From IMG/VR virus record IMGVR_UViG_3300035698_026266: DNA of 64,000 nucleotides; one strand, 5' to 3'. Below are positions 1-64,000 of this stretch, piece by piece. This DNA comes from an uncultured virus (IMG/VR IMGVR_UViG_3300035698_026266). Lineage: Duplodnaviria > Heunggongvirae > Uroviricota > Caudoviricetes. The position numbers and the translations under genes were made by a program. Position 1 is the first letter of the stretch; each line of letters starts with the position of its first letter. The notes under the pieces were generated by a model, which saw only the letters and a program-made list of their open reading frames with translations, did no database searches and was not told the origin of the DNA.

Positions 1-1
1 A

Positions 2-622
2 ACATTTACTATTCAAAACACTGGCGATGCAACCCTCAATCTTTCTGGTGATCCTATTGTGGCACTTAGTGGCGCAAATGCGGATGACTTTGCTGTAACG
101 GAACAACCAGCCTCTACGATAGCTTCTGGTGAATCTGATACCTTTACAGTAACATTCACACCGTCTGCTTCTGGTGAAAGGGTTGCCTCCGTTTCTATTA
201 CTAATGATGATACAGATGAAAACCCTTATACTTTTTCCATAAAAGGATTGGGAGTAGAAGAAGAAGTAGAAGAAGAAGAAGATGGAGAAGAAGAAATTGT
301 CGTTGTAGACACTCCTGATCCACCTTCTACTATAATCCCTGTAATTGTTTTTCAAGTTAATTTGTATCCAAGCGGAACCGCTGTGGAAACAGCGACAGTT
401 GGTCCAAAAACGTCTTCAAGAACAACGTCTGTAAGGAGCATTATTGATAAAACTTTATTAGACGACCAACAAGATTTGCACGTTAGAGAATCATACAACA
501 GTCCACATAGAAATGGCGAACAATTCACTTTGCAAGGGTTAGAGGCGCTTGCAGTCAAAAACAGAATGACGAATGGTATCGCCAATGATATTTCTAGTAC
601 ACCTTTAATGATTGTTGAATGA
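2..622 (+). CDS. 5'-partial protein with Ig-like (choice-of-anchor D/ASH-like) domain, acidic linker and C-terminal phage domain; probable virion/surface protein
   Basis: Frame open from window start: [16 protein letters not shown]...[36 protein letters not shown], then [13 protein letters not shown]. Confidence 0.65.
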
Positions 623-1228
623 ATTTTGATGGAATAAAGGATACTTCTTCTTGTTAGTGGCAAATTCTTTTGATTGTTCCCACCCATGAACTTTATTGAT
701 CGTTTTTTGATCTGGAGTCATGGTTACTCCGTTTTTGTTTAAAAACTTAATTAGTTTATTCCCATACAAAAAACCATCGCCGGATGCGGAATCTGCAAAA
801 TAATCATCTGGTTCTAATCCAATATATTGATTTTCATGATCGTAATCCTGATCGCTTTTATATTTGGGGATTTCGTTTTCTTCGTCTTTAATTATCACAA
901 GTAATCCATGATTTCTAATATCATTATCACTAACATCATGAAAAGATTTTTTTAGTTTTTGTCCTACATGATGCATCATTCCATTTACTGATTTACTCAA
1001 ACTCGCCTTATCTGCCATAAAAACAGGTACTTCTTTATCTTTAGCATAATCTTTCCAATGTTTTTCATCATCAAAAGATGAAGCATAAGCATCATGTACA
1101 AAAGACTTGCTGTCATCTGCATCTGATCCGAAAAGTCCTACCTTTTTAATTGAATCCAAATTGTCGATAACAGTTCCATGATATAAAGTTTTTTCCGAAA
1201 CCAACCAAGATTTAAAGCTCATTTTCAT
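605..1228 (-). CDS. Putative ADP-ribosyltransferase-like virion-associated protein
   Basis: Likely start [17 protein letters not shown] motif followed by IKKVGL; TAGATA-N5-ATG upstream. Confidence 0.45.
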
Positions 1229-1314
1229 TATTCTATCTATTGCTATTACAAATAATTTTGTTATCATGGAAGTCTTAGAGAACTTTAATATGTTTAAATT
1301 ATTATAAAGGAATT

Positions 1315-1539
1315 TTGAATATGAATATGTTATTGGTAGCAGCAAAAAAAGGATTTGAGGCTAAAAGATTTGAAGCATTGGCGAATTTAGAAATATTGTT
1401 TAATAATTCAGTAGGTATTGGGGAACATTCTGATATACAAGAAGAAATAACAAAATGGGTTGACCAATTAGCAGGTTCAGAGGATGCTGTTGCTGCTTTA
1501 GATGCTAATTTCACCATAGAAGGTAAAGTTAAAAATTAA
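1315..1539 (+). CDS. Small conserved phage hypothetical protein
   Basis: ORF with AAGGA SD; ANLEILFNNSVGIGEHSDIQEEI resembles a family common in T4-like phages. Confidence 0.6.
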   Translation: MNMNMLLVAAKKGFEAKRFEALANLEILFNNSVGIGEHSDIQEEITKWVDQLAGSEDAVAALDANFTIEGKVKN

Positions 1540-1627
1540 TTAGTAATCCTTAAAGAACTTGGGAGATTAGTGAGACAAATTAAAAACATTACGCAAACAC
1601 GACAAGAAACTGTGGTTGAAGAACAAG

Positions 1628-2011
1628 TTACTCAGCAGTAATGTCCCCCACCGTATTATCTAATATGAATGTATAACTCAGTATGCGGACCACTTTGCCT
1701 CCTAACAACGTATCAGATTGCGATACAGTCATTTTGACTGGTAGATCGGCAGAATCCGAAGCTATTATATCTTCATAGGCTTGTTTAGAAATGCCATAAA
1801 GCAATTTACGAAAATCAGAACTACCTCCTGTTTCAGCAGCTTCTGCTTCTGTGAAATCGTGAATATCAGATATTGGTATTGCAAAATATGCACCGTTAGT
1901 TAAAGTTGTCCCTGTTATACCATGTGACGCAAGCGTGTCGGTATCATTTGCTGTCGAAGGTATTAAGACATAATTTGCCAAATTAGACGTTATATTTTGA
2001 TCGTATGCCAT
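1628..2011 (-). CDS. Hypothetical, possibly structural protein
   Basis: MAYDQN start with TAAATA-N5-ATG; Ala/Thr/Ser/Asp-rich, Lys-poor composition. Confidence 0.5.
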   Translation of the reverse strand: MAYDQNITSNLANYVLIPSTANDTDTLASHGITGTTLTNGAYFAIPISDIHDFTEAEAAETGGSSDFRKLLYGISKQAYEDIIASDSADLPVKMTVSQSDTLLGGKVVRILSYTFILDNTVGDITAE

Positions 2012-2074
2012 AAATATATTTATGTTTGACAAATAAATTTACAATTATTATAATTTATAAAAAGGTGTTTTAAT

Positions 2075-2272
2075 ATGAAAACAGATACAAAAGAGAAAGA
2101 AAAATTTACCCCATTAACAGATTTTGAAATAGAAGAAATAATTAAAAGAAATATAGGCAAGAAAAGGGTTCCCATATGTGATAGTGTAATTCCCATAAAC
2201 CACGCTGGATGTGCCTGTTTGACCATGAATGGCCCTAGTGTTTGTGACGGCAATGGGCCAATCCTGGTTTGA
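2075..2272 (+). CDS. Cys-rich 65-aa peptide, candidate RiPP precursor for the adjacent radical SAM enzyme
   Basis: AAGGTG SD; charged helical N-half and C-half ICDSVIPINHAGCACLTMNGPSVCDGNGPILV with 4 Cys. Confidence 0.5.
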   Translation: MKTDTKEKEKFTPLTDFEIEEIIKRNIGKKRVPICDSVIPINHAGCACLTMNGPSVCDGNGPILV

Positions 2273-2302
2273 AATTACCCATTCTCTGGCTTGCAAGACA
2301 TT
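2262..2302 (+). repeat. 41-bp direct repeat, copy 1 (copy 2 at 5733-5773)
   Basis: TCCTG(G/A)TTTGAAATTACCCATTCTCTGGCTTGCAAGACATT, 40/41 identical. Confidence 0.95.
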
Positions 2303-2321
2303 TACTTTTTAAGAATCAAAA

Positions 2322-3512
2322 ATGAATTATAATAGATACGTTTTAGAAACCAAGTTAAACAATAGAAAAGTTTTATTAAACACTGTCACTAAAAAAGTGT
2401 TACCCATATCTTGTTCAAAACAAGACATGAAGGATAATTATTTTTTAAAAGAACAAGAAGATGAAGTAGTTGCTTTTCATTTAAAAAAGAAAAGAAGTTC
2501 TTTGAATTTGAATTTGATTCCTACTTGGAATTGCAACTTGAGATGTAAACATTGTGTTGTTTTAACTAAACTAGATGAAAAAACAAATAAATCCAATTTA
2601 GAACATGTCTTTAAATTTTTAGATAAATATTTTGAGAAAGAAAAAACACAAAAAAGTCTATCAATAGGTATTGCTGGTGGTGAAACATTTTTGGCCATTG
2701 ATTTTTCATTGAAAATATTAAAAATACAAGATGAAATAGCCTCTAAATATGGATTGGAAACATATTCTTCTGTTACGACGAATGGAATTTTTGATTTCAA
2801 TGAAAAAGAAGTAGAATTCATTGAAAAAGTTGATGGGATAGTGGTAAGTTTAGACGGGAACAAAGAAGAACATAACGATCAAAGAAAAGCTTATAAAAAA
2901 AGCATTGTTGATCCTTTCGAAAAAACCATATCTACTATCAAAAAAATAGTAGATATGGGCTACAGAAACAAATTGTTTGTTCAAGCTGCAATAAAAGATG
3001 AGAACTATTCTATAGAAAATTATAAGAATTTTCTAAGAACTTTATTGAAAATAGGTGTCAAAAACGAAAATATAACTTATGGTTGTATTCATCCCACTAA
3101 TCATGATTCAAATCCACAGGGAAACTTTATTAAAGATTTGAAAAAAGTAAAACCTTATCCGATCCCTTGTTGTAAATATCGTTTTTCTTCTAGTCTCACA
3201 ATAGACACAGACGGCAAAATATATGACAGTTATTACACAATGGATGAAGGGTCTTGTTTAGGCACACTGGAAGATGAACCTGAAACAATAGAAAAAAACA
3301 GTTATAAGAATATACTAAAAACAATGCCTGTCTTGCAAGACGAAAAGTGTAAAACCTGTCCAGTTATAGGAATGTGTTGGGGAAAATGTGTGAATGGCGG
3401 AGAACAACATTTAACTCCTAGTAAATATTGTAACCAACAAGGTTTAATAGAATATTCTAAAGATTTAGCAGAAAAAGGCGAATTGATTAAAGTATTAGGA
3501 ATCAATGTTTAA
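2322..3512 (+). CDS. Radical SAM/SPASM domain peptide maturase-like enzyme
   Basis: CNLRCKHC (CX3CX2C), GGE, TTNG, VSLDG motifs; C-terminal CKTCPVIGMCWGKC...YC SPASM cysteines; short N-terminal RRE-like segment. Confidence 0.9.
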   Translation: MNYNRYVLETKLNNRKVLLNTVTKKVLPISCSKQDMKDNYFLKEQEDEVVAFHLKKKRSSLNLNLIPTWNCNLRCKHCVVLTKLDEKTNKSNLEHVFKFLDKYFEKEKTQKSLSIGIAGGETFLAIDFSLKILKIQDEIASKYGLETYSSVTTNGIFDFNEKEVEFIEKVDGIVVSLDGNKEEHNDQRKAYKKSIVDPFEKTISTIKKIVDMGYRNKLFVQAAIKDENYSIENYKNFLRTLLKIGVKNENITYGCIHPTNHDSNPQGNFIKDLKKVKPYPIPCCKYRFSSSLTIDTDGKIYDSYYTMDEGSCLGTLEDEPETIEKNSYKNILKTMPVLQDEKCKTCPVIGMCWGKCVNGGEQHLTPSKYCNQQGLIEYSKDLAEKGELIKVLGINV

Positions 3513-4610
3513 ATATTTATTTTCTCCCTTCCAAAAGAAATCAAATTTTGACACTCCTGTAGTTATGAATTTGTTTTCAACTAAGTTTGCTTTAACATTT
3601 TCTTTTTCCCAAAAATCAATTACATGAATTGGTGGTTCACCAATATACAAAACATCAATATACTCTTTTTTTTGAACACATTGAAAAAAGAGAGTGTTTT
3701 TAATTATTTTGTTTTTAGAAAAAACGTCAGGTAAATATGTTTTTTTATTAAAACGTATAGCATGTTCTTTATGTGGCGTAAAAGAAAAATCCAATCTGTT
3801 TTTACCACAATTACATTTTTTTATCCCTTTATGAATTATAAAATCATCATCGTTTTTTGAAGTTTCTTCAATCAAATTAAGTAGGTTAAAGCATTTTTCG
3901 CCTTTGCTGTAAAACAAAGGTAAAAAATGCTTTTGATTGTGGTTACAGGTGTAAAAATTTGTGCCATTTACCCAATTAATCATATTATTGTTTATGACAA
4001 TGTTTTGATTTGTGTTGATAGGTGTCCATCCTGTGGTTGAAATGGAATTTATTTTGTCTTTATATTTGTTTATGAAATCTTCATAATAATCTAAATTATT
4101 GTAAAGAAACAAACAATTTGGATTCATCGTGAGGGAAATAGAACCAAACTTATCAATCAAACAAGACAAGGAATTAATCATAAATTTATAATTTTCCTTA
4201 TTTTTATAATTTGTGACGCATTGATAATTGAATTTTATTGTTTGAGGCATTTTTAGTTCTTTTGCTGATCCAAACATAAATTCTGTTTCCGTATTTGGAA
4301 AGGTTAGAAATGGATCGTGTATTAAACAGACAATGCCTCTTGTATTTTTTACATATTTTTCTAAACTTCTAATCCAAAAAGTAGGCAAAGGTCCAAAATC
4401 ATAAAATCTAAATTTCCCTGTGCTTCCACTAGTATTCATTTTGAATTTGTCTTTACATCTTCTTGTTGAATATTTAAATATTTCGTATATTTCTTCAATG
4501 TCTTTATCATAATTAATATAATCATATTCAAAAATGGAATTTCTTAAACATTTCGCATTTTTCAATGAAGGAGTTGCATAGTATTTTTTATAGTTTTCTA
4601 CTAGTTGCAT
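3495..4610 (-). CDS. Phenylacetate-CoA ligase/ANL-like adenylation protein
   Basis: TSGSTG P-loop motif and CNCGKNR motif typical of PaaK-like proteins. Confidence 0.6.
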   Translation of the reverse strand: MQLVENYKKYYATPSLKNAKCLRNSIFEYDYINYDKDIEEIYEIFKYSTRRCKDKFKMNTSGSTGKFRFYDFGPLPTFWIRSLEKYVKNTRGIVCLIHDPFLTFPNTETEFMFGSAKELKMPQTIKFNYQCVTNYKNKENYKFMINSLSCLIDKFGSISLTMNPNCLFLYNNLDYYEDFINKYKDKINSISTTGWTPINTNQNIVINNNMINWVNGTNFYTCNHNQKHFLPLFYSKGEKCFNLLNLIEETSKNDDDFIIHKGIKKCNCGKNRLDFSFTPHKEHAIRFNKKTYLPDVFSKNKIIKNTLFFQCVQKKEYIDVLYIGEPPIHVIDFWEKENVKANLVENKFITTGVSKFDFFWKGENKYLNIDS

Positions 4611-4642
4611 GTGTTTTTCCTGCCAGCTTACTAAATATTAAC

Positions 4643-5173
4643 ATGAAAACATTCAATCAATATATAGAATATAGTAAATGTCGACCTTATATAGCGGAAG
4701 CAGCAAATTTGATGGTAGAGTTGGATGCTGATCCCAATAAAACAATTCATAATTGGTTAGAATCAAAATTGGAAGAAGGGTTTTTTAAAAATTTGGGTAG
4801 AGGCATATGGAGAGGGGGCAAACAGGTTGCAGGAGGCATTGCAGCCGGTGCAGGTCAAGCCCATGATGCAATGGCAGGTCCACAAGCCAAATATGATGCT
4901 GCGGAGAATTCTTTGCAAAAATTAGTGGATTCAATGATGAAAAACCCACAATTGCTTAAGATGCCCGGTAAACATCCAGATGGCACATTGTCGTCTCAAT
5001 TAAAAGGATTGGTTACACAGCTTCAACAACAAAAAGATATGGTCCCTAAATTAATGGCACAAACGGCTCAAAACAATTACCAACAGACAGGGCAACCTAA
5101 TCAAGCAGGGAAATCTTATAATATGGGGATCAATAATGACACATATCCGTCAGATCAACAAGAGGCTATTTGA
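4643..5173 (+). CDS. Probable internal virion protein
   Basis: MKTFNQYIE N-terminus, LEEG motif, Gly/Ala/Gln-rich; TAAATA-N5-ATG. Confidence 0.5.
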   Translation: MKTFNQYIEYSKCRPYIAEAANLMVELDADPNKTIHNWLESKLEEGFFKNLGRGIWRGGKQVAGGIAAGAGQAHDAMAGPQAKYDAAENSLQKLVDSMMKNPQLLKMPGKHPDGTLSSQLKGLVTQLQQQKDMVPKLMAQTAQNNYQQTGQPNQAGKSYNMGINNDTYPSDQQEAI

Positions 5174-5198
5174 GTTCAAAACTTTTTACACATGTCGC

Positions 5199-5226
5199 TT
5201 GACAAACGATTTGTTCGTGCTAAGAT
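5199..5226 (+). promoter_or_regulatory. Sigma70-like promoter of the leader peptide/tRNA array
   Basis: TTGACA-N16-TAAGAT with TG extended -10. Confidence 0.6.
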
Positions 5227-5279
5227 AAACGAGTTGAGAAAAAATTCAAAAACGTACTATATAATAAAAGAGAATTAAA

Positions 5280-5372
5280 ATGAAGATTCAGGTAAGACAT
5301 TTCGAAGCAGCAATAAACCCCGTTAGTGGGGCAGTAGCTGCCGAACGTCCAATGGGTGAAGATATCACCTGA
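5280..5372 (+). CDS. 30-aa leader peptide MKIQVRHFEAAINPVSGAVAAERPMGEDIT (below the ORF-track cutoff)
   Basis: ATG 5280 to TGA 5370-5372, immediately followed by alternative hairpins and a terminator. Confidence 0.7.
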   Translation: MKIQVRHFEAAINPVSGAVAAERPMGEDIT

Positions 5373-5465
5373 ATCTCAAGCGATAAAATAAGCTTGGGAT
5401 ATTAAACCTGAGCATTAAAGTTAGTATTAATCGTTCAGGCAAAAAAGTCTGAACGATTTTTTTTT
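5373..5465 (+). terminator. Attenuator: mutually exclusive hairpins ending in an intrinsic terminator abutting the first tRNA
   Basis: 1:2 = ATCTCAAGC/GCTTGGGAT; 2:3 = GCTTGGG/CCTGAGC; 3:4 = CCTGAGC/GTTCAGG; 4:5 = AATCGTTCAGGC/GTCTGAACGATT followed by a T run. Confidence 0.75.
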
Positions 5466-5538
5466 GGCGGTATAGCTTAGTGGTTAAAGCAGCGCCCTCA
5501 TAAGGCGAAGATCGTTGGTTCGAATCCAACTACCGCTA
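5466..5538 (+). tRNA. tRNA-Met(CAT), probably elongator (Ile2 not excluded)
   Basis: Cloverleaf; loop CT-CAT-AA; GGTTCGAATCC. Confidence 0.9.
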
Positions 5539-5664
5539 CTTTGGTAAAATAATTACCAAATCGTTTGTTGAAAAACAGCGAATTGTACTTTGAAAAGTGA
5601 ATATGCACTGTATAATAACGTTGATAAATGACTGGCTCATTATGCATGTAATGAGTCAGTTTGA

Positions 5665-5738
5665 CAGGGCGTGGCCTAATTTGGTAAGGCTCTTGGTTTG
5701 GGACCAAGCGATTGTAGGTTCAAATCCTACCGTCCTGA
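5665..5738 (+). tRNA. tRNA-Pro(TGG) copy 1
   Basis: CTTGG-TT-TGG-GA-CCAAG anticodon arm; acceptor CAGGGCG/CGTCCTG. Confidence 0.92.
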
Positions 5739-5773
5739 TTTGAAATTACCCATTCTCTGGCTTGCAAGACATT
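5733..5773 (+). repeat. 41-bp direct repeat, copy 2; overlaps the tRNA-Pro 3' end and the left arm of a 15-bp hairpin
   Basis: Matches 2262-2302; CTGGCTTGCAAGACA/TGTCTTGCAAGCCAG inverted repeat follows. Confidence 0.95.
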
Positions 5774-5800
5774 CTTCTTATGTCTTGCAAGCCAGTTTGA

Positions 5801-5874
5801 CAGAGCGTGGCCTAATTTGGTAAGGCTCTTGGTTTGGGACCAAGTGATTGCAGGTTCAAATCCTGTCGCTCTGA
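5801..5874 (+). tRNA. tRNA-Pro(TGG) copy 2
   Basis: Near-duplicate of 5665-5738 with compensatory stem changes. Confidence 0.92.
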
Positions 5875-5915
5875 TTTGTGTTGTTTAATTTAATTGTTTT
5901 GTAAAGGATAAAAAA

Positions 5916-6101
5916 ATGAGTGATAATTTTCGTTCAGTGTCAGATTTTTATGAAGAACTAACAGAAGAATTAAAGGAAGCTAGTGGGGAACGTTATATAG
6001 AAATTAGACGTGACTTGGCTTCAATAGGCAGTTTGAAAATGGAACAGTTGATATTGATTGACAAATTGATGAAAATAGAATTTGACAAAGGTTCTAAATA
6101 A
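5916..6101 (+). CDS. Hypothetical protein
   Basis: AAGGA SD, ATG ORF. Confidence 0.55.
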   Translation: MSDNFRSVSDFYEELTEELKEASGERYIEIRRDLASIGSLKMEQLILIDKLMKIEFDKGSK

Positions 6102-6303
6102 AAATGTTACGTCGTGGTATAAAAAAAAGCAGTTGGTTTCCAATAAGAAGATATAATACGGTTTCCTCTAGCGGTTTAATTTGCTTTTGGCATAGTTGTA
6201 CTAACATTCGAAACACTCGTAATTACTCCGATTCTGGTAAAACGAGAACGACCAGTAGTTTTGATTTTGTTTTACCAAATTATAGATTTTAATTTTTTAA
6301 TAC

Positions 6304-6375
6304 AGTCCCTTAATTCAGCGGTAGAATGTTGCTGTTACATGGCAAACGTCGTCGGTTCGAATCCGGCAGGGACTA
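6304..6375 (+). tRNA. tRNA-Val(TAC)
   Basis: Acceptor AGTCCCT/AGGGACT; loop GT-TAC-AT; GGTTCGAATCC. Confidence 0.85.
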
Positions 6376-6386
6376 TTGTTTAATTC

Positions 6387-6461
6387 GCCCCTATCGTCTA
6401 GTCTGGTTTAGGACATCTGATTTTCAGTCAGATTACATCGGTTCAAATCCGGTTAGGGGTA
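6387..6461 (+). tRNA. tRNA-Glu(TTC)
   Basis: TCTGA-TT-TTC-AG-TCAGA; GTCTAG...AGGAC D-arm. Confidence 0.9.
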
Positions 6462-6475
6462 TTTTTGAAATTTAG

Positions 6476-6546
6476 GCTCTTAAAGTGTTTCGGCAGCACG
6501 TCTGATTGTCTATCAGAGGGGCGGGGTTCGATTCCCCGTAAGAGCG
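6476..6546 (+). tRNA. tRNA-Asp(GTC)
   Basis: TCTGA-TT-GTC-TA-TCAGA; acceptor GCTCTTA/TAAGAGC, G73. Confidence 0.85.
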
Positions 6547-6551
6547 TTCAT

Positions 6552-6624
6552 GGTCCCTTAGTTCAGTTGGTAGAACGTTTGTACGACACACAAAAGGTCA
6601 TAGGTTCAAATCCTATAGGGGCCA
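6552..6624 (+). tRNA. tRNA-Val(GAC)
   Basis: TTTGT-AC-GAC-AC-ACAAA (C at position 33); canonical D and T arms. Confidence 0.85.
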
Positions 6625-6906
6625 TTTTGGAATTCTACTTGATGAAAAAAAATGAAACATTTTAAAAAATCAGCAATTTTAGGGGATTCTACTTTTAAGG
6701 AAAGAACAGTATTTGATACTTCTTTTCAATCTAAACTTTCGATTGGATTGTATTATAGTAGGATACATGAAAAGCCGTACAATACTGTAAATTGTTATAG
6801 GTATTGTATTTCTGCTTATACTGAAAATACATTCTTTAGTTTTAACAATTTTGTTTTTTCTCATATAGTTTTTAGAAAAGCCAGTTTCAGAAAGCCTTTT
6901 TATTGA

Positions 6907-6978
6907 TGCTTTGTCGTCTAAGTCTAGGACGCCTGTACATACATTCGGGAAATTTTGGTTCAATTCCAAACAAGGCAA
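6907..6978 (+). tRNA. Degenerate tRNA with undetermined anticodon
   Basis: Acceptor TGCTTTG/CAAGGCA, D-arm GTCT/GGAC and T-arm GGTTCAATTCC intact; anticodon arm irregular (about 10-nt loop). Confidence 0.6.
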
Positions 6979-7017
6979 TTTGTTTTAGAATAATCGTTTT
7001 AAAATAAGGATTTATAC

Positions 7018-7428
7018 ATGAGAGAAAAAACAAAACATTGCAACACTTGGTGTCTACAAGATGCATCTTATTATGTTGAGAAAAACAAAAACCCAATTGA
7101 TATTATTGACGTTTATTGTTTTCTAAACGAAAGTGTGAACGAAGCTGTATCGTCAGCTACTTTGAATTCAGATAATTTTTTTGAAGCAAATATAATATTT
7201 CCAGAAGACATAAAGGATAAGAAAAAGTTTTTCGAAAAATGTTCAGAAATTTTAAAAGAAAAAGGGTTTTCGTCAAGAGAATCTTATGATGCAGAAGCTC
7301 AAAAAGATTCTATTATTGTTTCTTGGGGAAAAGAAGATCATTGCGGTACTCTTTGTAAAAAAAATAAAAATAAATTTAAAAAACAAAGAACTTTATTCGA
7401 TATGTTTAAATTTTTTGCCAAGCATTGA
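7018..7428 (+). CDS. Hypothetical protein
   Basis: AAGGA SD, 136-aa ORF. Confidence 0.55.
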   Translation: MREKTKHCNTWCLQDASYYVEKNKNPIDIIDVYCFLNESVNEAVSSATLNSDNFFEANIIFPEDIKDKKKFFEKCSEILKEKGFSSRESYDAEAQKDSIIVSWGKEDHCGTLCKKNKNKFKKQRTLFDMFKFFAKH

Positions 7429-7433
7429 AGTGA

Positions 7434-7506
7434 CAGAATGTGGTCTAATTCGGCGATGATACTCGACATGGGTCGGGTAATACAGGTTCAAATCCTGTCA
7501 TTCTGA
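7434..7506 (+). tRNA. tRNA-Pro-like with a 6-nt anticodon loop (degenerate/atypical)
   Basis: Acceptor CAGAATG/CATTCTG; CTCGA-CATGGG-TCGGG; ACAGGTTCAAATCCTGT. Confidence 0.65.
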
Positions 7507-7695
7507 TTTCGGAAAAACAATTATTGTCTAATTTTCTAGATGTCGTTTTTGTATGTAATAAGAAAGAAAACAACTAGCGAATAGATAATTGATGTATAAG
7601 TAAATCTTGGTGTTCCCTCTCTCATTTTTGTAATGATGACGCACCCAAGATATGACGCTAAAAAGCGTTGCGGCGATGTAGTGTTGTCGCTAAAA

Positions 7696-7767
7696 GGGGC
7701 CATGATGAAATTGATATCATGACGCACTTGCAATGCGTTTTTCGGAGTTTGAATCTCCGTGGCTCCA
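7696..7767 (+). tRNA. tRNA-Ala(TGC)
   Basis: ACGCA-CT-TGC-AA-TGCGT; G3:U70 and A73. Confidence 0.88.
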
Positions 7768-7817
7768 TTAGAAAATTTTTTAGTTCAATTTTAATTGGTT
7801 CCATACTATTACAATGT

Positions 7818-8633
7818 ATGGAAAATAAAAAATGTCAGTATTGTGAAAAAGAATTTAAAAATATTAAAGGTCGTGTATTTTCAAACCATGTTCGATGGTG
7901 TGAAAAAAATCCTTCATGAAATAATACAGAAAATATATCTAAAGGTAACTGCAATCATTACGATGAAAAACTTGGTAAAAAAAAGACATTTGAAGTTTCA
8001 TGTAATGGTTGTGGAATTATTTTCAAAGTAGTTGAAAGAGAAAAACTTCATCCTAAAAAACAGATTTATAATTGTAGTAGATCGTGTGCTAATCAAAGAA
8101 TTCACTCAAAAGAAACTAAAGAAAAAATAAAAAAATCATTGTCTGGAAGAATTATACCAACAAGATATAAGAAGAAAAAACTTCCACGGCAAGCTAGAAT
8201 TTGTGCTGGTTGTAATGATTTTTTCCATACAATATTTTCTTCTAAACAAAAATATTGTTCATCAACATGTAGAAGGGCAGATCAAAAATCTACTGATGCT
8301 TATGTAGCTTACTACAATGAATGTAAATTTAAGTTTCACGTTTATCATTTTCCAGAAGAATTTGATTTGTCATTGTTGGAACAGCATGGATGGTATAAAG
8401 CTAAGAACAATGGAGATAATTTAAAAGGTGTCTCTAGAGATCATAAAATTTCAGTAAAGCATGGGTGGAAAAATGATATACCTTCGGATGTAATTCGTCA
8501 TCCTGCTAATTGTGAATTAATGTTGCATAGCGACAATTCTTCTAAATCAGATGGTTGTAGTATTGATTTAGAAGAATTTTTAAAAGAAATCAAAATTTGG
8601 AATGCAAAGCATCCAAAAGCAGCAAGTTTGTAA
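7818..8633 (+). pseudogene. Zn-finger/NUMOD3-like HNH homing endonuclease with one in-frame TGA (7917-7919)
   Basis: One frame from MENKKCQYC through HVRWCEKNPS*NN, CSRSCAN, HSKETKEKIKKSL to SRDHKISV...HPANCELM..DNSSK. Confidence 0.7.
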
Positions 8634-8755
8634 ATATTGAGTTTTACATCTTATGATTTATAGAGTATGCTCTTATAAGTTTTACTTTAGGAGGGTCGTC
8701 ATGAATGATGTTTGGGATAAAAAAACATGATTTTTTTTACAAAGGATGATAAGAC

Positions 8756-9325
8756 ATGTCAGAAGACAAAAATTTAGACAATGTTTCTAATGACAATAAA
8801 ATAATTGCCATTGGTTTTAAAGAAAAAGAATTATGGAATGATCGTCTTGAAGCTTCTTTTAATAAGAAACTAGATAATATTTTTAATAAAAACAAAATGG
8901 TCGTTATCTCTTTTGAAGAAAAACATTCGACTGAAACTCATATTGCTATTGATAAAGAAGAATTCAAGAACGTTTGTCTTGAAACCGTTTGGAGAAGATA
9001 TCAAGATGGTTATTGGTATGCCAAACCAGAAGAAGTCGAAGACGTTCCAAGTCTTACAAAAGAGCAAGTTGAAGCATTACCAGACGGTAACCCCAAAAAA
9101 GTAGCAGCAGCGGAATGGGATGATTATGAGAAACAATTGCAATTTAACAATCAAGATTTATTTATTTTTAATTTAATTGAAGAAGCTTTGAGAACTAGAA
9201 ATGGGCTTATTGCTTTCGATGTTCTTTATCAAAGAAAAAGTTATCAATATGAAGGATTTAAAATAGAGGAATGCTCCAAACAAAAAGAATTGCCTGAAGG
9301 CAATTTATTAGAAATAAAACCTTAA
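8756..9325 (+). CDS. Hypothetical protein
   Basis: AAGGA SD, 189-aa ORF. Confidence 0.65.
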   Translation: MSEDKNLDNVSNDNKIIAIGFKEKELWNDRLEASFNKKLDNIFNKNKMVVISFEEKHSTETHIAIDKEEFKNVCLETVWRRYQDGYWYAKPEEVEDVPSLTKEQVEALPDGNPKKVAAAEWDDYEKQLQFNNQDLFIFNLIEEALRTRNGLIAFDVLYQRKSYQYEGFKIEECSKQKELPEGNLLEIKP

Positions 9326-9366
9326 TGGGTGTCTACTTTTAGTTTGGAGATAATTTAGGAATAATT

Positions 9367-9777
9367 ATGAAAAATCCCGGCAAACCAAGAAAAACTTATA
9401 CGGAAATCAAAGATTTTTTCGAAAAAGTTGGATATAAACTCACAAGCAAACATTATAAGAACCAACACCAACCGTTGGAAACAATATGTCCAAACAATCA
9501 TGTATATATTGCAACTTAGAATAATTTTGTTAGAGGGAACAGGTGTAAAAAGTGCCTTTTGGAAAGTTATCCTCGTGAAAATTTGAAAAGAATTAAAGTA
9601 AGACAAGAGTATTTTTGTGTTTCAGATGCAGCAAAATATCTTCATGTTCGTGATGGCGATTTAAGAACCCATATTAGAAAAGGCATTTTGCCTGCTCCTA
9701 CTCGTAAATTAAAAGGTTATGTAAAATTTTTCTATACAGAAGCCGATCTAAAAAAAATAGAGGGAATGTTACTTTAA
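9367..9777 (+). pseudogene. Zn-ribbon plus HTH (excisionase/MerR-like) protein with in-frame TAG at 9517-9519
   Basis: MKNPGK...CPNNHVYIAT*NNFVRGNRCKKC is in frame with ORF 9559-9777 (VSDAAKYLHV...IRKGILPAP). Confidence 0.65.
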
Positions 9778-9894
9778 TCTTATTTATGGCTTTGCATTTT
9801 TGTGTAAGAAAAAGTTTATTAATGAATACTTAGCTCTTGAATATAAAAATGCGTTTTCTGATATTTTGTAAGATTTGAAAAGGATTGTCGTAAT

Positions 9895-10275
9895 ATGACT
9901 TGTCAGAACAGTGAAATTGATTTAACGAATGAACAACTTGACACGTTGAGGAACATGCTTGGGATAAACGATCCTTTTAAAAAAGAACCTATTCCATATC
10001 GAAATTATGCTGCCGTTGATCCTTCCAACTTAAAAATGAAAGAGTTGGAGTTGAAAAAAGTTGTTGAAAAATTTGCTTTCCATAGCAGTTATGATTATTA
10101 TCAAGTTACTGAAATAGGGATTGATTTAGCGAAGAAAAGCTTTAAGAAAATAAGGCATAAAAAAAGCAAAAGAAGATATTATTTGTATTTGACTTTAAAA
10201 GATTATAATTACGAATTGACGTTTCAAGAATTTTTAACAAGCGATGACTTTAAAGAACAACGACAAATGGTATAA
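9895..10275 (+). CDS. Hypothetical protein
   Basis: AAGGA SD, 126-aa ORF. Confidence 0.6.
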   Translation: MTCQNSEIDLTNEQLDTLRNMLGINDPFKKEPIPYRNYAAVDPSNLKMKELELKKVVEKFAFHSSYDYYQVTEIGIDLAKKSFKKIRHKKSKRRYYLYLTLKDYNYELTFQEFLTSDDFKEQRQMV

Positions 10276-10544
10276 TGGAATTGGTTTACCATACAAGCGA
10301 AGCATACAGATGAAATTTATTTTCAAATTACCTTTTAAAACAAAAAGCAGCACGTTAACTCACAATTGGACTCATTGTGCTTTTTCTTCAATTGATAGAA
10401 GAAATGAATTTTATGGCGTTTTGTCAATTAAACTACCTGAATTTAGAAGAAACAACATGTCTTTATTGACAAATCACTCATTTAGCATTGTAAGTTTTAA
10501 TAGCAATTATAACGCAAATTCTTTTAAATAAAAAGGCATTTACT

Positions 10545-10775
10545 TTGGCAACAAGAAAAGAAATTAGAGAAGATTGGTTTGAACGTGGTGTTGAAGAAAA
10601 ACAAGACTATTTACTTGTCATATGCGACACGTCTAATTACGAAGATTATCCTGTTTTTTGTAAAGAAGAAGATTTGGATGATATGACAAAATATTATGAA
10701 AATGCATCCATGCAAGAAAAATTAGCAGTTTATAATCTTAAACTCAATCGTGAAAAACAGTTTAAAGATTTGTAG
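10545..10775 (+). CDS. Conserved phage hypothetical protein
   Basis: TTG start; LLVICDTSNYEDYPVF motif. Confidence 0.55.
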   Translation: MATRKEIREDWFERGVEEKQDYLLVICDTSNYEDYPVFCKEEDLDDMTKYYENASMQEKLAVYNLKLNREKQFKDL

Positions 10776-10845
10776 GGCCATAGTGAAATTGGGATCATCA
10801 GTCAATGGCATTGATTAGTTACCAGATCGTACCCAGTTGGCTCCA
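10774..10845 (+). tRNA. Degenerate tRNA-Ala(GGC)
   Basis: AGTCA-AT-GGC-AT-TGATT; 3' TGGCTCCA; mismatched T-stem and first acceptor pair. Confidence 0.6.
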
Positions 10846-11526
10846 TTAGAAAAAATTAATATTATGAATTTCATGCAAAAGTCAATGTCTAAATTTAGAG
10901 TGGTGCGAATATATGATTTTGATACAGAAGATTCTGTTAGTAAAGGGATTACATTTACACCTTTTTCTACATTAGATGGTTACCTATATATCGGGTGTCA
11001 AGGGTTTGTCAATAGAAAAAGTTTTTTCAATAAACATGGCGATTGGACAAGAATGTCTTGTTTAAGAGAAACGGAGATGTATTATTCTTTCAAATAATTT
11101 TTCACTAATTGTAATACTAATAATATTCTTGCTGTGTTTGTATATTATCATAAATACTCCAAATAATAATGATTATGTTAAAACACCTTTTGAAATATTG
11201 CACAAACAAAAGTTGTCAGCTATGAAAAAGAATCGTAAAAACAAGACAGTAAAAGAATGTAAATCTTATTTTTACAATAATATTACAAAAATAAGAAACT
11301 CATTATCAAATATGATGGATAACTCCGACGATAAAAAGAAGTAAATTTTGATGAAAATTACTAAAAAAAACGGTTTCATTAGCGGATGTTCGAGAACAAA
11401 TGATTCTGGTCGTCTACAATGTTATTGTGCTATTTACGAAGATGCTTTTTCAACTTCGGGAATGGAAATTTCTTTTTCTAAATACAATACAAAGGTAGGG
11501 AGTTCTTTTTCGAAAGAAGCAGCAAA

Positions 11527-12033
11527 ATGGTTGATAAACAATCAAAATTAGACATAGGCACTATTGGCAGTTCACCGTGTGAAGTAAGGCTCAATTCTAT
11601 TTTAATAGAATTGAATAATGTTAGAGTAACTAGGTTGGTAACTAGTACGATTCACAAGTTTAAAAACAGCATTGCCCCACTTGAAGTTTTAAAAGGCAAC
11701 AAGCATTATAGCAAATATCTTTCATTGGTATACGAAGACTCTAAGCGTTCACTAGACATGAAAAGGGAAAACCTCCCTTTTTCTAATAATGTTTACACAC
11801 ATACAAGATGCTGTTTGGCCAGTTATTACAAAAATGCTCTTAAAGAGCATATGGAATATAAAAAAAAAGAACCAGAACCGATGGAATGTTATGATGTAAC
11901 GTTAGGTTCTATTTTGGGGGATGATCTTTACAATGAGCCTTTTTGTGATGAAGCTAATCAAAGACACATTGAATATATGGACAATAGAAAGCCCGGAGTT
12001 TTAGAATGGTTTTTTTCTAAAATATATTCATAA
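11527..12033 (+). CDS. Hypothetical protein
   Basis: 168-aa ORF in a co-directional run. Confidence 0.5.
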   Translation: MVDKQSKLDIGTIGSSPCEVRLNSILIELNNVRVTRLVTSTIHKFKNSIAPLEVLKGNKHYSKYLSLVYEDSKRSLDMKRENLPFSNNVYTHTRCCLASYYKNALKEHMEYKKKEPEPMECYDVTLGSILGDDLYNEPFCDEANQRHIEYMDNRKPGVLEWFFSKIYS

Positions 12034-12035
12034 AA

Positions 12036-12109
12036 GCGCACGTAGCTCAATTGGATAGAGCAGCGGTCTACGAAGCCGCAGGCTATAGGTTCGACTCCTA
12101 TCGTGCGCA
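12036..12109 (+). tRNA. tRNA-Arg(ACG)
   Basis: GCGGT-CT-ACG-AA-GCCGC; canonical cloverleaf. Confidence 0.95.
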
Positions 12110-12120
12110 TTGAAAACCAA

Positions 12121-12708
12121 ATGATTGATCCAATTAACATTACCAATTTCAACTTATCAAAAGAGCAACTAGAAGAACAGTTGCTTTTTTGGATATTAGC
12201 AGCAGGTAAAAATGGAGTTACTTCTGCAAAATGTTTAGAAAAATTTTTAACTAAATGTAAAACTTTTACTAGAAAAGAATTAACTCCGTTTGAATTAATA
12301 AAAACCATTTCCAAGGCAGATTTACCAAACATGATGAAAAACTGTGGAATAGGTTGCTATAATAACAAAAGTAAAAGTTTTATTGATCTTGTAAATTCTA
12401 ATTTAAGTTTAACGACATGTACAGTTGAGGATTTAGAAAAAATAAGAGGTATTGGCCCAAAAACAGCTAGATGCTTTTTAATACATACTAGAGAAAAATG
12501 TGAACTAGCTGGCTTAGACACTCACATTCTTAAATTTTTGAAAGATAATGGCGTATCAAATGTTCCTAAATCAACACCAGTAGGTAAAAACTATTTGAGA
12601 CTAGAACAGGAATTTTTAAAATTAGTAAAAAAAAGCAACATGAATGTGGCTGAATTTGATTTGATGATATGGAATAAATATAGAGCGGGTATAGTGTTCA
12701 GCGGATAG
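12121..12708 (+). CDS. HhH-GPD superfamily DNA glycosylase-like protein
   Basis: LEKIRGIGPKTARCFL HhH motif, LDTHILKFL, FDLMIW. Confidence 0.8.
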   Translation: MIDPINITNFNLSKEQLEEQLLFWILAAGKNGVTSAKCLEKFLTKCKTFTRKELTPFELIKTISKADLPNMMKNCGIGCYNNKSKSFIDLVNSNLSLTTCTVEDLEKIRGIGPKTARCFLIHTREKCELAGLDTHILKFLKDNGVSNVPKSTPVGKNYLRLEQEFLKLVKKSNMNVAEFDLMIWNKYRAGIVFSG

Positions 12709-12758
12709 CACGACTGTTTTCCACACAGTAAGGATGGGTTCGAATCCCCTTACCCGCA
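12685..12758 (+). tRNA. tRNA-Gly(TCC), overlapping the 3' end of the glycosylase ORF
   Basis: ACTGT-TT-TCC-AC-ACAGT; acceptor GCGGGTA/TACCCGC. Confidence 0.9.
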
Positions 12759-12778
12759 TTGTTCAACAAAGGAAATAA

Positions 12779-13342
12779 ATGAATTTATTTGAAAGAATTG
12801 AAAATTGGGTTGGCGCATATTTATCAGAAATAAAAGGCAAAAAATATGACTTTTCTTCTGTTCAATTTAATATGCCAGAAGGCATTGAAAGAAAAATGAT
12901 TAAATGGTCTAAAGAAAATATAGCCAAAGAAGATATTTATAAAAAAGAAGGGTTAGGTCTAGAAGACAACCCTCACGTCACTGTTCTTTACGGATTGCAT
13001 GACGAAAAGCCAGATGCTGTACGAAAAGCAGTTAATGATTATGGAAAAGTAGATGTTGTTTTTGGCGAAACCACATTGTTTGACAGCAATCCAGAATTTG
13101 ACGTTTTAAAAATAGACATTAATGGTCGTAGACTATCTGATTTAAATCAATTATTGAGAAAACAACCTCATACAAACAGTTATTCAGATTACCATGCACA
13201 CGCCACTTTTGCTTATCTTAAAAAAGGTAAAGGCAAAAAATATGTGAATAGTGATTTTAAAGGTCAAAAGTGTTCTTTTGGCACTTTGATTTTTTCTTCT
13301 AAAAATGGAAAAAAAATTAAAATTCCATTGAATGATAAATAA
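12779..13342 (+). CDS. 2H phosphoesterase, T4 57B/Acb1-like (candidate anti-CBASS nuclease)
   Basis: Two HxT motifs: PHVTVLYG and YHAHATFAY. Confidence 0.7.
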   Translation: MNLFERIENWVGAYLSEIKGKKYDFSSVQFNMPEGIERKMIKWSKENIAKEDIYKKEGLGLEDNPHVTVLYGLHDEKPDAVRKAVNDYGKVDVVFGETTLFDSNPEFDVLKIDINGRRLSDLNQLLRKQPHTNSYSDYHAHATFAYLKKGKGKKYVNSDFKGQKCSFGTLIFSSKNGKKIKIPLNDK

Positions 13343-13345
13343 AGC

Positions 13346-13732
13346 ATGGAGTTCAAAAAATGGTTAAATGATATTATTCCCGGCAAACCTCTTAAAAACA
13401 GATCGGGAGAAGCAATAACTTTATATCATGGAACTGATAGGGATTTCACAAAATTTGATTTAAAAAAGTCAACAATGGGATTGATTTGGTTTACCACCGA
13501 TAAAGAACAGATATTAAAAAAAGAAGTAGGTGCGCAGGGAAGTGGATTTATAATATCAGCAAATATCGATTTGGAAAATCCAGCAAACTGGAAAGAATAT
13601 GATCGTCTTTTAATAGTTCAGTTAAAGCAAGAAGGATACGACGGAGCAGTTTTAGAAGACAAAAATGGACATTTTGATGCTTTTGTCTTTGATCCTAGAC
13701 AAATACATGTAATTAATAAACAGCAAGTTTGA
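13346..13732 (+). CDS. ADP-ribosyltransferase-like (ART-PolyVal type) small protein
   Basis: LYHGT..F.KFD...GLIWFTTD...GYDG...FVFDPRQI; MEFKKWL N-terminus. Confidence 0.6.
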   Translation: MEFKKWLNDIIPGKPLKNRSGEAITLYHGTDRDFTKFDLKKSTMGLIWFTTDKEQILKKEVGAQGSGFIISANIDLENPANWKEYDRLLIVQLKQEGYDGAVLEDKNGHFDAFVFDPRQIHVINKQQV

Positions 13733-13766
13733 ACAACTTTACAGACCGTAAAGTTGTTTTATAATG
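13731..13766 (+). promoter_or_regulatory. Sigma70-like promoter with overlapping palindrome; near-copy at 49401-49436
   Basis: TTTACA-N16-TATAAT; AACAACTTTAC-N5-GTAAAGTTGTT inverted repeat. Confidence 0.65.
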
Positions 13767-13771
13767 GGCGT

Positions 13772-14353
13772 ATGAAAAATACAACAATAGAAATAACATC
13801 GGCAGTTGATTATTATAATTATTCATATATTAAAAACTATATTTTCGCTGAACGTTGGATGAAAGAACGTTTTGAAAAATATTCAAACGATTTAAAAGAC
13901 ACAAAAAAAGAATTTCCTTTTATTTGTGAATTAAGAGGAAGTTGGACTTGTTTTGATGAATTGAATGTTCTTTTGAATGAATTGAATGTTCTTTTGAATG
14001 AATACATTGGTCCATGTCAAGGAAAGTGTAATGGTATTTTATCTTTCACAGATAAAGTTCATTATTGTGATGAAGCAAAAATGTATAATTTCAATAATGA
14101 AGATTCAGAATTGTATTTTGAAAAATTAGAAGAAGTATTAGGTTTTTCAGTCGCTTTAAAGAGAATGTCTACTTCAAATATAGACATGCCAATTCACGAA
14201 CATGTAGGAGTGTGGAAAAATGCTACCTCTTGGAAAACAGATTATGATTATGGTTTTGTGTGTTATGCTTTTAAAACAAAAGAATTGTTGGATAAACTAT
14301 ATGCTTTATTGATAGCGAATGATGTTTTAAAGCCTCTTAAAAACACTTTATAA
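13772..14353 (+). CDS. Hypothetical protein with an internal 21-bp tandem duplication (ELNVLLN x2)
   Basis: ORF; ATG 7 nt after TATAAT. Confidence 0.6.
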   Translation: MKNTTIEITSAVDYYNYSYIKNYIFAERWMKERFEKYSNDLKDTKKEFPFICELRGSWTCFDELNVLLNELNVLLNEYIGPCQGKCNGILSFTDKVHYCDEAKMYNFNNEDSELYFEKLEEVLGFSVALKRMSTSNIDMPIHEHVGVWKNATSWKTDYDYGFVCYAFKTKELLDKLYALLIANDVLKPLKNTL

Positions 14354-14630
14354 ATATTATTCATAATAACTAATATAAGTTATTATGAATAATGAATTAA
14401 TCAAAGAATATATTGACGACACGATATCTGATGTTAAAAGAATTGGATACACTGTTAAATCTTATTTGTTAGATACAAATAGTTCTACAACATGTGTAGG
14501 TCTTAATTTAGCTAAAGAATCTATAACGACCAAAGAACGAGAAGTGATACATGGCGAACTTAACAAAAAAGAACGTGATGTATGGAAAGAAGAACGTAAA
14601 AGATTGTTTTTTTATATAAGGTAAAAACAA

Positions 14631-14933
14631 ATGGGTCTTGAATGGGAAAATGTTGGAAATTGGCACATTCATGGAAAAGATTGTATGATTTACTTATTGC
14701 CACGTCCAAAGTATTGTGATCGTGGCAATTACCTTTGCAGTTTGATTTCATTCGACAATTTCAGATATGAGATTGATGATGCAGATTTGTGGCCAAGAAT
14801 TTATTTCAAATTTGAAACTGCGAAAGAGGAAGTGGTTCTATGGTTGAAAACACGGAAACAATTCGTTCCTGAACAGTCTAAATGGACTAAAGGCGAAGGA
14901 GACTACAATGGAAAATGTTGTGATGAGCAATGA
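14631..14933 (+). CDS. Hypothetical protein
   Basis: AAGGT SD; PRPKYCDRG and WPRIYF motifs. Confidence 0.6.
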   Translation: MGLEWENVGNWHIHGKDCMIYLLPRPKYCDRGNYLCSLISFDNFRYEIDDADLWPRIYFKFETAKEEVVLWLKTRKQFVPEQSKWTKGEGDYNGKCCDEQ

Positions 14934-15300
14934 GCAATTAATGTTTATTGGAGTTTTAGTCAAATTCGTTTTAATTTCCTTCTTGCTTGGTGCCTTGCTT
15001 ACTTTGCTTAAATTCAATTTGGGCAAAAAAAATCACACTGCCTACTTAAAAAAAGCAATTTGCGGGCTGGCTATTTCTATATGTCAAATGTTTTTTATTG
15101 CTAATCTTTTTTGTTTGTTGGTAGGATTGAGCTTCCATATTTCTTTAATAAACACCCTTTTGTTGTATTTTTTCTCAATTGCTTCACTTGGTCTAACTGT
15201 GGATTCCATCAGAATGGATATAATAATCATTCAATTGAATTTGCGAGAAAGGCGAATGAATAAACAATTATTGAAAATAAAAAACAACCATAATATATAA
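14908..15300 (+). CDS. Membrane protein (about 3 TM helices)
   Basis: Three hydrophobic stretches. Confidence 0.55.
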   Translation: MENVVMSNEQLMFIGVLVKFVLISFLLGALLTLLKFNLGKKNHTAYLKKAICGLAISICQMFFIANLFCLLVGLSFHISLINTLLLYFFSIASLGLTVDSIRMDIIIIQLNLRERRMNKQLLKIKNNHNI

Positions 15301-15543
15301 TTATGGAGGTTTTTATGTCAAATCATTGGATTTTTAATCGCAAATTAGTTGAGCAAGAAGAAGCAGAGATAGAAGTAGAACTAATGGGTTTGCTCGAAGG
15401 TAAGACGTTTGAAGAAGAATCAATAACTGATTACTTGCAAAAATTGTCTCAAAACTATCAAAAAGATTACATTATTGGATGGAAATTAAGTTTTACTAAA
15501 GATTTTTTTGCATGGGTTAGCGACGTAAACATATATAAAAGAA

Positions 15544-15897
15544 ATGGATAAGAACAACTTTAAACAATATGTTGAACAACAAGAAACTTGGAAGGCGAAA
15601 AAGAGTGAAATTGTTGAATTTTGGAAAGGCTTGAGGCCCGGCCCTATACCTGTAGAACCCGTTCCAGAACATCACAAAGGCACTAGATTTCGTACAGACG
15701 GGATTAGAATTACAGGCAGTCCACCTTTTATTAACGGAATCATTTCAAGATTAAAAGATTTGATTAAATTTGAAGAACAGCCCGGCACAAGATTGGATAT
15801 TGAATATCGCCAGATAGAATCTAGTGAAGGCAATCCATTGCCAGAATACGTATTTTATTTGCATGTGCTTCAAGATGTCGATAAAGGAATTCAATGA
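15544..15897 (+). CDS. Hypothetical protein with virion-type N-terminus
   Basis: NFKQYVEQQE; TATATA upstream. Confidence 0.55.
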   Translation: MDKNNFKQYVEQQETWKAKKSEIVEFWKGLRPGPIPVEPVPEHHKGTRFRTDGIRITGSPPFINGIISRLKDLIKFEEQPGTRLDIEYRQIESSEGNPLPEYVFYLHVLQDVDKGIQ

Positions 15898-16133
15898 AGT
15901 TAAATGAAAAATGGTGTGAAAGATTAAAAAGTTTATCTGAAACTCAAACTCCGTATCAAGTTGTAGATATAGAATTCATTGATGGAAGAATTTTATCGGG
16001 AGCAATTGTTTTTAATTTTGAAGAAGTGGAATTACCAAATACATTTAGATTTTCTAAAATAAAGTACATTAATCTTTCAGAAGAAAAAAAAGAAAAAAAA
16101 GAATTTAAAAAATTGCATTTCAAAGAATATTAA
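15894..16133 (+). CDS. Hypothetical protein
   Basis: Translationally coupled ATGA overlap. Confidence 0.5.
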   Translation: MKLNEKWCERLKSLSETQTPYQVVDIEFIDGRILSGAIVFNFEEVELPNTFRFSKIKYINLSEEKKEKKEFKKLHFKEY

Positions 16134-16148
16134 TGAATATATAATATT

Positions 16149-16361
16149 ATGGGAGCTACATCGGTAACTGGTATTGGAAAAGGCGAATCTAATGGTCGTC
16201 AAAAACTACAAAATCATTGTGGTGGCTGTGGCTGCGGCACAGGACCAGAAGTAGTCAAATCGGTCCCTACTAAATCTGTATGCTCTGTAAGGCTTGTTAC
16301 AGGCAGTGGAAAGCGTACACACAGAACAGGTGGCGTTGGTAGAATAGCCGTTTGCTCTTGA
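16149..16361 (+). CDS. Small Gly/Cys-rich protein
   Basis: MGATSVTGIGKG...CGGCGCG; TATATA-N5-ATG. Confidence 0.5.
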   Translation: MGATSVTGIGKGESNGRQKLQNHCGGCGCGTGPEVVKSVPTKSVCSVRLVTGSGKRTHRTGGVGRIAVCS

Positions 16362-16391
16362 TCTTTAATTTAAAAAAGAAACAATTTGAAA

Positions 16392-16854
16392 ATGAAAATA
16401 TTTTATTCTAACGGTGATGCTTATTCGCCAAGAAATGAACCTTCTATTTTTTTTAGCTGGACCGACTCCAAGAACTAAAAATGTGGATTCTTGGCGACCA
16501 AAAGCTATTAGTATTTTAAAAGACTTGAATTATAAAGGTTCTGTTTTAGTTCCTGAATGTGAAAATTGGATTGACGGGTTCGATTATTGCAATCAAATTG
16601 AATGGGAGTTAATGGGGTTAAATTCTTGTACTCATATTTGTTTTTGGATACCAAGAGAATTAGACCACATGCCTGCTTTCACTACTAATGTGGAATTTGG
16701 CATGTGGGTTGCCAGCACACCTATTAAAGTTCATTATGGAAGGCCAAAAAACGCACCTAAAATGACTTATTTGGATTATCTTTATCAAAATTTTGTAGGG
16801 CGAATTCCTTTTGACAATTTGGGCGAGCTTTTAAAAAGCATAGTTGACGAGTAA
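16392..16854 (+). CDS. Nucleoside 2-deoxyribosyltransferase-like protein, with apparent extra-T frameshift in the T8 run 16447-16454
   Basis: FLAGPTPR...WR...QIEWE...FWIPR...TTNVEFG; upstream ATG frame MKIFYSNG...PSI joins FLAG if one T is removed. Confidence 0.7.
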
Positions 16855-16860
16855 AAGAAC

Positions 16861-16888
16861 TTTACAACTATCATAAATATGTTATAAT
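16861..16888 (+). promoter_or_regulatory. Sigma70-like promoter for the tRNA-like RNA
   Basis: TTTACA-N16-TATAAT. Confidence 0.6.
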
Positions 16889-16900
16889 GATGATGTAATG

Positions 16901-16983
16901 GGGCTAAAGCTACGGAGCAGCAGCATGTAGAAGGCGCACAGTCGCACCTTGCTGGTCGGCGGGATCGTTACCCGCTTAGTCCA
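16901..16983 (+). ncRNA. tRNA-like RNA with Ala-type acceptor and expanded anticodon domain
   Basis: Acceptor GGGCTAA/TTAGTCC+A (G3:U70), mini D-arm GCT-ACGG-AGC, CAGCA/TGCTG stem enclosing 24 nt, T-arm GCGGG-ATCGTTA-CCCGC. Confidence 0.65.
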
Positions 16984-17078
16984 TTGAAAAGTTATGAATG
17001 AACTGATTGTAATACTTTCGACTATTTTTTTTGGACTCGGCATCCTTTGGGGATGTTGGGCTTATATGTGGTTAAAAC

Positions 17079-17648
17079 ATGGAAGAAAAAAATTTTAATT
17101 TATTAGAACACCTACTAGAACGTGGGCATGGCCCTAACAATAAGACTAAAGTAGCCATTGATGAAAATTTGAATTTGGCTACTTTTTTTCTTTATAATCT
17201 TTCGGGGCAAATTGTGGGATATCAAAGGTATAATCCATTTGGGAAAAAGAAATTAAGAGATTCGAATAACGAAGATAATGTAAATAAAAGATATTATACA
17301 ACTGTCCCAAGTAAAGAAATAGCTTTATGGGGAATGGAAACATATGAATGGAAAAAAGAATATGTTTTTATTGGTGAAGGCATTTTTGATATGGTAAAAG
17401 TGCATAATGCAGGATATCCTGCATTAGCTCTATTGACTAAAAATTGCAATAAGCCGCTTAAAGGCTGGTTAAAAACAATTCCACAAAAAATCATAGGAAT
17501 TGGTGATAATGACGAAAATGGATCAGGATTGGCTATTGCTAATGTGTGTGATTACTTTTACAAAACACCAGACCCTTATAAAGATTTAGGGGAAATGGAA
17601 CAAGAAAAAGTGAACGCTTTTTTAAAATCTATTTTGAAAAAAATATAA
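17079..17648 (+). CDS. Small TOPRIM primase-like protein
   Basis: GQIVGYQRY, EGIFD, IGDND (DxD), YKDLGEM. Confidence 0.75.
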   Translation: MEEKNFNLLEHLLERGHGPNNKTKVAIDENLNLATFFLYNLSGQIVGYQRYNPFGKKKLRDSNNEDNVNKRYYTTVPSKEIALWGMETYEWKKEYVFIGEGIFDMVKVHNAGYPALALLTKNCNKPLKGWLKTIPQKIIGIGDNDENGSGLAIANVCDYFYKTPDPYKDLGEMEQEKVNAFLKSILKKI

Positions 17649-17679
17649 TATAAAAATCAAATATGAAAGGTTATATTAA

Positions 17680-17970
17680 ATGGATGTGAATTTAGAATCA
17701 CTCCCTTCTAGAAAGAAATTTAAAGTAGTTGTAAAGCTAAGAAAAACAGAAGAAATAGTAGACATCATTTACATGGAAGCAAGGGCAAAAGGACGAGCCG
17801 AAAGAGTGGCAATTGTTCTTGCTGGTGATTATTGGGGCGTTAACACTGGCGAATTGACTGCTACAGCAGAAAGAACTAAAAAGACTGTTTATTTTGGTTC
17901 TTTTAAATTGCTTGTAGGGATGTTAAAAGACGATTTGGAAGACGCAAAAGAAATTGAAATGCCTTCATAA
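17680..17970 (+). CDS. Hypothetical protein
   Basis: AAGG SD, ORF. Confidence 0.5.
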   Translation: MDVNLESLPSRKKFKVVVKLRKTEEIVDIIYMEARAKGRAERVAIVLAGDYWGVNTGELTATAERTKKTVYFGSFKLLVGMLKDDLEDAKEIEMPS

Positions 17971-18005
17971 GCAATTAGAACAACTGTCATTTAAGGAGTT
18001 TGGTA

Positions 18006-18449
18006 ATGTTAGCAGAAAAATTAAGAACAGAAATAAGAAAAGCCACATTGGGTAAAGAAGATTTTAGGAAAATGACTCTTAAAACGGCATTAGGTGAAGT
18101 AGAAAGACAAAACTTTAAAGATGTTTCATCTGACAAAAACAGTCAAAAAGCATTGAAAAAGTTGATCGAAGGCAACAGAGAATTAATCGAACAGACGGAT
18201 TCTAGCTTGGTTGTTAGTAGATTAAATCAAGAGATAAAAATACTAAGCGAATTCATTCCTAGTGACTTTGACAAGGATGAAATGCGTATGATGTTGCTTG
18301 AAGTTAGTGAAACAATAAAAGAAGCAGACAATAATGGACGAGCTATGGGCGTTGCCATGAAGTTCATGAAAGAAAAATCCGAAGAAGTTGGCAAAACAGT
18401 CAATGGTAATTTGGTAGCAGATTTAGTAAAAGAATTCAGGAAAGAATAA
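18006..18449 (+). CDS. GatB/YqeY domain protein
   Basis: Helical pattern EIKILSEFIP...MGVAMKFMK...VNGNLVADLVK. Confidence 0.75.
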   Translation: MLAEKLRTEIRKATLGKEDFRKMTLKTALGEVERQNFKDVSSDKNSQKALKKLIEGNRELIEQTDSSLVVSRLNQEIKILSEFIPSDFDKDEMRMMLLEVSETIKEADNNGRAMGVAMKFMKEKSEEVGKTVNGNLVADLVKEFRKE

Positions 18450-18674
18450 GCGTGATATCATGATTTTGAGATTCGATTCGCAAGAAGATAAAAATAAATT
18501 TTTAAATAACTTAAAAAAAGTATCAAAAATACTTTATAAAAAAATGCAGCATGAATCAGAAAAACATTTGGTTGTCAAAGAACACCTTTTCAAGTTAGAA
18601 AAAGAGTATATTTGCACTAATGTTAAAAAGCATAAAGGAGTTTTTGAAGATGCTCTTTGTTGCTGTTAATGTTT

Positions 18675-18748
18675 GCGCTCGTAGCTCAATTGGATAGAGC
18701 AGCGGTCTTCTAAACCGCAGGTTGCAGGTTCGAGTCCTGCCGGGCGCA
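18675..18748 (+). tRNA. tRNA-Arg(TCT)
   Basis: GCGGT-CT-TCT-AA-ACCGC; canonical cloverleaf. Confidence 0.95.
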
Positions 18749-18757
18749 TTGTGTGGT

Positions 18758-18775
18758 GAAATGTCTTGTACCTTA
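18758..18775 (+). promoter_or_regulatory. AAA-N5-TGTACCTTA upstream motif (1 of 5)
   Basis: Same 9-mer 43-58 nt upstream of five starts. Confidence 0.6.
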
Positions 18776-18819
18776 ACATCTAAACTGTGAAGCTGTTTAG
18801 ATAAATTAAAGGAGATGAA

Positions 18820-19407
18820 ATGCCTGTTTTTGACATGAAAAAAGAGTTTTCCAAATCTGTTGGTTCCATTATGGATTCTTTTGCTAATGGAGAAATCAAT
18901 AAAGACGTTGCTGTTTTACGAGTATTCGATACATTCATTACTTTTAAAAAAGAACAAGAATTAACAAATGCCGTAATTGATTTTTTTGGCAATGAACTTG
19001 AAGATGAACTTGAAGATGAAGATGAAGATGAAGATGAATCAAATGTTGAAATTTGCATTATTCAAAATGCTATAGAATGCCCTGATGGCGTTATTTTGAA
19101 TTCAATCCATCGTCATGATTATCAAACTCATGACGGCTATATGGTAGACGGCGGAAAGTCTTATTTTAGAGGCAGCATTAAAGAAAATTCAATTGATCTA
19201 AGATTGACATCTAGTGATTCTTTTGAAGATATTAAAAACAAATTGGTTTGGGGAACCTATGGGAAAAACGGCGATGAACCGTTGCATTATTTGAAATTGG
19301 TAAATTGCGAAACAGATCATTTAAAGGCTATTTTGGAAATCCCCAATTTGAATGATTTGCATCTTTCTGTTGTTGAATCGTTGCTGAAAGATAGAGAACA
19401 ATCTTGA
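18820..19407 (+). CDS. Conserved phage hypothetical protein with acidic linker
   Basis: NAIECPDG..L.S.HRHDY...MVDGG..Y.R, WGTYGKNG motifs. Confidence 0.7.
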   Translation: MPVFDMKKEFSKSVGSIMDSFANGEINKDVAVLRVFDTFITFKKEQELTNAVIDFFGNELEDELEDEDEDEDESNVEICIIQNAIECPDGVILNSIHRHDYQTHDGYMVDGGKSYFRGSIKENSIDLRLTSSDSFEDIKNKLVWGTYGKNGDEPLHYLKLVNCETDHLKAILEIPNLNDLHLSVVESLLKDREQS

Positions 19408-19489
19408 ATATGGGCTTTACCGTTTGTTGTGATTGTGCTACAATGCAGATGTGTTGAAGGTAATTATCTACTTTATAAGGAATTGTACT

Positions 19490-19714
19490 ATGAAATATGG
19501 TTTTTATTCGAAAAAAATGGAAAAAATGTTGGGAGGCCATCATGTTTATCTTACAGAAGACGGGACAGAGGTTTTAGTTACTGCTGTTTCTAAAGAACAA
19601 AAGAATAATTTGGTTTGGGATGATATGGAAGAAGTTGGTCAAGTGGCGAAGTTTGTTAAATCGACATTTAAAGTCGATTCTGCAAAGTATAACGCATTTA
19701 AAAAGGCAAGTTAA
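19490..19714 (+). CDS. Hypothetical protein
   Basis: AAGGA SD before MKYGFYS. Confidence 0.55.
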   Translation: MKYGFYSKKMEKMLGGHHVYLTEDGTEVLVTAVSKEQKNNLVWDDMEEVGQVAKFVKSTFKVDSAKYNAFKKAS

Positions 19715-19729
19715 TACACAGAGTTAGTT

Positions 19730-19777
19730 TTTAATAAAAAAAGCTACTGTGTTAACACAGTAGCTTTTTTTATTAAA
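19730..19777. terminator. Perfect 48-bp palindrome, bidirectional terminator-like
   Basis: TTTAATAAAAAAAGCTACTGTGTT|AACACAGTAGCTTTTTTTATTAAA. Confidence 0.8.
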
Positions 19778-19828
19778 GTGCATATTCAAATAATAAGGAA
19801 TATATAAAAGTGTACTAGGAGAATAGTT

Positions 19829-20455
19829 ATGTCAATGACGCTATCAAATCGTGATGTTTTAGTCTTAAACAAGTCTTGGTTGCCAGTGGACGTTGCGTCC
19901 ATGTTTGACGCATTGAACTTGTTGTTTGGACAATATAAAAATGGAGAGGCAAAAGCTCATGTAGTTGATGCCGCCAATGATTTTTCGACTTACTCTTGGA
20001 GTGATTGGTGTGAATTACGTCCGAAGACCGATGAAGAATTCATTCAAGCAGTGTCTGTCAAATTAAAAGTTCCAACAGTCATCTTGTTGACACGTTACAA
20101 CAAAATTCCAATCGAACGTGGCACCAATTTTTCTAGACGGACTTTGTACAATAGAGACAATTGGACTTGTCAGTATTGCGGTGTGAAACCAAGGTCTAAA
20201 AGCGAATTGTCAATAGATCATATTGTTCCTAAGTCTCAAAAAGGAGCAACTAGTTGGGAAAACTGTGTTTTGGCTTGCGTTTCTTGCAATATGAGAAAAG
20301 CCAATCGTACTCCTAAAGAGGCAAACATGAAATTATTGTCTGTACCACGCAAACCTAAAATGGGTGTGCTTATGGCAAGACGAAAAAGTATTCATGCTGA
20401 TTGGAATCATTTTATAAGCGAAATGTATTGGAACGTTTCGCTTGATACTAATTAA
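19829..20455 (+). CDS. HNH endonuclease (McrA-like)
   Basis: VLVLNKSW; RDNWTCQYCG; SIDHIVPKSQKG..SWENCVLACVSCN..KANRTP. Confidence 0.9.
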   Translation: MSMTLSNRDVLVLNKSWLPVDVASMFDALNLLFGQYKNGEAKAHVVDAANDFSTYSWSDWCELRPKTDEEFIQAVSVKLKVPTVILLTRYNKIPIERGTNFSRRTLYNRDNWTCQYCGVKPRSKSELSIDHIVPKSQKGATSWENCVLACVSCNMRKANRTPKEANMKLLSVPRKPKMGVLMARRKSIHADWNHFISEMYWNVSLDTN

Positions 20456-20498
20456 AATTAATGCCCCCAATAGTGTTATTGGGGTGCATTAATTTTTT
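20454..20498 (+). terminator. Intrinsic terminator
   Basis: AATTAATGC-CCCCAATA/TATTGGGG-GCATTAATT plus T run. Confidence 0.6.
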
Positions 20499-20514
20499 TA
20501 AAAAGGATTAGAAA

Positions 20515-21060
20515 ATGTCTCAGAAAATAATCATTATAGATTCAGATTGTGATTGTCATGACTGTTATGAATCAGAATCTGAAATTGATGTAACGGTACT
20601 TGAAAGCGAAGATTCTATTCAAAATTTAATTCCTTTTTTGAATGGCAATATTGATAAGCTTTTGAAGAACGAAACATTTATTGAAAGCTTGTCCTCTCGT
20701 GGGTATAAAAACATAGAAGCTTTGAACAAAGCAAGTGGCTTGTTGAAAAAACTGCCGGAATACTATGTTTTTAGGAAAGAACATGTTAGTTATACTTCTG
20801 AAATTCAAGATATTGATAACATCAATTCAGGAATATTAGAAAGTATAGTTCTTGGAAAAGCAGTTATTTTTCAAGCCATTGATCCAGAAAGCTTGGCTCT
20901 TTTAAATCCAGAAATGGGCGAAAGATATAAAAAAGCCAAACAGAAGCTTGAAAAGATGCGGTTGACTCTTAAAAAAGCGGCAATTGCTAAAGCCAAGAAG
21001 AAAAAAGAAAAAGAAATTAAAAAGGCAAAAGAGTTGTTGGCAAGAGAAGGCGAAATTTAA
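20515..21060 (+). CDS. Hypothetical protein with Lys-rich coiled-coil tail
   Basis: AAGGA SD, ORF. Confidence 0.6.
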   Translation: MSQKIIIIDSDCDCHDCYESESEIDVTVLESEDSIQNLIPFLNGNIDKLLKNETFIESLSSRGYKNIEALNKASGLLKKLPEYYVFRKEHVSYTSEIQDIDNINSGILESIVLGKAVIFQAIDPESLALLNPEMGERYKKAKQKLEKMRLTLKKAAIAKAKKKKEKEIKKAKELLAREGEI

Positions 21061-21083
21061 AATCAATAACTCTAAATATTTTT

Positions 21084-21410
21084 ATGAAAACATTTGAAAA
21101 ATATGTAAAAAACAATTATGAATCATTGATTGAATTTTGTGTTGCTCGTCGAGAAGGGGCGAGGATGACATCAGAAAAGGCAAAAGAAGCAGGTGGTTTT
21201 TCCACTCCTACGCATTATCATTTTTCTGCCAAACTACCGTTATATGATGAAATAATTTCAGAGTTGAAAAACAACAAAATGCCTGATTTTGAATCAAGAT
21301 ATTCAAAAATATATCAAAAACTCAATGGTAAAAACCATTGGACAATGAAAGAATTTCAATCTTTAACTGGCAAATTAGAAGTTTTAGGAGAAATTTCCAT
21401 TCAACGGTAG
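21084..21410 (+). CDS. Hypothetical virion-type protein
   Basis: MKTFEKYV N-terminus, TAAATA-N5-ATG. Confidence 0.55.
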   Translation: MKTFEKYVKNNYESLIEFCVARREGARMTSEKAKEAGGFSTPTHYHFSAKLPLYDEIISELKNNKMPDFESRYSKIYQKLNGKNHWTMKEFQSLTGKLEVLGEISIQR

Positions 21411-21483
21411 TCTAAAACCATTTACAGTTCTTCATATTCGTACTATAACGATCTATGTATCATTTCTCATATAAAGGATTTAA

Positions 21484-21939
21484 GTGATGTGTGAAGTCAT
21501 TATCGAAGAACAGGAAAGACAGAAAGAATTATCGCCATCAATTTACGATGTAAAATATGATTTTCCTAATTTGGCTGTATCTAAAAAAAATATAATCAAT
21601 GATGCAATTGTGTTTAATGAATTAGTAGCGGCAGGAATACAACCGTTTAACCTTTTAAGCGAATATGGTGAATGCAGAGTTGAATTGCAGGGGACTATAC
21701 TTGGATGGATATTCCAAAGAGCATGGCGATATTGGATTTGTTCTGGACCCGGAATTCCAGTCAAACAAGCACTAGAATTAAATGAAAAACATGGTAAAGA
21801 AGTAAGAGTTGATGGGCATGCGGCGGGGTTGTGTCCAAAGAAACGCTTTAAAGGATTAGGTTGCGGCCATTATCATGTGGATACGCAAGAGGGGCTAATT
21901 GAATTAGTCAAAACTATCAAAAAATGCTGTGAAGGTTGA
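21484..21939 (+). CDS. Hypothetical protein
   Basis: FQRAWRYW, VRVDGH, YHVDTQEGL motifs. Confidence 0.6.
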   Translation: MMCEVIIEEQERQKELSPSIYDVKYDFPNLAVSKKNIINDAIVFNELVAAGIQPFNLLSEYGECRVELQGTILGWIFQRAWRYWICSGPGIPVKQALELNEKHGKEVRVDGHAAGLCPKKRFKGLGCGHYHVDTQEGLIELVKTIKKCCEG

Positions 21940-21942
21940 AAA

Positions 21943-24699
21943 ATGTCATATAAAGACACCATCTTGTTGCCTAAATCTAATTTTCCTATTAAGCCTAAAA
22001 AAATCTTTGAAGAAGAACAGGCCCGCTTAGCCAAATGGGGAAATCCATATCAAACAATGAGGCATAATAGAAATGGGAACAAAGAATTTGTTCTCCATGA
22101 TGGTCCCCCATATGCAAATGGCGATATTCATATGGGGCATGTTTTAAATAAAGTCATTAAGGATTTTATTGTAAAATATAAATATTTTGAGGGATTTAAG
22201 CCTCATTTTGTACCCGGATGGGATTGTCACGGTCTTCCAATTGAACGTGCTGTGATCTCATCAGGAATAAAAACTGATAATATTCCAGAATTTAGAAATC
22301 AATGTAGAAAATACGCTAATCTACAAGTTGAAAAACAAAAAGAACAGTTTAAAACATTAGGAATAATATCAGATTGGGATAATTGTTACAAAACAATGGA
22401 CTATGCTTTCGAAGCAATGGTTTATGACTCTTTGAGAAGACTCCATGCAAAGGGATTAATTCAAGAAAGACACAAACCTGTTTATTGGTCTTGGTCAGAG
22501 AAAACAGCATTAGCAGAAGCAGAAGTAGAACATATATATAAATCGGATTATTCTATCTATGTGTTGTTCGAAGCGATAGTTAATGAAAAGTCTAAAAAAT
22601 TATTTGAGAATTTGGGACCAATTAGTTTTTTAATTTGGACAACAACCCCTTGGACTTTGCCTGCCAACAGTGGTCTTGCAGTGCATCCCAACGAACGCTA
22701 TTTTGTCGTTGAAGCCGAACGATTCAATACAATAAAACAGGTTTTAGTATCTGAAAATAGATATGAAGATTTGTGTCATCAAGAGGTCATAGGTTCTGAA
22801 ATAATTGCTGCTTTTAGGGGATTTGAACTAATAAACTTAGATGTGTCCAATCCATTAAAAAATAAAAACATGTCTAATTCTAGAGTTGTTGCAGACGAAT
22901 CTGTCGATGTTTTATCTGGTACTGGCATTGTGCATTTGGCTCCCGGTCATGGCGTTAGTGATTATGAAATAGGATTAAAAAACAATTTACAAGTCCTTCA
23001 ACCAGTTGATGAAAGTGGCTATTACACAGATCATATTGAAGATTTAGTAAATTCTGATTTGTATCAATTAAAAGCAAAACATGTGTTTGAAGCGAATCAC
23101 TATTTAGTATCGCATTTAATGGAAAAAGGGTTCATTTTGAAAACCGAATCCATTAAACACAAATATCCTTATTGTGCAAGATCAGGCAAACCAATAATTT
23201 TCAGATCGACAAATCAATGGTTTGTTGATCTCTCTAAACTGAAAGAAACTAAAAAAGAATTAGATAACATTCAGTTCTTTCCGATACAAAGTAAAAACAG
23301 ACTTGAATCTTTTTTGAATAGAAAAGAATGGTGTATATCTAGGCAGCGTTCTTGGGGTGTGCCTATTGTTTGCAAAAAAGAAAATGACAAAATAGTATTT
23401 GAAGATTTGAAAGATCAAATTATTCAAAAAGGATTTGATTCTTTTTGGGAAAACGGCTCGCCGGATGTCCTTGATGTTTGGTTCGATAGTGGATTGACTT
23501 GGCAGACTTTAAATGGAGTACAAGCAGATTTATATGTTGAAGGGACGGATCAACATAGAGGATGGTTTCAGAGTTCTTTGCTTTTAGGTATGGCCCTAAA
23601 TGGCAAGTCTCCTTACAAGTCAGTATTGACACATGGATTTGTAGTAGATAAAAAAGGAGAAAAGTTAGCAAAATCTAAAGGCAATGGGGTGTCTCCTTCT
23701 AAAATAATGAAAAAATATGGCAATGAAGTTATAAGAAGTTGGATTGCTACTACTGATTTTTCTAAAGATGTTAAGTTTAGTGAAACCAACATAGAAAGAG
23801 CATCAGAAGTCTATTATAAAATAAGAAACACAATAAGATTTTTAATATCCAACATTGACGATTCTTTATTAATGAATCATTTTGAAACTGTCGATTTCAC
23901 TCAAAAAAGAAAATCTTTTTTGGTTAATGCTGATCCAATAAATTTTTGGATAGCACGTCAAATGGCTCTGGTCAGTTTAGAAATCAAAGAACATTTTGCA
24001 AATTATGAATTTTTCAAAGGGCTGTCAAAATTAAGTGAATTTATAAATACGAAATTGAGCAATGTATATTTTTCTTATATTAAAGATAACTTATATTGTG
24101 ATGACAAATATGATTTCTATAGAGGGAATATACAATTTTTATTGACAGAGATGTTGAATAGCATTTTTGTTCTAATAGCTCCAATTTTCACTCATACTGT
24201 TGATGAGGCTTTAGAAAGCTGTGTCCCTTGGTTGAAAAAATATTTAGGGGATGATGTTTTTGGGCTTAAAACAAATGGTTTATTTTGTGATGCAGATCAT
24301 GAAAACGGATATCTACTTTCAGATTGGTCGGGAAATAACGAAAAAGATGATATGGCAAATAAGTGTTTAAGATTAATTGAAACATTTAATGAATCGTTTA
24401 GAGAATTAAAAGAGTTGAAGCTTGTTAGAACACCATTAGAGTTAGAAGTTGTTTACCCTAGTGAACATTCTTGCCCTATTGATTGGCTGAAAAGCAAAGA
24501 AAATTTATTGGGAGTTGCCAAAATGACTACCAGTTTTAATAGCGAAATTGATCCATTAACGACTTTCGTATTTGATGGTCAAGAATATCATGTTTTTAGA
24601 ACCGGAAAATATAAATGTGAACGTTGTTGGAAATATAATGCTCAAGAAGAAAAAGGGTTGTGTTTGAGATGTGATAAATGTTTATCGTTTGCTAAATAG
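21943..24699 (+). CDS. ileS: Isoleucyl-tRNA synthetase (type 1)
   Basis: LHDGPPYANG..HMGH, GWDCHGLPIE, WTTTPWTLPAN, WCISRQRSWGVP, EGTDQHRGWFQS, KLAKS, C-terminal CERC...CLRC. Confidence 0.97.
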   Translation: MSYKDTILLPKSNFPIKPKKIFEEEQARLAKWGNPYQTMRHNRNGNKEFVLHDGPPYANGDIHMGHVLNKVIKDFIVKYKYFEGFKPHFVPGWDCHGLPIERAVISSGIKTDNIPEFRNQCRKYANLQVEKQKEQFKTLGIISDWDNCYKTMDYAFEAMVYDSLRRLHAKGLIQERHKPVYWSWSEKTALAEAEVEHIYKSDYSIYVLFEAIVNEKSKKLFENLGPISFLIWTTTPWTLPANSGLAVHPNERYFVVEAERFNTIKQVLVSENRYEDLCHQEVIGSEIIAAFRGFELINLDVSNPLKNKNMSNSRVVADESVDVLSGTGIVHLAPGHGVSDYEIGLKNNLQVLQPVDESGYYTDHIEDLVNSDLYQLKAKHVFEANHYLVSHLMEKGFILKTESIKHKYPYCARSGKPIIFRSTNQWFVDLSKLKETKKELDNIQFFPIQSKNRLESFLNRKEWCISRQRSWGVPIVCKKENDKIVFEDLKDQIIQKGFDSFWENGSPDVLDVWFDSGLTWQTLNGVQADLYVEGTDQHRGWFQSSLLLGMALNGKSPYKSVLTHGFVVDKKGEKLAKSKGNGVSPSKIMKKYGNEVIRSWIATTDFSKDVKFSETNIERASEVYYKIRNTIRFLISNIDDSLLMNHFETVDFTQKRKSFLVNADPINFWIARQMALVSLEIKEHFANYEFFKGLSKLSEFINTKLSNVYFSYIKDNLYCDDKYDFYRGNIQFLLTEMLNSIFVLIAPIFTHTVDEALESCVPWLKKYLGDDVFGLKTNGLFCDADHENGYLLSDWSGNNEKDDMANKCLRLIETFNESFRELKELKLVRTPLELEVVYPSEHSCPIDWLKSKENLLGVAKMTTSFNSEIDPLTTFVFDGQEYHVFRTGKYKCERCWKYNAQEEKGLCLRCDKCLSFAK

Positions 24700-24832
24700 A
24701 GATAGTGAAAAAAATTTATTTAATAGTTTTATTATTTGTATCACTTGTTATAATAAGCTGTACGTTTATTGATAAGGGTGATGCTTTACAAGATCGCCCT
24801 TTATTGCCGATTCAAGATGGGAAGGAAACAAA

Positions 24833-25628
24833 ATGAAAAAGAAAAAACATAATTGTAAAAACAAAGTAGAAACATCCGACCTCCAAGCTAAACTTGCTGA
24901 AATGGAAAGGCAAGTGGAGTGTCTTTGACCCATCTAAAGCTAAAGAGCTAGTGATTGAAATACAATTTGGCGAAGGCGGCAATGACAGCAAGTCTTTCGT
25001 AGCTGAATTGGCAACTACTTATATTAAATATGCACAAAAATTAAACATAGAATGCAAAACTCTTGATGCCTCTGAAGGGCATGTTTTGTTGAAGTTTTCA
25101 AGTGCTAATGTTTGGCAGGCTTTTAAAAACGAGTCTGGAAAGCATGTAGTTCAACGAGTCCCCCCGACAGAAAACAAAGGTAGAAGGCACACTTCTATTA
25201 TTTCTGTGGCGGTACTTCCAATTCTGGATTTACCATATGCATTATTGAAACGTGATGAAATAGAAATAAAAACACAGGGCGGGCATGGTGCAGGCGGTCA
25301 GCATCAAAACACTACTGATTCTGCTGTGAGAATGACTCATATTTCTACAGGAATTTCTGTTTTTATTAATGGCAGAAAGCAAAATCAAAACAAAAAAGAA
25401 GCACTTAAAATTTTAACTGCTCGTGTAAACGACTTTTATTTAACTAAAATAAAATCTGCTCATAGTGAGTTAAGATATAAACAAATGGGCGGCGGTAGCA
25501 GGTCTGGTAAAATCAGAACATATGATTTTGTTAATTCAAGAGTTACAGATCACAATTTGAAGCTTAAAACTAGGCAACTAGAAACATTTATGAAGGGGAG
25601 TTTTGACGTTTTATTTGATAAAAAGTAA
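24833..25628 (+). CDS. Class I peptide chain release factor, N-terminally shortened, expressed via a predicted +1 frameshift at CTT-TGA-C (24923-24929)
   Basis: ORF0 24833-24928 ends GTG GAG TGT CTT TGA C; +1 frame has GEGG, ESGKHVVQRVPPTENKGRRHTS, GAGGQHQN, KIRTYDF. Confidence 0.85.
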
Positions 25629-25678
25629 TAGTGCTAGAACAGATGCTGGATTTCAATATGATCCATGCAATTGAAAAA

Positions 25679-26233
25679 CTATAGCCTATTTAAGTTATTT
25701 TGAATCAATTGTTGGACTTGTGGATTTTTTAAAGCCCAATTCATGAATTTACGTTCTTCTGCTTCTGGTCTACCTTCACCCGTACTTCCAGTAGTTCTAT
25801 GTTCGATATCATGAGTAGCTTCATGAACGATAGTAGAGGCTATTTGGAGTATTATTTTATAATCGTCTTTTAATTCGTTTACTATTCTTCGTACATTTAC
25901 GTGAATAGTATCACTTGGATTGATCCTTCTAAGATCAATCTCTGGAAAATATTGTTTTATAATATCTGGTTTCATTTGATGTAATTGGTTTTTATTTAAT
26001 TTGCCTTGGCTTTTTACAACCATTGCTTGTTCGATATCTGGTGGTACAATATCTTGGTTTTCTCCAGAACTATATAAACCATATGCACCACTAGCAAGAT
26101 TGGCTATAGTAGAGATATTTTGTAAAATTTTTGGATTATACAAATTTACAATCGCTACAGAAATTTTTGCTTTTTCGTAAATGGATTCTAACTGACTATT
26201 GTCGACGTTTTGAGCGTATTCTTTAAATTTCAT
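25679..26233 (-). CDS. Zincin-like metallopeptidase motif protein, virion-type N-terminus
   Basis: IVHEATH (HExxH) plus downstream E; MKFKEY. Confidence 0.6.
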   Translation of the reverse strand: MKFKEYAQNVDNSQLESIYEKAKISVAIVNLYNPKILQNISTIANLASGAYGLYSSGENQDIVPPDIEQAMVVKSQGKLNKNQLHQMKPDIIKQYFPEIDLRRINPSDTIHVNVRRIVNELKDDYKIILQIASTIVHEATHDIEHRTTGSTGEGRPEAEERKFMNWALKNPQVQQLIQNNLNRL

Positions 26234-26269
26234 TTTATATATTTATCTATTATGTTACTAAATATTATT

Positions 26270-27001
26270 ATGAAATTTAAAGAATGGCTATCCCAAGAAG
26301 AGTTGAATGAAGTGAATTGGAAAAAATTCGGTCGTGGGGTTGCTGCTGGCGCTGTTTTAGGCGGGTCTGCATTAGGGATGGGATCAATTGGCATGGGGGT
26401 TAGAGGGGGAACCCCTATGCAACAAGTGTCACCAATGCAACAACAAACAGCGTCAATGCAACAACCGACTCAAACATTAGAACCTATTGCTAAAACAAAT
26501 AATGGTTCAGAATATTTTGATTATATCAAAAACAATGAGGGTTATAGCGAAAAAGTTTACGATGACGGAGTAGGGAATTTGACAATTGGTGTTGGACATT
26601 TAATTACTCCAAATTCAAAGTCTTTATTTTATAAATTGTTTGGAGATTCTGTAAATTTTGATGATGTCAAAAGTGGAAAGACATCATTGGATGCAAAACA
26701 AGTAAAGATTTTATTCTCTCACGATGTTCAAGAACACTTGAAAAAAGCTAAAAGGCTTTTCAATAGTTTTGACTCTTATCCTCTATATTTAAGGCAGGCA
26801 TTGTTAGATTCTGTTTATAGAGGGGACACAGGAAACAATACTAGGAAATTAATAAATCAAGGGAAATGGGAAGAAGCAGCGGTAGAGTATCTTAATCGAA
26901 GGGACTATAGAAATAGAGTTCAACTAGGGATAAGAGGAATAGGCAAGAGAATGGAACACAATAGGGATGCCATGTTGAAGTACGCAAGAGAGAAAAAGTA
27001 A
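26270..27001 (+). CDS. Phage lysozyme (GH24-like) with virion-type N-terminus and hydrophobic segment
   Basis: IKNNEG...YDDGVGNLTIGVGHL catalytic E-D-T pattern; MKFKEWLSQEELNE. Confidence 0.85.
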   Translation: MKFKEWLSQEELNEVNWKKFGRGVAAGAVLGGSALGMGSIGMGVRGGTPMQQVSPMQQQTASMQQPTQTLEPIAKTNNGSEYFDYIKNNEGYSEKVYDDGVGNLTIGVGHLITPNSKSLFYKLFGDSVNFDDVKSGKTSLDAKQVKILFSHDVQEHLKKAKRLFNSFDSYPLYLRQALLDSVYRGDTGNNTRKLINQGKWEEAAVEYLNRRDYRNRVQLGIRGIGKRMEHNRDAMLKYAREKK

Positions 27002-27022
27002 AATTTATTTTGTAGGCATTCA

Positions 27023-27910
27023 ATGGAAATAAAAAAAGAAATATTAGAAATTAAAAGTTTAGCAGAAAAATTAGTTGATAAAACAAGTAAACTTTTAAAA
27101 GATATTGAAATAAACGAACTGACTTTAAATGACCAGTCACCCTTTACAGACATGTTGTTAAAAGAAGAATGGCCCAATGCAGTCCCATCAGAAAGCATAT
27201 GTGATAGAAATAACGAAAAAGAAAAAGAAATAAGAGCTAAATGCATAGTAGAAGAATATAAAGAATATTCTGAAAACAGTAAAAGAATACTTGATTTTGG
27301 ATGTGGAGAAGGACATGTTGCTTTTGAGTATGCAAAAACAAATGAAAAAGTTGTTGGATATGATTTAATAGCTCCAAAGCTAAAAATAACAAAAAACTTA
27401 ATTTATACTACTGATTTATTTTTAGTTAAAGATCAGGGACCGTATGATTTCATATTACTTTATGATGTTCTAGATCATGTGAAAGATGTTCCGAGCGTGC
27501 TAAAAGATTTGCATGGATTACTCAAAGATGATGGAAAGATAGTTATCAGATGTCATCCTTGGTCTTCACGTCACGCTGGACATGTGTATCCATTTTTAAA
27601 TAAGGCTTTTATACATATTTTTTTCTCTTACGAAGAAATCAATAAACTTATAAGTCCTGATGCTGTAATAAACGAAACTAAGCAAAAAATATTGAACCCT
27701 GTGTCCCAATACAATTCGTTTTTTGATAATGCAGGATTTAAACATGAAAAAGTTATAACTAAAGATTTAGTCGAAAGGTTTTTCAAACACACTTTGTTTG
27801 AAAACTTTTTAATTGAATATTGGGGAAACTCTGTTCGTGGAACAGATGATTTTAAAAAAATATTGAACATTATGTCCATAAGCTTTATAGATTACGTTCT
27901 TCACAAATAG
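27023..27910 (+). CDS. Class I SAM-dependent methyltransferase
   Basis: ILDFGCGEGH, YDFILLYDVLDH, RCHPW; paralog of 33343-34026. Confidence 0.85.
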   Translation: MEIKKEILEIKSLAEKLVDKTSKLLKDIEINELTLNDQSPFTDMLLKEEWPNAVPSESICDRNNEKEKEIRAKCIVEEYKEYSENSKRILDFGCGEGHVAFEYAKTNEKVVGYDLIAPKLKITKNLIYTTDLFLVKDQGPYDFILLYDVLDHVKDVPSVLKDLHGLLKDDGKIVIRCHPWSSRHAGHVYPFLNKAFIHIFFSYEEINKLISPDAVINETKQKILNPVSQYNSFFDNAGFKHEKVITKDLVERFFKHTLFENFLIEYWGNSVRGTDDFKKILNIMSISFIDYVLHK

Positions 27911-28677
27911 CCTACTTCTCTCATAGTAGACTCGTATTTTTTTTCAATTAACTGTATTTGATCTTTTGACATTATTTCTCGATACCATCCAGACTTTCCT
28001 TTATTCATAAACCTCAATCCTTTCTCCGTAAATGCTTTTTTTATTGGCGAGCCATCGAAGTATCGTTCTTCTTTTAGAAATTCTTCTTGTTCTTTTTTTA
28101 TTTTGTTGAATTCAAATTTTTCGGCAGTTTTTTGTGCGAAACCAACAGGCAAATCCAATTCTAAAAAATCATAAATCTTTTCTATTTCACTAGAAGTATT
28201 TTTTAAAAGATTTTCATATTTCACAACAATAATCGGTAATTGTTTCTGTTTAATCCATCCATTTACGTGTTTACACCATGATGTGTCCCAATGTTTTTGA
28301 GACGCAAACTTACTCACCATTTCATTTAGTGTGAAATTTCTATTCATTAAATTTTGATGATTTGTAAAAGAACAAATAACATCCAAAGGATTTCTCAACA
28401 TATACACAACTTTTTGAGGTTTCAAACAAATATTTTCTATTTTGATAGTTTGCGTATACTCTTTTGAAAAAGGTTTTTCTTCTCTTATTATTGGCATGCT
28501 TTTTAAGGCAACATGTTTTGTCAATTCTCTTTTTCTATATGGCAATTCTTTTCTTCTATCTACCGGATGGTATGATTCTCCACAAATGGAATTGTTAAGA
28601 ATGTCCGACATCCAATTAGCCCCCGATTTTGGAAAACTTATCAGCCATGTGAAAGATTTTTTGTTTATATGTAACAT
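27901..28677 (-). CDS. Sulfotransferase
   Basis: SFPKSGANW 5'-PSB, RNPLDVICS 3'-PB, YENL, KGKSGWY. Confidence 0.85.
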   Translation of the reverse strand: MLHINKKSFTWLISFPKSGANWMSDILNNSICGESYHPVDRRKELPYRKRELTKHVALKSMPIIREEKPFSKEYTQTIKIENICLKPQKVVYMLRNPLDVICSFTNHQNLMNRNFTLNEMVSKFASQKHWDTSWCKHVNGWIKQKQLPIIVVKYENLLKNTSSEIEKIYDFLELDLPVGFAQKTAEKFEFNKIKKEQEEFLKEERYFDGSPIKKAFTEKGLRFMNKGKSGWYREIMSKDQIQLIEKKYESTMREVGYL

Positions 28678-28687
28678 TTATATAACT

Positions 28688-29368
28688 GTGGATATTAAAA
28701 ATTATAAAAATTTTTATAAAGGTACTCCTGCTTATGTTATTGCTTCTGGTTCTTCCACGTTAAAACAGAATCTTAGTGTGTTGAGAGATCGTTTGACGAT
28801 AGGAGTCAACCAATCTTATTTAGTGACTGAAAAGTACAATTTTCATCCTACGTTTATGTGTTTAAGTGATAATAAATTATACAGAAACATCAAAAAACGT
28901 TATACCAGCCTTGATTCAAAGATAGTCTTTGCAAAAGGAATTGATAATAAAATAGGATTAGATTACGAAGGTTCAAATTTAGTACATATTGTTGATTACA
29001 TCAATAAGCCGTTTGCGTGGGAGGGGAACTTTTCCTATAATTTAGAGAAACATATTTATCGTTCAAATGGGGTAGTCACAGATTTAGGTTTGCCTTTACC
29101 TATGTATATGGGATGCAATCCAATATATATTTTTGGATGTGATTGTGATAGAAGCGGATATGCCTATTCTCGTAAAAAAGACAAAGGAACAGGGCAGAGA
29201 ATAAACAAGCAAACATTTGTTGTTTATGATTTGATTGAAGAAGAAGCAAAAAAAAGAGGTATAAAAATATATAATGCAGGAATAGGAGGTAGTTTAACTT
29301 CTTTTGAAAGAATAGATTTGCCTGAAATAGAATATATTCCTAATGGTTTGCCAAAAATGTTTTTATGA
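28688..29368 (+). CDS. DUF115/MptE-like (Maf-type) glycosyltransferase-associated protein
   Basis: VIASGSS...TIGVN, YMGCNPIYIFGCD, KIYNAG..G.L..FER. Confidence 0.7.
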   Translation: MDIKNYKNFYKGTPAYVIASGSSTLKQNLSVLRDRLTIGVNQSYLVTEKYNFHPTFMCLSDNKLYRNIKKRYTSLDSKIVFAKGIDNKIGLDYEGSNLVHIVDYINKPFAWEGNFSYNLEKHIYRSNGVVTDLGLPLPMYMGCNPIYIFGCDCDRSGYAYSRKKDKGTGQRINKQTFVVYDLIEEEAKKRGIKIYNAGIGGSLTSFERIDLPEIEYIPNGLPKMFL

Positions 29369-30059
29369 TTTTTCCCAAATCTTCATCTTTGTATTTTATC
29401 CATTTGCGAGATAAAAAATTATATCTTTTGCTATATGGCAAATTCCATTTGTCGAAAAACTTTTTACCATTCCACAGATACATCAATTCTATTATTTCTT
29501 TAGGGATGTCATATTTGTGTCTCAAATGAACGTCTTCAAAGTCCAGACTAACAGGCTTTATTTTGGATTTTAGCATAGAAAAATAAAAATCCAAATCGGC
29601 AAATCGCCATCCTTGAAACTGCAAGTCAGGAACAGCTTTTTCTAAAATATCTTTGTGAAACATAACGCATCCAGAAAGAGGATTTTTGTTCATGGATATG
29701 TCTGGATTCTTTATGTCTGAAATGCGTTGAAGGTTGTTTATTCTATCAGGAAATATTATTTTATTTCTACAATTAATCTCTAGTGCTTTTTGTATAAACT
29801 CAATAGGGACTATGCGATCACAGTCTAGATATAATATGTTTTCATTTTTTGCTTTTTGAATGGACTCTATCCATATCTTAGGTCTTGAATACAAAATACT
29901 AGGACGTTCTATCTCTAATATTTTATAGTCTTTTGGCTTTATGTTTGTGGTCCCATCTACACACAATATTTTTTCACAGTTTATTTGGCTTAAATGTTTT
30001 ACTTGTGTTTTAAGTAAATCTATTCTATCTTTTGAATAATGAACTGTTATCGTAAACAT
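29340..30059 (-). CDS. Glycosyltransferase family 2-like
   Basis: ILCVDG, LYLDCDR (DxD), GWRFADLDF. Confidence 0.7.
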   Translation of the reverse strand: MFTITVHYSKDRIDLLKTQVKHLSQINCEKILCVDGTTNIKPKDYKILEIERPSILYSRPKIWIESIQKAKNENILYLDCDRIVPIEFIQKALEINCRNKIIFPDRINNLQRISDIKNPDISMNKNPLSGCVMFHKDILEKAVPDLQFQGWRFADLDFYFSMLKSKIKPVSLDFEDVHLRHKYDIPKEIIELMYLWNGKKFFDKWNLPYSKRYNFLSRKWIKYKDEDLGKIIKTFLANH

Positions 30060-30088
30060 AGTTCCTAATTATATGGAAAATTATTCTA

Positions 30089-31297
30089 TTAAGTTAAATT
30101 TACATGACGGACTATACACTCGTCACCAACAATATATTCATCATTAAACCAGTGAAAACCAGTTGTTCGATTAATGTGTTGTTGCCATACCAAAATTGGA
30201 AGCTCAATTAGCTCAACCTCATGATTGGAAGCTGCATTTAAATCACTGTCACTTGTAAAGTCACAATTTATACATTTAAACGTCTTTCCTTTTCTGTTTG
30301 ATTTATGGGTGAAACCACACGAACTGCATCGTTGACTCATAAATTTATTTTCATTTTCAACGACATCAAAACCTTCGATCTCGCTAAGTAAAATTAACTT
30401 ATTTTTTATGTCAGTATATGTCCAATGTGATAATTTTCTACTACTACTTTTACCTTTTCTTAAATTTAAAATCTTTTCAAGTTTAATTACTTTAACTTTA
30501 GAAAAATCAAGTTGATTTATACTCCAATTAATATAATTGTTTCTATGATTTTGACTACGGCGGAATCCCTTACTACCTTTTTTTTCTTCTACTTAAAATG
30601 TCTTGAATATGATTTAAATCATAATTGTGTTTATTTTTTTTTGTTACTTGTCCGTCACTTAAAGACAAACAAGTAATTTGGCCTTGGTCAGCACCTAATG
30701 TTTTGCCTTGTGTTTTATCTTTACTTTCAATTTCATAAAATAGGACTAATTTGTTTTCATTAATTCTAATTGAATTTTTAATTTTACCTTTTTGCATCCA
30801 TTTTTTACTAACTTTGGTATGTTTAATGGGCAGTTTAATTTTACATTTATTACCTATTTGTTTTATTTGTAAAAATTGATTAAAAAATCTACCATCTTTA
30901 AAATCAATAAAACGACTATCAAGTTCTATATTAATATGATTTGCATTTGCTTTACAGGTTTATTTAAATCAATTTTTCTTTGTAAATATTTTGTATTTTT
31001 ATTTTCTTGTTGTAATTCTTTAAGCTTAAACAATCTTTTGTGGTGTTTGGTTAACGCTGATTTAACCATAGAACAAGCTTGTTTTGCCGCACATTGTCTT
31101 ATTCTAGAATCTTGGGTTACATTTGTTTTAATTATTTTACATTGATTATTATCTAAAAACTTATTATTAGATTGTTCTTGCCAAAGTATATTAACGAATT
31201 TTTTAACCATGCATCGATAATTTTCAATGAAGGTTTCTAATTGTTCCAATTTTCCTTTATTGGAAAATTTCAATGAATGACTAGAACTACGAATCAT
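30089..31297 (-). pseudogene. tnpB: TnpB RNA-guided nuclease, two frameshifts (about 30950 and the A8 run at 30578-30585)
   Basis: RuvC-I LGADQG, RuvC-II IKLEKI, SQRCSSCG...FKCINC..SDSDLNAASN across three frames. Confidence 0.8.
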
Positions 31298-31865
31298 TTT
31301 GCAGTTCCTTGATTAATTTTTCAGTTTTTCTCTTACCTTTTCTTTGTCCGTATAATCTTGCATAGAAACTTGTAATAATAGAAAGCAAATCTTGAATTAA
31401 ATCTTCTGTAATTTCATTTGCTTCATTGACAACATGAAATTTATCAGGATAAAATAATTCAAAATAATTAAAACCAACTATAGTTAGTCTATCTTTATGT
31501 TCAATTACGACATAATCGTAATCATCAATGTTTTTTATAATATTAGAAAGTTTTGTTCTATGATCGTTAATTCCTGAGCCGATTTCTTTTACTATTTTTT
31601 TAATTTTCCAACCTTTTGCTATGCAATATTGTTGCAGTCTTTCTGATTGTGAGTTTAAATTATTTTTATTTTGGCTTGAGGAAACTCTTGCATATATGCA
31701 AACTTGTATAGTATCATTTTTTACATTTTCTTTTTCAATACCATTAGGTACAATAATTGTTCCTGTTGGAAGAGCGTAAGCACCTTGTATATCTCCACGT
31801 TTAAACATTGACCAAGCAGTTCGATAGGTCACACCTAATTTTTTTGCATAATCTGATAACTTCAT
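31287..31865 (-). CDS. tnpA: IS607 TnpA serine recombinase
   Basis: N-terminal HTH MKLSDYAKKLGVTYRTAW; IYARVSS; EIGSG; EHKDRL; SFYARLYG. Confidence 0.92.
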   Translation of the reverse strand: MKLSDYAKKLGVTYRTAWSMFKRGDIQGAYALPTGTIIVPNGIEKENVKNDTIQVCIYARVSSSQNKNNLNSQSERLQQYCIAKGWKIKKIVKEIGSGINDHRTKLSNIIKNIDDYDYVVIEHKDRLTIVGFNYFELFYPDKFHVVNEANEITEDLIQDLLSIITSFYARLYGQRKGKRKTEKLIKELQNDS

Positions 31866-31916
31866 ACTTTTATATAGTGTTATTTTTCTTTATTTTTCAA
31901 TAATTTTCTTTAAAAT

Positions 31917-32609
31917 TTAAAACTTGTCACAATACTGGTTCCACCCTTTATGTATTTTCTCTCTATTTAATTGAACAAAGTGTATTCCGTATTCGCCATC
32001 GATTAATTTTTCTTTTGCTTCTGTTATAGATATGTCTTTTCTACTAATCACTTCGTGTTTAATTTTGGTTAAACATGCAGCGACTAATCCTTGGTCGTCA
32101 AAAAAATTAGTAAATTCTTTTTTGTCTTGTGCTAATATATTTGAAATTTCTTTTTGAAAATCAAATTTAGGTGGCATTCCATAAAGGCCGCAATTTATTT
32201 TATAATTTTTTGGTACATATTTTTCAAATCTGCCAAAAAGTCTATGTTTTCCTTCGCAAAGCAAGGTGTGCTTGCCGTTGATGAATTCTTCTATAAAAGG
32301 GCATTCTTTTTTTATTATCAAATCGTTGTCTACAACTATTTCATGTGTGTTTATGTTCAATCTAGGAGGGAAAAGCTTCCAAGTAGCTAATTTTGGTTTG
32401 TAAGCAAGAGAATCAATATGCTTTTCTTGATTTATTAATTTTACTCCAAGAGTTTTTAATTCTTTTAAACAAGGATTGTCTATATTATTGTAACAAACGT
32501 ATAAATCGAAATTAGGATATAGTTCAGAGAAAAGTTTTATAGATACTTTTAATGAGTATAGACCGTTAGGGTATACGTTGCCGATTGTCCATCTAATAAT
32601 AGGTTTCAT
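31917..32609 (-). CDS. Glycosyltransferase-like protein (GT-A fold)
   Basis: WKLFPPRL, VDND (DxD), INCGLYG, DDQG. Confidence 0.6.
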   Translation of the reverse strand: MKPIIRWTIGNVYPNGLYSLKVSIKLFSELYPNFDLYVCYNNIDNPCLKELKTLGVKLINQEKHIDSLAYKPKLATWKLFPPRLNINTHEIVVDNDLIIKKECPFIEEFINGKHTLLCEGKHRLFGRFEKYVPKNYKINCGLYGMPPKFDFQKEISNILAQDKKEFTNFFDDQGLVAACLTKIKHEVISRKDISITEAKEKLIDGEYGIHFVQLNREKIHKGWNQYCDKF

Positions 32610-32619
32610 ATAATTATTT

Positions 32620-33342
32620 ATGGTTTTTGAAGATTTAAAATTGATAATTACAGGAACAGGACGTTGTGGAACTTCTTATGTGGCTAAATCCTTATCTAGT
32701 GTGGGGGTAGGATGCGGCCATGAAGCGTTCTTTAGAGCAGGAGGCATAGATGAGGCAAAAGACAGACTAAGCTCTCACAGGTCACTTCTGTCAAGCAATC
32801 GTTCGTATTTATATGAAAAAAAATGGCAATTTGGTAAGGTAGAAGCAGAATCAAGTTATATGGCTGCACCTTATTTAGATGTGTTGCCAGTTAATACAGT
32901 TGTTCATTTGGTTAGGAATCCCATTAGGGTTGTTTTTTCTTTTGTAAATGATTTTAGATATTTTGTAGACACTTCTAAAAGCAAAGAAAACGCATTTATT
33001 CATCAAATATTACCTGATATAAAAAAAATAGACAATCCTTTAGAAAGGGCAATGAGTTTTTATATAAGATGGAATGAGATGATAGAGAAAAAATGTAAAG
33101 GAAAAAAATATTTTCGGCATAAAATCGAAGATGATATTGAAAACATTTTTGACTTTTTGGGTATTGAAAAACCTAATCTTTATAAGAACAAAAAAGAAAA
33201 CACAAATAAGTATGATTTATACACAGAAAACATAAAAGATTTGCCAGATGGGGAAATCAAAAATGATTTTATAAAAAAATCGATGTTTTATGGTTACGAT
33301 TTACACAATATTAAAAACAAGGTTTATAGATTGTATCTTTAA
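32620..33342 (+). CDS. Sulfotransferase family protein
   Basis: ITGTGRCGTSY, CGHE, HLVRNP..V.S. Confidence 0.75.
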   Translation: MVFEDLKLIITGTGRCGTSYVAKSLSSVGVGCGHEAFFRAGGIDEAKDRLSSHRSLLSSNRSYLYEKKWQFGKVEAESSYMAAPYLDVLPVNTVVHLVRNPIRVVFSFVNDFRYFVDTSKSKENAFIHQILPDIKKIDNPLERAMSFYIRWNEMIEKKCKGKKYFRHKIEDDIENIFDFLGIEKPNLYKNKKENTNKYDLYTENIKDLPDGEIKNDFIKKSMFYGYDLHNIKNKVYRLYL

Positions 33343-34026
33343 TTATTTGTATTTTTTATTAGTGACCAAGATGTAATCCACATATTCAATATTTAAAAGT
33401 TTTTTATCATATTTCTCAAAAAAAGGCTCAATTATTTTTGGATGCTCTTTTTTTCTTTTAATGAAAAGTCCTGCTTGGTTAAACCAATGTTCATATATTT
33501 TGATATTGAATATTTTTTGTGGTAATTCTTCACAATCTGAAAACAAATGTGCAAACGCCATGTTTTCAGATTGATATAAATGCCCGCCTGTTCTCCCATA
33601 CCAAGGATGACATCTAACAAATATTCTTGTGTCTTTTTTGGACATGTTTTTTATTTGTTTTAATACGCTAATAGGGTCGATACAGTGGTCTAAAACATCA
33701 TATAAAAGTATGACATCGTATGGAGATTTTTCAACTATAATGTTTAGCTTATCTGTCAAAAAATTATCGTCCCACAATTTGCCTTTTTTGACAATATCAA
33801 AGCCTATTGCAAACAAAGGATTCTGCAATAGGCTTTGTTTGACTATATGCCCTTCACCACATCCATAATCTAAAAACTTTTTATTTTCTAAATAACAATC
33901 TATCATCATTTCCAATATGGCATCTCCACGTTCCTCTTTGTGGGTTTCATTGTTGGGATCGCATAATAGATTATGTTCGACAGCTATAGGCCAATTAGAA
34001 GTATCTTTTTTCATTTTCAATTCCAT
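33343..34026 (-). CDS. Class I SAM-dependent methyltransferase (paralog of 27023-27910)
   Basis: FLDYGCGEGH, YDVILLYDVLDH, RCHPW. Confidence 0.85.
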   Translation of the reverse strand: MELKMKKDTSNWPIAVEHNLLCDPNNETHKEERGDAILEMMIDCYLENKKFLDYGCGEGHIVKQSLLQNPLFAIGFDIVKKGKLWDDNFLTDKLNIIVEKSPYDVILLYDVLDHCIDPISVLKQIKNMSKKDTRIFVRCHPWYGRTGGHLYQSENMAFAHLFSDCEELPQKIFNIKIYEHWFNQAGLFIKRKKEHPKIIEPFFEKYDKKLLNIEYVDYILVTNKKYK

Positions 34027-34049
34027 TTTTAATTACTATTATAATAGTA

Positions 34050-34859
34050 ATGAATATTACAGGAATATTATCTTCACATAAAGACGCTGAACTTACTGCT
34101 GACACATTAGATTCTGCTAGGAAATATCTAACAGATGACATTCATTTATTAGTAGACGGTGCTGCTTGGCATCCTTGGGGTCAAGATATTGAATTGCCTG
34201 TTAGCTCTAAAATAAGAGGACTGTATCACAATCACAATAGAGGACCATACAGAAACCTAACTTATAGTTTAATGAAAACTTTGGAACTGTCCCCTGATTC
34301 AGATTGGTATTGTTATTTCGAATATGATGTATTATTTGCCTCTGATTCTTTCAAAAAAATATTAGCAGAAGAAAAAGAAGATACTTGGTGTATGGGTTTT
34401 GATTTTAGGAATGGGCTAAGCAGATTTGCTTTATTGGAAAAAATATTTCAATCAAAATTTCACATAAGCAAATATTTAATTGGATGTTGTGTCTTTTATA
34501 ATGGGACTTTTCTTAGATTTCTAAGGGATTTGGATTTTTTTGAAAAATTTCTTTATTGCACAAATGGGTTCGATAGAGGCTTTTTTCCGGGATACAAAGG
34601 ATATGATTTTGGGGAGCATTTATATCCTACACTAGCACACTATCTTGGTGGGAATGTGAAAAGCTTTTCAGATTGGGACGAAACCAATGGAATTTGGAAT
34701 AACAAGTACGACAAATTAGATAAAGATTTTTCTATTAGATTTAGACCAGAATTGGAAAACGATATGGAAAAATATCAAAATTCAAGTATTTTGCATCCCT
34801 TGAAAAACGTAGAACATCCTGTTAGGAAACATTTTAGGAATATAAGAAATGGAACATGA
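34050..34859 (+). CDS. Glycosyltransferase-like protein
   Basis: LLVDG, DWYCYFEYD, LHPLK. Confidence 0.55.
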   Translation: MNITGILSSHKDAELTADTLDSARKYLTDDIHLLVDGAAWHPWGQDIELPVSSKIRGLYHNHNRGPYRNLTYSLMKTLELSPDSDWYCYFEYDVLFASDSFKKILAEEKEDTWCMGFDFRNGLSRFALLEKIFQSKFHISKYLIGCCVFYNGTFLRFLRDLDFFEKFLYCTNGFDRGFFPGYKGYDFGEHLYPTLAHYLGGNVKSFSDWDETNGIWNNKYDKLDKDFSIRFRPELENDMEKYQNSSILHPLKNVEHPVRKHFRNIRNGT

Positions 34860-35394
34860 AACAAAGTATGATCCTTTTGTTGTTGGATTTTATTTTGACA
34901 TAATATCTACATCTAACTTGTTTTATGTTAAAAAAGAAGTTATCGAATCGGTTCTAAAAATGGAATCAGATGATCGTCAATATTTATGGCATCCTGATTA
35001 TTCTAATATTTTCTATAGTCAAGGGGAAACAGTAGGAAGAATAGAAAATTGGTCGTTCCCGCAAATAGACAACTTCAGATTTGCTTTGAAAGAGTCTATT
35101 TATCTTATAGGAGAACATAATTCTAATGCAAAAAAACAGTTTTTCTATATAACAGATTGCGTTTCAGAATCCAAAAAACACGACATAAAACAATTTATTT
35201 TGTTTGAAGAAAAAATGAATCTTAATGTCAATATCCATTTTTGCGGTTTGGATAAATATTATCAAAAACAGGTTTTAGAATGTGTTTCTGATTATGGGCA
35301 TAGCTACAAACACATTGATGTAAATCAAGAACATTGTCTATCAGAATATATGATGGATTGTAGAAAGGAAACGACAAATGGAAAAAAAAGCTAG
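34849..35394 (+). CDS. Hypothetical protein
   Basis: Coupled ORF within the operon. Confidence 0.55.
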   Translation: MEHETKYDPFVVGFYFDIISTSNLFYVKKEVIESVLKMESDDRQYLWHPDYSNIFYSQGETVGRIENWSFPQIDNFRFALKESIYLIGEHNSNAKKQFFYITDCVSESKKHDIKQFILFEEKMNLNVNIHFCGLDKYYQKQVLECVSDYGHSYKHIDVNQEHCLSEYMMDCRKETTNGKKS

Positions 35395-36139
35395 CATGAA
35401 AATTCCTCCTTTTTCACGATCTAAAGTCGATATTATTATCCCTTTCCACGGACAGTATTCAAAAGTAAAAAAAGTAATACAAAGCATACTTTTAGTGACT
35501 AGAAGCAATCCTTATAAAATAACTTTAGTAGATGATGCATCACCAAATGAAACATTTGCAGAAGAAATGAAAATCAAAAGAATCCCACAGGTAGACATTA
35601 TAAGAAACGAAAAACAATTGGGATTTAGCGGAGCTTTGGAAGTAGGCTATAATTCTACAGAACAACCTTGGGTTTTATTTTTAAATTCAGATTGTGTCGT
35701 AGAAGAAACCAATTGGATGCTTGAAATGGGTAGGTCGCTTTTGAGGCTAAAAGACAAAAATGTTAAAATGATATCCGCTAAATCTGACAATCCCGGTGAC
35801 GCCACAATTCCAGAATTGAAATGCGAGCGGTCAGAAATAGGTGGTGAAGATTTCATTTTAGAAGAAGGTTTTCTTCCATTGGTCTGTGTTATGTCTCATA
35901 GAGAGTTATATCCAAGAATTGGAGGATTTATTAAAAAATATTTCCCGATTGGATATGAAGATGAAGAATTGTCATATAGAATGAGGAAATACGGATATCA
36001 ACAAGCCATTTGTGGTAAAAGTTGGGTTCGACATGATGGGGGAGCAACAATTAACAATTTGTGCAAAACTAATAAAAAATATTTAGATTTCATCAATGAA
36101 AATAGAGCTTCTTGCATAAAAGATATTCAATCTTTATAA
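35378..36139 (+). CDS. Glycosyltransferase family 2
   Basis: IIIPFH, LVDDAS, FLNSD, GYEDEE, H.GGAT. Confidence 0.88.
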   Translation: MEKKASMKIPPFSRSKVDIIIPFHGQYSKVKKVIQSILLVTRSNPYKITLVDDASPNETFAEEMKIKRIPQVDIIRNEKQLGFSGALEVGYNSTEQPWVLFLNSDCVVEETNWMLEMGRSLLRLKDKNVKMISAKSDNPGDATIPELKCERSEIGGEDFILEEGFLPLVCVMSHRELYPRIGGFIKKYFPIGYEDEELSYRMRKYGYQQAICGKSWVRHDGGATINNLCKTNKKYLDFINENRASCIKDIQSL

Positions 36140-36178
36140 AAAAGTTTTTATAATAATAAATACTTTTAAGGAGGACTT

Positions 36179-36376
36179 ATGACAGTACAATGTAAATATC
36201 TAGACACAAGATTGAAAGTTAATGGAGTTACCAACCCAACTTACAACCAAGAAATCACTACACCTGTTTCTTACAGATTGTTTTACCCAAATTGTGGTAA
36301 AATAAATCTAGGTTGCAGTCCGGTAAACGGTGCTTATGTCGCAGCAGTTACAGTGTGTAACCAAAGACTATTTTAA
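36179..36376 (+). CDS. Small Cys-containing protein
   Basis: Strong AAGGAGG SD, TAAATA upstream, terminator downstream. Confidence 0.65.
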   Translation: MTVQCKYLDTRLKVNGVTNPTYNQEITTPVSYRLFYPNCGKINLGCSPVNGAYVAAVTVCNQRLF

Positions 36377-36392
36377 TTTATAAATTAAAAAC

Positions 36393-36441
36393 AATTAAAA
36401 ATAGCACATAAAAGTTAAATCTTTATGTGCTATTTTTAATT
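36393..36441. terminator. Bidirectional terminator between convergent genes
   Basis: 20-bp inverted repeat AATTAAAAATAGCACATAAA/TTTATGTGCTATTTTTAATT. Confidence 0.75.
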
Positions 36442-36869
36442 CACTTAATGGGCAGCACATTATCTCCCTGTCCTACTTCAAATATTTTGCCTTCGAGAGA
36501 TATTGGTTGGGCCAGAGGCGTCCATGTTGCAATTTGATTGCTTTGAAACGGTTTTCCGCCCATACTGCGATTTACTGCGATTGTGATGTGCTTTATTGAG
36601 TTGCTACTTGGCACATTAGTTTCTACTTTGACCGCTATTACTTTATGATCTCCACCAAATTCAACTGCCATCATGGTTGCTGTTTGCCCCAACATGGCAA
36701 CGGCTGGTCCTTTTTCGGCACTTCCCATATTAATCGTCATATGATGTGCTATAACTTCCCAAGGCGAGTTCACTGGAAACCTTTTAATTAATTCGTTCCT
36801 AGAGTCATCTGTCAAAACGATTGCTGTGTATCTAGGTTGCATTACTTGTGTCATTTCATAAAAATTCAT
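36441..36869 (-). CDS. 2H phosphodiesterase (tRNA-ligase CPDase-like)
   Basis: AHHMTI and KHITIAV HxT motifs, GKP.QSN. Confidence 0.75.
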   Translation of the reverse strand: MNFYEMTQVMQPRYTAIVLTDDSRNELIKRFPVNSPWEVIAHHMTINMGSAEKGPAVAMLGQTATMMAVEFGGDHKVIAVKVETNVPSSNSIKHITIAVNRSMGGKPFQSNQIATWTPLAQPISLEGKIFEVGQGDNVLPIK

Positions 36870-36897
36870 ATACTTTTATATAAGCATCCGCACATCT

Positions 36898-36971
36898 ATT
36901 GTAGTATGGAAAAAGTTTTTGTCAAGTCTTTTAACAATCGGACTTGACAAAAGCACGAACTGTCTTACAAT
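36898..36971. promoter_or_regulatory. Back-to-back divergent sigma70-like promoters
   Basis: TTGACA-N16-TACAAT on both strands. Confidence 0.7.
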
Positions 36972-37046
36972 CCAAGGTCGAGTGGAACATTAATGCTACT
37001 ATCGTATGAACTTACTAACTTTTTTATTTACTAAACGGAGAAACAA

Positions 37047-37751
37047 ATGAACGAAAACCAACTTGAATTGGACGACCCAAACGAAACTAATCCCTCTAAA
37101 AAAACATGCGTATACATCAACAATAGCAACTTGTATTATGCAATTCGCCGATTTACAGCCGCTGACCCTGAGAACAGACGTTTAGATTATAATAAACTAA
37201 CTGATTTTTTCAATAGTAGACAAAAATCTGATTTTAGATTTTATCATAGCAAATCTCCCCAAAAAAATGATTTGCAACGTGGATTCTACTCGTTTTTAGA
37301 AACGTTAGGATACAATCTTGTTTCTTTGCCGATGTCGGCTCGACATCCACATTCTAATCCTTATATTAGACATTTGAACACATTGACTAATTGGGTGTTA
37401 GAAGAATTTGAAACATCAGAAAAAGAAATAATTAGTGTTCTTGACACTAATGAATATTGGATGAGGAAAATCAAAGGTACAGAAAAGATTTGGGAAGAAA
37501 AAGGAATAAATGCTAGATTGTCATTTGACATGGCTAATTTAGCAAATAAAAATTTATATAATGAATATGTTTTGATTGCAGGAGATGAAGAATTTGTCAA
37601 CTGCGTAACTACCTTGCAAAAAGATTTCGATATAAAAGTAACTATTGCTTTTTTTGAAAATGAATGCCACACCATGCTGAAAAAGGTGGCAGATGAATTT
37701 ATAGACTTAGGATCGAATAATGATTTGTTTTCAATAATGGAAAACAAATAG
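37047..37751 (+). CDS. NYN (LabA/DUF88 PIN-like) domain protein
   Basis: VYINNSNLY, EEKGINARL..D, LIAGDEEF, L.K.ADEFIDL. Confidence 0.75.
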   Translation: MNENQLELDDPNETNPSKKTCVYINNSNLYYAIRRFTAADPENRRLDYNKLTDFFNSRQKSDFRFYHSKSPQKNDLQRGFYSFLETLGYNLVSLPMSARHPHSNPYIRHLNTLTNWVLEEFETSEKEIISVLDTNEYWMRKIKGTEKIWEEKGINARLSFDMANLANKNLYNEYVLIAGDEEFVNCVTTLQKDFDIKVTIAFFENECHTMLKKVADEFIDLGSNNDLFSIMENK

Positions 37752-37911
37752 TAATTCGATAAAACGAATTACCAGTATTGCTTTTGAAAAACAACTTTCA
37801 AAAAAGTGCGTTTTCGCAAATGTTTCATTGACACCATTGTTTTGCTTAGTATAGTATAGTGTGCAGACCATTGTGGTTTGTCTAGATGTAATCATTTTTT
37901 AAGGATTTTAT

Positions 37912-39135
37912 ATGTCAACTGTGATTAGTAATTTGGTAGAAATTGAGAAAATAAAAGGCAACCTTTATGGGGTTCCTTTGTCATTGATGGTACTTCCAGA
38001 CAAGCCGTCAAAAGATGGAGAATTGAAATTTTTCAATCCTAGATGGATGATTCGAAATGGAAAATTTGTTGCCAAAGGCTTAGAAAAAGAGCCAATGGAT
38101 CAATTAAGAGAAAAAATCAGGACAGAAGGCTTGCACCATCCTCTTATGGTTCATGCTAACGAAGACATGTCTGTTTTGACAATCATAAGCGGTGAACGAA
38201 GAAAAAGGTGTATTGACAGACTGATCAAAGACAACAGCGAATGTTTTGATCATAATACCAATAGCTTCAAACCAGCTTCAGAGGTATATTCGAAAGTAGA
38301 AGCACGCATATTTCAATGTGGAATACAAGAGTGCTTTGAACACGCCTTTTGCGTGAATGATAGTGCGGAAAATATTGGAGAAGGTGCAACAATATCTCTT
38401 GTGAGTTATTGGCGTAAATATAATCTTAGTGATTCCGAAATAGCAAAAATGACAGGTCGTTCTACAACATGGTTGAAAGAAGCAGATCGCATAATTTCTC
38501 TTGATGAAGAATGCTATAATGCGTTTGAAAACAATGAGATAAATAGAACTATTGCTATTAAATTAAGCGATATAAAAGAAAAAGATTCAAGAGTCACCCG
38601 CTTAGTTGAATTGAAAAAATTAGCTGCTGAACAATTGAAGGAAGTGCAAGGGCAAGCAAGTTCAGATTTGGAAAAAGCCAAAGAAGAATTGAAGTTGGCA
38701 GAATTAGAACATGCAAAAGCAAAAGAAAACGGCAGCAAAACTGTTAAAAACAAAACGGAAAAAAAGCTTGAATCGAAGATAAAGAAAACAGAAAGAAAAG
38801 AAAAAAGCTTAAAAGAAGTTGAAGATAAAATCCCTAAAGTCACGAGCAAAACTTTAGAAGAAACTAAACCTTTGACTTTGACCAAAATTGAAAAAAATTG
38901 GGTGAAGGCGAATAAAGAATTGCTGAAAAAGTATGATGTTAAATCGGGCAGTCAAGAATTGCCACCAATTGAAATGTCTTACTTGAAGTTTTTTGATTTT
39001 ATTTTTCACAAAGGCATATTGAGAGGCGAAAAAAATTACGAAAAGATCATCTCTGAATTTGCCGAAAAAGAAAATCTCGTTCCTGAAATAAAAGAAAATC
39101 TCGTTCCTGAAATAAAAGAGAACGAAGAAGTCTAA
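37912..39135 (+). CDS. ParB/Srx-like N-terminal domain protein with HTH and coiled coil
   Basis: FNPR...LREKIRTEGLHHPL, IISGERRKR, SEIAKMTGRSTTW; C-terminal 24-bp tandem repeat. Confidence 0.75.
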   Translation: MSTVISNLVEIEKIKGNLYGVPLSLMVLPDKPSKDGELKFFNPRWMIRNGKFVAKGLEKEPMDQLREKIRTEGLHHPLMVHANEDMSVLTIISGERRKRCIDRLIKDNSECFDHNTNSFKPASEVYSKVEARIFQCGIQECFEHAFCVNDSAENIGEGATISLVSYWRKYNLSDSEIAKMTGRSTTWLKEADRIISLDEECYNAFENNEINRTIAIKLSDIKEKDSRVTRLVELKKLAAEQLKEVQGQASSDLEKAKEELKLAELEHAKAKENGSKTVKNKTEKKLESKIKKTERKEKSLKEVEDKIPKVTSKTLEETKPLTLTKIEKNWVKANKELLKKYDVKSGSQELPPIEMSYLKFFDFIFHKGILRGEKNYEKIISEFAEKENLVPEIKENLVPEIKENEEV

Positions 39136-39152
39136 AAATAGTTTTTGAAATT

Positions 39153-39195
39153 CAGAACCTCTCATTGTTGTTAGAAGCAGCAATGAGAGGTTCTG
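39153..39195. terminator. Hairpin between convergent genes
   Basis: CAGAACCTCTCATTG/CAATGAGAGGTTCTG. Confidence 0.7.
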
Positions 39196-39208
39196 TTATT
39201 ACAAACAA

Positions 39209-39748
39209 TTACGATACAAATAACTTGCTTATTTTTGTTGCCATTCTCATTCTAGGACTGTCATTATCCCATCCTAGTTTTTTAGGTAAAACTATAAAAC
39301 CGTAACTTAAATGTATTCTTGGAGAGTCGTTTTGGGGCAACCAATGCTTATATAAATTTGCTTCAAAACAATACAAATCTCCCTTGTTTATTTCTAGTTG
39401 ATTCCTTCCAATGTGTATTACATCATTTCTAGGTCCATCAATGCAAATATTGCATTTGTAAGTTATGTATCCCTCAACGCCTGTATCATAATGTTTTGCG
39501 ACTTCGCCGTTTTTCCCAATGTGTACATATTGGAAAAACACATTCTCACAAGGCAAAAACATTTCATTTGATATTTTTTTTGCAAAATCAATATAAACTT
39601 CTGGCACTTTATTCAGATTGGTTTCCTGTCCTTGAAATTTACAAACTTTTGTAGTTAGAGCGTTTTTGGATATTTGATACATTGCGGAAAATACATTTGT
39701 TTTATCATTAACAGATTTGATGTGTTCATTTGAAATACTAATATCCAT
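39209..39748 (-). CDS. 2OG-Fe(II) oxygenase
   Basis: HYD...H...R.HLSYG facial triad pattern. Confidence 0.7.
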   Translation of the reverse strand: MDISISNEHIKSVNDKTNVFSAMYQISKNALTTKVCKFQGQETNLNKVPEVYIDFAKKISNEMFLPCENVFFQYVHIGKNGEVAKHYDTGVEGYITYKCNICIDGPRNDVIHIGRNQLEINKGDLYCFEANLYKHWLPQNDSPRIHLSYGFIVLPKKLGWDNDSPRMRMATKISKLFVS

Positions 39749-40133
39749 AGTCTGTTACGTTTATTGTATAAATAGAATTTGCTTCCAAAGTTTCTTCTGA
39801 AGAATTTGTAGTTCCAAGAAGGGTAATTAAATCTTCTTCCACTTCCTCCACTTCCTCAGCAGGTCCAGAAGGTACAGCAATATTTCTAGTTCCGTCTATG
39901 TAAATGTCAATAATCATTTCTTTATCGATCATTGTTTTTAATTTTATAGCTTTTTCTCCATAGAGAGTAAAAACATCATTATGTTTGCAACTAACATTTC
40001 CAAAGAAAAAAGATTTTGTTTTTGCTTGCGTCTCGTTTTCTTCTGGCGTTAAACGTACAGAATTGTTTGTAAGTGGATTTGTTTTGGTTTTCAAATCTAC
40101 TCTAAACGTTATTTCGGGAACTAAATTTGCCAT
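39738..40133 (-). CDS. Hypothetical protein sharing a domain with the C-terminus of CDS 2-622
   Basis: FRVDL...KHNDVFTLYGEKAIKLK vs FQVNL...[17 protein letters not shown]. Confidence 0.5.
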   Translation of the reverse strand: MANLVPEITFRVDLKTKTNPLTNNSVRLTPEENETQAKTKSFFFGNVSCKHNDVFTLYGEKAIKLKTMIDKEMIIDIYIDGTRNIAVPSGPAEEVEEVEEDLITLLGTTNSSEETLEANSIYTINVTDYGY

Positions 40134-40179
40134 ATATTAATTATGATGTTTTTTCATTTTAACAATAATAAATATATAC

Positions 40180-40473
40180 GTGATTACAATTTGTCCTTTT
40201 TGCGGTCATGATCTTAAAAAACCATTAATGGATGGTATAATAGTTTGCTCTAACTGTAATAGATTATTTGACAATAGCTGGCGTAATAAAATGTTAGCTG
40301 CTGCTTGGATGTGTCGCAAAAAACATGTACAATATGCCATCTTCATTAAAGAACAATATGATTTAGACGACAATTCCATTACTCTAATTCAAAAATACGT
40401 TATTGATGAAATGCGTACTCACGAAGAATTCCTTAAAGTAATAGATCACATTAGTCAAACCGTCCTTGGGTAA
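40180..40473 (+). CDS. Zn-ribbon protein
   Basis: CPFCG...CSNC; TAAATA-N5-GTG. Confidence 0.65.
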   Translation: MITICPFCGHDLKKPLMDGIIVCSNCNRLFDNSWRNKMLAAAWMCRKKHVQYAIFIKEQYDLDDNSITLIQKYVIDEMRTHEEFLKVIDHISQTVLG

Positions 40474-40508
40474 TGTGATCTACAAATTTACCGATTGTAT
40501 TATCATAC

Positions 40509-41453
40509 ATGTTGATTTGGCCTCTTGAACAAAAAACAGGTTTTTTTGCCTTGCACCCTTTGGACGAAACATTGGTTGAAGGTTATGAATACAAAACGTT
40601 AAACGGCTTACATTGTTATCATTTTACAAATGAAAGGCATTGGTGGCCTTTTTATTATGCCGATCCACCGAAATGGCTTATCAATGGATTTTCTTTTGAC
40701 TCTGATGAGATTTGTTTAACTCAAATTAGAAACTTGATTTTAAATAAATCTCTTAGCGTTTTGTGTCCTAACAGTGATTTTGTTTCGATATTAAAATGTT
40801 CACAAGATTCTAAAAAAGAAATATATAATTGGTTAGAATTTATTGGTTTAAAATCAGAAGTAATTTGGACAGATGAAAAAGTTGATTTTTTGGTTTCTGA
40901 AAATAGAAATTTCAAATGCGATTTTTATTTGCCGATGGGTGAAGTCATATGTGACAAACCTGCAAGAATCATATTTGATTCTATTGTTGAATTAATTAAA
41001 TCTAAAAAAATAGCATGGAATATTTTAGCATGGGAATTATCTTCCTTTAAAAGAAGTGAGGATATCGTTTTAGACAATTGTTTTTTAGACAAATGGATTA
41101 AAACATCATCCCCTGCCATTTATATTTCAAGTACTTTAAATAAATTATACAATGATTTTAAATTAGTAAAAGATAAAGAAATAGGCAGTCCTAACCATTT
41201 GACTGAAAACGATTTAGATTTATTGGGATTTGCAAACTATTTTCCTTATTACAAATTTGAATCTATTTCCCACAAGAACACTAGTTTTATTGCAAAATAC
41301 GCTCTTTCACTAACTATAAAAATAAGAAAACATTACAATAAAGAAACAATAGTTGAAGGGCGTCCTGAATTTAGATTTACCATGCTAAAAGCAGCAGAGT
41401 CTTTAGAAAAATGTATGGATGTTATAGGAATGTTTAAAATAATTAATATTTAA
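40509..41453 (+). CDS. Degenerate arginyl-tRNA synthetase-like protein (DALR-like C-terminus)
   Basis: INGFS...IRNLIL.KSL, SPAIYISST, IRKHYNKETIVEG...LEKCMDVIGM; no intact HIGH motif. Confidence 0.45.
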   Translation: MLIWPLEQKTGFFALHPLDETLVEGYEYKTLNGLHCYHFTNERHWWPFYYADPPKWLINGFSFDSDEICLTQIRNLILNKSLSVLCPNSDFVSILKCSQDSKKEIYNWLEFIGLKSEVIWTDEKVDFLVSENRNFKCDFYLPMGEVICDKPARIIFDSIVELIKSKKIAWNILAWELSSFKRSEDIVLDNCFLDKWIKTSSPAIYISSTLNKLYNDFKLVKDKEIGSPNHLTENDLDLLGFANYFPYYKFESISHKNTSFIAKYALSLTIKIRKHYNKETIVEGRPEFRFTMLKAAESLEKCMDVIGMFKIINI

Positions 41454-41457
41454 AGGG

Positions 41458-42489
41458 ATGAAAATGATTTCAAATTCTGATTTTTGTTTATTTGGGTTAA
41501 GAGGTTCTAAGGATTTTACAAAAAAAATTGCCGAACGTCTTTCAATAGAAGTTTGCGAACATGAAGAACGTGTGTGGGAAGACACTGAAACTTATGTTAA
41601 AAGCTTGGTGAATGTTCGAGGGAGAGATGTCTGTGTAGTATCAAATCTTTTTGGCACCACAACTCAATCTGCTGGAGATAAAATCTTCACTCTTTTGATA
41701 TTTATAGCGTCTTTAAAAGACGCATCGGCTGGTAGTATAACCGTCATTTTGCCTTATTTAGCCTTTTCCAGACAGGATAGAAAAACCGAATCAAGAGCGC
41801 CAATAACAACAAAATACGTCGCACGACAAATAAAAACAGCGGGAGCAGATCGACTTTTAACTTTAGATTGTCACAATTTAGCAGCACTGCAAAATGCTTT
41901 TGATTTGCCAACTGACAATTTAGAATCTAAAAATTTATTTGTGGATTATTTGGTTGGCAAAGAAACTAAAGGAATGGGACCAGAAGTCGTTTCTCCCAAT
42001 CCTTTAAATGCTCAATGTGACATTGTAATCATGTCGCCTGATGCTGGCGGGATTGGTAGAGCAAGAGCCTTTCGCAGTTCATTGGAGAGCAGATTGGGTC
42101 GTGTAAACGATATTGAAATAGTTGTTTTGGATAAAGAAAGAAAGCACGGTAGGGTTAAAGCAGGAAATGTGGTTGGGAACGTAAAAAACAAACAAGTGAT
42201 AATCATAGATGACATAATTGCCAGTGGTTCTACGATCAATTTAGCTGCAAATACAGTTTTACGAGAAGGAGGGAAAATTTATGCCGTATGTGCAACTCAT
42301 GGTTTGTTTACGGGAAAAGCAGAAAGTAATATAAAAAATATTGACAACATCATTATTACAGACACAGTGCCGCCATTTAGATTAAAAAATAAAAATAATA
42401 TTACAATTCTTCCAACTTCTAAATTGTTTTCTCATGCTATAAGAATAACCAGAGAAGGCGGTTCTATAAGCCAATTACTGGAAAACTAG
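41458..42489 (+). CDS. prs: Ribose-phosphate pyrophosphokinase
   Basis: PYLAFSRQDRK, SPDAGG, IIDDIIASGST, CATHGLF. Confidence 0.93.
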   Translation: MKMISNSDFCLFGLRGSKDFTKKIAERLSIEVCEHEERVWEDTETYVKSLVNVRGRDVCVVSNLFGTTTQSAGDKIFTLLIFIASLKDASAGSITVILPYLAFSRQDRKTESRAPITTKYVARQIKTAGADRLLTLDCHNLAALQNAFDLPTDNLESKNLFVDYLVGKETKGMGPEVVSPNPLNAQCDIVIMSPDAGGIGRARAFRSSLESRLGRVNDIEIVVLDKERKHGRVKAGNVVGNVKNKQVIIIDDIIASGSTINLAANTVLREGGKIYAVCATHGLFTGKAESNIKNIDNIIITDTVPPFRLKNKNNITILPTSKLFSHAIRITREGGSISQLLEN

Positions 42490-42683
42490 GATTATTTTAA
42501 AAAAGTCATAAACTATTAAGAAACAACAACTTATGTGTTAAACGTCTTTGTGATATTTGGATCGTTTTTGCATCTGCTGCTTTATATCGTCTGAATCGGT
42601 GCATATACTTGAATGCAAGTCAATTAAAGCTCTGTTGGCTTGCCAAGAAATTCAGGGCTAAATTCTCTAGCAGGAGAAGCAAA

Positions 42684-43223
42684 ATGTCTTTAGAACAATC
42701 AACAGAAGTACTTGATTTCAAAAAGCAAGCAGAGGATTCAAGGAAACAAGCGGAGTTGTTTGGAAAAGAAGCGGAAGAAATGCGTGGCAAGGCGGACGAC
42801 TTGACTAAAAAATCTAAATTGTCAAATTTAGAAGCAAATAAACTGGAAGAAATTGCTTCTGATTTAGAAAGTCAGTTTGGCGAATTGCAAGACATTCGTG
42901 ATGGCAAGGTTAAAGTTGAAAAAGTTAACCCCAAATCTAAAAGAAAAACTAATGTCGAAGAACGCAAACCCGGTCGTCCCAAAGGGAGTGGTCACCAAAA
43001 TGACAAACCCCTTAAAGAAGTGGTTTATTTAATCCTGAAAAAACAAAAAACGGGATTCAAATTGAGCGACTTGTCAACGGCAGTAACTGAATATGGTTAT
43101 GTTTCGACAGCACAAGATGATCCGCAAAAGTTTGCCAAAATTGTTTATCAAGCCGTTAATCGTCTTATGAATGAAAAGGAAGTGATTCGTGATGATGAAC
43201 ATCATTATAAGATAGCAGCTTAA
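42684..43223 (+). CDS. Coiled-coil plus AT-hook plus winged-helix DNA-binding protein
   Basis: AGGAG SD; heptad N-terminus; KPGRPKG; wHTH-like C-terminus. Confidence 0.6.
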   Translation: MSLEQSTEVLDFKKQAEDSRKQAELFGKEAEEMRGKADDLTKKSKLSNLEANKLEEIASDLESQFGELQDIRDGKVKVEKVNPKSKRKTNVEERKPGRPKGSGHQNDKPLKEVVYLILKKQKTGFKLSDLSTAVTEYGYVSTAQDDPQKFAKIVYQAVNRLMNEKEVIRDDEHHYKIAA

Positions 43224-43253
43224 TAGCTCAACAATAGCTTGATAGTTTAAAGG

Positions 43254-43294
43254 AATAAAAAGTCGCCAAAAGGAATTGGCGACTTTTTATTTTG
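43254..43294 (+). terminator. Intrinsic terminator
   Basis: AATAAAAAGTCGCCAA/TTGGCGACTTTTTATT. Confidence 0.75.
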
Positions 43295-43353
43295 TTGGGG
43301 ATATAGTAGAATTGATCATGGTTTTATAATGACAAAAATAGTGAAAGCATTTA

Positions 43354-44100
43354 ATGATACAAAACGTCACAAAAGCAAAAGAAGAATTTATAATTGGATT
43401 AGAATACAAATCAGTAAAAAAAGACATCCTAATAGTGGTCCACAATCAGTTAGAGTATGTCAAGAATTGTGTTGAGTCAATTGCCAACAATACAGAAAAT
43501 TATGATATTTATATTTGGGACAATGGTTCTGACGATCCTACTAAGAATTATTTAGAAACTTTTTCCGATCAAGAAAACGTTCATCTTGTTAGAAGTGAAG
43601 ACAATTTAGGTTTTATAGTTCCTAACAATAAATTGATACAAATGGGCAACTCGCCGTTTGTCATATTGTTGAATTCCGATACTGTAGTTTATCCTAAATG
43701 GGATGAAACAATGATAGCGTGGTTACAACAGCATTCAGATGTAGCGGAAATAGGCTACATGGGGGGGAAGCTGAATTCGGAGGGGCAAGGATATCAAGTC
43801 GCTTGGGATGATGCTGATTTTATTTGCGGTTGGTGCTTTTGCATAAGTCGTGAAACCTACGATTCTTTTGGGCTTTTCGATGATGTTAATTTGTCTTTTG
43901 CTTATGGAGAAGATTCGGATTTTTCTTTGAGATTAAAGGAAGCTGGTAAAAGAATTCATGTGTTGCACGCTTCTAATGTATATCATTTTGGTAGTCAAAC
44001 AACCAAGTCTTTAAAAGACAAATCGACTCTTTCAAAGAACTTTGAAAGGAATCATGATTACATAAAAGCCAGATGGAGCAACGAGTTAGGCAAAGATTAG
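43354..44100 (+). CDS. Glycosyltransferase family 2
   Basis: WDNGSDD, NLGF, LLNSD, YGEDSDFSLR. Confidence 0.9.
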   Translation: MIQNVTKAKEEFIIGLEYKSVKKDILIVVHNQLEYVKNCVESIANNTENYDIYIWDNGSDDPTKNYLETFSDQENVHLVRSEDNLGFIVPNNKLIQMGNSPFVILLNSDTVVYPKWDETMIAWLQQHSDVAEIGYMGGKLNSEGQGYQVAWDDADFICGWCFCISRETYDSFGLFDDVNLSFAYGEDSDFSLRLKEAGKRIHVLHASNVYHFGSQTTKSLKDKSTLSKNFERNHDYIKARWSNELGKD

Positions 44101-44197
44101 AAAGGGCCGTGTTTACAAAAACCTTGTTCGTTGTATAATAGGATTGCCCCCAATTGGGGTGGTAAAATGAATTTATTTTTTATTAGGAGAACGTTGT

Positions 44198-45481
44198 ATG
44201 AGCGAAGATAAAGGCAGCAGCCGTAAAAAGAAATCAGAACATTGTAGTTTTTGTGGGAAACCAAATGTCAAGTATGGTCCTTTTGTTAGCGGGCCTAAAG
44301 AGGACGGACAACAGCCACATATTTGTTATATTTGTGCCGAAAAAGCTTATGCAATCTTTGTGGAAGAATTGAAATATAAAACGGAATGTGATTTTAAAGT
44401 GGAAGTCCCATCACCATCAGAAATTATTAGAAATCTAGACACTTATATTGTGGATCAAAGTATTGCCAAAGAAACATTGGCATTAGCGGTTGTAAACCAT
44501 TATAAAAGGTTGCTGCATAGTAGTAGCGACAAATATGGCAGTGCAGAACTGGACAAATCCAATGTTCTTTTAATTGGTCCTACTGGTTGTGGAAAAACTC
44601 TTTTAGCACAACGTATAGCAAAGAATCTTAACATTCCATTTGCTATTGGAGACGCCACTGCTTTAACGGAAGCAGGTTATGTTGGCGAAGATGTGGAAAA
44701 TTTACTTTTGAAGTTGATTCGTGCAGCAGACAACGACATAGAAGCTGCTCAAAGAGGCATTATATATTTGGATGAAGTCGACAAAATAGGTTCGACTCAT
44801 GGAAATGTTTCTATAACTAGAGATGTTAGTGGAGAGGGTGTTCAACAATCATTGCTTAAATTGCTCGAAGGAACGATTGCTAATGTGCCGCCTCAAGGGG
44901 GCAGGAAACATCCAGAGCAAACCTACATTGAAATTGACACAAGTCAAATTTTGTTTATCTGTGCTGGAACCTTTGTAGGACTAGAAGATATTATCAAAAG
45001 AAGATTAGGCAAACAAACAATTGGATTTGGTAGTGAAGTCAACAATATAGATGATGCTCAAGAAACAAAAAAAATAATGGAAGAAGTAACTCCAGAAGAT
45101 TTGCATGAATTTGGGCTTATTCCTGAATTGGTTGGTCGTTTGCCTGTAATCACAACTGTGCATCAATTAGACATTGACACTTTGTGTAAAATTATGACTG
45201 ATCCTGAAAACTCTTTAATAAAACAATATCAAAAGTTGTTTTTGATTGATGGAATTGTACTTACTTTTGAAAAAGATGCTATTAAAGCTATGGGCGAGCG
45301 TGCTTTAAAATTAAAAACAGGAGCAAGGGCGTTGAGATCGGTTGTTGAAAACATTGTTAAACCATTTATGCTTGACATTGAAAATATGCCTAATGGAAGC
45401 GAAATCGTTATCACAGGACAGGCTGTTCGTGAAGGGTCCGCAAAACACGTTGTTAAAATAAAACAAACAGCAGCAGCATAA
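44198..45481 (+). CDS. clpX: ATP-dependent Clp protease ATP-binding subunit ClpX
   Basis: CSFCG Zn finger, GPTGCGKT, EAGYVGEDVE, RDVSGEGVQQ, GGRKHP, IGF loop, GARALR. Confidence 0.97.
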   Translation: MSEDKGSSRKKKSEHCSFCGKPNVKYGPFVSGPKEDGQQPHICYICAEKAYAIFVEELKYKTECDFKVEVPSPSEIIRNLDTYIVDQSIAKETLALAVVNHYKRLLHSSSDKYGSAELDKSNVLLIGPTGCGKTLLAQRIAKNLNIPFAIGDATALTEAGYVGEDVENLLLKLIRAADNDIEAAQRGIIYLDEVDKIGSTHGNVSITRDVSGEGVQQSLLKLLEGTIANVPPQGGRKHPEQTYIEIDTSQILFICAGTFVGLEDIIKRRLGKQTIGFGSEVNNIDDAQETKKIMEEVTPEDLHEFGLIPELVGRLPVITTVHQLDIDTLCKIMTDPENSLIKQYQKLFLIDGIVLTFEKDAIKAMGERALKLKTGARALRSVVENIVKPFMLDIENMPNGSEIVITGQAVREGSAKHVVKIKQTAAA

Positions 45482-45725
45482 TATTCTAGAACAAGCAAGT
45501 TTGATATTGTGAACAATCATGCTAGAGCATATTAAGGATTTATTATATGTTTTTAAATAACTCTGTCGATGTCGCCTTGGCTAAAACGCTGAATCATTTT
45601 GAAATAAAAGAGAATAAAGAGTTGTTTTCTTTTGTTTTATTAAAATCTTTGCTTATTGAAGAAAAGGCAGGGGATTTCAAGACAGAAATGATATTCAAAG
45701 CAAAAGAATATTTTAAAAGGCAACT

Positions 45726-46073
45726 ATGAAACTATTTGTTTATGGAACCTTAAAAAAGAATAAGATGCGTGGACATGTTTTAGAAGGGCAGGCTTTCATT
45801 GGCTGCGTTGAAACATCGAGTGACTATAAATTGTTTGATGTTGGCGGTTATCCCGCAATGAAAGAATGTTCCTCTGGCGATGGGAGTTGTATAAAAGGAG
45901 AATTATATGAAACAACCGAATTTTTTGTGACAGACGTTTTAGATGAAATTGAGGGTCATCCACATCTTTTTGAAAGAAAAGAAATATTGTTGAAGACTAA
46001 TGAATATGTGACAAGTTATATTTATACCAAATCCGTTTCTGGTTTTAAAGAATGTTCCCCCTTTTGGGAGTAA
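45726..46073 (+). CDS. Gamma-glutamylcyclotransferase family
   Basis: LFVYGTLK, GYPAM, GELYE, LDEIEGHP. Confidence 0.88.
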   Translation: MKLFVYGTLKKNKMRGHVLEGQAFIGCVETSSDYKLFDVGGYPAMKECSSGDGSCIKGELYETTEFFVTDVLDEIEGHPHLFERKEILLKTNEYVTSYIYTKSVSGFKECSPFWE

Positions 46074-46079
46074 AAAAAA

Positions 46080-47153
46080 ATGAATAAGAAATTTAACAAA
46101 AAAGAAAACCACAAAGAAGAATTGAAATCCTATTTTAATATGGATTTAAATCATATAGATTATGAGGAATTTTCAAAAAAGAATTCTCATATCGTGTATG
46201 CGAAATTTCCAAAATCTGATATGGATTTTGGAAATTTAAAAGGAACTTGGAACGCTATTCTATCCATGAAAAGAGTAGAACAATACAATTTAAAAGCCAA
46301 TAGTAAATTTACTCTATCGACAAAAGAATTGTATGACTTTTTTATGCGATTAAATTATGCAAAAAAAAGAGTTTCTTCATTGCGTGACTTGAATCAAAAA
46401 AGAAACTTGTCACTACCAGAAACTTTAAGAGCTTTAAAGTGGGGTCGCATATTAAAAGAAACTTTTGATGCCATTTGTGTTTCCAACATTGGTTTAGTTT
46501 TTTCTATGGGGAAAAGGTATGGTTATTTCAAAAACACTCTCGATATCCTTGACACTGTGTCCTGTGGATTATATGGATTGATGTGTGCGGTTAACAGATA
46601 TGATTGCAAAATGGGATTTGCTTTTTCAACATATTCTTGTCGAGCCATATTACAATCTTTTAATCGAAGTTGGACAAAAGAAGCAAAATACTTGCTGCGA
46701 GAAAACAGAATAGATTACACCGATGGCGGGTGGACGCATCCAACAGATTCCAGCATGAACGAGAATCTTTATTCGGAAGATGTAAAGGTTTTACGTGAAA
46801 TAATTGTTGAAAACAAAGCTGAATTAGACGAAAATGAAAAGCTTGTTTTAGTTTATAGATTTCCTTTTAGAAAAGAGTTTTTAACTTATAAAGAAGAAAA
46901 AAGTTTAGAAAAATATCTTAAGAAAACAAAAAGGGCACCTAGAAAACACGGCACGCCGTTGACTTTAAATGAAGCTGGTCATTTGTTGTGCCTTACAAGA
47001 GAACGCATAAGACAAATCCAAAACAAAGCGTTGGAAAAAATAAAACCTTTATTGGAGGCGAAATTGCAATATAAAAATGTTTTAGAAGAAAATCCTGACA
47101 ATGAAGAATGTATTGATTTTACGAAAAGAAACGAAGAATTGGTTTTAGTATAG
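46080..47153 (+). CDS. Sigma-70 family RNA polymerase sigma factor
   Basis: Region 2 NIGLVFSMGKRY...GLMCAVNRYD...FSTYSCRAI; region 4 LTLNEAG...LTRERIRQIQNKALEK. Confidence 0.9.
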   Translation: MNKKFNKKENHKEELKSYFNMDLNHIDYEEFSKKNSHIVYAKFPKSDMDFGNLKGTWNAILSMKRVEQYNLKANSKFTLSTKELYDFFMRLNYAKKRVSSLRDLNQKRNLSLPETLRALKWGRILKETFDAICVSNIGLVFSMGKRYGYFKNTLDILDTVSCGLYGLMCAVNRYDCKMGFAFSTYSCRAILQSFNRSWTKEAKYLLRENRIDYTDGGWTHPTDSSMNENLYSEDVKVLREIIVENKAELDENEKLVLVYRFPFRKEFLTYKEEKSLEKYLKKTKRAPRKHGTPLTLNEAGHLLCLTRERIRQIQNKALEKIKPLLEAKLQYKNVLEENPDNEECIDFTKRNEELVLV

Positions 47154-47208
47154 GAGACTAAATATTTCACTAAATATTTCACTAAAAATATCTAGAGGAA
47201 GTTGCAAA

Positions 47209-47931
47209 ATGTTTTCTCCAAAGGGGGATCACATGTGCAACATTCATGCTACCAAAGGCGAAAATTATGTAAAAAAAGGATTGGCAGAAATAATCTGCAC
47301 TGATCCTTTTTCGATAAAATTGAATTTTGTTCCTAAATCTACAAATTGCCATCCTTATACGAAAGAAATCATTGAAAGAAAATGTGTGGTTTGCGGATGC
47401 GAAGATTTGGAAAAATTGACAGGACATCATTGCATTCCATTATTGTATAGGAAACATTATCCTAAAATAGAAAAAGAACATAATTCACACGATGTGTTGA
47501 TCATGTGCCGAAAATGTCATGATTTGTATGAAATAAAATCACATAGTTTTAAAAAGAAATTGGCTAAAGAATTTAAAGTCCCTTTATTAAGAAAAAACAG
47601 CAGAAGTGTTGTGTATGAATTGGCTTATAGTTTGGTTCGATACAATATTCAAATGCCTTCTGAAAGAAGAAAAGAAGTATTAAGAAAGATAAAAGACTTA
47701 ATTGGCTATTATCCTACTGAAGATGAATTAGAAAACATTTTAGCAAAAAAAAGAACCAATTTGTATAGTTCCACACATGGTGAAGAAGTCGTAGAAAAAT
47801 TAATTAAAAACAATTTAATAGATGAGTTTAATGTGCGATGGAGAAAACATTTTTTATGCACAATGTCTCCTAAATACTTACCTGAACTATGGGAAATAGA
47901 TCACGACCACAAACTCTATTCTATAGGTTAA
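47209..47931 (+). CDS. HNH-like nuclease resembling the EXD2 C-terminal domain
   Basis: CVVCG...HHCIP..YRKHYP...K.HNSHDVLIMCRKCH..YE; WRKHFL..M.PKYLP..W. Confidence 0.7.
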   Translation: MFSPKGDHMCNIHATKGENYVKKGLAEIICTDPFSIKLNFVPKSTNCHPYTKEIIERKCVVCGCEDLEKLTGHHCIPLLYRKHYPKIEKEHNSHDVLIMCRKCHDLYEIKSHSFKKKLAKEFKVPLLRKNSRSVVYELAYSLVRYNIQMPSERRKEVLRKIKDLIGYYPTEDELENILAKKRTNLYSSTHGEEVVEKLIKNNLIDEFNVRWRKHFLCTMSPKYLPELWEIDHDHKLYSIG

Positions 47932-47934
47932 ATT

Positions 47935-48756
47935 ATGCGTCCAGACATGAATAAATTAATAACGGAGTGCTATAGAATAAATAGTGAGGGTCGCTATTCA
48001 TATAAATACCATCGAAATAAAACAAAAAAAACACCTTTAGAAGAACGTTTAGAAAAAGAACCAATAAAGTGGGCAAGCAGATATTGGATTCAAAAAGAAT
48101 TTGGTGAAAACTTAGCTCCTTTAAAAAGATATATAGAAAAACAAATAGGAAGACCTTGGGACAAAGTTCGTTCTGAAATGAATGAAAATTTAAGTATTAA
48201 TTCTACAATTGACATGCATGTTTGGCAACATGTAGAAGATTATATTGAAGAAAAAACCATATGTGATAAAAAAGGCAAAGTGTTTTTTTATCCAGAATAT
48301 TTTCATTACAGTATTGACGACACCGCCTTTGAAGGAGCAATCCCTTTAAAGCATTCTTGGTCAATTGTGTATGTGTGCCCTAAAAATGGGTGTTTGAAAA
48401 AAAATAAAGACTACAAGAACGCTTTATGGAAAAGACCTGAATTCCCCAAATTAAATCGTGTGATCGTAGACACTGCCCATCAATTGCATCAAATATTTGG
48501 GGTCTGGTATGAAATAACATTAAAAGAATGTGATAAAAGAAAATTTAAAAAAGTAGAATTTTATCCATATTATGTGTTTGGTAAAAACAGTAAAGACGTT
48601 GCTACGAAATCCATTCGGATGTCTTTAAAAATTGATGGACATCATGTCATAGATTTGATAAAGATTTACGGCAGAGACGATGTTTTTGCTTATAAAAAAG
48701 AACAATTGTCCACAAGCAAATTGAAAAAATATGGACTTAAAAACAAAATATCCTAA
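47935..48756 (+). CDS. Conserved hypothetical protein
   Basis: MRPDMNKLITE, ENLAPLKRY...GRPWDKV.SE, YVCPKNG.L. Confidence 0.65.
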   Translation: MRPDMNKLITECYRINSEGRYSYKYHRNKTKKTPLEERLEKEPIKWASRYWIQKEFGENLAPLKRYIEKQIGRPWDKVRSEMNENLSINSTIDMHVWQHVEDYIEEKTICDKKGKVFFYPEYFHYSIDDTAFEGAIPLKHSWSIVYVCPKNGCLKKNKDYKNALWKRPEFPKLNRVIVDTAHQLHQIFGVWYEITLKECDKRKFKKVEFYPYYVFGKNSKDVATKSIRMSLKIDGHHVIDLIKIYGRDDVFAYKKEQLSTSKLKKYGLKNKIS

Positions 48757-49402
48757 ATCTCCTCACTTGCCAGAAAGTCCGGGGGTAAATAATGACGACA
48801 CCATTATTAAAGATTTGTGTCATTTGAAAAAACAAACAATAGTAGTTACCGAAAAACTAGATGGGGAAAATACTACAATCACTTCCGAAAAATGGCATGC
48901 AAGATAGTTGAACACTCCTTACCACTCATCGAGAAGGGAAGTGGTGAATTTATTTGCGAGATTGAAACATGAAATTCCTAATGGATGGCGAATTTGTGGA
49001 GAGAACTGTTATTCGCTTCATTCTATTTTTTACGAAATGAATCCACCTTGGTTTTTCGTTTTTTCTGTATGGGATGAAAAAAACATATGTTTATCATGGG
49101 ACGACACAATTTCTTTTTGTGAAACCTTAAATCTTTTTACGGTTCCTGTGTTATATGTTGGTCCTTGGGATCAAAAAAAAATAAATTCTTGTTGGCGTGG
49201 TCATTCCGAATTTGGAAAAGAACAAGAAGGTTTTGTCATAAGAAATGCAAACGAATTTAGTTTTGAACAATTTGGTTTTAATTTAGCAAAATATGTGAGA
49301 AAAAACCATGTGAGAACCAATGATTTTTGGATGAAACAATCTTTAATTGTTAATCAAAAAGGGAACGAAGAAAAAGCTGTTGCACGATTGACTATTTGCT
49401 GA
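48731..49402 (+). pseudogene. RNA ligase (Rnl2-like nucleotidyltransferase) with in-frame TAG at 48905-48907
   Basis: KYPKSPHLP.SPG, TEKLDGENT (motif I), HAR*L, ICGEN, EGFVIR, AKYVR. Confidence 0.8.
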
Positions 49403-49436
49403 ACAAGTTTACATTCGTCAAAGTTGTTTTATAATG
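49401..49436 (+). promoter_or_regulatory. Promoter of the PARP gene cluster; near-copy of 13731-13766
   Basis: GAACAAGTTTACA-N6-AAAGTTGTTTTATAATG. Confidence 0.65.
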
Positions 49437-49520
49437 TAGGAGAAGGCAAAAGCGGCTAAAATGCAGACGCCTTTTGTCCGATATATATCGTATACTAATT
49501 ATACTAGAAAGCAACTAAAA

Positions 49521-51128
49521 ATGAGTAAATCCACATATCCAAATGGGCATATGCCAGAAGATTTTGACTGTTTTGGTCCCCCGGCCATTAGAGATGGCGA
49601 ATTTGAGGAAACAATGATAGCTGATTTGGGATGTTTTAAACAACCTACTCCTGACAATCCACAAGGAGTTGATTCAAATAAATATTATCATGGTTCTGTC
49701 GTCCAAAGCAAGAAAAATGGACAATGGTATGTTTATCTTGAATGGGGTCGTACATCTGCTAAAAATCCGCAATTTCAGTTTGTGGAATGCTCAAATAAAA
49801 ATGAAGCAAAAGCAAAATATTGCAAGCAACTTCATTCTAAAAACGATAATAGGGGTATGTGGGACCACCATCCAGTTTTAGGAAAAATGTTGAAACCCAA
49901 ACCAAATAAGGATTGTTATTTGGTACGTCCACAAGCGGCCCGAAGTACAGGACTTCCAAGCGCTAAAACAATATCCATTACAGAAAAAACTATTGTTTCC
50001 AAGAACAACAAAAAGACGTTGAAGAAAAATCTGGATGTGCAGACTACTTCCCTTTTGAAAGATTTGAATATTGGCACATTGAATTATACAAGAACATCAA
50101 TGGCCGACAGTGCGTTGCCGACTTTAGACGCCATCAAAGAAGGTAGAGACATTCTAGACGCTGCCATGAATAGAGTGGCTAATTTTGGCAACAATATAGA
50201 TGATCAAATTTCAGACTCGGAATTAATAAGTTTAACAAGTCTGATTTATAGCAGGATTCCTAAAAAGAAAAACAGAGGGGTCGACGCCGCAGAATGGATT
50301 TTGTCACAAAACAATATTTTTGCTTGGAAGCAGGACATAGATGCTTTTGAATCCGCTGTGAATTCACAAGAATATGAAATTGAAGACGATCCGATGCAGG
50401 GCATGGACGTTAAGATGTTCTGGCTTGCTCCTAATTCTAAAGAAGGTGAATTTGTTCATAGTTGGGTTAAACAATCCACATTAAACAAACATTCTTATCT
50501 TGGCAAAATGAATGTGATAAATGTATGGACAGTTACTAGAGAATCCGAAAACAAAGCTTTTCTGGTTGAACAGGAAAACATATTAAAGGAAACGAAAAAC
50601 AAAGACATTTCTGAACGTCCGTTAAATCAACCTAAAAACAGATTGGATTTAGACACGTCAGATGTTTTGAAATATCATAAAAGCAACACATCTTTGTTGT
50701 TTCATGGTACTAGAAGTTGTAACGTTTCTGGTTTGTTGCGAGAAGGGTTTAGATTCCCAAAAGAATTAAGAAACGTTGCCATTAATGGGGCTATGTTTAG
50801 TGGCGGTGCAGGTGGTGTTTATGCAGCAGACGACATAAAAAAGAGTGTTGGTTATACTTCTTATGAAAAAGGGATATATTCACAAGGCAAAGGTGGCATA
50901 AAAGGGAGAAAGGCTTTTATGTTTGTGTGTGATTTTGTTTTAGGCAATCCTCATGTTGCTCCTGAAGCTTATCCATACACAAAATATCCAACTAATACAC
51001 ATAGTATTTTTGGCAAGGCAGGGTATTCTGGATTTGGATACGGTGATAGAAAACTTCAAAATAATGAATGGATTATTTTGAAAAAGTCTCAATATCAATT
51101 TAAATATTTGATCGAATTTAACTTTTAA
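49521..51128 (+). CDS. WGR-domain poly(ADP-ribose) polymerase-like protein
   Basis: SNKYY...EWGRT (WGR), helical domain, LLFHGTR, GAMF.GG..GVYAAD..KS.GY, NNEWI (H-Y-E triad). Confidence 0.85.
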   Translation: MSKSTYPNGHMPEDFDCFGPPAIRDGEFEETMIADLGCFKQPTPDNPQGVDSNKYYHGSVVQSKKNGQWYVYLEWGRTSAKNPQFQFVECSNKNEAKAKYCKQLHSKNDNRGMWDHHPVLGKMLKPKPNKDCYLVRPQAARSTGLPSAKTISITEKTIVSKNNKKTLKKNLDVQTTSLLKDLNIGTLNYTRTSMADSALPTLDAIKEGRDILDAAMNRVANFGNNIDDQISDSELISLTSLIYSRIPKKKNRGVDAAEWILSQNNIFAWKQDIDAFESAVNSQEYEIEDDPMQGMDVKMFWLAPNSKEGEFVHSWVKQSTLNKHSYLGKMNVINVWTVTRESENKAFLVEQENILKETKNKDISERPLNQPKNRLDLDTSDVLKYHKSNTSLLFHGTRSCNVSGLLREGFRFPKELRNVAINGAMFSGGAGGVYAADDIKKSVGYTSYEKGIYSQGKGGIKGRKAFMFVCDFVLGNPHVAPEAYPYTKYPTNTHSIFGKAGYSGFGYGDRKLQNNEWIILKKSQYQFKYLIEFNF

Positions 51129-51140
51129 AGGAAACGAAAA

Positions 51141-51815
51141 ATGTCTGAAATTAAAACAATTGAAATTATAAACGAAGCTATAGATTTGTATATTATTGAA
51201 GGGGAATCCTTTACTGCTTATGATGTCAGTAAAGAAGTGCAAAATAAATTGGCAGAAAAAAATCTGCCATTTGTTAGACATAAGGAAATGAAGGATGATA
51301 TACACAATTATTTAAATAGCATGATAAACATGGGGCTTTATAATAGAAGTCTAAAAGTTGTGAGCCTTAATAAACAAGCATATGTTTATCACCCAATAAA
51401 TCATGATGGAAGTTATGTGCAACTTCATCCTGATAAGACCTCCAAGACTAAAGTTAAGACCTCCAAGACTAAAGTTAAGACCTCCAAGACTAAAGCCACA
51501 GATAGCAAGTTACACACACCTGATTCTCGTATTAGCCTGACTGTTCCTGTAAAATTTGTTAGCAAATTGGCTTCCATTGGCAGCAAGGTTTATGTTTACA
51601 ATCACAAGTCTCCTAATGTGCTTTTTGTATCAGAGAAAAACTCCATAAAAGAAAATTTATATGTTCTTATAGCAGAGTATACGGTAGATTGTTACGGCAG
51701 TATCCGTATCACTAAAAAGAATCTAAACATGGGCTTTTTAGGAGTAAAAATAGATGATGAATTTGAATTTGAATATAAAAATGGGTTGGTTGCTATAAGA
51801 TGTAAAACCATTTAA
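51141..51815 (+). CDS. Hypothetical protein with winged-helix-like N-terminus and KTSKTKV tandem repeat
   Basis: FTAYDVS; 21-bp repeat x3 near 51435-51493. Confidence 0.6.
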   Translation: MSEIKTIEIINEAIDLYIIEGESFTAYDVSKEVQNKLAEKNLPFVRHKEMKDDIHNYLNSMINMGLYNRSLKVVSLNKQAYVYHPINHDGSYVQLHPDKTSKTKVKTSKTKVKTSKTKATDSKLHTPDSRISLTVPVKFVSKLASIGSKVYVYNHKSPNVLFVSEKNSIKENLYVLIAEYTVDCYGSIRITKKNLNMGFLGVKIDDEFEFEYKNGLVAIRCKTI

Positions 51816-51862
51816 CCTGCGACAACACAAAAACATCATCACAACATCAAAAAGAAGAACAA

Positions 51863-52873
51863 ATGCAAACAAATTGGTCTAAAATACATGGCATGTTTCT
51901 TGGAATTCAAATAGGGGATGCTTTAGGCATGCCAGTAGAATCGAGAACTGCCAAAGAAATAAAAGAAAAATATGGCAGAATTGAAAGAATGATAAGTCCA
52001 AAAGATCATAAGTATTTAAGCGATAATAAAGCAGGGACTTATACGGACGACACTCAACTGACATTAGCTGTGGCAAAAGGTCTTATTGCTGATCCTTTAA
52101 ATATGGATTCGCAGGTCAAATTTCATTTAGACGCTTTCAACAAATCAACAAGTGGTTGGGGTAGAAGCACTAGAGAAGCCGTTAGCAGGCTTGCCAACGG
52201 ATGCACTTGGCAAACATCAGGTCAACTCAACGGTGAGTTTACAGGCAAAGGAAATGGGGTTTCTATGAAAGTATCCCCGGTTGCAGCTTTGTTTGATTTG
52301 TATGATGAAAATAAAGTTGTGTCCTTTATAAAGAAATTGTCTTTAATGACACATCGTACTAATATGGCAGTCATATCAGGCATGACGCAATCTTTTGCTG
52401 TTCGTTATTGTTTAATGACAAATGAAAAAGAATTCAATTCAAATACTTTTATAGAATGGGTTCTATCGGGTGCTAACATTGGCAATAATGAATTTCCTGA
52501 TGTTTGTGAAGAAAAAGATAATTTATATCTAAGATTAAAATCACTAAAAAAACACAATGAGTATACCACCAAAAAAATAATTGAAGATTATAATGGCGGC
52601 ACATGTTATTGTTACAATTCTTTGCCTTTTACATATTTGTTTTTTCTGAAAGATTACGATTCAATTGACGCAATGTACAACGTCATAGCAGCAGGGGGTG
52701 ATACAGATACCAATGCGTCTATGGTTGGCGGATTGTTGGGAGCGTTGCATGGCTATACTGTTTTCCCCGAACATTTAATTGCTACTCTTGATGAAAAAGA
52801 AAGAAAAGAAGTTCTTGAAGTAAGCAAGTTGTTTTACAAGAGTTTTTCAAAAACGACAATCGGTTTTTCATAA
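51863..52873 (+). CDS. ADP-ribosylglycohydrolase
   Basis: IGDALGMPVE, YTDDTQL, GNG..M, GGDTDTNASMVGGLLGA. Confidence 0.93.
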   Translation: MQTNWSKIHGMFLGIQIGDALGMPVESRTAKEIKEKYGRIERMISPKDHKYLSDNKAGTYTDDTQLTLAVAKGLIADPLNMDSQVKFHLDAFNKSTSGWGRSTREAVSRLANGCTWQTSGQLNGEFTGKGNGVSMKVSPVAALFDLYDENKVVSFIKKLSLMTHRTNMAVISGMTQSFAVRYCLMTNEKEFNSNTFIEWVLSGANIGNNEFPDVCEEKDNLYLRLKSLKKHNEYTTKKIIEDYNGGTCYCYNSLPFTYLFFLKDYDSIDAMYNVIAAGGDTDTNASMVGGLLGALHGYTVFPEHLIATLDEKERKEVLEVSKLFYKSFSKTTIGFS

Positions 52874-52930
52874 AGTGCTTTACAAAGTTAGAAATCATTC
52901 TACATTTAGACATATAACAAAAGCGATAAA

Positions 52931-53710
52931 ATGACAAAAATTACAAACAAAAAAATCAAAAAATTAGATATTGACATGGCAGAAGAATCTTCCCTTCTTG
53001 ATGTGCTTTCCCAAGAAGATGATGTGAAATACAAAAACAAAGGGGAAATAGGTTTAGTTGACAGCGACACGCAAAAAATGATTGACAAATACGTCGCCTT
53101 AAAAGCATTGCTTGATTTGACTAAAAATCAAGAAGAAAGAATCAAAAACAAATTAAAAGACATGCTTTTTGAAAAATATATTGACACAATGTGGGAAAAT
53201 AAAGCTGCTCCTGTGTCGTCAATTGTTTCTGGAAAGAAAGGCGAATTAACATTCGTTGTTCTTGAAAAGATGAGAGTGAATGCAAAAAGTGTGGAAGAAT
53301 TGGTGAGAGAGCTTGTCGAACTAGACATGCCTACGGAACATGCTGAAAAATTGGTTGAAAACGAAATAGTTTACGAAAAACATATTGGAATTAAATCATT
53401 AACAGAATTAATGAAAGGTAAAAAGAATGAGCAAAAAGTAGCAAGTAAAATGATGAAGTTTATTGACAAGTTATCAAGCAATGAAAAGAAATTGATTTTT
53501 ACAACAAATTTGGTTGTAAATGTAAAGAAAAACTTTTTACATCGTTTGTCTAGCTACGTTAAAAACAAAAAACAATTAAGTAATGTTCTTAATGTCATTA
53601 AACCAACTCATGCAATTCGAAACTCGAAAATAACCGTAAACGAAAAAGACAGACACGATTTGATTGTGTCAGCAGCAGATAATGTTGCTGATATTGGACT
53701 AGTAGACTAA
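52931..53710 (+). CDS. Hypothetical protein
   Basis: 259-aa ORF after TTTACA-N16-TACATT. Confidence 0.6.
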   Translation: MTKITNKKIKKLDIDMAEESSLLDVLSQEDDVKYKNKGEIGLVDSDTQKMIDKYVALKALLDLTKNQEERIKNKLKDMLFEKYIDTMWENKAAPVSSIVSGKKGELTFVVLEKMRVNAKSVEELVRELVELDMPTEHAEKLVENEIVYEKHIGIKSLTELMKGKKNEQKVASKMMKFIDKLSSNEKKLIFTTNLVVNVKKNFLHRLSSYVKNKKQLSNVLNVIKPTHAIRNSKITVNEKDRHDLIVSAADNVADIGLVD

Positions 53711-53743
53711 CAAACCAACAAACCACCAAGGATAACTTTACAG

Positions 53744-54208
53744 ATGAATAACAAAAAGACAACCGCTAAGAAAACCACCATAGAATCTTTAGTAAAAGAA
53801 CTCTATCTGCAACGTGCAGACTGCATGAAGAAAACTGCTGAAATAGACCAAGTTTTCAAGGATGAAGGCATTGACATCAAGTTTTTAGACAAGAAATTTG
53901 GTGATAAAACATCCATCAAGTCTAAGTCCAAAACTAAGGGCAAGGCCAAGACAACCAAAAACAGAACTCATTATGAAACAAGTGGTGCTGATTTTGTGTT
54001 AGACGTTCTTTCTGACAAAGGGGCTTTGACAACTTCAAAGTTGAATGAAGAATGGGTTGCATCAGGTCGCAAGGGTAAGTGTTACAATACCCTTACCGAT
54101 CTGGTTAAAGCAAATAAAATTGTGAAAAATAATAATCCAGAAAGTCGTGGTTCTATTTACAACATTGCTGACACTATCGCAAATAGCGATATTCATAAGA
54201 CTGCTTGA
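53744..54208 (+). CDS. Basic nucleoid-associated-like protein (coiled coil, Lys linker, wHTH)
   Basis: FVLDVL...LTTSKLNEEW..SGRKG...NTL..LVK...RGSIY. Confidence 0.55.
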   Translation: MNNKKTTAKKTTIESLVKELYLQRADCMKKTAEIDQVFKDEGIDIKFLDKKFGDKTSIKSKSKTKGKAKTTKNRTHYETSGADFVLDVLSDKGALTTSKLNEEWVASGRKGKCYNTLTDLVKANKIVKNNNPESRGSIYNIADTIANSDIHKTA

Positions 54209-54215
54209 TGTTTGG

Positions 54216-54263
54216 ACAGGGAATCTCGTCAACAAATCATTGGCGAGATTCCCTGTTTATTTT
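54216..54263 (+). terminator. Intrinsic terminator
   Basis: ACAGGGAATCTCGTCAA/TTGGCGAGATTCCCTGT plus T-rich tail. Confidence 0.75.
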
Positions 54264-54554
54264 AGTTTATAGGACTTAACATGGAAAATTGGACGCCTAC
54301 AAAACATCAATTGACTTGGTTTGAAGAACTAATCAGCAATCTTAATGAAAAAGGAATATGGAAAGTACCAGAGAACAATAGTGAATATCAAATTTTTCAT
54401 TCCTTGAAGGAAATACATTTTATAAATGGGAAATCCGACGAAGGTCATAGAAAAGTTTCTATTTGTTTTGGTTTATGTGGGTTTAAAATGATAAATAGAA
54501 CAGGGAAAAAACTTGATTTAATAGACGGGCAAAACAGAAACAGTCTGCCGGAAC

Positions 54555-55193
54555 ATGAGATATAAAATAATAACAAATATTGAGTACGAGTTAGATTCTG
54601 AAAAAGAATTATACAAAAAAGATGTAGTAGAGCAACTAGAAAAAATGTTGTCTAAAAGTTTTGATTGTAAAATATTAAAATTTTCCAACATAAAAGTAAA
54701 TAAACAAAAAGAAATAATTGGCAAGTTTGAACTAGAAGAAATTTTTTCAATTGTGCAAGACAAAGAAAAGACTTTACTTATTAATAAAAACGATGAAGTC
54801 TATGAAATAAAAAATTCAAAAAGATATGCCCTTTTCAGAGACAATCCAAATTGTTGTGTTTGCGGCGTCAAAGCAGAATATTTTTTACTAGAAAAACACT
54901 ATAATGATGTCAGTCCCCATTTGAATCTATATGCGTTAAATAAAAAAAAGCAGGAAGTTTTGATAACTAAAGATCACATTGTGCCTAAATCTAAAGGCGG
55001 AAGCAATACAATAGAGAATTATCAAACCATGTGCTATGAGTGTAACAATATTAAAGGCAGTGATGATTTCACACACGACAACATTCGACATCTAAAAAAA
55101 ATCATTTCAGATAATAAAAAAATTATGGGGCGTAAATCATTGGCTAAAATATTGCGAGATGCAAAAAAAGAATTGAAATCAAGACAGAGTTAG
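54555..55193 (+). CDS. HNH endonuclease
   Basis: CCVCG, TKDHIVPKSKGGSN.IENYQTMCYECNNIKG. Confidence 0.88.
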   Translation: MRYKIITNIEYELDSEKELYKKDVVEQLEKMLSKSFDCKILKFSNIKVNKQKEIIGKFELEEIFSIVQDKEKTLLINKNDEVYEIKNSKRYALFRDNPNCCVCGVKAEYFLLEKHYNDVSPHLNLYALNKKKQEVLITKDHIVPKSKGGSNTIENYQTMCYECNNIKGSDDFTHDNIRHLKKIISDNKKIMGRKSLAKILRDAKKELKSRQS

Positions 55194-55223
55194 TATAATA
55201 AAGCCATATGGGTTAATATTTGA

Positions 55224-55493
55224 ATGCAAATATTAACAATCTTCGAGAATACAAAAATGGCATGGAACAAAAAAATAATATGCACTGGTTTGGGCAATGG
55301 ACATCGTGGTTGTGGTAAAACAATTGATTTGCATTTTGAAGATTTGTTTAAGACACAAGCGTCTGTTGTAATAAATAGTAGAAAAGAAATAAAAGAATAT
55401 GTTACTTTTGAATGCCCTAGTTGCGAAGAAAGAACAGATATAAAAATTGATTGGACGCTAACTAGAAAAATACAAACTGTAAGGAAAAAGTAA
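55224..55493 (+). CDS. Zn-ribbon protein
   Basis: CTG.GNG.RGCG...FECPSC. Confidence 0.55.
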   Translation: MQILTIFENTKMAWNKKIICTGLGNGHRGCGKTIDLHFEDLFKTQASVVINSRKEIKEYVTFECPSCEERTDIKIDWTLTRKIQTVRKK

Positions 55494-56179
55494 TGATTGG
55501 TTTTTATAAAAAACTAATTAAAAACATTTGCAACCAATGGTATATTTTGTTTTGTGTTTCAACAATTGCATTTTTATGTGTTTCAATTGGAATAAGAAAC
55601 AACATTTTAATAATAATTTCTTTTCTTTCAATTATTGGTGCAATCATAGGCGTCATTGTTAAAAGCTATGTGCCATTTAGAAAAAACAATAGAATCCTTC
55701 TCAAAACTTTAGAAGACATAAATGATTCTTTTTTCATTCTTAAAAGAACAAAGAAAGAATTAACTGTAGCGTTTGATCTTGCAGAGAATCTATGTAGTCT
55801 TTTGTGGCTTAAAGAGGAACAAATCAACACTTTCAGCGAAAAACAAAAAGAAATTTTCAACGAAATTGTTGCAACTATAATAAAAAAGTTCAATAAAATT
55901 ATATCTTTTTACGACAACAAATATAAAAATAAAATAATTGAAAAAAATATTGAAGAAAACGTAGAGTTAATGTTAAATGATATACAAATAACAGTGACTA
56001 AATTAAACGACATTGTGTCAAAATCCATTGAAGAACAATTTACCAACACAAAAGATTCTTTGAACTTGACTCAAATGTTGGCAAGCAATTTAGACGTGGC
56101 TCGTAAAATAGAAATTCGTGAAAAAGAGTTTTTTTCGAATCTTATTGAAGATGAATTTAATCCCCAAGGAGAATTTTAG
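55493..56179 (+). CDS. Two-TM membrane protein with coiled coil
   Basis: Two N-terminal hydrophobic helices; directly precedes the PspA-like gene. Confidence 0.6.
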   Translation: MIGFYKKLIKNICNQWYILFCVSTIAFLCVSIGIRNNILIIISFLSIIGAIIGVIVKSYVPFRKNNRILLKTLEDINDSFFILKRTKKELTVAFDLAENLCSLLWLKEEQINTFSEKQKEIFNEIVATIIKKFNKIISFYDNKYKNKIIEKNIEENVELMLNDIQITVTKLNDIVSKSIEEQFTNTKDSLNLTQMLASNLDVARKIEIREKEFFSNLIEDEFNPQGEF

Positions 56180-57007
56180 ATGTTTAAAGCAATTGTGAGA
56201 TATATCAAAGCGGTCGGCTACATGGTTACTGGAAGAATGAACAAAGCTCGTGAAACACTAGATAGGAATCCATCAGTAATAGCTGCCAAATACGATAGTA
56301 TTATCACTAAGGAGTCCAATCGAATTGAACAAGGCAAATCTGCTGTGTCAAAAATATTAGCTAATCATGAAAAAAAGAAAACAAGTCATGCAGCTTTGCT
56401 AAAAGAAATTGAAAAATTTGTGTTGGCAAAAAAAGGCGCACAGATAAAAGCACAAAAATTGGCAAGTAGCTTTGCATCTCTTGAAGAAGCACAAAAAAAT
56501 CAAGAATTCCAACATGTTCAATCGCAATTCAAAGACATTTCTTCTACATTAGAAGAAAAAGAAAAGAGAGCAATTGAATTAGAAAAAGATATAATTGAAT
56601 ACGATGAAAGACTTATTCAGCATAAATCTCAAATAGAAGAAAGTCTTAGAACGCTTAGAAAAATAAAAGAAGAAAAGAATGAAACAATTGCAGATGTCAC
56701 TCTTTCACAACAAGAAAAAGAAGCAAATGATTTGTTAAGCGGATTGAATACAAATTCACATGCAGAAGAACTAAGCAGCATGCGAGACATGCGAGACAAT
56801 GTGAAGGCAGAGGCGAAATTAAGTAGAGAAGTTTCTGGTATAGATGACAAAGCAGCAGAAGATGAATTGATCGCTTTGGCTGAAAGTGAAGAATCTAACA
56901 ATGAATTTACACAGGGGCTTGTGTTTGCTGGAACACAGGATGATTTAGAAATGAAAGAAGATGTGAATCCTGCATCTGCACAAAAAACAATGTTGCCAGA
57001 AAACTAA
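56180..57007 (+). CDS. PspA/IM30 (ESCRT-III-like) family protein
   Basis: Amphipathic N-terminus, NP.V motif, long coiled coils, acidic tail. Confidence 0.65.
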   Translation: MFKAIVRYIKAVGYMVTGRMNKARETLDRNPSVIAAKYDSIITKESNRIEQGKSAVSKILANHEKKKTSHAALLKEIEKFVLAKKGAQIKAQKLASSFASLEEAQKNQEFQHVQSQFKDISSTLEEKEKRAIELEKDIIEYDERLIQHKSQIEESLRTLRKIKEEKNETIADVTLSQQEKEANDLLSGLNTNSHAEELSSMRDMRDNVKAEAKLSREVSGIDDKAAEDELIALAESEESNNEFTQGLVFAGTQDDLEMKEDVNPASAQKTMLPEN

Positions 57008-57013
57008 ATTTAA

Positions 57014-57064
57014 AGCACAAATGAGACTTGAAGAACGTTTTTCAAGTCTCATTTGTGCTGTTTT
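57014..57064 (+). terminator. Intrinsic terminator
   Basis: AGCACAAATGAGACTTGAA/TTCAAGTCTCATTTGTGCT. Confidence 0.75.
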
Positions 57065-57118
57065 AACATAATGTATGTCTATGAAGCGAAATTCCTTTTC
57101 CTGACACATATATATGGC

Positions 57119-57670
57119 ATGGACTGGCTTGAAGAATTAGAAGTTGATTTAAGGAATGCAAAATCCCCAACGTTATCGGCTCAAAGCTTAGATGGTGGGA
57201 TTGTTGTTAAAAAGAATAAAAAAGAATGGAAATTATGGCTATCAATTGTTTTAATTATTCTTTTGGCTACATCTGTGTCTGTTTGGAGACATTGGTCCCA
57301 AAACAAAGACGTTTTTCAAGAAACTTCTTATAAAATTTTTCAGGAAGATGATGATGTAAATTTAGTTATCCAATCTGTGTCGACCACTCCAGAGGCTAAC
57401 GATAATAAATCTTCTGTTACACCTACGGCAACTGTGCCACTGGTTCCATTGGATCAACTTGCTAGAGACAGACTGACATTGGTAGCAATTGTGCAAAATC
57501 ACAATACGCAACTTTTAAAAAGTGGTGCTAATACGGATGATTTAATTCTTATTAACGAAGATTGGACTATCAATAAAGTCCCTAATAGAGTGGTTTTATC
57601 AAAAAACATACTTGGCTTTTTAAAGCAATTTATCGTTGAAGAAAACAACACCATGTCTAGAGATTACTAA
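57119..57670 (+). CDS. Single-TM membrane protein
   Basis: LWLSIVLIILLATSVSVW. Confidence 0.6.
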   Translation: MDWLEELEVDLRNAKSPTLSAQSLDGGIVVKKNKKEWKLWLSIVLIILLATSVSVWRHWSQNKDVFQETSYKIFQEDDDVNLVIQSVSTTPEANDNKSSVTPTATVPLVPLDQLARDRLTLVAIVQNHNTQLLKSGANTDDLILINEDWTINKVPNRVVLSKNILGFLKQFIVEENNTMSRDY

Positions 57671-57672
57671 AT

Positions 57673-58425
57673 TCACTTGTGTTCAGGTATTGCTCTTGTG
57701 TAACTTTTCCAGTCGTCAGGCATTTCGATTTCATCATATAAAATTTCGCAATATTTTTCCAAAGACTCTTTGAAGTATGGTAAAGATAATGCTGCAATAG
57801 CGTCAGGTTTTCTTAGTCTAGAATTTATTTCCATTTGAATACTTGAAATTCCAATGTAATAGTTTTTATTAAAATATTGATTTAAATTGTTTTTGTGCTT
57901 CCCTGCAAACCTAGTTTTTTCATTGGCTATTTTTGCTGACATATTGCCAAATTTATTTAAGCTATACAATAAAGCCAATTTAGAATCCTCTGTGCAGCTT
58001 AAAGAATTCCGACTTTTGCTCCCACATCCTAAAATCACGTCGGTGTTTTTAGATATTGAATTTTTTGATACTCCGTGAATGATAATTATAGTTGCAAGGG
58101 AAAGGATTTTTCTTTCGATATTTGCAATACATTTTGTAATTAAATCTAAAAATTCTTCTTTTACAACCGGCTTTACACAATGTGATATCTTGTTACAATC
58201 TGCTAAGCTTTCAGTGCAATTTACTGTGTCTGATCTTTGCCAGCCATTATTAATGACTGCACAACAACCTAATTGTTTTGCTAATTGTTTTGCGAAAAAA
58301 GATGTATTGTAATCGTCGTAACCATGCGGAGCCACTAAAACAAGTGGTCTTTTGTAGTTCTCAACAACAATAGTTCTTTCATCTACATCATGCATGAAAT
58401 CGTCTTTTGTGTAAATAGTCGTCAT
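57673..58425 (-). CDS. Zn-dependent hydrolase (N-formylglutamate amidohydrolase/poly-gamma-glutamate hydrolase-like)
   Basis: LVAPHG..D..T, IIIHG, DVILGCG, SIQMEI..RLR. Confidence 0.6.
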   Translation of the reverse strand: MTTIYTKDDFMHDVDERTIVVENYKRPLVLVAPHGYDDYNTSFFAKQLAKQLGCCAVINNGWQRSDTVNCTESLADCNKISHCVKPVVKEEFLDLITKCIANIERKILSLATIIIIHGVSKNSISKNTDVILGCGSKSRNSLSCTEDSKLALLYSLNKFGNMSAKIANEKTRFAGKHKNNLNQYFNKNYYIGISSIQMEINSRLRKPDAIAALSLPYFKESLEKYCEILYDEIEMPDDWKSYTRAIPEHK

Positions 58426-58490
58426 TAGTTTAATCCTTTTTCGTAAACAGTTTACCGCATTATAACTTTTTATTATGTATTATCCATTTT

Positions 58491-58508
58491 GAAATGTATT
58501 GTACCTTA
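58491..58508 (+). promoter_or_regulatory. TGTACCTTA motif (2 of 5)
   Basis: GAAATGTATTGTACCTTA. Confidence 0.6.
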
Positions 58509-58551
58509 CTTCAAGTAAAATGTCTAATGGATTTAAAGCAGGGATGTAAAA

Positions 58552-59595
58552 ATGAAAAAAATAGTTTATCAAGCTGTCATTTGTGGAATAGAAGTTAAAG
58601 GTCTTTTGGTTTTGAAAAGCAATTATGACGGCTATGATCCACATGCCAATGAAAGATTTCTTAAAGGAACTCTAATTGCTTACGTTCATAAAGATCGTTT
58701 AAGTGAAGAACAAATTGATAAAATACTAAACGGCCAAAACAAAAGTTTAACTGTGCAGTGGCCGTTGAAAGAACGTAATGAAAACCCTGTTGAAAATAAA
58801 AAAGATGTTCAAAAAGGGCAAAACGACAACTTTGAACCTAGCGAGTATCAAAAAACAATATATAATATTGTAGAAAAACAAGAAAATCATATTTTGATTA
58901 AAGCTTTAGCAGGTTCTGGTAAAACCTCTACGCTTATATGGCTTGTGCAACAGATGCATGCTAAAGGGATGACTAAAGGTAAAAAAATAGTCTATCTTGC
59001 TTTTAATAAATCCATTCAAAAAGAATTAAGTGAGAAATTAATAGGTACTGGTGTGCCTGCGCTCACAACGCATTCTTTTGGGTTTAAAGCAATAAAAAAA
59101 CATTATAATTCAGATATAAAACCTACTAATGGCAGGGTAGCAAGCGATACGTTTTTAAAACTTGTGTGTGAATTAAAAGGGTTAAAACAAAACATAAAGG
59201 GATTGAGAGCGGCAAAAGAAACAGAAGAATATAGACTGCGATCTGCTGTTTTAGAATTAGTAGGTTATATTAAGAATTGGGCTATTCTTCCTAGTTTTGA
59301 CGACTATTGGGTTTTTGACGACAAACAAAAATCGATAATAGAAGGATTTATTTCTGATTACGAAATAGAGATAGATGAAGGTTTTACTTCTGTTGACTTG
59401 GTGGATTTTGCCTGTGATGTGGTGGCAAGAAATTTGCCATTATCAGATTCCAATATTGTGGAAATAGACTACGACGACATGCTGTATTTGCCGTTGGCAA
59501 TGAAATTGCCTTTGCCAAAATATGATCTCGTACTTACTGATGAAAGTCAAGATTTTAACGCTTGCCAAATATCCATATTACAAAAAATCATTTAA
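58552..59595 (+). CDS. UvrD/Rep SF1 helicase, N-terminal half (motifs Q to II)
   Basis: PSEYQ, ALAGSGKT, LAFNK, TTHSFG, IDYDDML, DESQD, then stop. Confidence 0.88.
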   Translation: MKKIVYQAVICGIEVKGLLVLKSNYDGYDPHANERFLKGTLIAYVHKDRLSEEQIDKILNGQNKSLTVQWPLKERNENPVENKKDVQKGQNDNFEPSEYQKTIYNIVEKQENHILIKALAGSGKTSTLIWLVQQMHAKGMTKGKKIVYLAFNKSIQKELSEKLIGTGVPALTTHSFGFKAIKKHYNSDIKPTNGRVASDTFLKLVCELKGLKQNIKGLRAAKETEEYRLRSAVLELVGYIKNWAILPSFDDYWVFDDKQKSIIEGFISDYEIEIDEGFTSVDLVDFACDVVARNLPLSDSNIVEIDYDDMLYLPLAMKLPLPKYDLVLTDESQDFNACQISILQKII

Positions 59596-59611
59596 AAAAG
59601 ACTGTACCTTA
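59595..59611 (+). promoter_or_regulatory. TGTACCTTA motif (3 of 5), inside the helicase split
   Basis: AAAAAGACTGTACCTTA, AGGA SD before 59661. Confidence 0.6.
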
Positions 59612-59660
59612 GAAATCGAACATTGTGTTAGAAAATTTCACAAAGATATAGGATGAAAAA

Positions 59661-60674
59661 ATGAGCGGCAGAATAATAGTAGTTGGCGATCCACGTCAGG
59701 CTTTATACCGTTTTCGTGGTGCTGACGCAAAAGCTTTTGAACGTATAGAAGAAATGTTTTCTAAAGATAAAAGAGGTATCGTAACTTGTGAATTACCAAT
59801 AAATTATCGTTGTTCTAAAAAGATAATTAACCATTCAAAACTTTGGGTAAAAGAGTTGCAGGGTTTCAAAAAAGAAGAAGGAATAGTTGATGAAATTTAT
59901 TACAATGAATCTTTACAAAGAGCAAATAATGACAATGTTGATATTGGTCTAAAAGATGGCTGTTTAGGAGAAAGTCGAGTATTAGAAAACGCTACGTTTG
60001 CTTTTTTGTGCAGAATAAACGTGTCTTTAGTTATAACAGCATACAGATTAATGGGACTAAAAAAGAAAGTTTGCATTATAGGGCAAAGCCAATTTGGAAC
60101 CCCATTAGTTAATTTAATTGAAAAGTTATGTTATCCTAAAAATAAAGTTCTTCATACAAACAGGATTAGCGATAGAATAGATGCGTCTGGAAGCATTGTT
60201 GAAGAAGGGCTTTTAACAAGATTAAGGTCTGATTTTAGGATTCAAAGCGAAAAACTAAAATCAGATGGTTTTGAAAGGAAATTGGAGTCTTTGCAGCAAA
60301 ACGTTGAATGTATAGAAGTCATTGCGTTAAACGCAAAAGATGATAAAGTAACTACAGTTTTAGAAGACATTGAGGAATTGTTTACAGAAGAACCTGAACC
60401 CGGCGTCATAACTTTAAGCACGATTCACAAATCTAAAGGATTGGAATGGGATGTCGTTTTTATTCTTAGGCCAGATTTAATGCCACATCCCAAAGCAAAA
60501 AGTTGTGAGGAACTAGAACAAGAAAAAAATGCTCAATATGTAGCAGCGACTAGAGCTAAAAACAGATTGTATTATGTTAAGAATTGGCCGGGTGAAAACT
60601 TTTCGTATTCTAGACCTGTTAGCGAGTACGAAAAACCCGAAACAATCAGCAAAGAGAGCGACATTAAAGATTAG
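59661..60674 (+). CDS. UvrD/Rep SF1 helicase, C-terminal half (motifs III to VI)
   Basis: VGDPRQALYRFRGA, NYRC, LCRIN, STIHKSKGLEWD, YVAATRAK. Confidence 0.88.
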   Translation: MSGRIIVVGDPRQALYRFRGADAKAFERIEEMFSKDKRGIVTCELPINYRCSKKIINHSKLWVKELQGFKKEEGIVDEIYYNESLQRANNDNVDIGLKDGCLGESRVLENATFAFLCRINVSLVITAYRLMGLKKKVCIIGQSQFGTPLVNLIEKLCYPKNKVLHTNRISDRIDASGSIVEEGLLTRLRSDFRIQSEKLKSDGFERKLESLQQNVECIEVIALNAKDDKVTTVLEDIEELFTEEPEPGVITLSTIHKSKGLEWDVVFILRPDLMPHPKAKSCEELEQEKNAQYVAATRAKNRLYYVKNWPGENFSYSRPVSEYEKPETISKESDIKD

Positions 60675-60705
60675 AATTTATTGTACTAAAAAATATTTGG
60701 TTTTG

Positions 60706-60741
60706 CATGAAAAAGCGCTTGTCAACAAGCGTTTTTTCATG
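60706..60741 (+). terminator. Hairpin/terminator
   Basis: CATGAAAAAGCGCTTG/CAAGCGTTTTTTCATG. Confidence 0.6.
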
Positions 60742-60758
60742 TAATTAGAGTGTGTTCT

Positions 60759-60776
60759 AAAATCTGTTGTACCTTA
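60759..60776 (+). promoter_or_regulatory. TGTACCTTA motif (4 of 5)
   Basis: AAAATCTGTTGTACCTTA. Confidence 0.6.
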
Positions 60777-60813
60777 TTGGATGTAAGCAACTCATTTTTG
60801 AAAGGAATTTAAT

Positions 60814-61794
60814 ATGTACGTTAAGCATGTTGGTTTGACAAAAGAACGAAATCGTGAACTTGCAGCATTGATGCTTGATGCCAATGGTGTTCTATTGGAC
60901 AAGATCGCAAATTCAAAAGCAAAAATCAATCGTAGTCAATTCAGAATTGAATTGTTTAAAATTTTGGATGCCAAAGGAATTAATTCAAAAAATGGCGAAA
61001 AAGTCTCTTTGCATGGAGTTTCTTTTTCCGCAAAACAAACCGTTGTTATTTCTGCTGTAAGGGAAGTAGAGTTTGATATTATTTCTAATTTTTCAAGATT
61101 GCTTGAAAAGCATTCACGAAGATTTGCACAAATGCATCATAAAATGAATGGTGTTTTGGAGGTAGAAGATTTCTATGCTGAATCTTATGCCACTGCTGTT
61201 GATTGTGTTTATGGGTACAACAATTCAAATGTTAAATTTATTACTTATCTTACAATTAGCATTGTCAGAAAGTGTTTGTTGGTCATTAATGAAAACAGAC
61301 CTTTCTCTCATTATACCAACAATGAATTGAACTTGTCTAGAAAATATTACTTGGCAGTAGAAGAAGAAAAACAAAAACAAGGTCGCAATGTGTCTTTTGA
61401 TGAAGTTGTAAAAATGATGGATTTGTCAAAAGACGAAATAAGTGCAGTTGAAAAGATGCTTATTAAAATTTCTTCTGGTTCTGGAAACAAGAATGAAAAC
61501 GAAGAAACATCAGACTATAGTTCTTTAAGAAAAATATCAAAAGAAGATTTGAATTTTTCACGTTTTGAAGTAGACGAAAAAGAGGCTATAGAACGTGCTT
61601 GGAACAAGATGTCAGAATGGGAACAGGCAGTTTTGGAAGCGTATTTGGACGCCCCTTTCAAAAATAATGGTTGGAAGACGGAAGTAGCTTCTAAACACAT
61701 TAATCCTTCAACTGGCAAGATTTACAGTAAAGCAGCACCTTCTTTAGCGATGGATCGTATTAAAAACAAAATCAAAAAAGAAATGGTTGCTTGA
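60814..61794 (+). CDS. Divergent sigma-70-like factor
   Basis: Region-2-like VEDFYAE...AVDCVYGY...VKFITYL..SI.R; region-3-like GRNVSFDEVVKMMDLS; MSEWEQAVL. Confidence 0.6.
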   Translation: MYVKHVGLTKERNRELAALMLDANGVLLDKIANSKAKINRSQFRIELFKILDAKGINSKNGEKVSLHGVSFSAKQTVVISAVREVEFDIISNFSRLLEKHSRRFAQMHHKMNGVLEVEDFYAESYATAVDCVYGYNNSNVKFITYLTISIVRKCLLVINENRPFSHYTNNELNLSRKYYLAVEEEKQKQGRNVSFDEVVKMMDLSKDEISAVEKMLIKISSGSGNKNENEETSDYSSLRKISKEDLNFSRFEVDEKEAIERAWNKMSEWEQAVLEAYLDAPFKNNGWKTEVASKHINPSTGKIYSKAAPSLAMDRIKNKIKKEMVA

Positions 61795-61796
61795 AT

Positions 61797-61814
61797 AAAA
61801 TCTTCTGTACCTTA
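61797..61814 (+). promoter_or_regulatory. TGTACCTTA motif (5 of 5)
   Basis: AAAATCTTCTGTACCTTA. Confidence 0.6.
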
Positions 61815-61848
61815 GTGACTGAATCAACTATAGACATGGAGAATTTTT

Positions 61849-63042
61849 ATGAACCAGTTTTGGGATCAAGCGAAAATTGTATTTCCTGAATTAACAGATG
61901 AAGATAGACGTTGGGCCGTCAATCGCAATAATCCCGATTGTCCGTTTGCTAATTTTATCGGAAACGATAAAGCAATTAAAAGATTGGCACGTTCGGCGTA
62001 TTCTGCTTTGGGAGACAAGTTTCATTTATGTGATCAGTCATTTGCTCTATTGGGTCCAACTTCAACTGGCAAAACCACACTTGCTCGTCTTTTTGCGCAA
62101 GTGCTTGGTTTGCCTTTTGTGGAATTATCTCCTAGAGCTATTCATGATACTAATGATATTGTTGTTAAAATTTCTGATGTACTAAAGAAAACAGTCATTA
62201 ATTCTCCAACGTATGGACCAGTTTCGTTAGAATTGGTTCCAGTGCGAAGGCAAGAAGGGGAAGGTGAAGGCGATAGTTATGGCAACAATTACTTTCGTGC
62301 GCCGCCTATGGTGGTTTTTATTGATGAAGTTCATGCATTGAGAAGTAACGTGGAGCAGGGGTTATTAAAAGCAACAGAACGCAATGATGCCTTACTTGAA
62401 ACGGAATCAGGTTGGGTTTTAAATTGCAAAAACGTTTGTTGGATTATAGCAACCACTGATCGTGGTGACTTGTTTGATGCTTTTGATACTAGATTTACTA
62501 AAATATTCCTGAAACTTTATTCTAAAAAAGAAATATCTCAAATCATAAAACTATGTAATCCTGATTGGAGTACAGACCTTTGCAAACTAGTTGCCAAGTT
62601 TGCAGGGATCGTTCCTCGTGAAGCAAAAGAATACGCAAAAGAAATGAGATTAGAAAAGGAACTTTGTCCTAACAAGAGTTGGGAAGATATAGCTAAACAA
62701 GTTGCAGAAGACAATGAAATAGATTCTCTTGGAATGTCATACCAACGTGTCAAGATATTGACGGCATTGGGACAAGGGTGTATTTCAAAGCAGCGTCTAG
62801 ATGTTGTGGCAAGCTGTAAAATAGAAGAACTGGAAAAGTTCGTTATGCCGCCTTTGCTAACGTCTACAAGGGATCAGGATGCTCTTGTAACCGTTACTAG
62901 TCGTGGCTATAGTATAACTATATCTGGCATCGAAGAATTGGATAAAAGAGACATCCCACACATTGGCGACAAAGCTATGCCGAAGGAGTTACGAAATACA
63001 GCTACAATTAAAAAATTAAATAACAAATTAAGGAACAATTAA
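61849..63042 (+). CDS. RuvB-like AAA+ ATPase
   Basis: FIGN, GPTSTGKTTLA, FIDEVHAL, ATTDRG.L..AF.TRF, G.PRE, wHTH tail. Confidence 0.75.
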   Translation: MNQFWDQAKIVFPELTDEDRRWAVNRNNPDCPFANFIGNDKAIKRLARSAYSALGDKFHLCDQSFALLGPTSTGKTTLARLFAQVLGLPFVELSPRAIHDTNDIVVKISDVLKKTVINSPTYGPVSLELVPVRRQEGEGEGDSYGNNYFRAPPMVVFIDEVHALRSNVEQGLLKATERNDALLETESGWVLNCKNVCWIIATTDRGDLFDAFDTRFTKIFLKLYSKKEISQIIKLCNPDWSTDLCKLVAKFAGIVPREAKEYAKEMRLEKELCPNKSWEDIAKQVAEDNEIDSLGMSYQRVKILTALGQGCISKQRLDVVASCKIEELEKFVMPPLLTSTRDQDALVTVTSRGYSITISGIEELDKRDIPHIGDKAMPKELRNTATIKKLNNKLRNN

Positions 63043-63863
63043 TGAAACTACCAGAGGGAACTTTAGATGAAATAAATTTAAAATTACTGTGTCAATCAAT
63101 AGACTTATTGAAAGAAAAATTACTAGATGTTTTTACAAATAACGAACAGCCTCCTTGGAGATTGCCGCATGGACAACTAACGGCATTTGGCAAACATCGT
63201 TTGGCAGGTAATCAATTGTTATTAGGCTTACATTCAGATAAAAAAGATTGGAAATCTTTTGTTTGGGATACGAAAAAAAATTGGGAATGTTTAGATTTTA
63301 AAATAAAACCGAATGCTTTTTTTGTCCCTCAATTATCGTATGAACAATTTACAACAGACGACGTTTGCAATTTGTCACAAGTAAGTCCTACGACAAAACA
63401 TAGTGAAAACATTGTTGAAACATTGAAAATAAAAATAGAAAATAAATCTAGTTGGGAAGATTATGAAAAGCATATAGAAAAAGAATGGAATTGCATAAAA
63501 ACCAGATATGGCGATTCTCCAAAATATTTATATGAAACAGATATTATCGAAATGCCTTTGAAAAACAGTTTTATAGGAAAAGAAGAATATTACGAGTCTT
63601 TGGGGCATGAGGTCGCACATTGGTTATCTAATAAAAAAGAATTTGGCGGAAGTTATGCTAGGAATGAATTTGTAGCTGAAATAACTTCTTGTTTGTTTCT
63701 AAAAACAAATAATATGCCAGTATCTATATTGCCTTTTCATGAATATCAAGTTGATTCGTGGATAACAGAAATAGATTCAGATTGGTTGAAAGAAGCAATT
63801 AGAGAAATAGAGTTTTTAATAAGGATTATGAAAAGCGCCACGGCTTTAGAAAAACAAATATAA
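63042..63863 (+). CDS. ArdC-like ssDNA-binding/zincin antirestriction protein
   Basis: PPW, GNQLLL, D.IEMP...F, YYESLGHEVAHW, YARNEFVAEI. Confidence 0.75.
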   Translation: MKLPEGTLDEINLKLLCQSIDLLKEKLLDVFTNNEQPPWRLPHGQLTAFGKHRLAGNQLLLGLHSDKKDWKSFVWDTKKNWECLDFKIKPNAFFVPQLSYEQFTTDDVCNLSQVSPTTKHSENIVETLKIKIENKSSWEDYEKHIEKEWNCIKTRYGDSPKYLYETDIIEMPLKNSFIGKEEYYESLGHEVAHWLSNKKEFGGSYARNEFVAEITSCLFLKTNNMPVSILPFHEYQVDSWITEIDSDWLKEAIREIEFLIRIMKSATALEKQI

Positions 63864-63882
63864 TATTTTTAGGATAAATCAA

Positions 63883-64000
63883 ATGGAAAATAAAAGTTTA
63901 TGGGAGATATTGGTTCCTGCTAGTGACAACGAAGGAAATGATTTCGCTCCTTCACATCATCGTAGATGGGACAAACGTGTAGAAAAAATAAGTGGCGGCT
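63883..64000 (+). CDS. 3'-partial hypothetical protein
   Basis: AGGA SD; MENKSLWEILVPASDN...HHRRWD. Confidence 0.55.
   Translation, partial: MENKSLWEILVPASDNEGNDFAPSHHRRWDKRVEKISGG

Follow-up and report, generated by a model that had tools for sequence, protein, structure and literature searches.

The first tRNA genes in the stretch of phage DNA analysed here (64,000 nt from an uncultured member of the Caudoviricetes; hereafter the window) are preceded by a leader that, in the reading we somewhat favour, is a ribosome-mediated attenuator. It would be tuned to the amino acids of the tRNA array and would control tRNA-Met at a minimum, and probably the tRNAs next to it, as a form of feedback on decoding capacity. 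The probable effect of the leader is that the phage raises its tRNA production when decoding slows down. Transcription from a promoter at 5199 would yield a leader of approximately 230 nt containing a 30-codon open reading frame (ORF) that is rich in the amino acids of the downstream tRNAs, followed by five RNA segments with mutually exclusive pairings. During fluent translation, a ribosome arriving at the UGA stop codon would cover segment 1, segment 2 would pair with segment 3, segment 4 would remain free, and the terminator formed by segments 4 and 5 (4:5) would halt RNA polymerase at 5465. Slow decoding at codons 17 to approximately 26 would leave segment 1 exposed and able to pair with segment 2; segment 3 would then be free to form the 3:4 antiterminator, and transcription would enter tRNA-Met and at least the neighbouring tRNAs. 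When the RNA is not translated, the 5′ end of the ORF is predicted to pair with segment 3 in a helix termed P1, which would likewise favour termination. Feedback of this type, in which tRNAs are made when there is too little capacity for decoding their amino acids, would be the most economical role for the element.

Promoter, Leader ORF, and Terminator

A preliminary description of this DNA, made from the sequence by itself, had claimed a promoter at 5199 and an ORF of 30 codons at 5280-5372, and both are indeed present. The promoter (5199-5226, plus strand) is at consensus level and of the sigma-70 type, with TTGACA at 5199-5204, a 16-nt spacer, and a TG-extended TAAGAT at 5221-5226. It is recognised solely by its consensus match, which covers 10 of the 12 positions, with TG ahead of the -10 element. 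Promoter-like matches occur at chance frequency overall in this AT-rich window (76 versus 69.2 expected), and among the matches listed there is no further one on the plus strand between 5227 and 5465.

The leader ORF (5280-5372, plus strand) starts with ATG, ends with TGA (5370-5372), and has the product MKIQVRHFEAAINPVSGAVAAERPMGEDIT. Seven nucleotides ahead of the ATG lies a weak Shine-Dalgarno-like sequence, AAGAGA (5267-5273, plus strand), with a pairing energy of -2.9 kcal/mol versus a generic anti-Shine-Dalgarno sequence, compared with -4 to -9 kcal/mol for most ATG-started long ORFs among those listed; 22% of 596 small ORFs possess a Shine-Dalgarno sequence that is at least as good. A 10-bp stem, beginning at +5, adjoins the start region. 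The codon-usage score of the ORF (0.391 per codon versus a gene mean of 0.413) is mid-range for real genes and ranks it among the highest 5.3% of 374 small ORFs, while the other two frames over the same stretch score -1.06 and -0.80. By this measure the ORF looks coding, in its own frame only, and is predicted to be translated. Its stop codon lies 93 nt from tRNA-Met. The hexamer ACCTGA occurs twice with a spacing of exactly 39 nt (13 codons), at 5367-5372, where it comprises the final codon and the stop, and at 5406-5411, and the TGA of the second copy ends 54 nt before tRNA-Met.

The strong, U-tailed terminator that had been claimed to end at 5465 was also recovered. It occupies 5429-5465 on the plus strand and consists of segment 4 (5429-5440), a 6-nt loop, segment 5 (5447-5458), and a U-tract to 5465. 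The stem comprises 12 base pairs (5 G-C) and the run of nine T is the longest among the hairpin-plus-T-run sites listed. The positions in the preliminary description are correct in this respect, and since tRNA-Met starts at 5466 the two adjoin directly.

This first gene past the terminator (5466-5539, plus strand) was identified by ARAGORN and scores 72.9 bits with Rfam. It has the anticodon CAT and is referred to here as tRNA-Met, although Met, initiator, and Ile2 are all candidate identities. It is followed by tRNAs Pro, Pro, Val, Glu, Asp, and Val (5665-6625, plus strand) and by further tRNAs at 7434, 7696, 10773, 12036, 12685, and 18674. In total, 13 tRNA genes are present from 5466 to 18749, of which Rfam backs 12, the exception being that at 10773; the tRNA at 7434 is unassignable by ARAGORN. 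The genes are not tightly clustered but scattered over 13 kb among other genes, and tRNA-Pro is preceded by a promoter-like sequence (TTGAAA-15-TATAAT) as well as by strong hairpins without U-tracts (5630-5660 and 5757-5796). With the tRNAs dispersed in this way and a promoter-like sequence before tRNA-Pro, the gating may stop at tRNA-Met.

Alternative Helices and the Order of Folding

Five segments with the pairings 1:2, 2:3, 3:4, and 4:5 had been put forward. All of these pairings are borne out by our analysis, but two pairings made by the 5′ end of the ORF had been missed. Segment 1 (5373-5381, plus strand) lies directly 3′ of the stop codon, and segment 2 (5392-5400, plus strand) can pair with either segment 1 or segment 3. 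The latter (5406-5418, plus strand) forms the 5′ strand of the antiterminator, which begins 35 nt past the stop codon of the leader ORF, and holds the second copy of ACCTGA. The hairpin energies are -10.9 kcal/mol for 1:2, -7.5 kcal/mol for 2:3, -10.7 kcal/mol for 3:4, and -16.1 kcal/mol for 4:5. The additional pairings involve codons 2-5 of the ORF (segment 0; 5284-5293, plus strand), which form either a perfect 10-bp helix with 5367-5376 or the 7-bp helix P1 with 5406-5412. In the minimum-energy fold, P1 closes off a four-way junction, and two hairpins lie inside the ORF (5296-5349 and 5354-5370, plus strand).

The helix chain 1:2, 2:3, 3:4 is non-random: in dinucleotide shuffles of the 56 nt at 5373-5428 the energy of 3:4 was reached in 1.0% and that of 2:3 in 0.5% of the cases, and all three links were reached in 0 of 3000. 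The larger folds are also unusually stable, with -65.7 kcal/mol for 5270-5470 (z -7.30) and -46 kcal/mol for 5284-5415 (z -5.16). However, the minus strand folds as well as the plus strand and, therefore, folding cannot assign the strand.

In equilibrium folds the terminator forms at every ribosome position tried and, consequently, any regulation must be kinetic, as it is in classical attenuators. Folds of successively longer prefixes of the RNA were also made. In untranslated RNA, 1:2 forms, followed by P1 once segment 3 emerges; the 3:4 antiterminator prevails at lengths 5440-5448 only, and once segment 5 has been made the terminator wins and P1 returns. When a ribosome is represented by a mask over codons 17-28, the nascent RNA forms 1:2 together with 3:4. 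With the mask at the stop codon 1:2 is lost, and 2:3 appears if pairs with the 5′ part of the RNA are allowed. If these 5′ pairs are forbidden, 3:4 (-11.4) is more stable than 2:3, and the OFF relay would thus depend on the order of folding. In addition, helix P1 could hold segment 3 even behind a stalled ribosome. The switch as originally proposed, with 1:2 and 3:4 when a ribosome stalls and 2:3 and 4:5 when it reaches the stop, is thus in agreement with the masked prefix folds, but its OFF branch is order-dependent and its equilibrium state is always the terminator.

Amino Acids of the Leader and the tRNA Array

The ORF contains, at codons 17-28 (5328-5363, plus strand), the unbroken run G A V A A E R P M G E D, all from the amino-acid set of the tRNAs of the window. 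The preliminary description had noted that these codons encode only G, A, V, E, R, P, M, and D and that this is the set of the window tRNAs, and the assignable tRNAs of ARAGORN carry exactly these eight amino acids. When the 36 nt were shuffled, 12 out of 12 residues fell within the set in only 1 of 20000 shuffles (5e-5), and the remaining five frames over codons 17-28 contain 2-7 out of 12. All six frames of the 64 kb together contain three runs of at least 12 set residues; the 45 long ORFs have none, their longest run being 9. For the leader as a whole, 19 out of 29 residues belong to the eight-amino-acid set, a score that is equalled by 0 out of 1209 other small ORFs in the window (empirical p 0.0008). 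The match weakens when fewer tRNAs are considered: with the set restricted to tRNAs at most 2.5 kb away (M, P, V, E, D, A) the leader scores 15 out of 29 (p 0.0017), and with that of the first seven tRNAs 10 out of 29 (p 0.014).

Compared with real proteins, the composition of the leader is unusual but not extreme, since 108 out of 11126 (overlapping) 29-residue windows of real ORFs, i.e., approximately 1%, reach 19. Moreover, the eight-amino-acid set represents 38% of all residues and includes all five GNN families and, therefore, the match is not very specific. The further claim that the leader mostly uses the cognate codons of the array did not survive: it contains 8 exact cognates versus 6.74 expected from the codon usage of the phage (P = 0.30). 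The match between the leader and the array is at the amino-acid level only.

Leaders of tRNA Arrays in Other Phages

The same arrangement was examined on independent phage contigs from IMG/VR. Two IMG/VR pattern scans, whose sole criterion was that seven consecutive T precede a tRNA T-arm, provided 160 loci; these contained 96 non-redundant tRNAs with the T-run at most 5 nt from their 5′ end, 59 of them with an abutting hairpin of -8 kcal/mol or lower. Of these 59 terminators, 17 just follow an ORF of more than 60 aa and, therefore, the juxtaposition of a terminator and a tRNA does not by itself imply regulation. The set comprised 36 units with arrays of 2-9 amino acids, for which the tested ORF was the best small ORF ending 30-160 nt upstream of the array; two units that lacked a small ORF were counted as p = 1. 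Six out of 36 upstream small ORFs had p ≤ 0.05 versus small ORFs of the same locus, where 1.8 were expected (binomial 0.008), with the small size of the nulls limiting how low these same-locus p-values can go.

The 34 units with a small ORF were grouped into 26 families, of which the first member was kept (L178, L145, L146, L174, L176, L159, L160, and L200 were dropped). The summed score of these families with their own arrays was 31.3, versus 14.2 ± 2.9 for permuted arrays, and was reached in 0 out of 5000 permutations. The own array ranked best of all 26 in seven families, although in L138, which has to be discounted, the frame runs through tRNA genes. Scored likewise, the leader of the window reaches 2.26 with its own array, and scores as high with only 1 of the 26 foreign arrays.

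Individual leaders illustrate the matching. The peptide MRTILNILVSSSRSSSGHVIRLCL is encoded ahead of an Arg-Ser-Asn-Asn-Ile-Arg array and MKTLNTTNSSTAPVNLGGLLL ahead of a Thr-Asn-Pro-Ser-Ser array, while members of one leader family end in ..CWPP.. or ..PIYWYPI.. ahead of Cys/Trp/Pro/Tyr/Ile arrays. Related leaders also differ along with their arrays: L155, with an array for I, K, Q, and R, has ..KQIRKQIQ.., whereas L160 (K, Q, R) has ..RQTRKQIQ.., with T in place of I where the Ile tRNA is absent. Similarly, L139 (I, P, W, Y) has PIYWYPI and L146 (I, P, W) has PIFWCPI, with F and C replacing Y where the Tyr tRNA is absent. In this independent sample, the amino acids of small ORFs that precede a tRNA array with an abutting terminator follow those of the array itself. 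This is seen at the amino-acid level over the 26 families taken together, but only unevenly at the level of codons. In 14 leaders of other phages, which were hand-picked after the scores were known, codon-level matches number 60 versus 48.8 expected (z 2.29); L155 and L160 show a strong codon match, L013 and L168 none.

These other leaders (e.g., L013, L053, L139/L146, L155/L160, L168, and L206) have approximately 20-32 codons, often start with MK, and carry a central cluster of array residues. As in the window, their first tRNA follows the terminator at a distance of 0-5 nt, and the prefix folds include an antiterminator. The closest parallel is L168 (array A, E, M, P, V), whose cluster VVAEPMAEA resembles the leader of the window and which also samples mixed synonymous codons, but the window leader has no sequence similarity to the leaders of other phages. 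Its architecture also differs. The 14 hand-picked leaders have their stop codon 54-70 nt ahead of the tRNA, and in the majority of the corresponding prefix folds the 5′ arm of the terminator pairs with a stretch that extends into the final codons of the ORF or close to them. In the window the stop is 93 nt away, a 39-nt stretch with hairpin 1:2 intervenes, and the antiterminator strand is, unlike in most of the 14, neither within nor beside the stop codon. A relay would be needed here, a point against the proposed attenuator, as are the weak Shine-Dalgarno sequence and the lack of codon-level matching. The second copy of ACCTGA sits at the position where the stop codon of the other leaders is usually found. 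From this one sequence we infer that a canonical leader gained the 39-nt stretch with hairpin 1:2 by insertion or duplication and that 2:3 would now relay the arrival of the ribosome to the antiterminator.

Alternative Explanations

The region could also be an independent unit for a small gene or small RNA, flanked by a promoter and a terminator of its own. In this case, the hairpin and U-tract would end this unit or the upstream gene encoding a 202-aa protein, tRNA-Met would be produced through constitutive leak-through and RNase P, and the amino-acid match would be a by-product of a gene-like ORF with G in first codon positions. Such a unit would be in line with the tRNA-abutting terminators of other phages that follow ordinary ORFs, with the presence in a protein library of a gene-caller product identical to the ORF (P0002), with the hairpins without U-tracts that also precede tRNA-Pro, and with the small fraction of real-protein windows that equal the leader in array residues. 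Yet it leaves unexplained the non-random chain of 1:2, 2:3, and 3:4, the location of the best array-matched small ORF out of 1210 at exactly this position, and the association across independent phages, and we regard it as rather unlikely. The same shuffles, the own-window controls, and the test on other phages make it very unlikely that the region is no more than a structured spacer with features pieced together in hindsight, even though this is a single sequence and both the codon window and the segments were picked after the sequence had been viewed.

A switch that does not involve a ribosome deserves consideration as well. The P1-closed four-way junction (5287-5412) might serve as an aptamer or protein-binding domain, or a phage antiterminator protein might act on the terminator at a set time of infection, with the ORF being incidental; a stabilised P1 would sequester segment 3 and thereby allow termination. 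The 3′ strand of P1 is the antiterminator strand, which is the usual layout of OFF riboswitches, and the z values of both folds given above as well as the weak Shine-Dalgarno sequence of the ORF are in keeping with an RNA-only switch. Dependence on a factor would be consistent with the sigma factor encoded in the window, and in lambdoid Stx phages tRNA genes are located behind the Q-controlled terminator tR′. However, no Rfam family, T-box included, matches 5199-5465 at E ≤ 1, an RNA-only switch has no role for the 2:3 pairing that so few shuffles reach, and the frame-specific coding signal of the ORF and its match to the array would have to be coincidental. This possibility seems quite improbable to us. 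The ribosome-mediated attenuator that we prefer could be part of a broader phenomenon, in which many phage lineages keep their tRNA genes under attenuators that sample their own amino acids, with the window representing a five-segment relay variant that senses damage to the host tRNA pool (anticodon nucleases, uncharged tRNA) and provides replacement tRNAs only on decoding failure. Such a generalisation is rather doubtful; to our knowledge, the sampled amino acids are not among the targets of known anticodon nucleases.

Relation to Known Systems

Leader-peptide attenuators are well known from the amino-acid operons of enterobacteria, i.e., trp, his, leu, and pheA, and the multivalent thr and ilvGMEDA. 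They share with the window a promoter, a short ORF that reports (in the window, putatively) how much charged tRNA is available, hairpins that exclude one another, and an intrinsic terminator ahead of the regulated genes, and the thr and ilv leaders also sample several amino acids. However, they regulate biosynthetic enzymes, whereas the putative target in the window is a set of phage tRNA genes. The leader of the window also samples eight amino acids, without tandem repeats and with synonymous codons mixed, has five segments and a putative relay where the enterobacterial attenuators have four segments, and has a terminator that, unlike theirs, abuts the 5′ end of a mature tRNA; there is no sequence relationship. 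T-box riboswitches also sense the status of tRNA and switch between a terminator and an antiterminator ahead of translation-related genes, but they bind tRNA directly, without a ribosome. A T-box identity of the leader was rejected, as the T-box model of Rfam gives no match at the above threshold. T-box antiterminators contain a 7-nt bulge, whereas the 3:4 helix of the window has, in the folds, an 8-nt loop and a single-base bulge. Among phages, T4 produces the species 1 and 2 RNAs and the tRNA region of T5 contains small ORFs, promoters, and terminators. In these regions, as in the window, non-tRNA transcripts and short ORFs are interleaved with phage tRNA genes, but we know of no amino-acid matching or switch described for them.

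The proposed mechanism is thus of a known kind, while its tRNA-gene target and its matching to the array would be new. In the literature, which was searched mostly at the level of titles and abstracts, no leader-peptide attenuator of tRNA genes was found. An attenuator-like leader of E. coli pheV, which was considered as a precedent, had to be dismissed because the K-12 sequence contains a plain promoter region only. How, or whether, phages control their own tRNA genes is a long-standing question. A ribosome-read sensor ahead of a tRNA array would, if true, mean that phages gauge decoding capacity directly and adjust their tRNA supply, and it would link codon-usage compensation to the recent work on phage tRNAs escaping tRNA-cleaving defences. 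The window would add a version that differs in structure and works through a relay, in a salt-lake orphan phage with an isoleucyl-tRNA synthetase and an RF1-like gene. For annotation, the rule that we offer is to look for a small ORF together with a terminator directly next to the first tRNA, and the element may provide a compact part for sensing the supply of chosen tRNAs.

Relatives and Genomic Context of the Phage

No relatives of the phage turned up in the collections searched. Searches with blastn versus phage records returned matches to tRNAs only, IMG/VR contained neither an exact 28-mer nor a tRNA 26-mer, and three window proteins used as IMG/VR queries found no relatives. The radical-SAM protein yielded two identical fragments and one unrelated match of 32% in JGI metagenomes, and the upstream 202-aa protein had no match but itself among 5.8 billion clusters. 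For the leader peptide no homologue was found among 1.84 billion representatives, since the search returned only the peptide itself and one repeat protein, for which BLASTP gave many weak repeat matches that we read as chance. Four IMG/VR matches to a gapped motif pattern were also taken as chance, none of them being associated with a tRNA.

The window, which has a G+C content of 32%, in our reading belongs to the genome of a large orphan phage. The best database records for its proteins are very large phages and bacteria, at protein identities of 33-51%. In addition to the tRNAs, it encodes an isoleucyl-tRNA synthetase (IleRS; 21943-24699), an RF1-like release factor (24894-25628), ClpX (44198-45481), a sigma factor (46080-47153), HNH endonucleases, and one phage lysozyme domain. 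Stop-codon reassignment was considered but is unlikely, as 7 out of the 45 long ORFs end in TGA. Near-identical DNA is present at low depth in metagenome runs from salt lakes. The contigs from four of these runs contain no variants and, in the two runs that cover the leader, are identical to the window across it.

Leader ORFs and Terminators at Other Phage tRNA Arrays

Small leader ORFs were found ahead of tRNA arrays at 14 IMG/VR phage contig loci (L013, L053, L057, L139, L145, L146, L150, L155, L159, L160, L168, L176, L178, and L206). These ORFs start 116–166 nt and end 54–70 nt upstream of the first tRNA, their central residues are the amino acids of the downstream tRNA array, and a terminator abutting the first tRNA sits 3′ of each of them. 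In several of the 14 leaders a promoter-like −10 element or a Bacteroidetes-type TAnnTTTG motif lies immediately 5′ of the ATG.

At the leader in the window, two copies of ACCTGA (5367–5372 and 5406–5411) are spaced by exactly 39 nt (13 codons), and the second copy occupies the position where the leader ORFs of other phages stop. Judged from this repeat, the relay hairpin, i.e., the hairpin between the leader stop and the antiterminator strand, may have originated through an in-frame insertion or duplication.

A hairpin with a T-run no more than 5 nt from the tRNA 5′ end is common, being present at 59 of the 96 T-run-preceded tRNAs in the IMG/VR locus sample. Many of these 59 are lone tRNA-Arg(TCT) genes, and in 17 of the 59 an ordinary gene lies directly 5′ of the hairpin and T-run. 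Many phage tRNAs, therefore, seem to need terminator readthrough for their expression.

Other Features of the tRNA Array

Strong hairpins also precede both tRNA-Pro copies in the window (5630–5660, −20.6 kcal/mol; 5757–5796, about −28 kcal/mol), ending 4–5 nt before the tRNA and directly followed by TTTGA and not by a U-tract; hairpin and tRNA-Pro together look like a duplicated unit. ARAGORN further reported a tRNA (7434–7506; Rfam 45.4 bits) whose anticodon loop is abnormal and to which it assigned no amino acid, and a tRNA-Ala(GGC) (10773–10846), the latter without an Rfam report at E ≤ 1.

Translation and Other Genes in the Window

The translation genes (21943–25628 and 40509–41453) encode a full-length IleRS, a DALR anticodon-binding domain protein, and a truncated RF1-like factor that retains GGQ and a PxT-type motif (PPT) and lacks the N-terminal domain. 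The leader ORF stops at UGA, in a 64-kb window that has this RF1-like gene but no RF2-like gene.

A protein with PARP-catalytic and WGR domains is encoded near an ADP-ribosylglycohydrolase (49461–51128 and 51863–52873), possibly forming a writer and eraser pair for ADP-ribosylation. The DNA helicase (phrog_1967) is split over two neighboring ORFs (58552–59595 and 59661–60674), which cover profile positions 133–385 and 391–679.

What the first reader, a model, noticed from the sequence alone, without database searches (positions are those of the whole stretch)
24818..25628. Release factor with RF1-type PxT motif expressed through an RF2-type UGA +1 frameshift
Seen: a GGGAAGGA SD and ATG at 24833 open 31 codons ending GTG GAG TGT CTT TGA C. 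This places an internal SD-like GGAG 3 nt before CTT-TGA-C. The +1 frame encodes the release factor core (fusion about 264 aa), whereas the ORF-track TTG start at 24894 lacks an SD. Established: this is the prfB autoregulatory frameshift cassette, in which low RF2 activity at UGA promotes shifting; RF2 has SPF and RF1 has PxT. Seen: the motif here is QRVPPTENKGRRHTS (RF1-like), GGQ is intact and most of domain 1 is missing. Inference: either an open-loop sensor that makes a UAG/UAA-type or rescue factor when host RF2 is impaired, or a PxT factor that has gained UGA reading.
Basis: partly seen in the sequence, partly recalled or inferred. Interest (0 to 1): 0.85.

Follow-up and report, generated by a model that had tools for sequence, protein, structure and literature searches.

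The report
Frameshift-gated phage release factor RF1
A large phage carries its own shortened RF1-type translation termination factor, which can only be made if the ribosome slips one base at a stop codon, a trick previously known for bacterial RF2 but not for RF1-type genes.

Summary
ATG 24833 opens 31 codons that end GTG GAG TGT CTT TGA C. The +1 frame (24927-25625) encodes a GGQ- and PPT-bearing release factor core. The fused product is 264 aa.

The protein is RF1-like: NF001859 scores 232 bits, against 152 for RF2 and 60 for PrfH. It lacks domain 1.

The frame break is not an assembly error. Contigs from four public runs cross the site without an indel.

Of 44 unique related loci from huge-phage contigs, 30 keep a CTT-stop +1 site at this place, and 8 of those have two sites in tandem. 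The stop is TGA at 23 sites, TAG at 11 and TAA at 4. Of 26 frameshift-type loci parsed, 17 have no possible start codon in the release-factor frame. A high-GC sister clade has AGGAG-NNN-CTT-TGA-C inside the gene in 6 of 6 members.

I read this as a programmed prfB-type +1 frameshift. Its stop is not matched to the factor's own RF1-type specificity, so here it is cross-gated by host RF2.

I found no description of this in eight literature searches. This scan noted similar phage genes before on other DNA (e1-4016155, e1-5839266).

Verdict: a new variant of a known kind, of high interest.

The parts
24819..24826 (+). Shine-Dalgarno-like GGGAAGGA for the leader ORF, 6 nt before the ATG
   Evidence: Read directly. 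Leaders of relatives also have strong SDs such as AAGGAG or AGGAGG.
24833..24928 (+). ORF0: a 31-codon leader (MKKKK...QVECL) plus its stop TGA at 24926-28
   Evidence: It adds only about 5 bits to the RF1 profile score, 232.4 against 227.6.
24916..24919 (+). Internal SD-like GGAG, 3 nt upstream of the slippery CTT
   Evidence: Read directly. E. coli prfB has the same spacing: GGGGG TAT CTT TGA C. An SD-like 4-mer lies in the 9 nt before CTT at 22 of 38 sites in relatives.
24923..24929 (+). +1 frameshift site CTT TGA C (slippery Leu codon, stop, weak +4 C)
   Evidence: Conserved in 30 of 44 unique related loci. Four contigs from four runs cross it with 0 gaps.
24927..25628 (+). +1-frame body of the release factor (233 codons plus TAA): domains 2, 3 and 4 of an RF1-type factor
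   Evidence: Pfam PCRF and RF-1. NCBIfam scores RF1 at 227.6 bits and RF2 at 146.2. The AF2 model has pLDDT 92.5. The best Foldseek matches are ribosome-bound RF1, TMq 0.81-0.83. BLASTP against E. coli RF1 aligns from D32 to D104 at 39% identity.
25161..25169 (+). PPT tripeptide (RF1-type PxT codon-reading motif) within QRVPPTENKGRRHTS
   Evidence: aligned to E. coli RF1 QRVPATESQGRIHTS; E. coli RF2 has SPF at this place.
25293..25301 (+). GGQ catalytic motif
   Evidence: invariant in alignment A1.
21943..24699 (+). Upstream neighbour: phage-encoded isoleucyl-tRNA synthetase (context: a translation gene cluster)
   Evidence: TIGR00392 ileS scores 712.8 bits, above its cut-off of 621.4. Pfam tRNA-synt_1.
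24705..24836 (+). 43-codon ORF (GTG start) whose TGA overlaps the leader's ATG (ATGA). Its product looks like a signal peptide followed by Cys.
   Evidence: No family hit. Whether it is real or coupled to the leader was not tested.

Best explanation
The gene at 24833-25628 belongs to a large phage: it sits among an IleRS gene, 13 tRNA genes and many phage-type genes. It encodes a release factor of the RF1 type that lacks domain 1.

Translation starts at a good SD/ATG and runs through a 31-codon leader that ends CUU UGA C. UGA-C is a slow stop. With peptidyl-tRNA-Leu on CUU in the P site, and the internal GGAG 3 nt upstream pairing with 16S rRNA, a fraction of ribosomes slips one base forward (CUU to UUU). 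These ribosomes read GAC and make the 264-aa factor. The rest terminate and release the 31-aa leader.

Termination at UGA competes with slipping, so the yield rises as RF2 activity at UGA falls. The product carries RF1-type reading residues (PPT, plus the flanking Q and HTS) and should read UAA and UAG, not UGA. The loop is therefore open: host RF2, not the product, sets the gate.

Shown here:
- the sequence anatomy;
- the RF1-type identity of the protein;
- conservation of the slip site across relatives;
- the lack of alternative starts in relatives;
- the absence of an indel in independent contigs.

Inferred, not shown:
- that slipping occurs, and how efficiently;
- the codon specificity of the product;
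- the purpose. I propose that it tops up UAA/UAG termination capacity, kept low and tied to the state of host termination.
For: Anatomy.

RF1 type:
- NF001859 scores 232.4 bits, TIGR00019 225.1, prfB 152.2 and PrfH 60.4.
- Identity is 39% to E. coli RF1 and 31% to RF2.
- The AF2 model (pLDDT 92.5) best matches ribosome-bound RF1.
- In the tree, RF2 separates from bacterial RF1 plus the phage clade at SH-aLRT 100. The phage clade of 47 rows has support 98.

The frameshift is real:
- 30 of 44 unique related loci have a CTT-stop with the release factor at +1, placed 13-43 nt before GEGG (70 nt in L046, one of the tandem loci).
- All 26 frameshift-type loci parsed lack an ATG in the release-factor frame, and 17 of 26 lack ATG, GTG and TTG altogether. 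The five loci without a gate that were parsed there (L020, L036, L037, L056, L058) each have an ATG 21-30 nt before GEGG.
- RF1 homology begins exactly at D32, the first +1 codon.
- In the high-GC sister clade, 6 of 6 unique members have the GEGG motif in frame 0 and the rest of the factor in +1, joined at (A/C)AGGA(G/C) NNN CTT TGA C.
- Contigs of 4 runs bridge 24923-29 with no gap.

Weak stop context: +4 is C at 27 of 38 sites. No TGA-C occurs at 22 TGA gene ends in the window.

The phage uses the standard code. Coverage by ORFs of 100 aa or more is 86% under code 11, with stops TAA 48, TGA 22 and TAG 19. TGA is therefore a genuine stop for it.
Against: - No RNA or protein data exist for this gene, and no frameshift product has been observed.
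- The window itself does have possible starts in the +1 frame: TTG at 24894 and GTG at 24951.
- At 16 of 38 family sites no SD-like 4-mer precedes CTT.
- The stop at the gate varies (TGA 23, TAG 11, TAA 4). 'Sensing RF2' may therefore not be the selected function, and a fixed low-yield attenuator would look the same in sequence.
- The specificity of a PPT factor without domain 1 is inferred from motifs only.
- Some relatives lack any gate (L020, L037).
Confidence: 0.8

Rival explanations
1. Same frameshift, but with no sensing role. The CTT-stop site is a fixed attenuator that holds a potentially harmful extra release factor at a low, constant level. The stop type is then irrelevant.
For: The stop at the gate is interchangeable among close relatives: L039 has TAA and L042 has TAG, while L001 has TAA+TGA and L021 has TAG+TGA. 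Tandem sites would multiply the attenuation. Over-expression of release factors lowers fitness in B. subtilis (PMC12421855, passages read).
Against: A weak SD or a rare start codon would attenuate more cheaply. A stop is always kept after CTT, at 38 of 38 sites, and it mostly has the weakest +4 base (C at 27 of 38). That pattern points to competition with termination. Any stop-dependent slip responds to release factor activity by its mechanism.
Confidence: 0.25
2. Closed loop. The PPT factor has broadened specificity and also reads UGA, so the cassette is autoregulatory exactly as in prfB.
For: TGA is the commonest gate, at 23 of 38 sites. Some relatives have non-canonical tripeptides: PDN, PKN, PPN, PHL.
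Against: The window protein has the RF1-type PPT plus the flanking Q and HTS, as E. coli RF1 does, not SPF. PPT-type relatives use TGA, TAG and TAA gates alike, so the gate does not track the motif.
Confidence: 0.1
3. No frameshift. The leader is a separate small ORF, and the release factor starts on its own at GTG 24951 or TTG 24894, perhaps by termination-reinitiation coupling.
For: Both codons exist in the +1 frame. Some TGA-recoded relatives start just before the GEGG strand, for example MEKIILEI and MKKIQIEI.
Against: No SD precedes the TTG. Of 26 frameshift-type relatives, 17 have no ATG, GTG or TTG in that frame. Residues between the slip site and the GTG align to RF1, D32-L39 to RF1 104-111. 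The CTT-stop hexamer is conserved in the right frame. In the high-GC clade, essential motifs lie on both sides of the shift.
Confidence: 0.06
4. Assembly or sequencing error, or a decaying pseudogene.
For: A single extra base would give the same picture in one sequence.
Against: Contigs from four runs cross the site with 0 gaps, though one of them may be the source sample. The same break recurs in 30 of 44 unique loci of 29-60% protein identity and 33-65% GC. The core is intact, with invariant GGQ.
Confidence: 0.02

Closest known systems
Bacterial prfB (RF2) autoregulatory +1 programmed frameshift, CUU UGA C with an internal SD
   Same: A short ORF0 ends CTT TGA C. An SD-like element lies 3 nt before CTT. 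The body of a class-I release factor is in the +1 frame. The E. coli site read here is GGGGG TAT CTT TGA C.
   Different: - The product is RF1-type, not RF2, so as judged from sequence the loop is not autoregulatory.
- The site lies just before domain 2, not at codon 26 of domain 1.
- The codon before CTT is TGT, not TAT.
- Relatives use TAG and TAA as well as TGA, and sometimes two sites in tandem. A survey of more than 12,000 bacterial genomes found no TAG in the prfB motif and no programmed frameshift in prfA (PMC12421855, passages read).
Bacterial RF1 (prfA; TIGR00019 / NF001859)
   Same: PxT-type tripeptide, GGQ, and the fold of domains 2-4. Identity to E. coli RF1 is 39%. The protein falls on the RF1 side of the RF1/RF2 split.
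   Different: Domain 1 (about 100 residues) is absent. Scores are far below the equivalog cut-offs: 232 against 400 and 225 against 423. The gene forms a separate phage clade and needs recoding.
Mimivirus/Megavirus class-I release factor gene with two recoding events (Jeudy et al. 2012, PMC3521657; abstract read)
   Same: A virus-encoded termination factor whose synthesis needs recoding at internal stop codons, with bacterial-style feedback logic.
   Different: That factor is of the eukaryotic/archaeal eRF1/aRF1 type and uses one frameshift plus one readthrough. This one is a bacterial RF1-type factor in a phage, with one CUU-UGA shift (two in some relatives).
RF1 genes of TGA-recoded phages ('code change module', Borges et al. 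preprint 10.1101/2021.08.26.457843; passages read)
   Same: A phage-encoded RF1 next to translation genes. Some relatives found here are TGA-recoded, with in-frame TGA inside the gene (L002, L003, L036, L056, L058).
   Different: The window phage uses the standard code. The neighbouring synthetase is IleRS, not TrpRS. No suppressor tRNA is among its 13 tRNAs. The passages read make no mention of a frameshift.
PrfH (release factor H, the RtcB-associated rescue factor)
   Same: A short class-I release factor homolog without domain 1.
   Different: The TIGR03072 score is 60 bits against a cut-off of 167. The RF1-type codon-reading loop is retained. No RtcB is found among the 79 window ORFs scanned.

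Membership tests
prfB-type +1 programmed frameshift cassette | Short ORF0 with its own SD and ATG, ending in an in-frame stop | tested here: met
   ATG 24833, 31 codons, TGA 24926-28, SD GGGAAGGA at 24819-26.
prfB-type +1 programmed frameshift cassette | Slippery CUU directly before the stop, with weak stop context (UGA C) | tested here: met
   CTT TGA C at 24923-29. In relatives, all 38 detected sites have CTT, though the script searched only for CTT. +4 is C at 27 of 38.
prfB-type +1 programmed frameshift cassette | Internal SD-like sequence 3 nt upstream of CUU | tested here: met
   GGAG at 24916-19, spacer TGT. E. coli has the same spacing. Present at 22 of 38 family sites.
prfB-type +1 programmed frameshift cassette | The +1 frame encodes the functional body, and no independent start is available | tested here: met
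   RF1 homology starts at the first +1 codon. Of 26 relatives, 17 have no start codon in that frame. The window itself has a TTG and a GTG, so this is met at family level.
prfB-type +1 programmed frameshift cassette | Autoregulation: the product recognises the stop codon at the shift site | tested here: not met
   Judged by sequence only. The product has PPT (RF1-type, UAA/UAG) and the gate is UGA. A biochemical test was not possible.
prfB-type +1 programmed frameshift cassette | Frameshift product observed | not testable with these tools
   No RNA or protein data. No RNA run holds the stretch.
RF1 (prfA equivalog, TIGR00019 / NF001859) | Score above the curated cut-off, full length with domain 1 | tested here: not met
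   232.4 bits against 400 and 225.1 against 423.25. The alignment covers model positions 74-336 of 347.
RF1 (prfA equivalog, TIGR00019 / NF001859) | PxT tripeptide and GGQ | tested here: met
   PPT at residues 110-112 and GGQ at 154-156 of the fused product.
RF2 (prfB, TIGR00020) | SPF tripeptide, best profile match | tested here: not met
   PPT stands where E. coli RF2 has SPF. RF2 scores 152 bits against 232 for RF1. RF2 forms a separate clade at SH-aLRT 100.
PrfH (TIGR03072) | Profile score above cut-off, RtcB neighbour | tested here: not met
   60.4 bits against 166.65. No RtcB among the 79 window ORFs. In the tree the single PrfH row sits on a branch of length 6, so its placement is unreliable.
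Phage 'code change module' RF1 | TGA-recoded phage, with an adjacent suppressor tRNA and TrpRS | tested here: not met
   The standard code fits the window. The 13 tRNAs include no UCA anticodon. The neighbour is IleRS.

The most novel reading that the evidence does not exclude
Large phages carry a family of domain-1-less RF1 paralogs whose synthesis is gated by stop codons at the 5' end. The gate can be a single or tandem +1 slip at CUU-UGA, CUU-UAG or CUU-UAA, or an early in-frame UGA. It works as a sensor of the host's termination capacity.

On this reading, UGA gates (as in this window) report RF2 activity. UAG gates give the first natural RF1-type autoregulatory frameshift. Tandem gates with unlike stops (TAG+TGA, TAA+TGA) act as an AND gate on both host factors.
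Probability: 0.4. Interest if true: 0.88.

Novelty: new variant of a known kind. Interest (0 to 1): 0.8.

Why it matters
Stop-codon-dependent +1 frameshifting has been the textbook signature of RF2 alone.

A 2016 review states that the counterpart with UAG and RF1 genes is unknown (PMC5009743, passage read). A 2025 survey of more than 12,000 bacterial genomes found no programmed frameshift in prfA and never a TAG in the motif (PMC12421855).

Here an RF1-type gene uses the cassette with UGA, and its relatives use UAG or UAA, sometimes twice in a row. If the gate responds to host release factors, phages have wired their own termination factor to the state of host translation. That would be directly testable with reporters. 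It would also offer compact natural parts, single and tandem, for sensing RF1 and RF2 activity.

The family also shows that RF1-like factors without domain 1 are widespread, which bears on what domain 1 is needed for.

Tried and rejected
I did not repeat it; the protein search served instead.
- no whole genome is held for this window, so a second release factor gene or a suppressor tRNA elsewhere in the phage could not be sought.
I replaced it.
- no RNA holder is listed, so expression could not be examined.
- the one metagenome scan returned almost only bacterial full-length RF1 (35-42% identity). I used these as the outgroup, not as family members.
- the one genome scan with E. coli RF2 returned only Gammaproteobacteria. 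I used 9 of the 80 loci, picked by hand, as RF2 references, and all 80 for the cassette count.
- Is the leader a remnant of the last helix of domain 1? Profiles and BLASTP against RF2 align residues 11-31. But the leader adds only about 5 bits, BLASTP against RF1 starts at D32, and the leaders of relatives are short and unrelated in sequence. I rejected this as unproven.
- a look-up of the protein among earlier scan notes found nothing.
- Parsing failures: L052 and L054 were misread by the script (16-23 in-frame stops) and count among the 44 unique loci as 'no site'. L018 was mis-extracted for the tree (branch length 9), as were two bacterial rows. L040 has in-frame stops in its core and matched only to residue 150.
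- One search was a faulty first version of the site-finding script. It over-recursed and was superseded.
- Indirect support only: of the 30 predicted proteins (among the 120 top homologs) that extend 14 aa or more before GEGG, 28 show F-D, F-E or F-S where CTT-TGA or CTT-TAG would be read in the overlapping frame. I could not see their DNA.

Full report
**1. The observation**

- GGGAAGGA lies at 24819-26.
- ATG is at 24833, followed by 31 codons (MKKKKHNCKNKVETSDLQAKLAEMERQVECL).
- The ORF ends GTG GAG TGT CTT TGA C, with CTT at 24923-25, TGA at 24926-28 and C at 24929.
- GGAG at 24916-19 lies 3 nt before CTT.
- The +1 frame is open from GAC 24927 to TAA 25626-28.

Read with one four-base step at CTTT, the product is 264 aa. 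In the +1 frame the only upstream starts are TTG 24894, with no SD, and GTG 24951.

**2. What the protein is**

Pfam finds PCRF (residues 11-125) and RF-1 (138-240). NCBIfam ranks RF1 first: NF001859 232.4 bits and TIGR00019 225.1. RF2 scores 152.2, PrfH 60.4 and ArfB 20.5. All are below the equivalog cut-offs, because about 100 N-terminal residues (domain 1) are absent.

BLASTP gives 39% identity to E. coli RF1. That alignment starts exactly at D32, the first +1 codon, which matches RF1 D104. QRVPPTENKGRRHTS lies opposite QRVPATESQGRIHTS. Identity to E. coli RF2 is 31%, and RF2 has SPF at that place.

An AlphaFold model of the 233-aa core, built with a 41-row alignment, has pLDDT 92.5. Its best Foldseek matches are ribosome-bound RF1 chains (TMq 0.81-0.83, 37-39% identity). 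RF2 chains follow at 29-30% identity.

I built a tree of 99 rows:
- 44 phage-family rows;
- 3 high-GC phage rows;
- 1 PrfH row;
- the first 40 bacterial RF1 ORFs of more than 330 aa from the metagenome loci;
- 2 named RF1 rows;
- 9 hand-picked RF2 rows.

The tree splits RF2 from RF1 plus phage at SH-aLRT 100. It unites 47 rows (43 phage, 3 high-GC, 1 PrfH) at 98. The PrfH row and three mis-extracted rows have very long branches, so I do not rely on their placement.

The leader adds only about 5 bits to the RF1 score. I do not claim it is a remnant of domain 1.

**3. The setting**

The window is phage-like and AT-rich (27-36% GC). It holds 13 tRNA genes, of which 12 are confirmed by Rfam. It also holds HNH endonucleases, a lysozyme, ClpX-like, sigma-70-like, PARP and ADP-ribosylglycohydrolase genes. 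The gene directly upstream (21943-24699) is an isoleucyl-tRNA synthetase.

The standard code fits. ORFs of 100 aa or more cover 86% of the window, and their stops are TAA 48, TGA 22 and TAG 19. None of the 22 TGA ends is followed by C. No whole genome is held.

Public runs that hold the stretch are labelled salt lake metagenomes.

**4. Is the frame break real?**

Logan contigs from four runs (at most four samples; one may be the source) cross 24923-29 with no gap and no base difference there.

**5. Relatives**

A protein search found a large family of 165-295-aa RF1-like proteins on contigs of up to 669 kb. PPT is the tripeptide in 83 of the 120 top hits.

I collected DNA from a GenBank huge-phage record and from IMG/VR. 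After removing duplicates by a 330-nt key, 44 unique loci remained, the window included. Some are close kin, and 2 were mis-parsed. They span 33-65% GC and 29-60% protein identity.

Results:
- 30 of the 44 have CTT followed by a stop in the frame that puts the release factor at +1. The site lies 13-43 nt before the GEGG motif, or 70 nt in L046.
- 22 loci have one site and 8 have two in tandem.
- Of the 38 sites, 23 are TGA, 11 TAG and 4 TAA.
- The +4 base is C at 27 sites.
- The preceding codon is TGT at 24 sites.
- An SD-like 4-mer lies within the 9 nt before CTT at 22 sites.
- Of the 40 CTT-stop hexamers in the 130 nt before GEGG, 31 are in the +1 class, 8 are the upstream members of tandem pairs, and 1 is in the release-factor frame.

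Of the 26 frameshift-type loci parsed, none has an ATG in the release-factor frame, and 17 have no ATG, GTG or TTG at all. The five ungated loci parsed there each have an ATG 21-30 nt before GEGG.

In all 8 tandem loci the first leader has an ATG behind a strong SD. The middle frame has no ATG in 7 of 8 (L021 has one, without an SD) and no start codon of any kind in L001.

**6. Other forms in the family**

- Four loci have an early in-frame TGA instead of a shift: L005, L016, L024 and L061.
- L032 has GTT TGA A with the factor at +1.
- Five loci carry TGA codons inside the core and so belong to TGA-recoded phages: L002, L003, L036, L056 and L058.
- L020 and L037 are plain.

A high-GC sister clade has the cassette at a different place. 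In 6 of 6 unique members, frame 0 reads M(R/L)(V/I)E(I/V)RPGEGG...(E/D)(C/L)L and ends (A/C)AGGA(G/C) NNN CTT TGA C. The +1 frame carries the rest of the factor, including GGQ. There, essential motifs lie on both sides of the shift, which leaves no reading other than a frameshift.

**7. How it most likely works**

The anatomy matches the prfB mechanism. The E. coli site, read here from the genome record, is GGGGG TAT CTT TGA C, and 78 of 80 gammaproteobacterial prfB loci have the same cassette.

What is known of prfB, from the cited reviews and my own knowledge, is as follows. A slow UGA-C stop, peptidyl-tRNA-Leu able to re-pair from CUU to UUU, and an SD-like element 3 nt upstream together drive a +1 slip that competes with RF2.

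The same competition must apply here. The product, however, has the reading residues of RF1. By inference from sequence, host RF2 sets the gate and the product does not.

The gate's stop varies among PPT-type relatives. It differs even between near-identical proteins: L039 has TAA and L042 has TAG, with branch lengths 0 and 0.024. This argues against the idea that this factor has learned to read UGA. It also leaves open whether sensing RF2 as such is the selected function. The alternative is a stop-dependent throttle, made steeper where tandem, on an extra termination factor.

**8. Comparison with what is known**

- Phage-encoded RF1 and RF2 are known. They are listed for huge phages (PMC7162821, passages, where the word 'frameshift' does not occur) and for recoded phages (preprint 10.1101/2021.08.26.457843, passages; PMC10746230, passages).
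- Recoding in a viral class-I release factor is known for Mimivirus (PMC3521657, abstract).
- For RF1-type genes, the 2016 review says the counterpart is unknown (PMC5009743, passage). The 2025 survey found no programmed frameshift in prfA, no TAG in the prfB motif, and no motif in Actinomycetota (PMC12421855, passages).

Eight full-text searches found no description of a frameshift-gated phage RF1. The supplements of the preprint could not be opened.

This scan has noted like cases on other DNA: a frameshifted short RF1-type gene in a huge phage's tRNA array (e1-4016155), a UGA-gated phage release factor (e1-5839266) and a viral aRF1 with CTT-TGA-C (e1-6059954).

**9. Verdict**

The feature is a real, conserved, prfB-like +1 frameshift gate on a phage RF1-type factor without domain 1. 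It is a new variant of a known kind. The frameshift itself and the factor's specificity remain to be shown at the bench.

Noticed in passing
L001, L017, L021, L023, L028, L034, L035, L046 (about 70-110 nt before the GEGG motif): Eight relatives need two successive +1 slips at CTT-stop sites. The stop pairs are TAA+TGA, TAA+TAG, TAG+TGA, TGA+TGA and TAG+TAG. The first leader always has an SD and ATG, while the middle frame lacks an ATG in 7 of 8.
   Followed up: partly
L006/L229, L228/L230, L231, L007/L232, L234, L010/L235: A high-GC (59-64% GC) phage clade of about 210-aa release-factor-like proteins with an RIPKG loop. All 6 unique members have (A/C)AGGA(G/C) NNN CTT TGA C about 10 codons after the GEGG motif, a different position from the window's site.
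   Followed up: partly
L005, L016, L024, L061 (first 4-12 codons of the release factor gene): These relatives have an early in-frame TGA in place of the frameshift. This is the readthrough-type gate once hypothesised for release factor genes. L032 has GTT TGA A with the factor at +1.
   Followed up: no
window 7434-7506 (+): A tRNA-like gene (Rfam tRNA, 45.4 bits) for which ARAGORN reports a two-base anticodon 'tg'. It seems to have an unusual anticodon loop, and it is not a UCA suppressor.
   Followed up: no
window 24705-24836 (+): A 43-codon ORF (GTG start) encodes a signal-peptide-like stretch ending ...LVIISC. Its TGA overlaps the release factor leader's ATG (ATGA), which suggests translational coupling.
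   Followed up: no
window 58552-59595 and 59661-60674 (+): The N-terminal and C-terminal domains of a UvrD-type helicase lie in two adjacent ORFs separated by 65 nt. This may be a split gene or another recoding or intervening-element site.
   Followed up: no
window 13346-13732, 49461-51128, 51863-52873 (+): The same window holds an ADP-ribosyltransferase (ART-PolyVal), a PARP-catalytic/WGR protein and an ADP-ribosylglycohydrolase, that is, an ADP-ribosylation writer and eraser set.
   Followed up: no
window 18000-18449 and 48908-49402 (+): A YqeY/GatB-like protein lies next to tRNA-Arg, and an RNA-ligase domain ORF matches only profile positions 42-171 of 171. These are further translation or RNA-repair-related genes near the tRNA array.
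   Followed up: no
L040 (IMGVR_UViG_3300049617_000144): This relative has an intact CTT TGA C gate, but its core has in-frame stops and matches only to residue 150. It may be interrupted or decaying.
   Followed up: no
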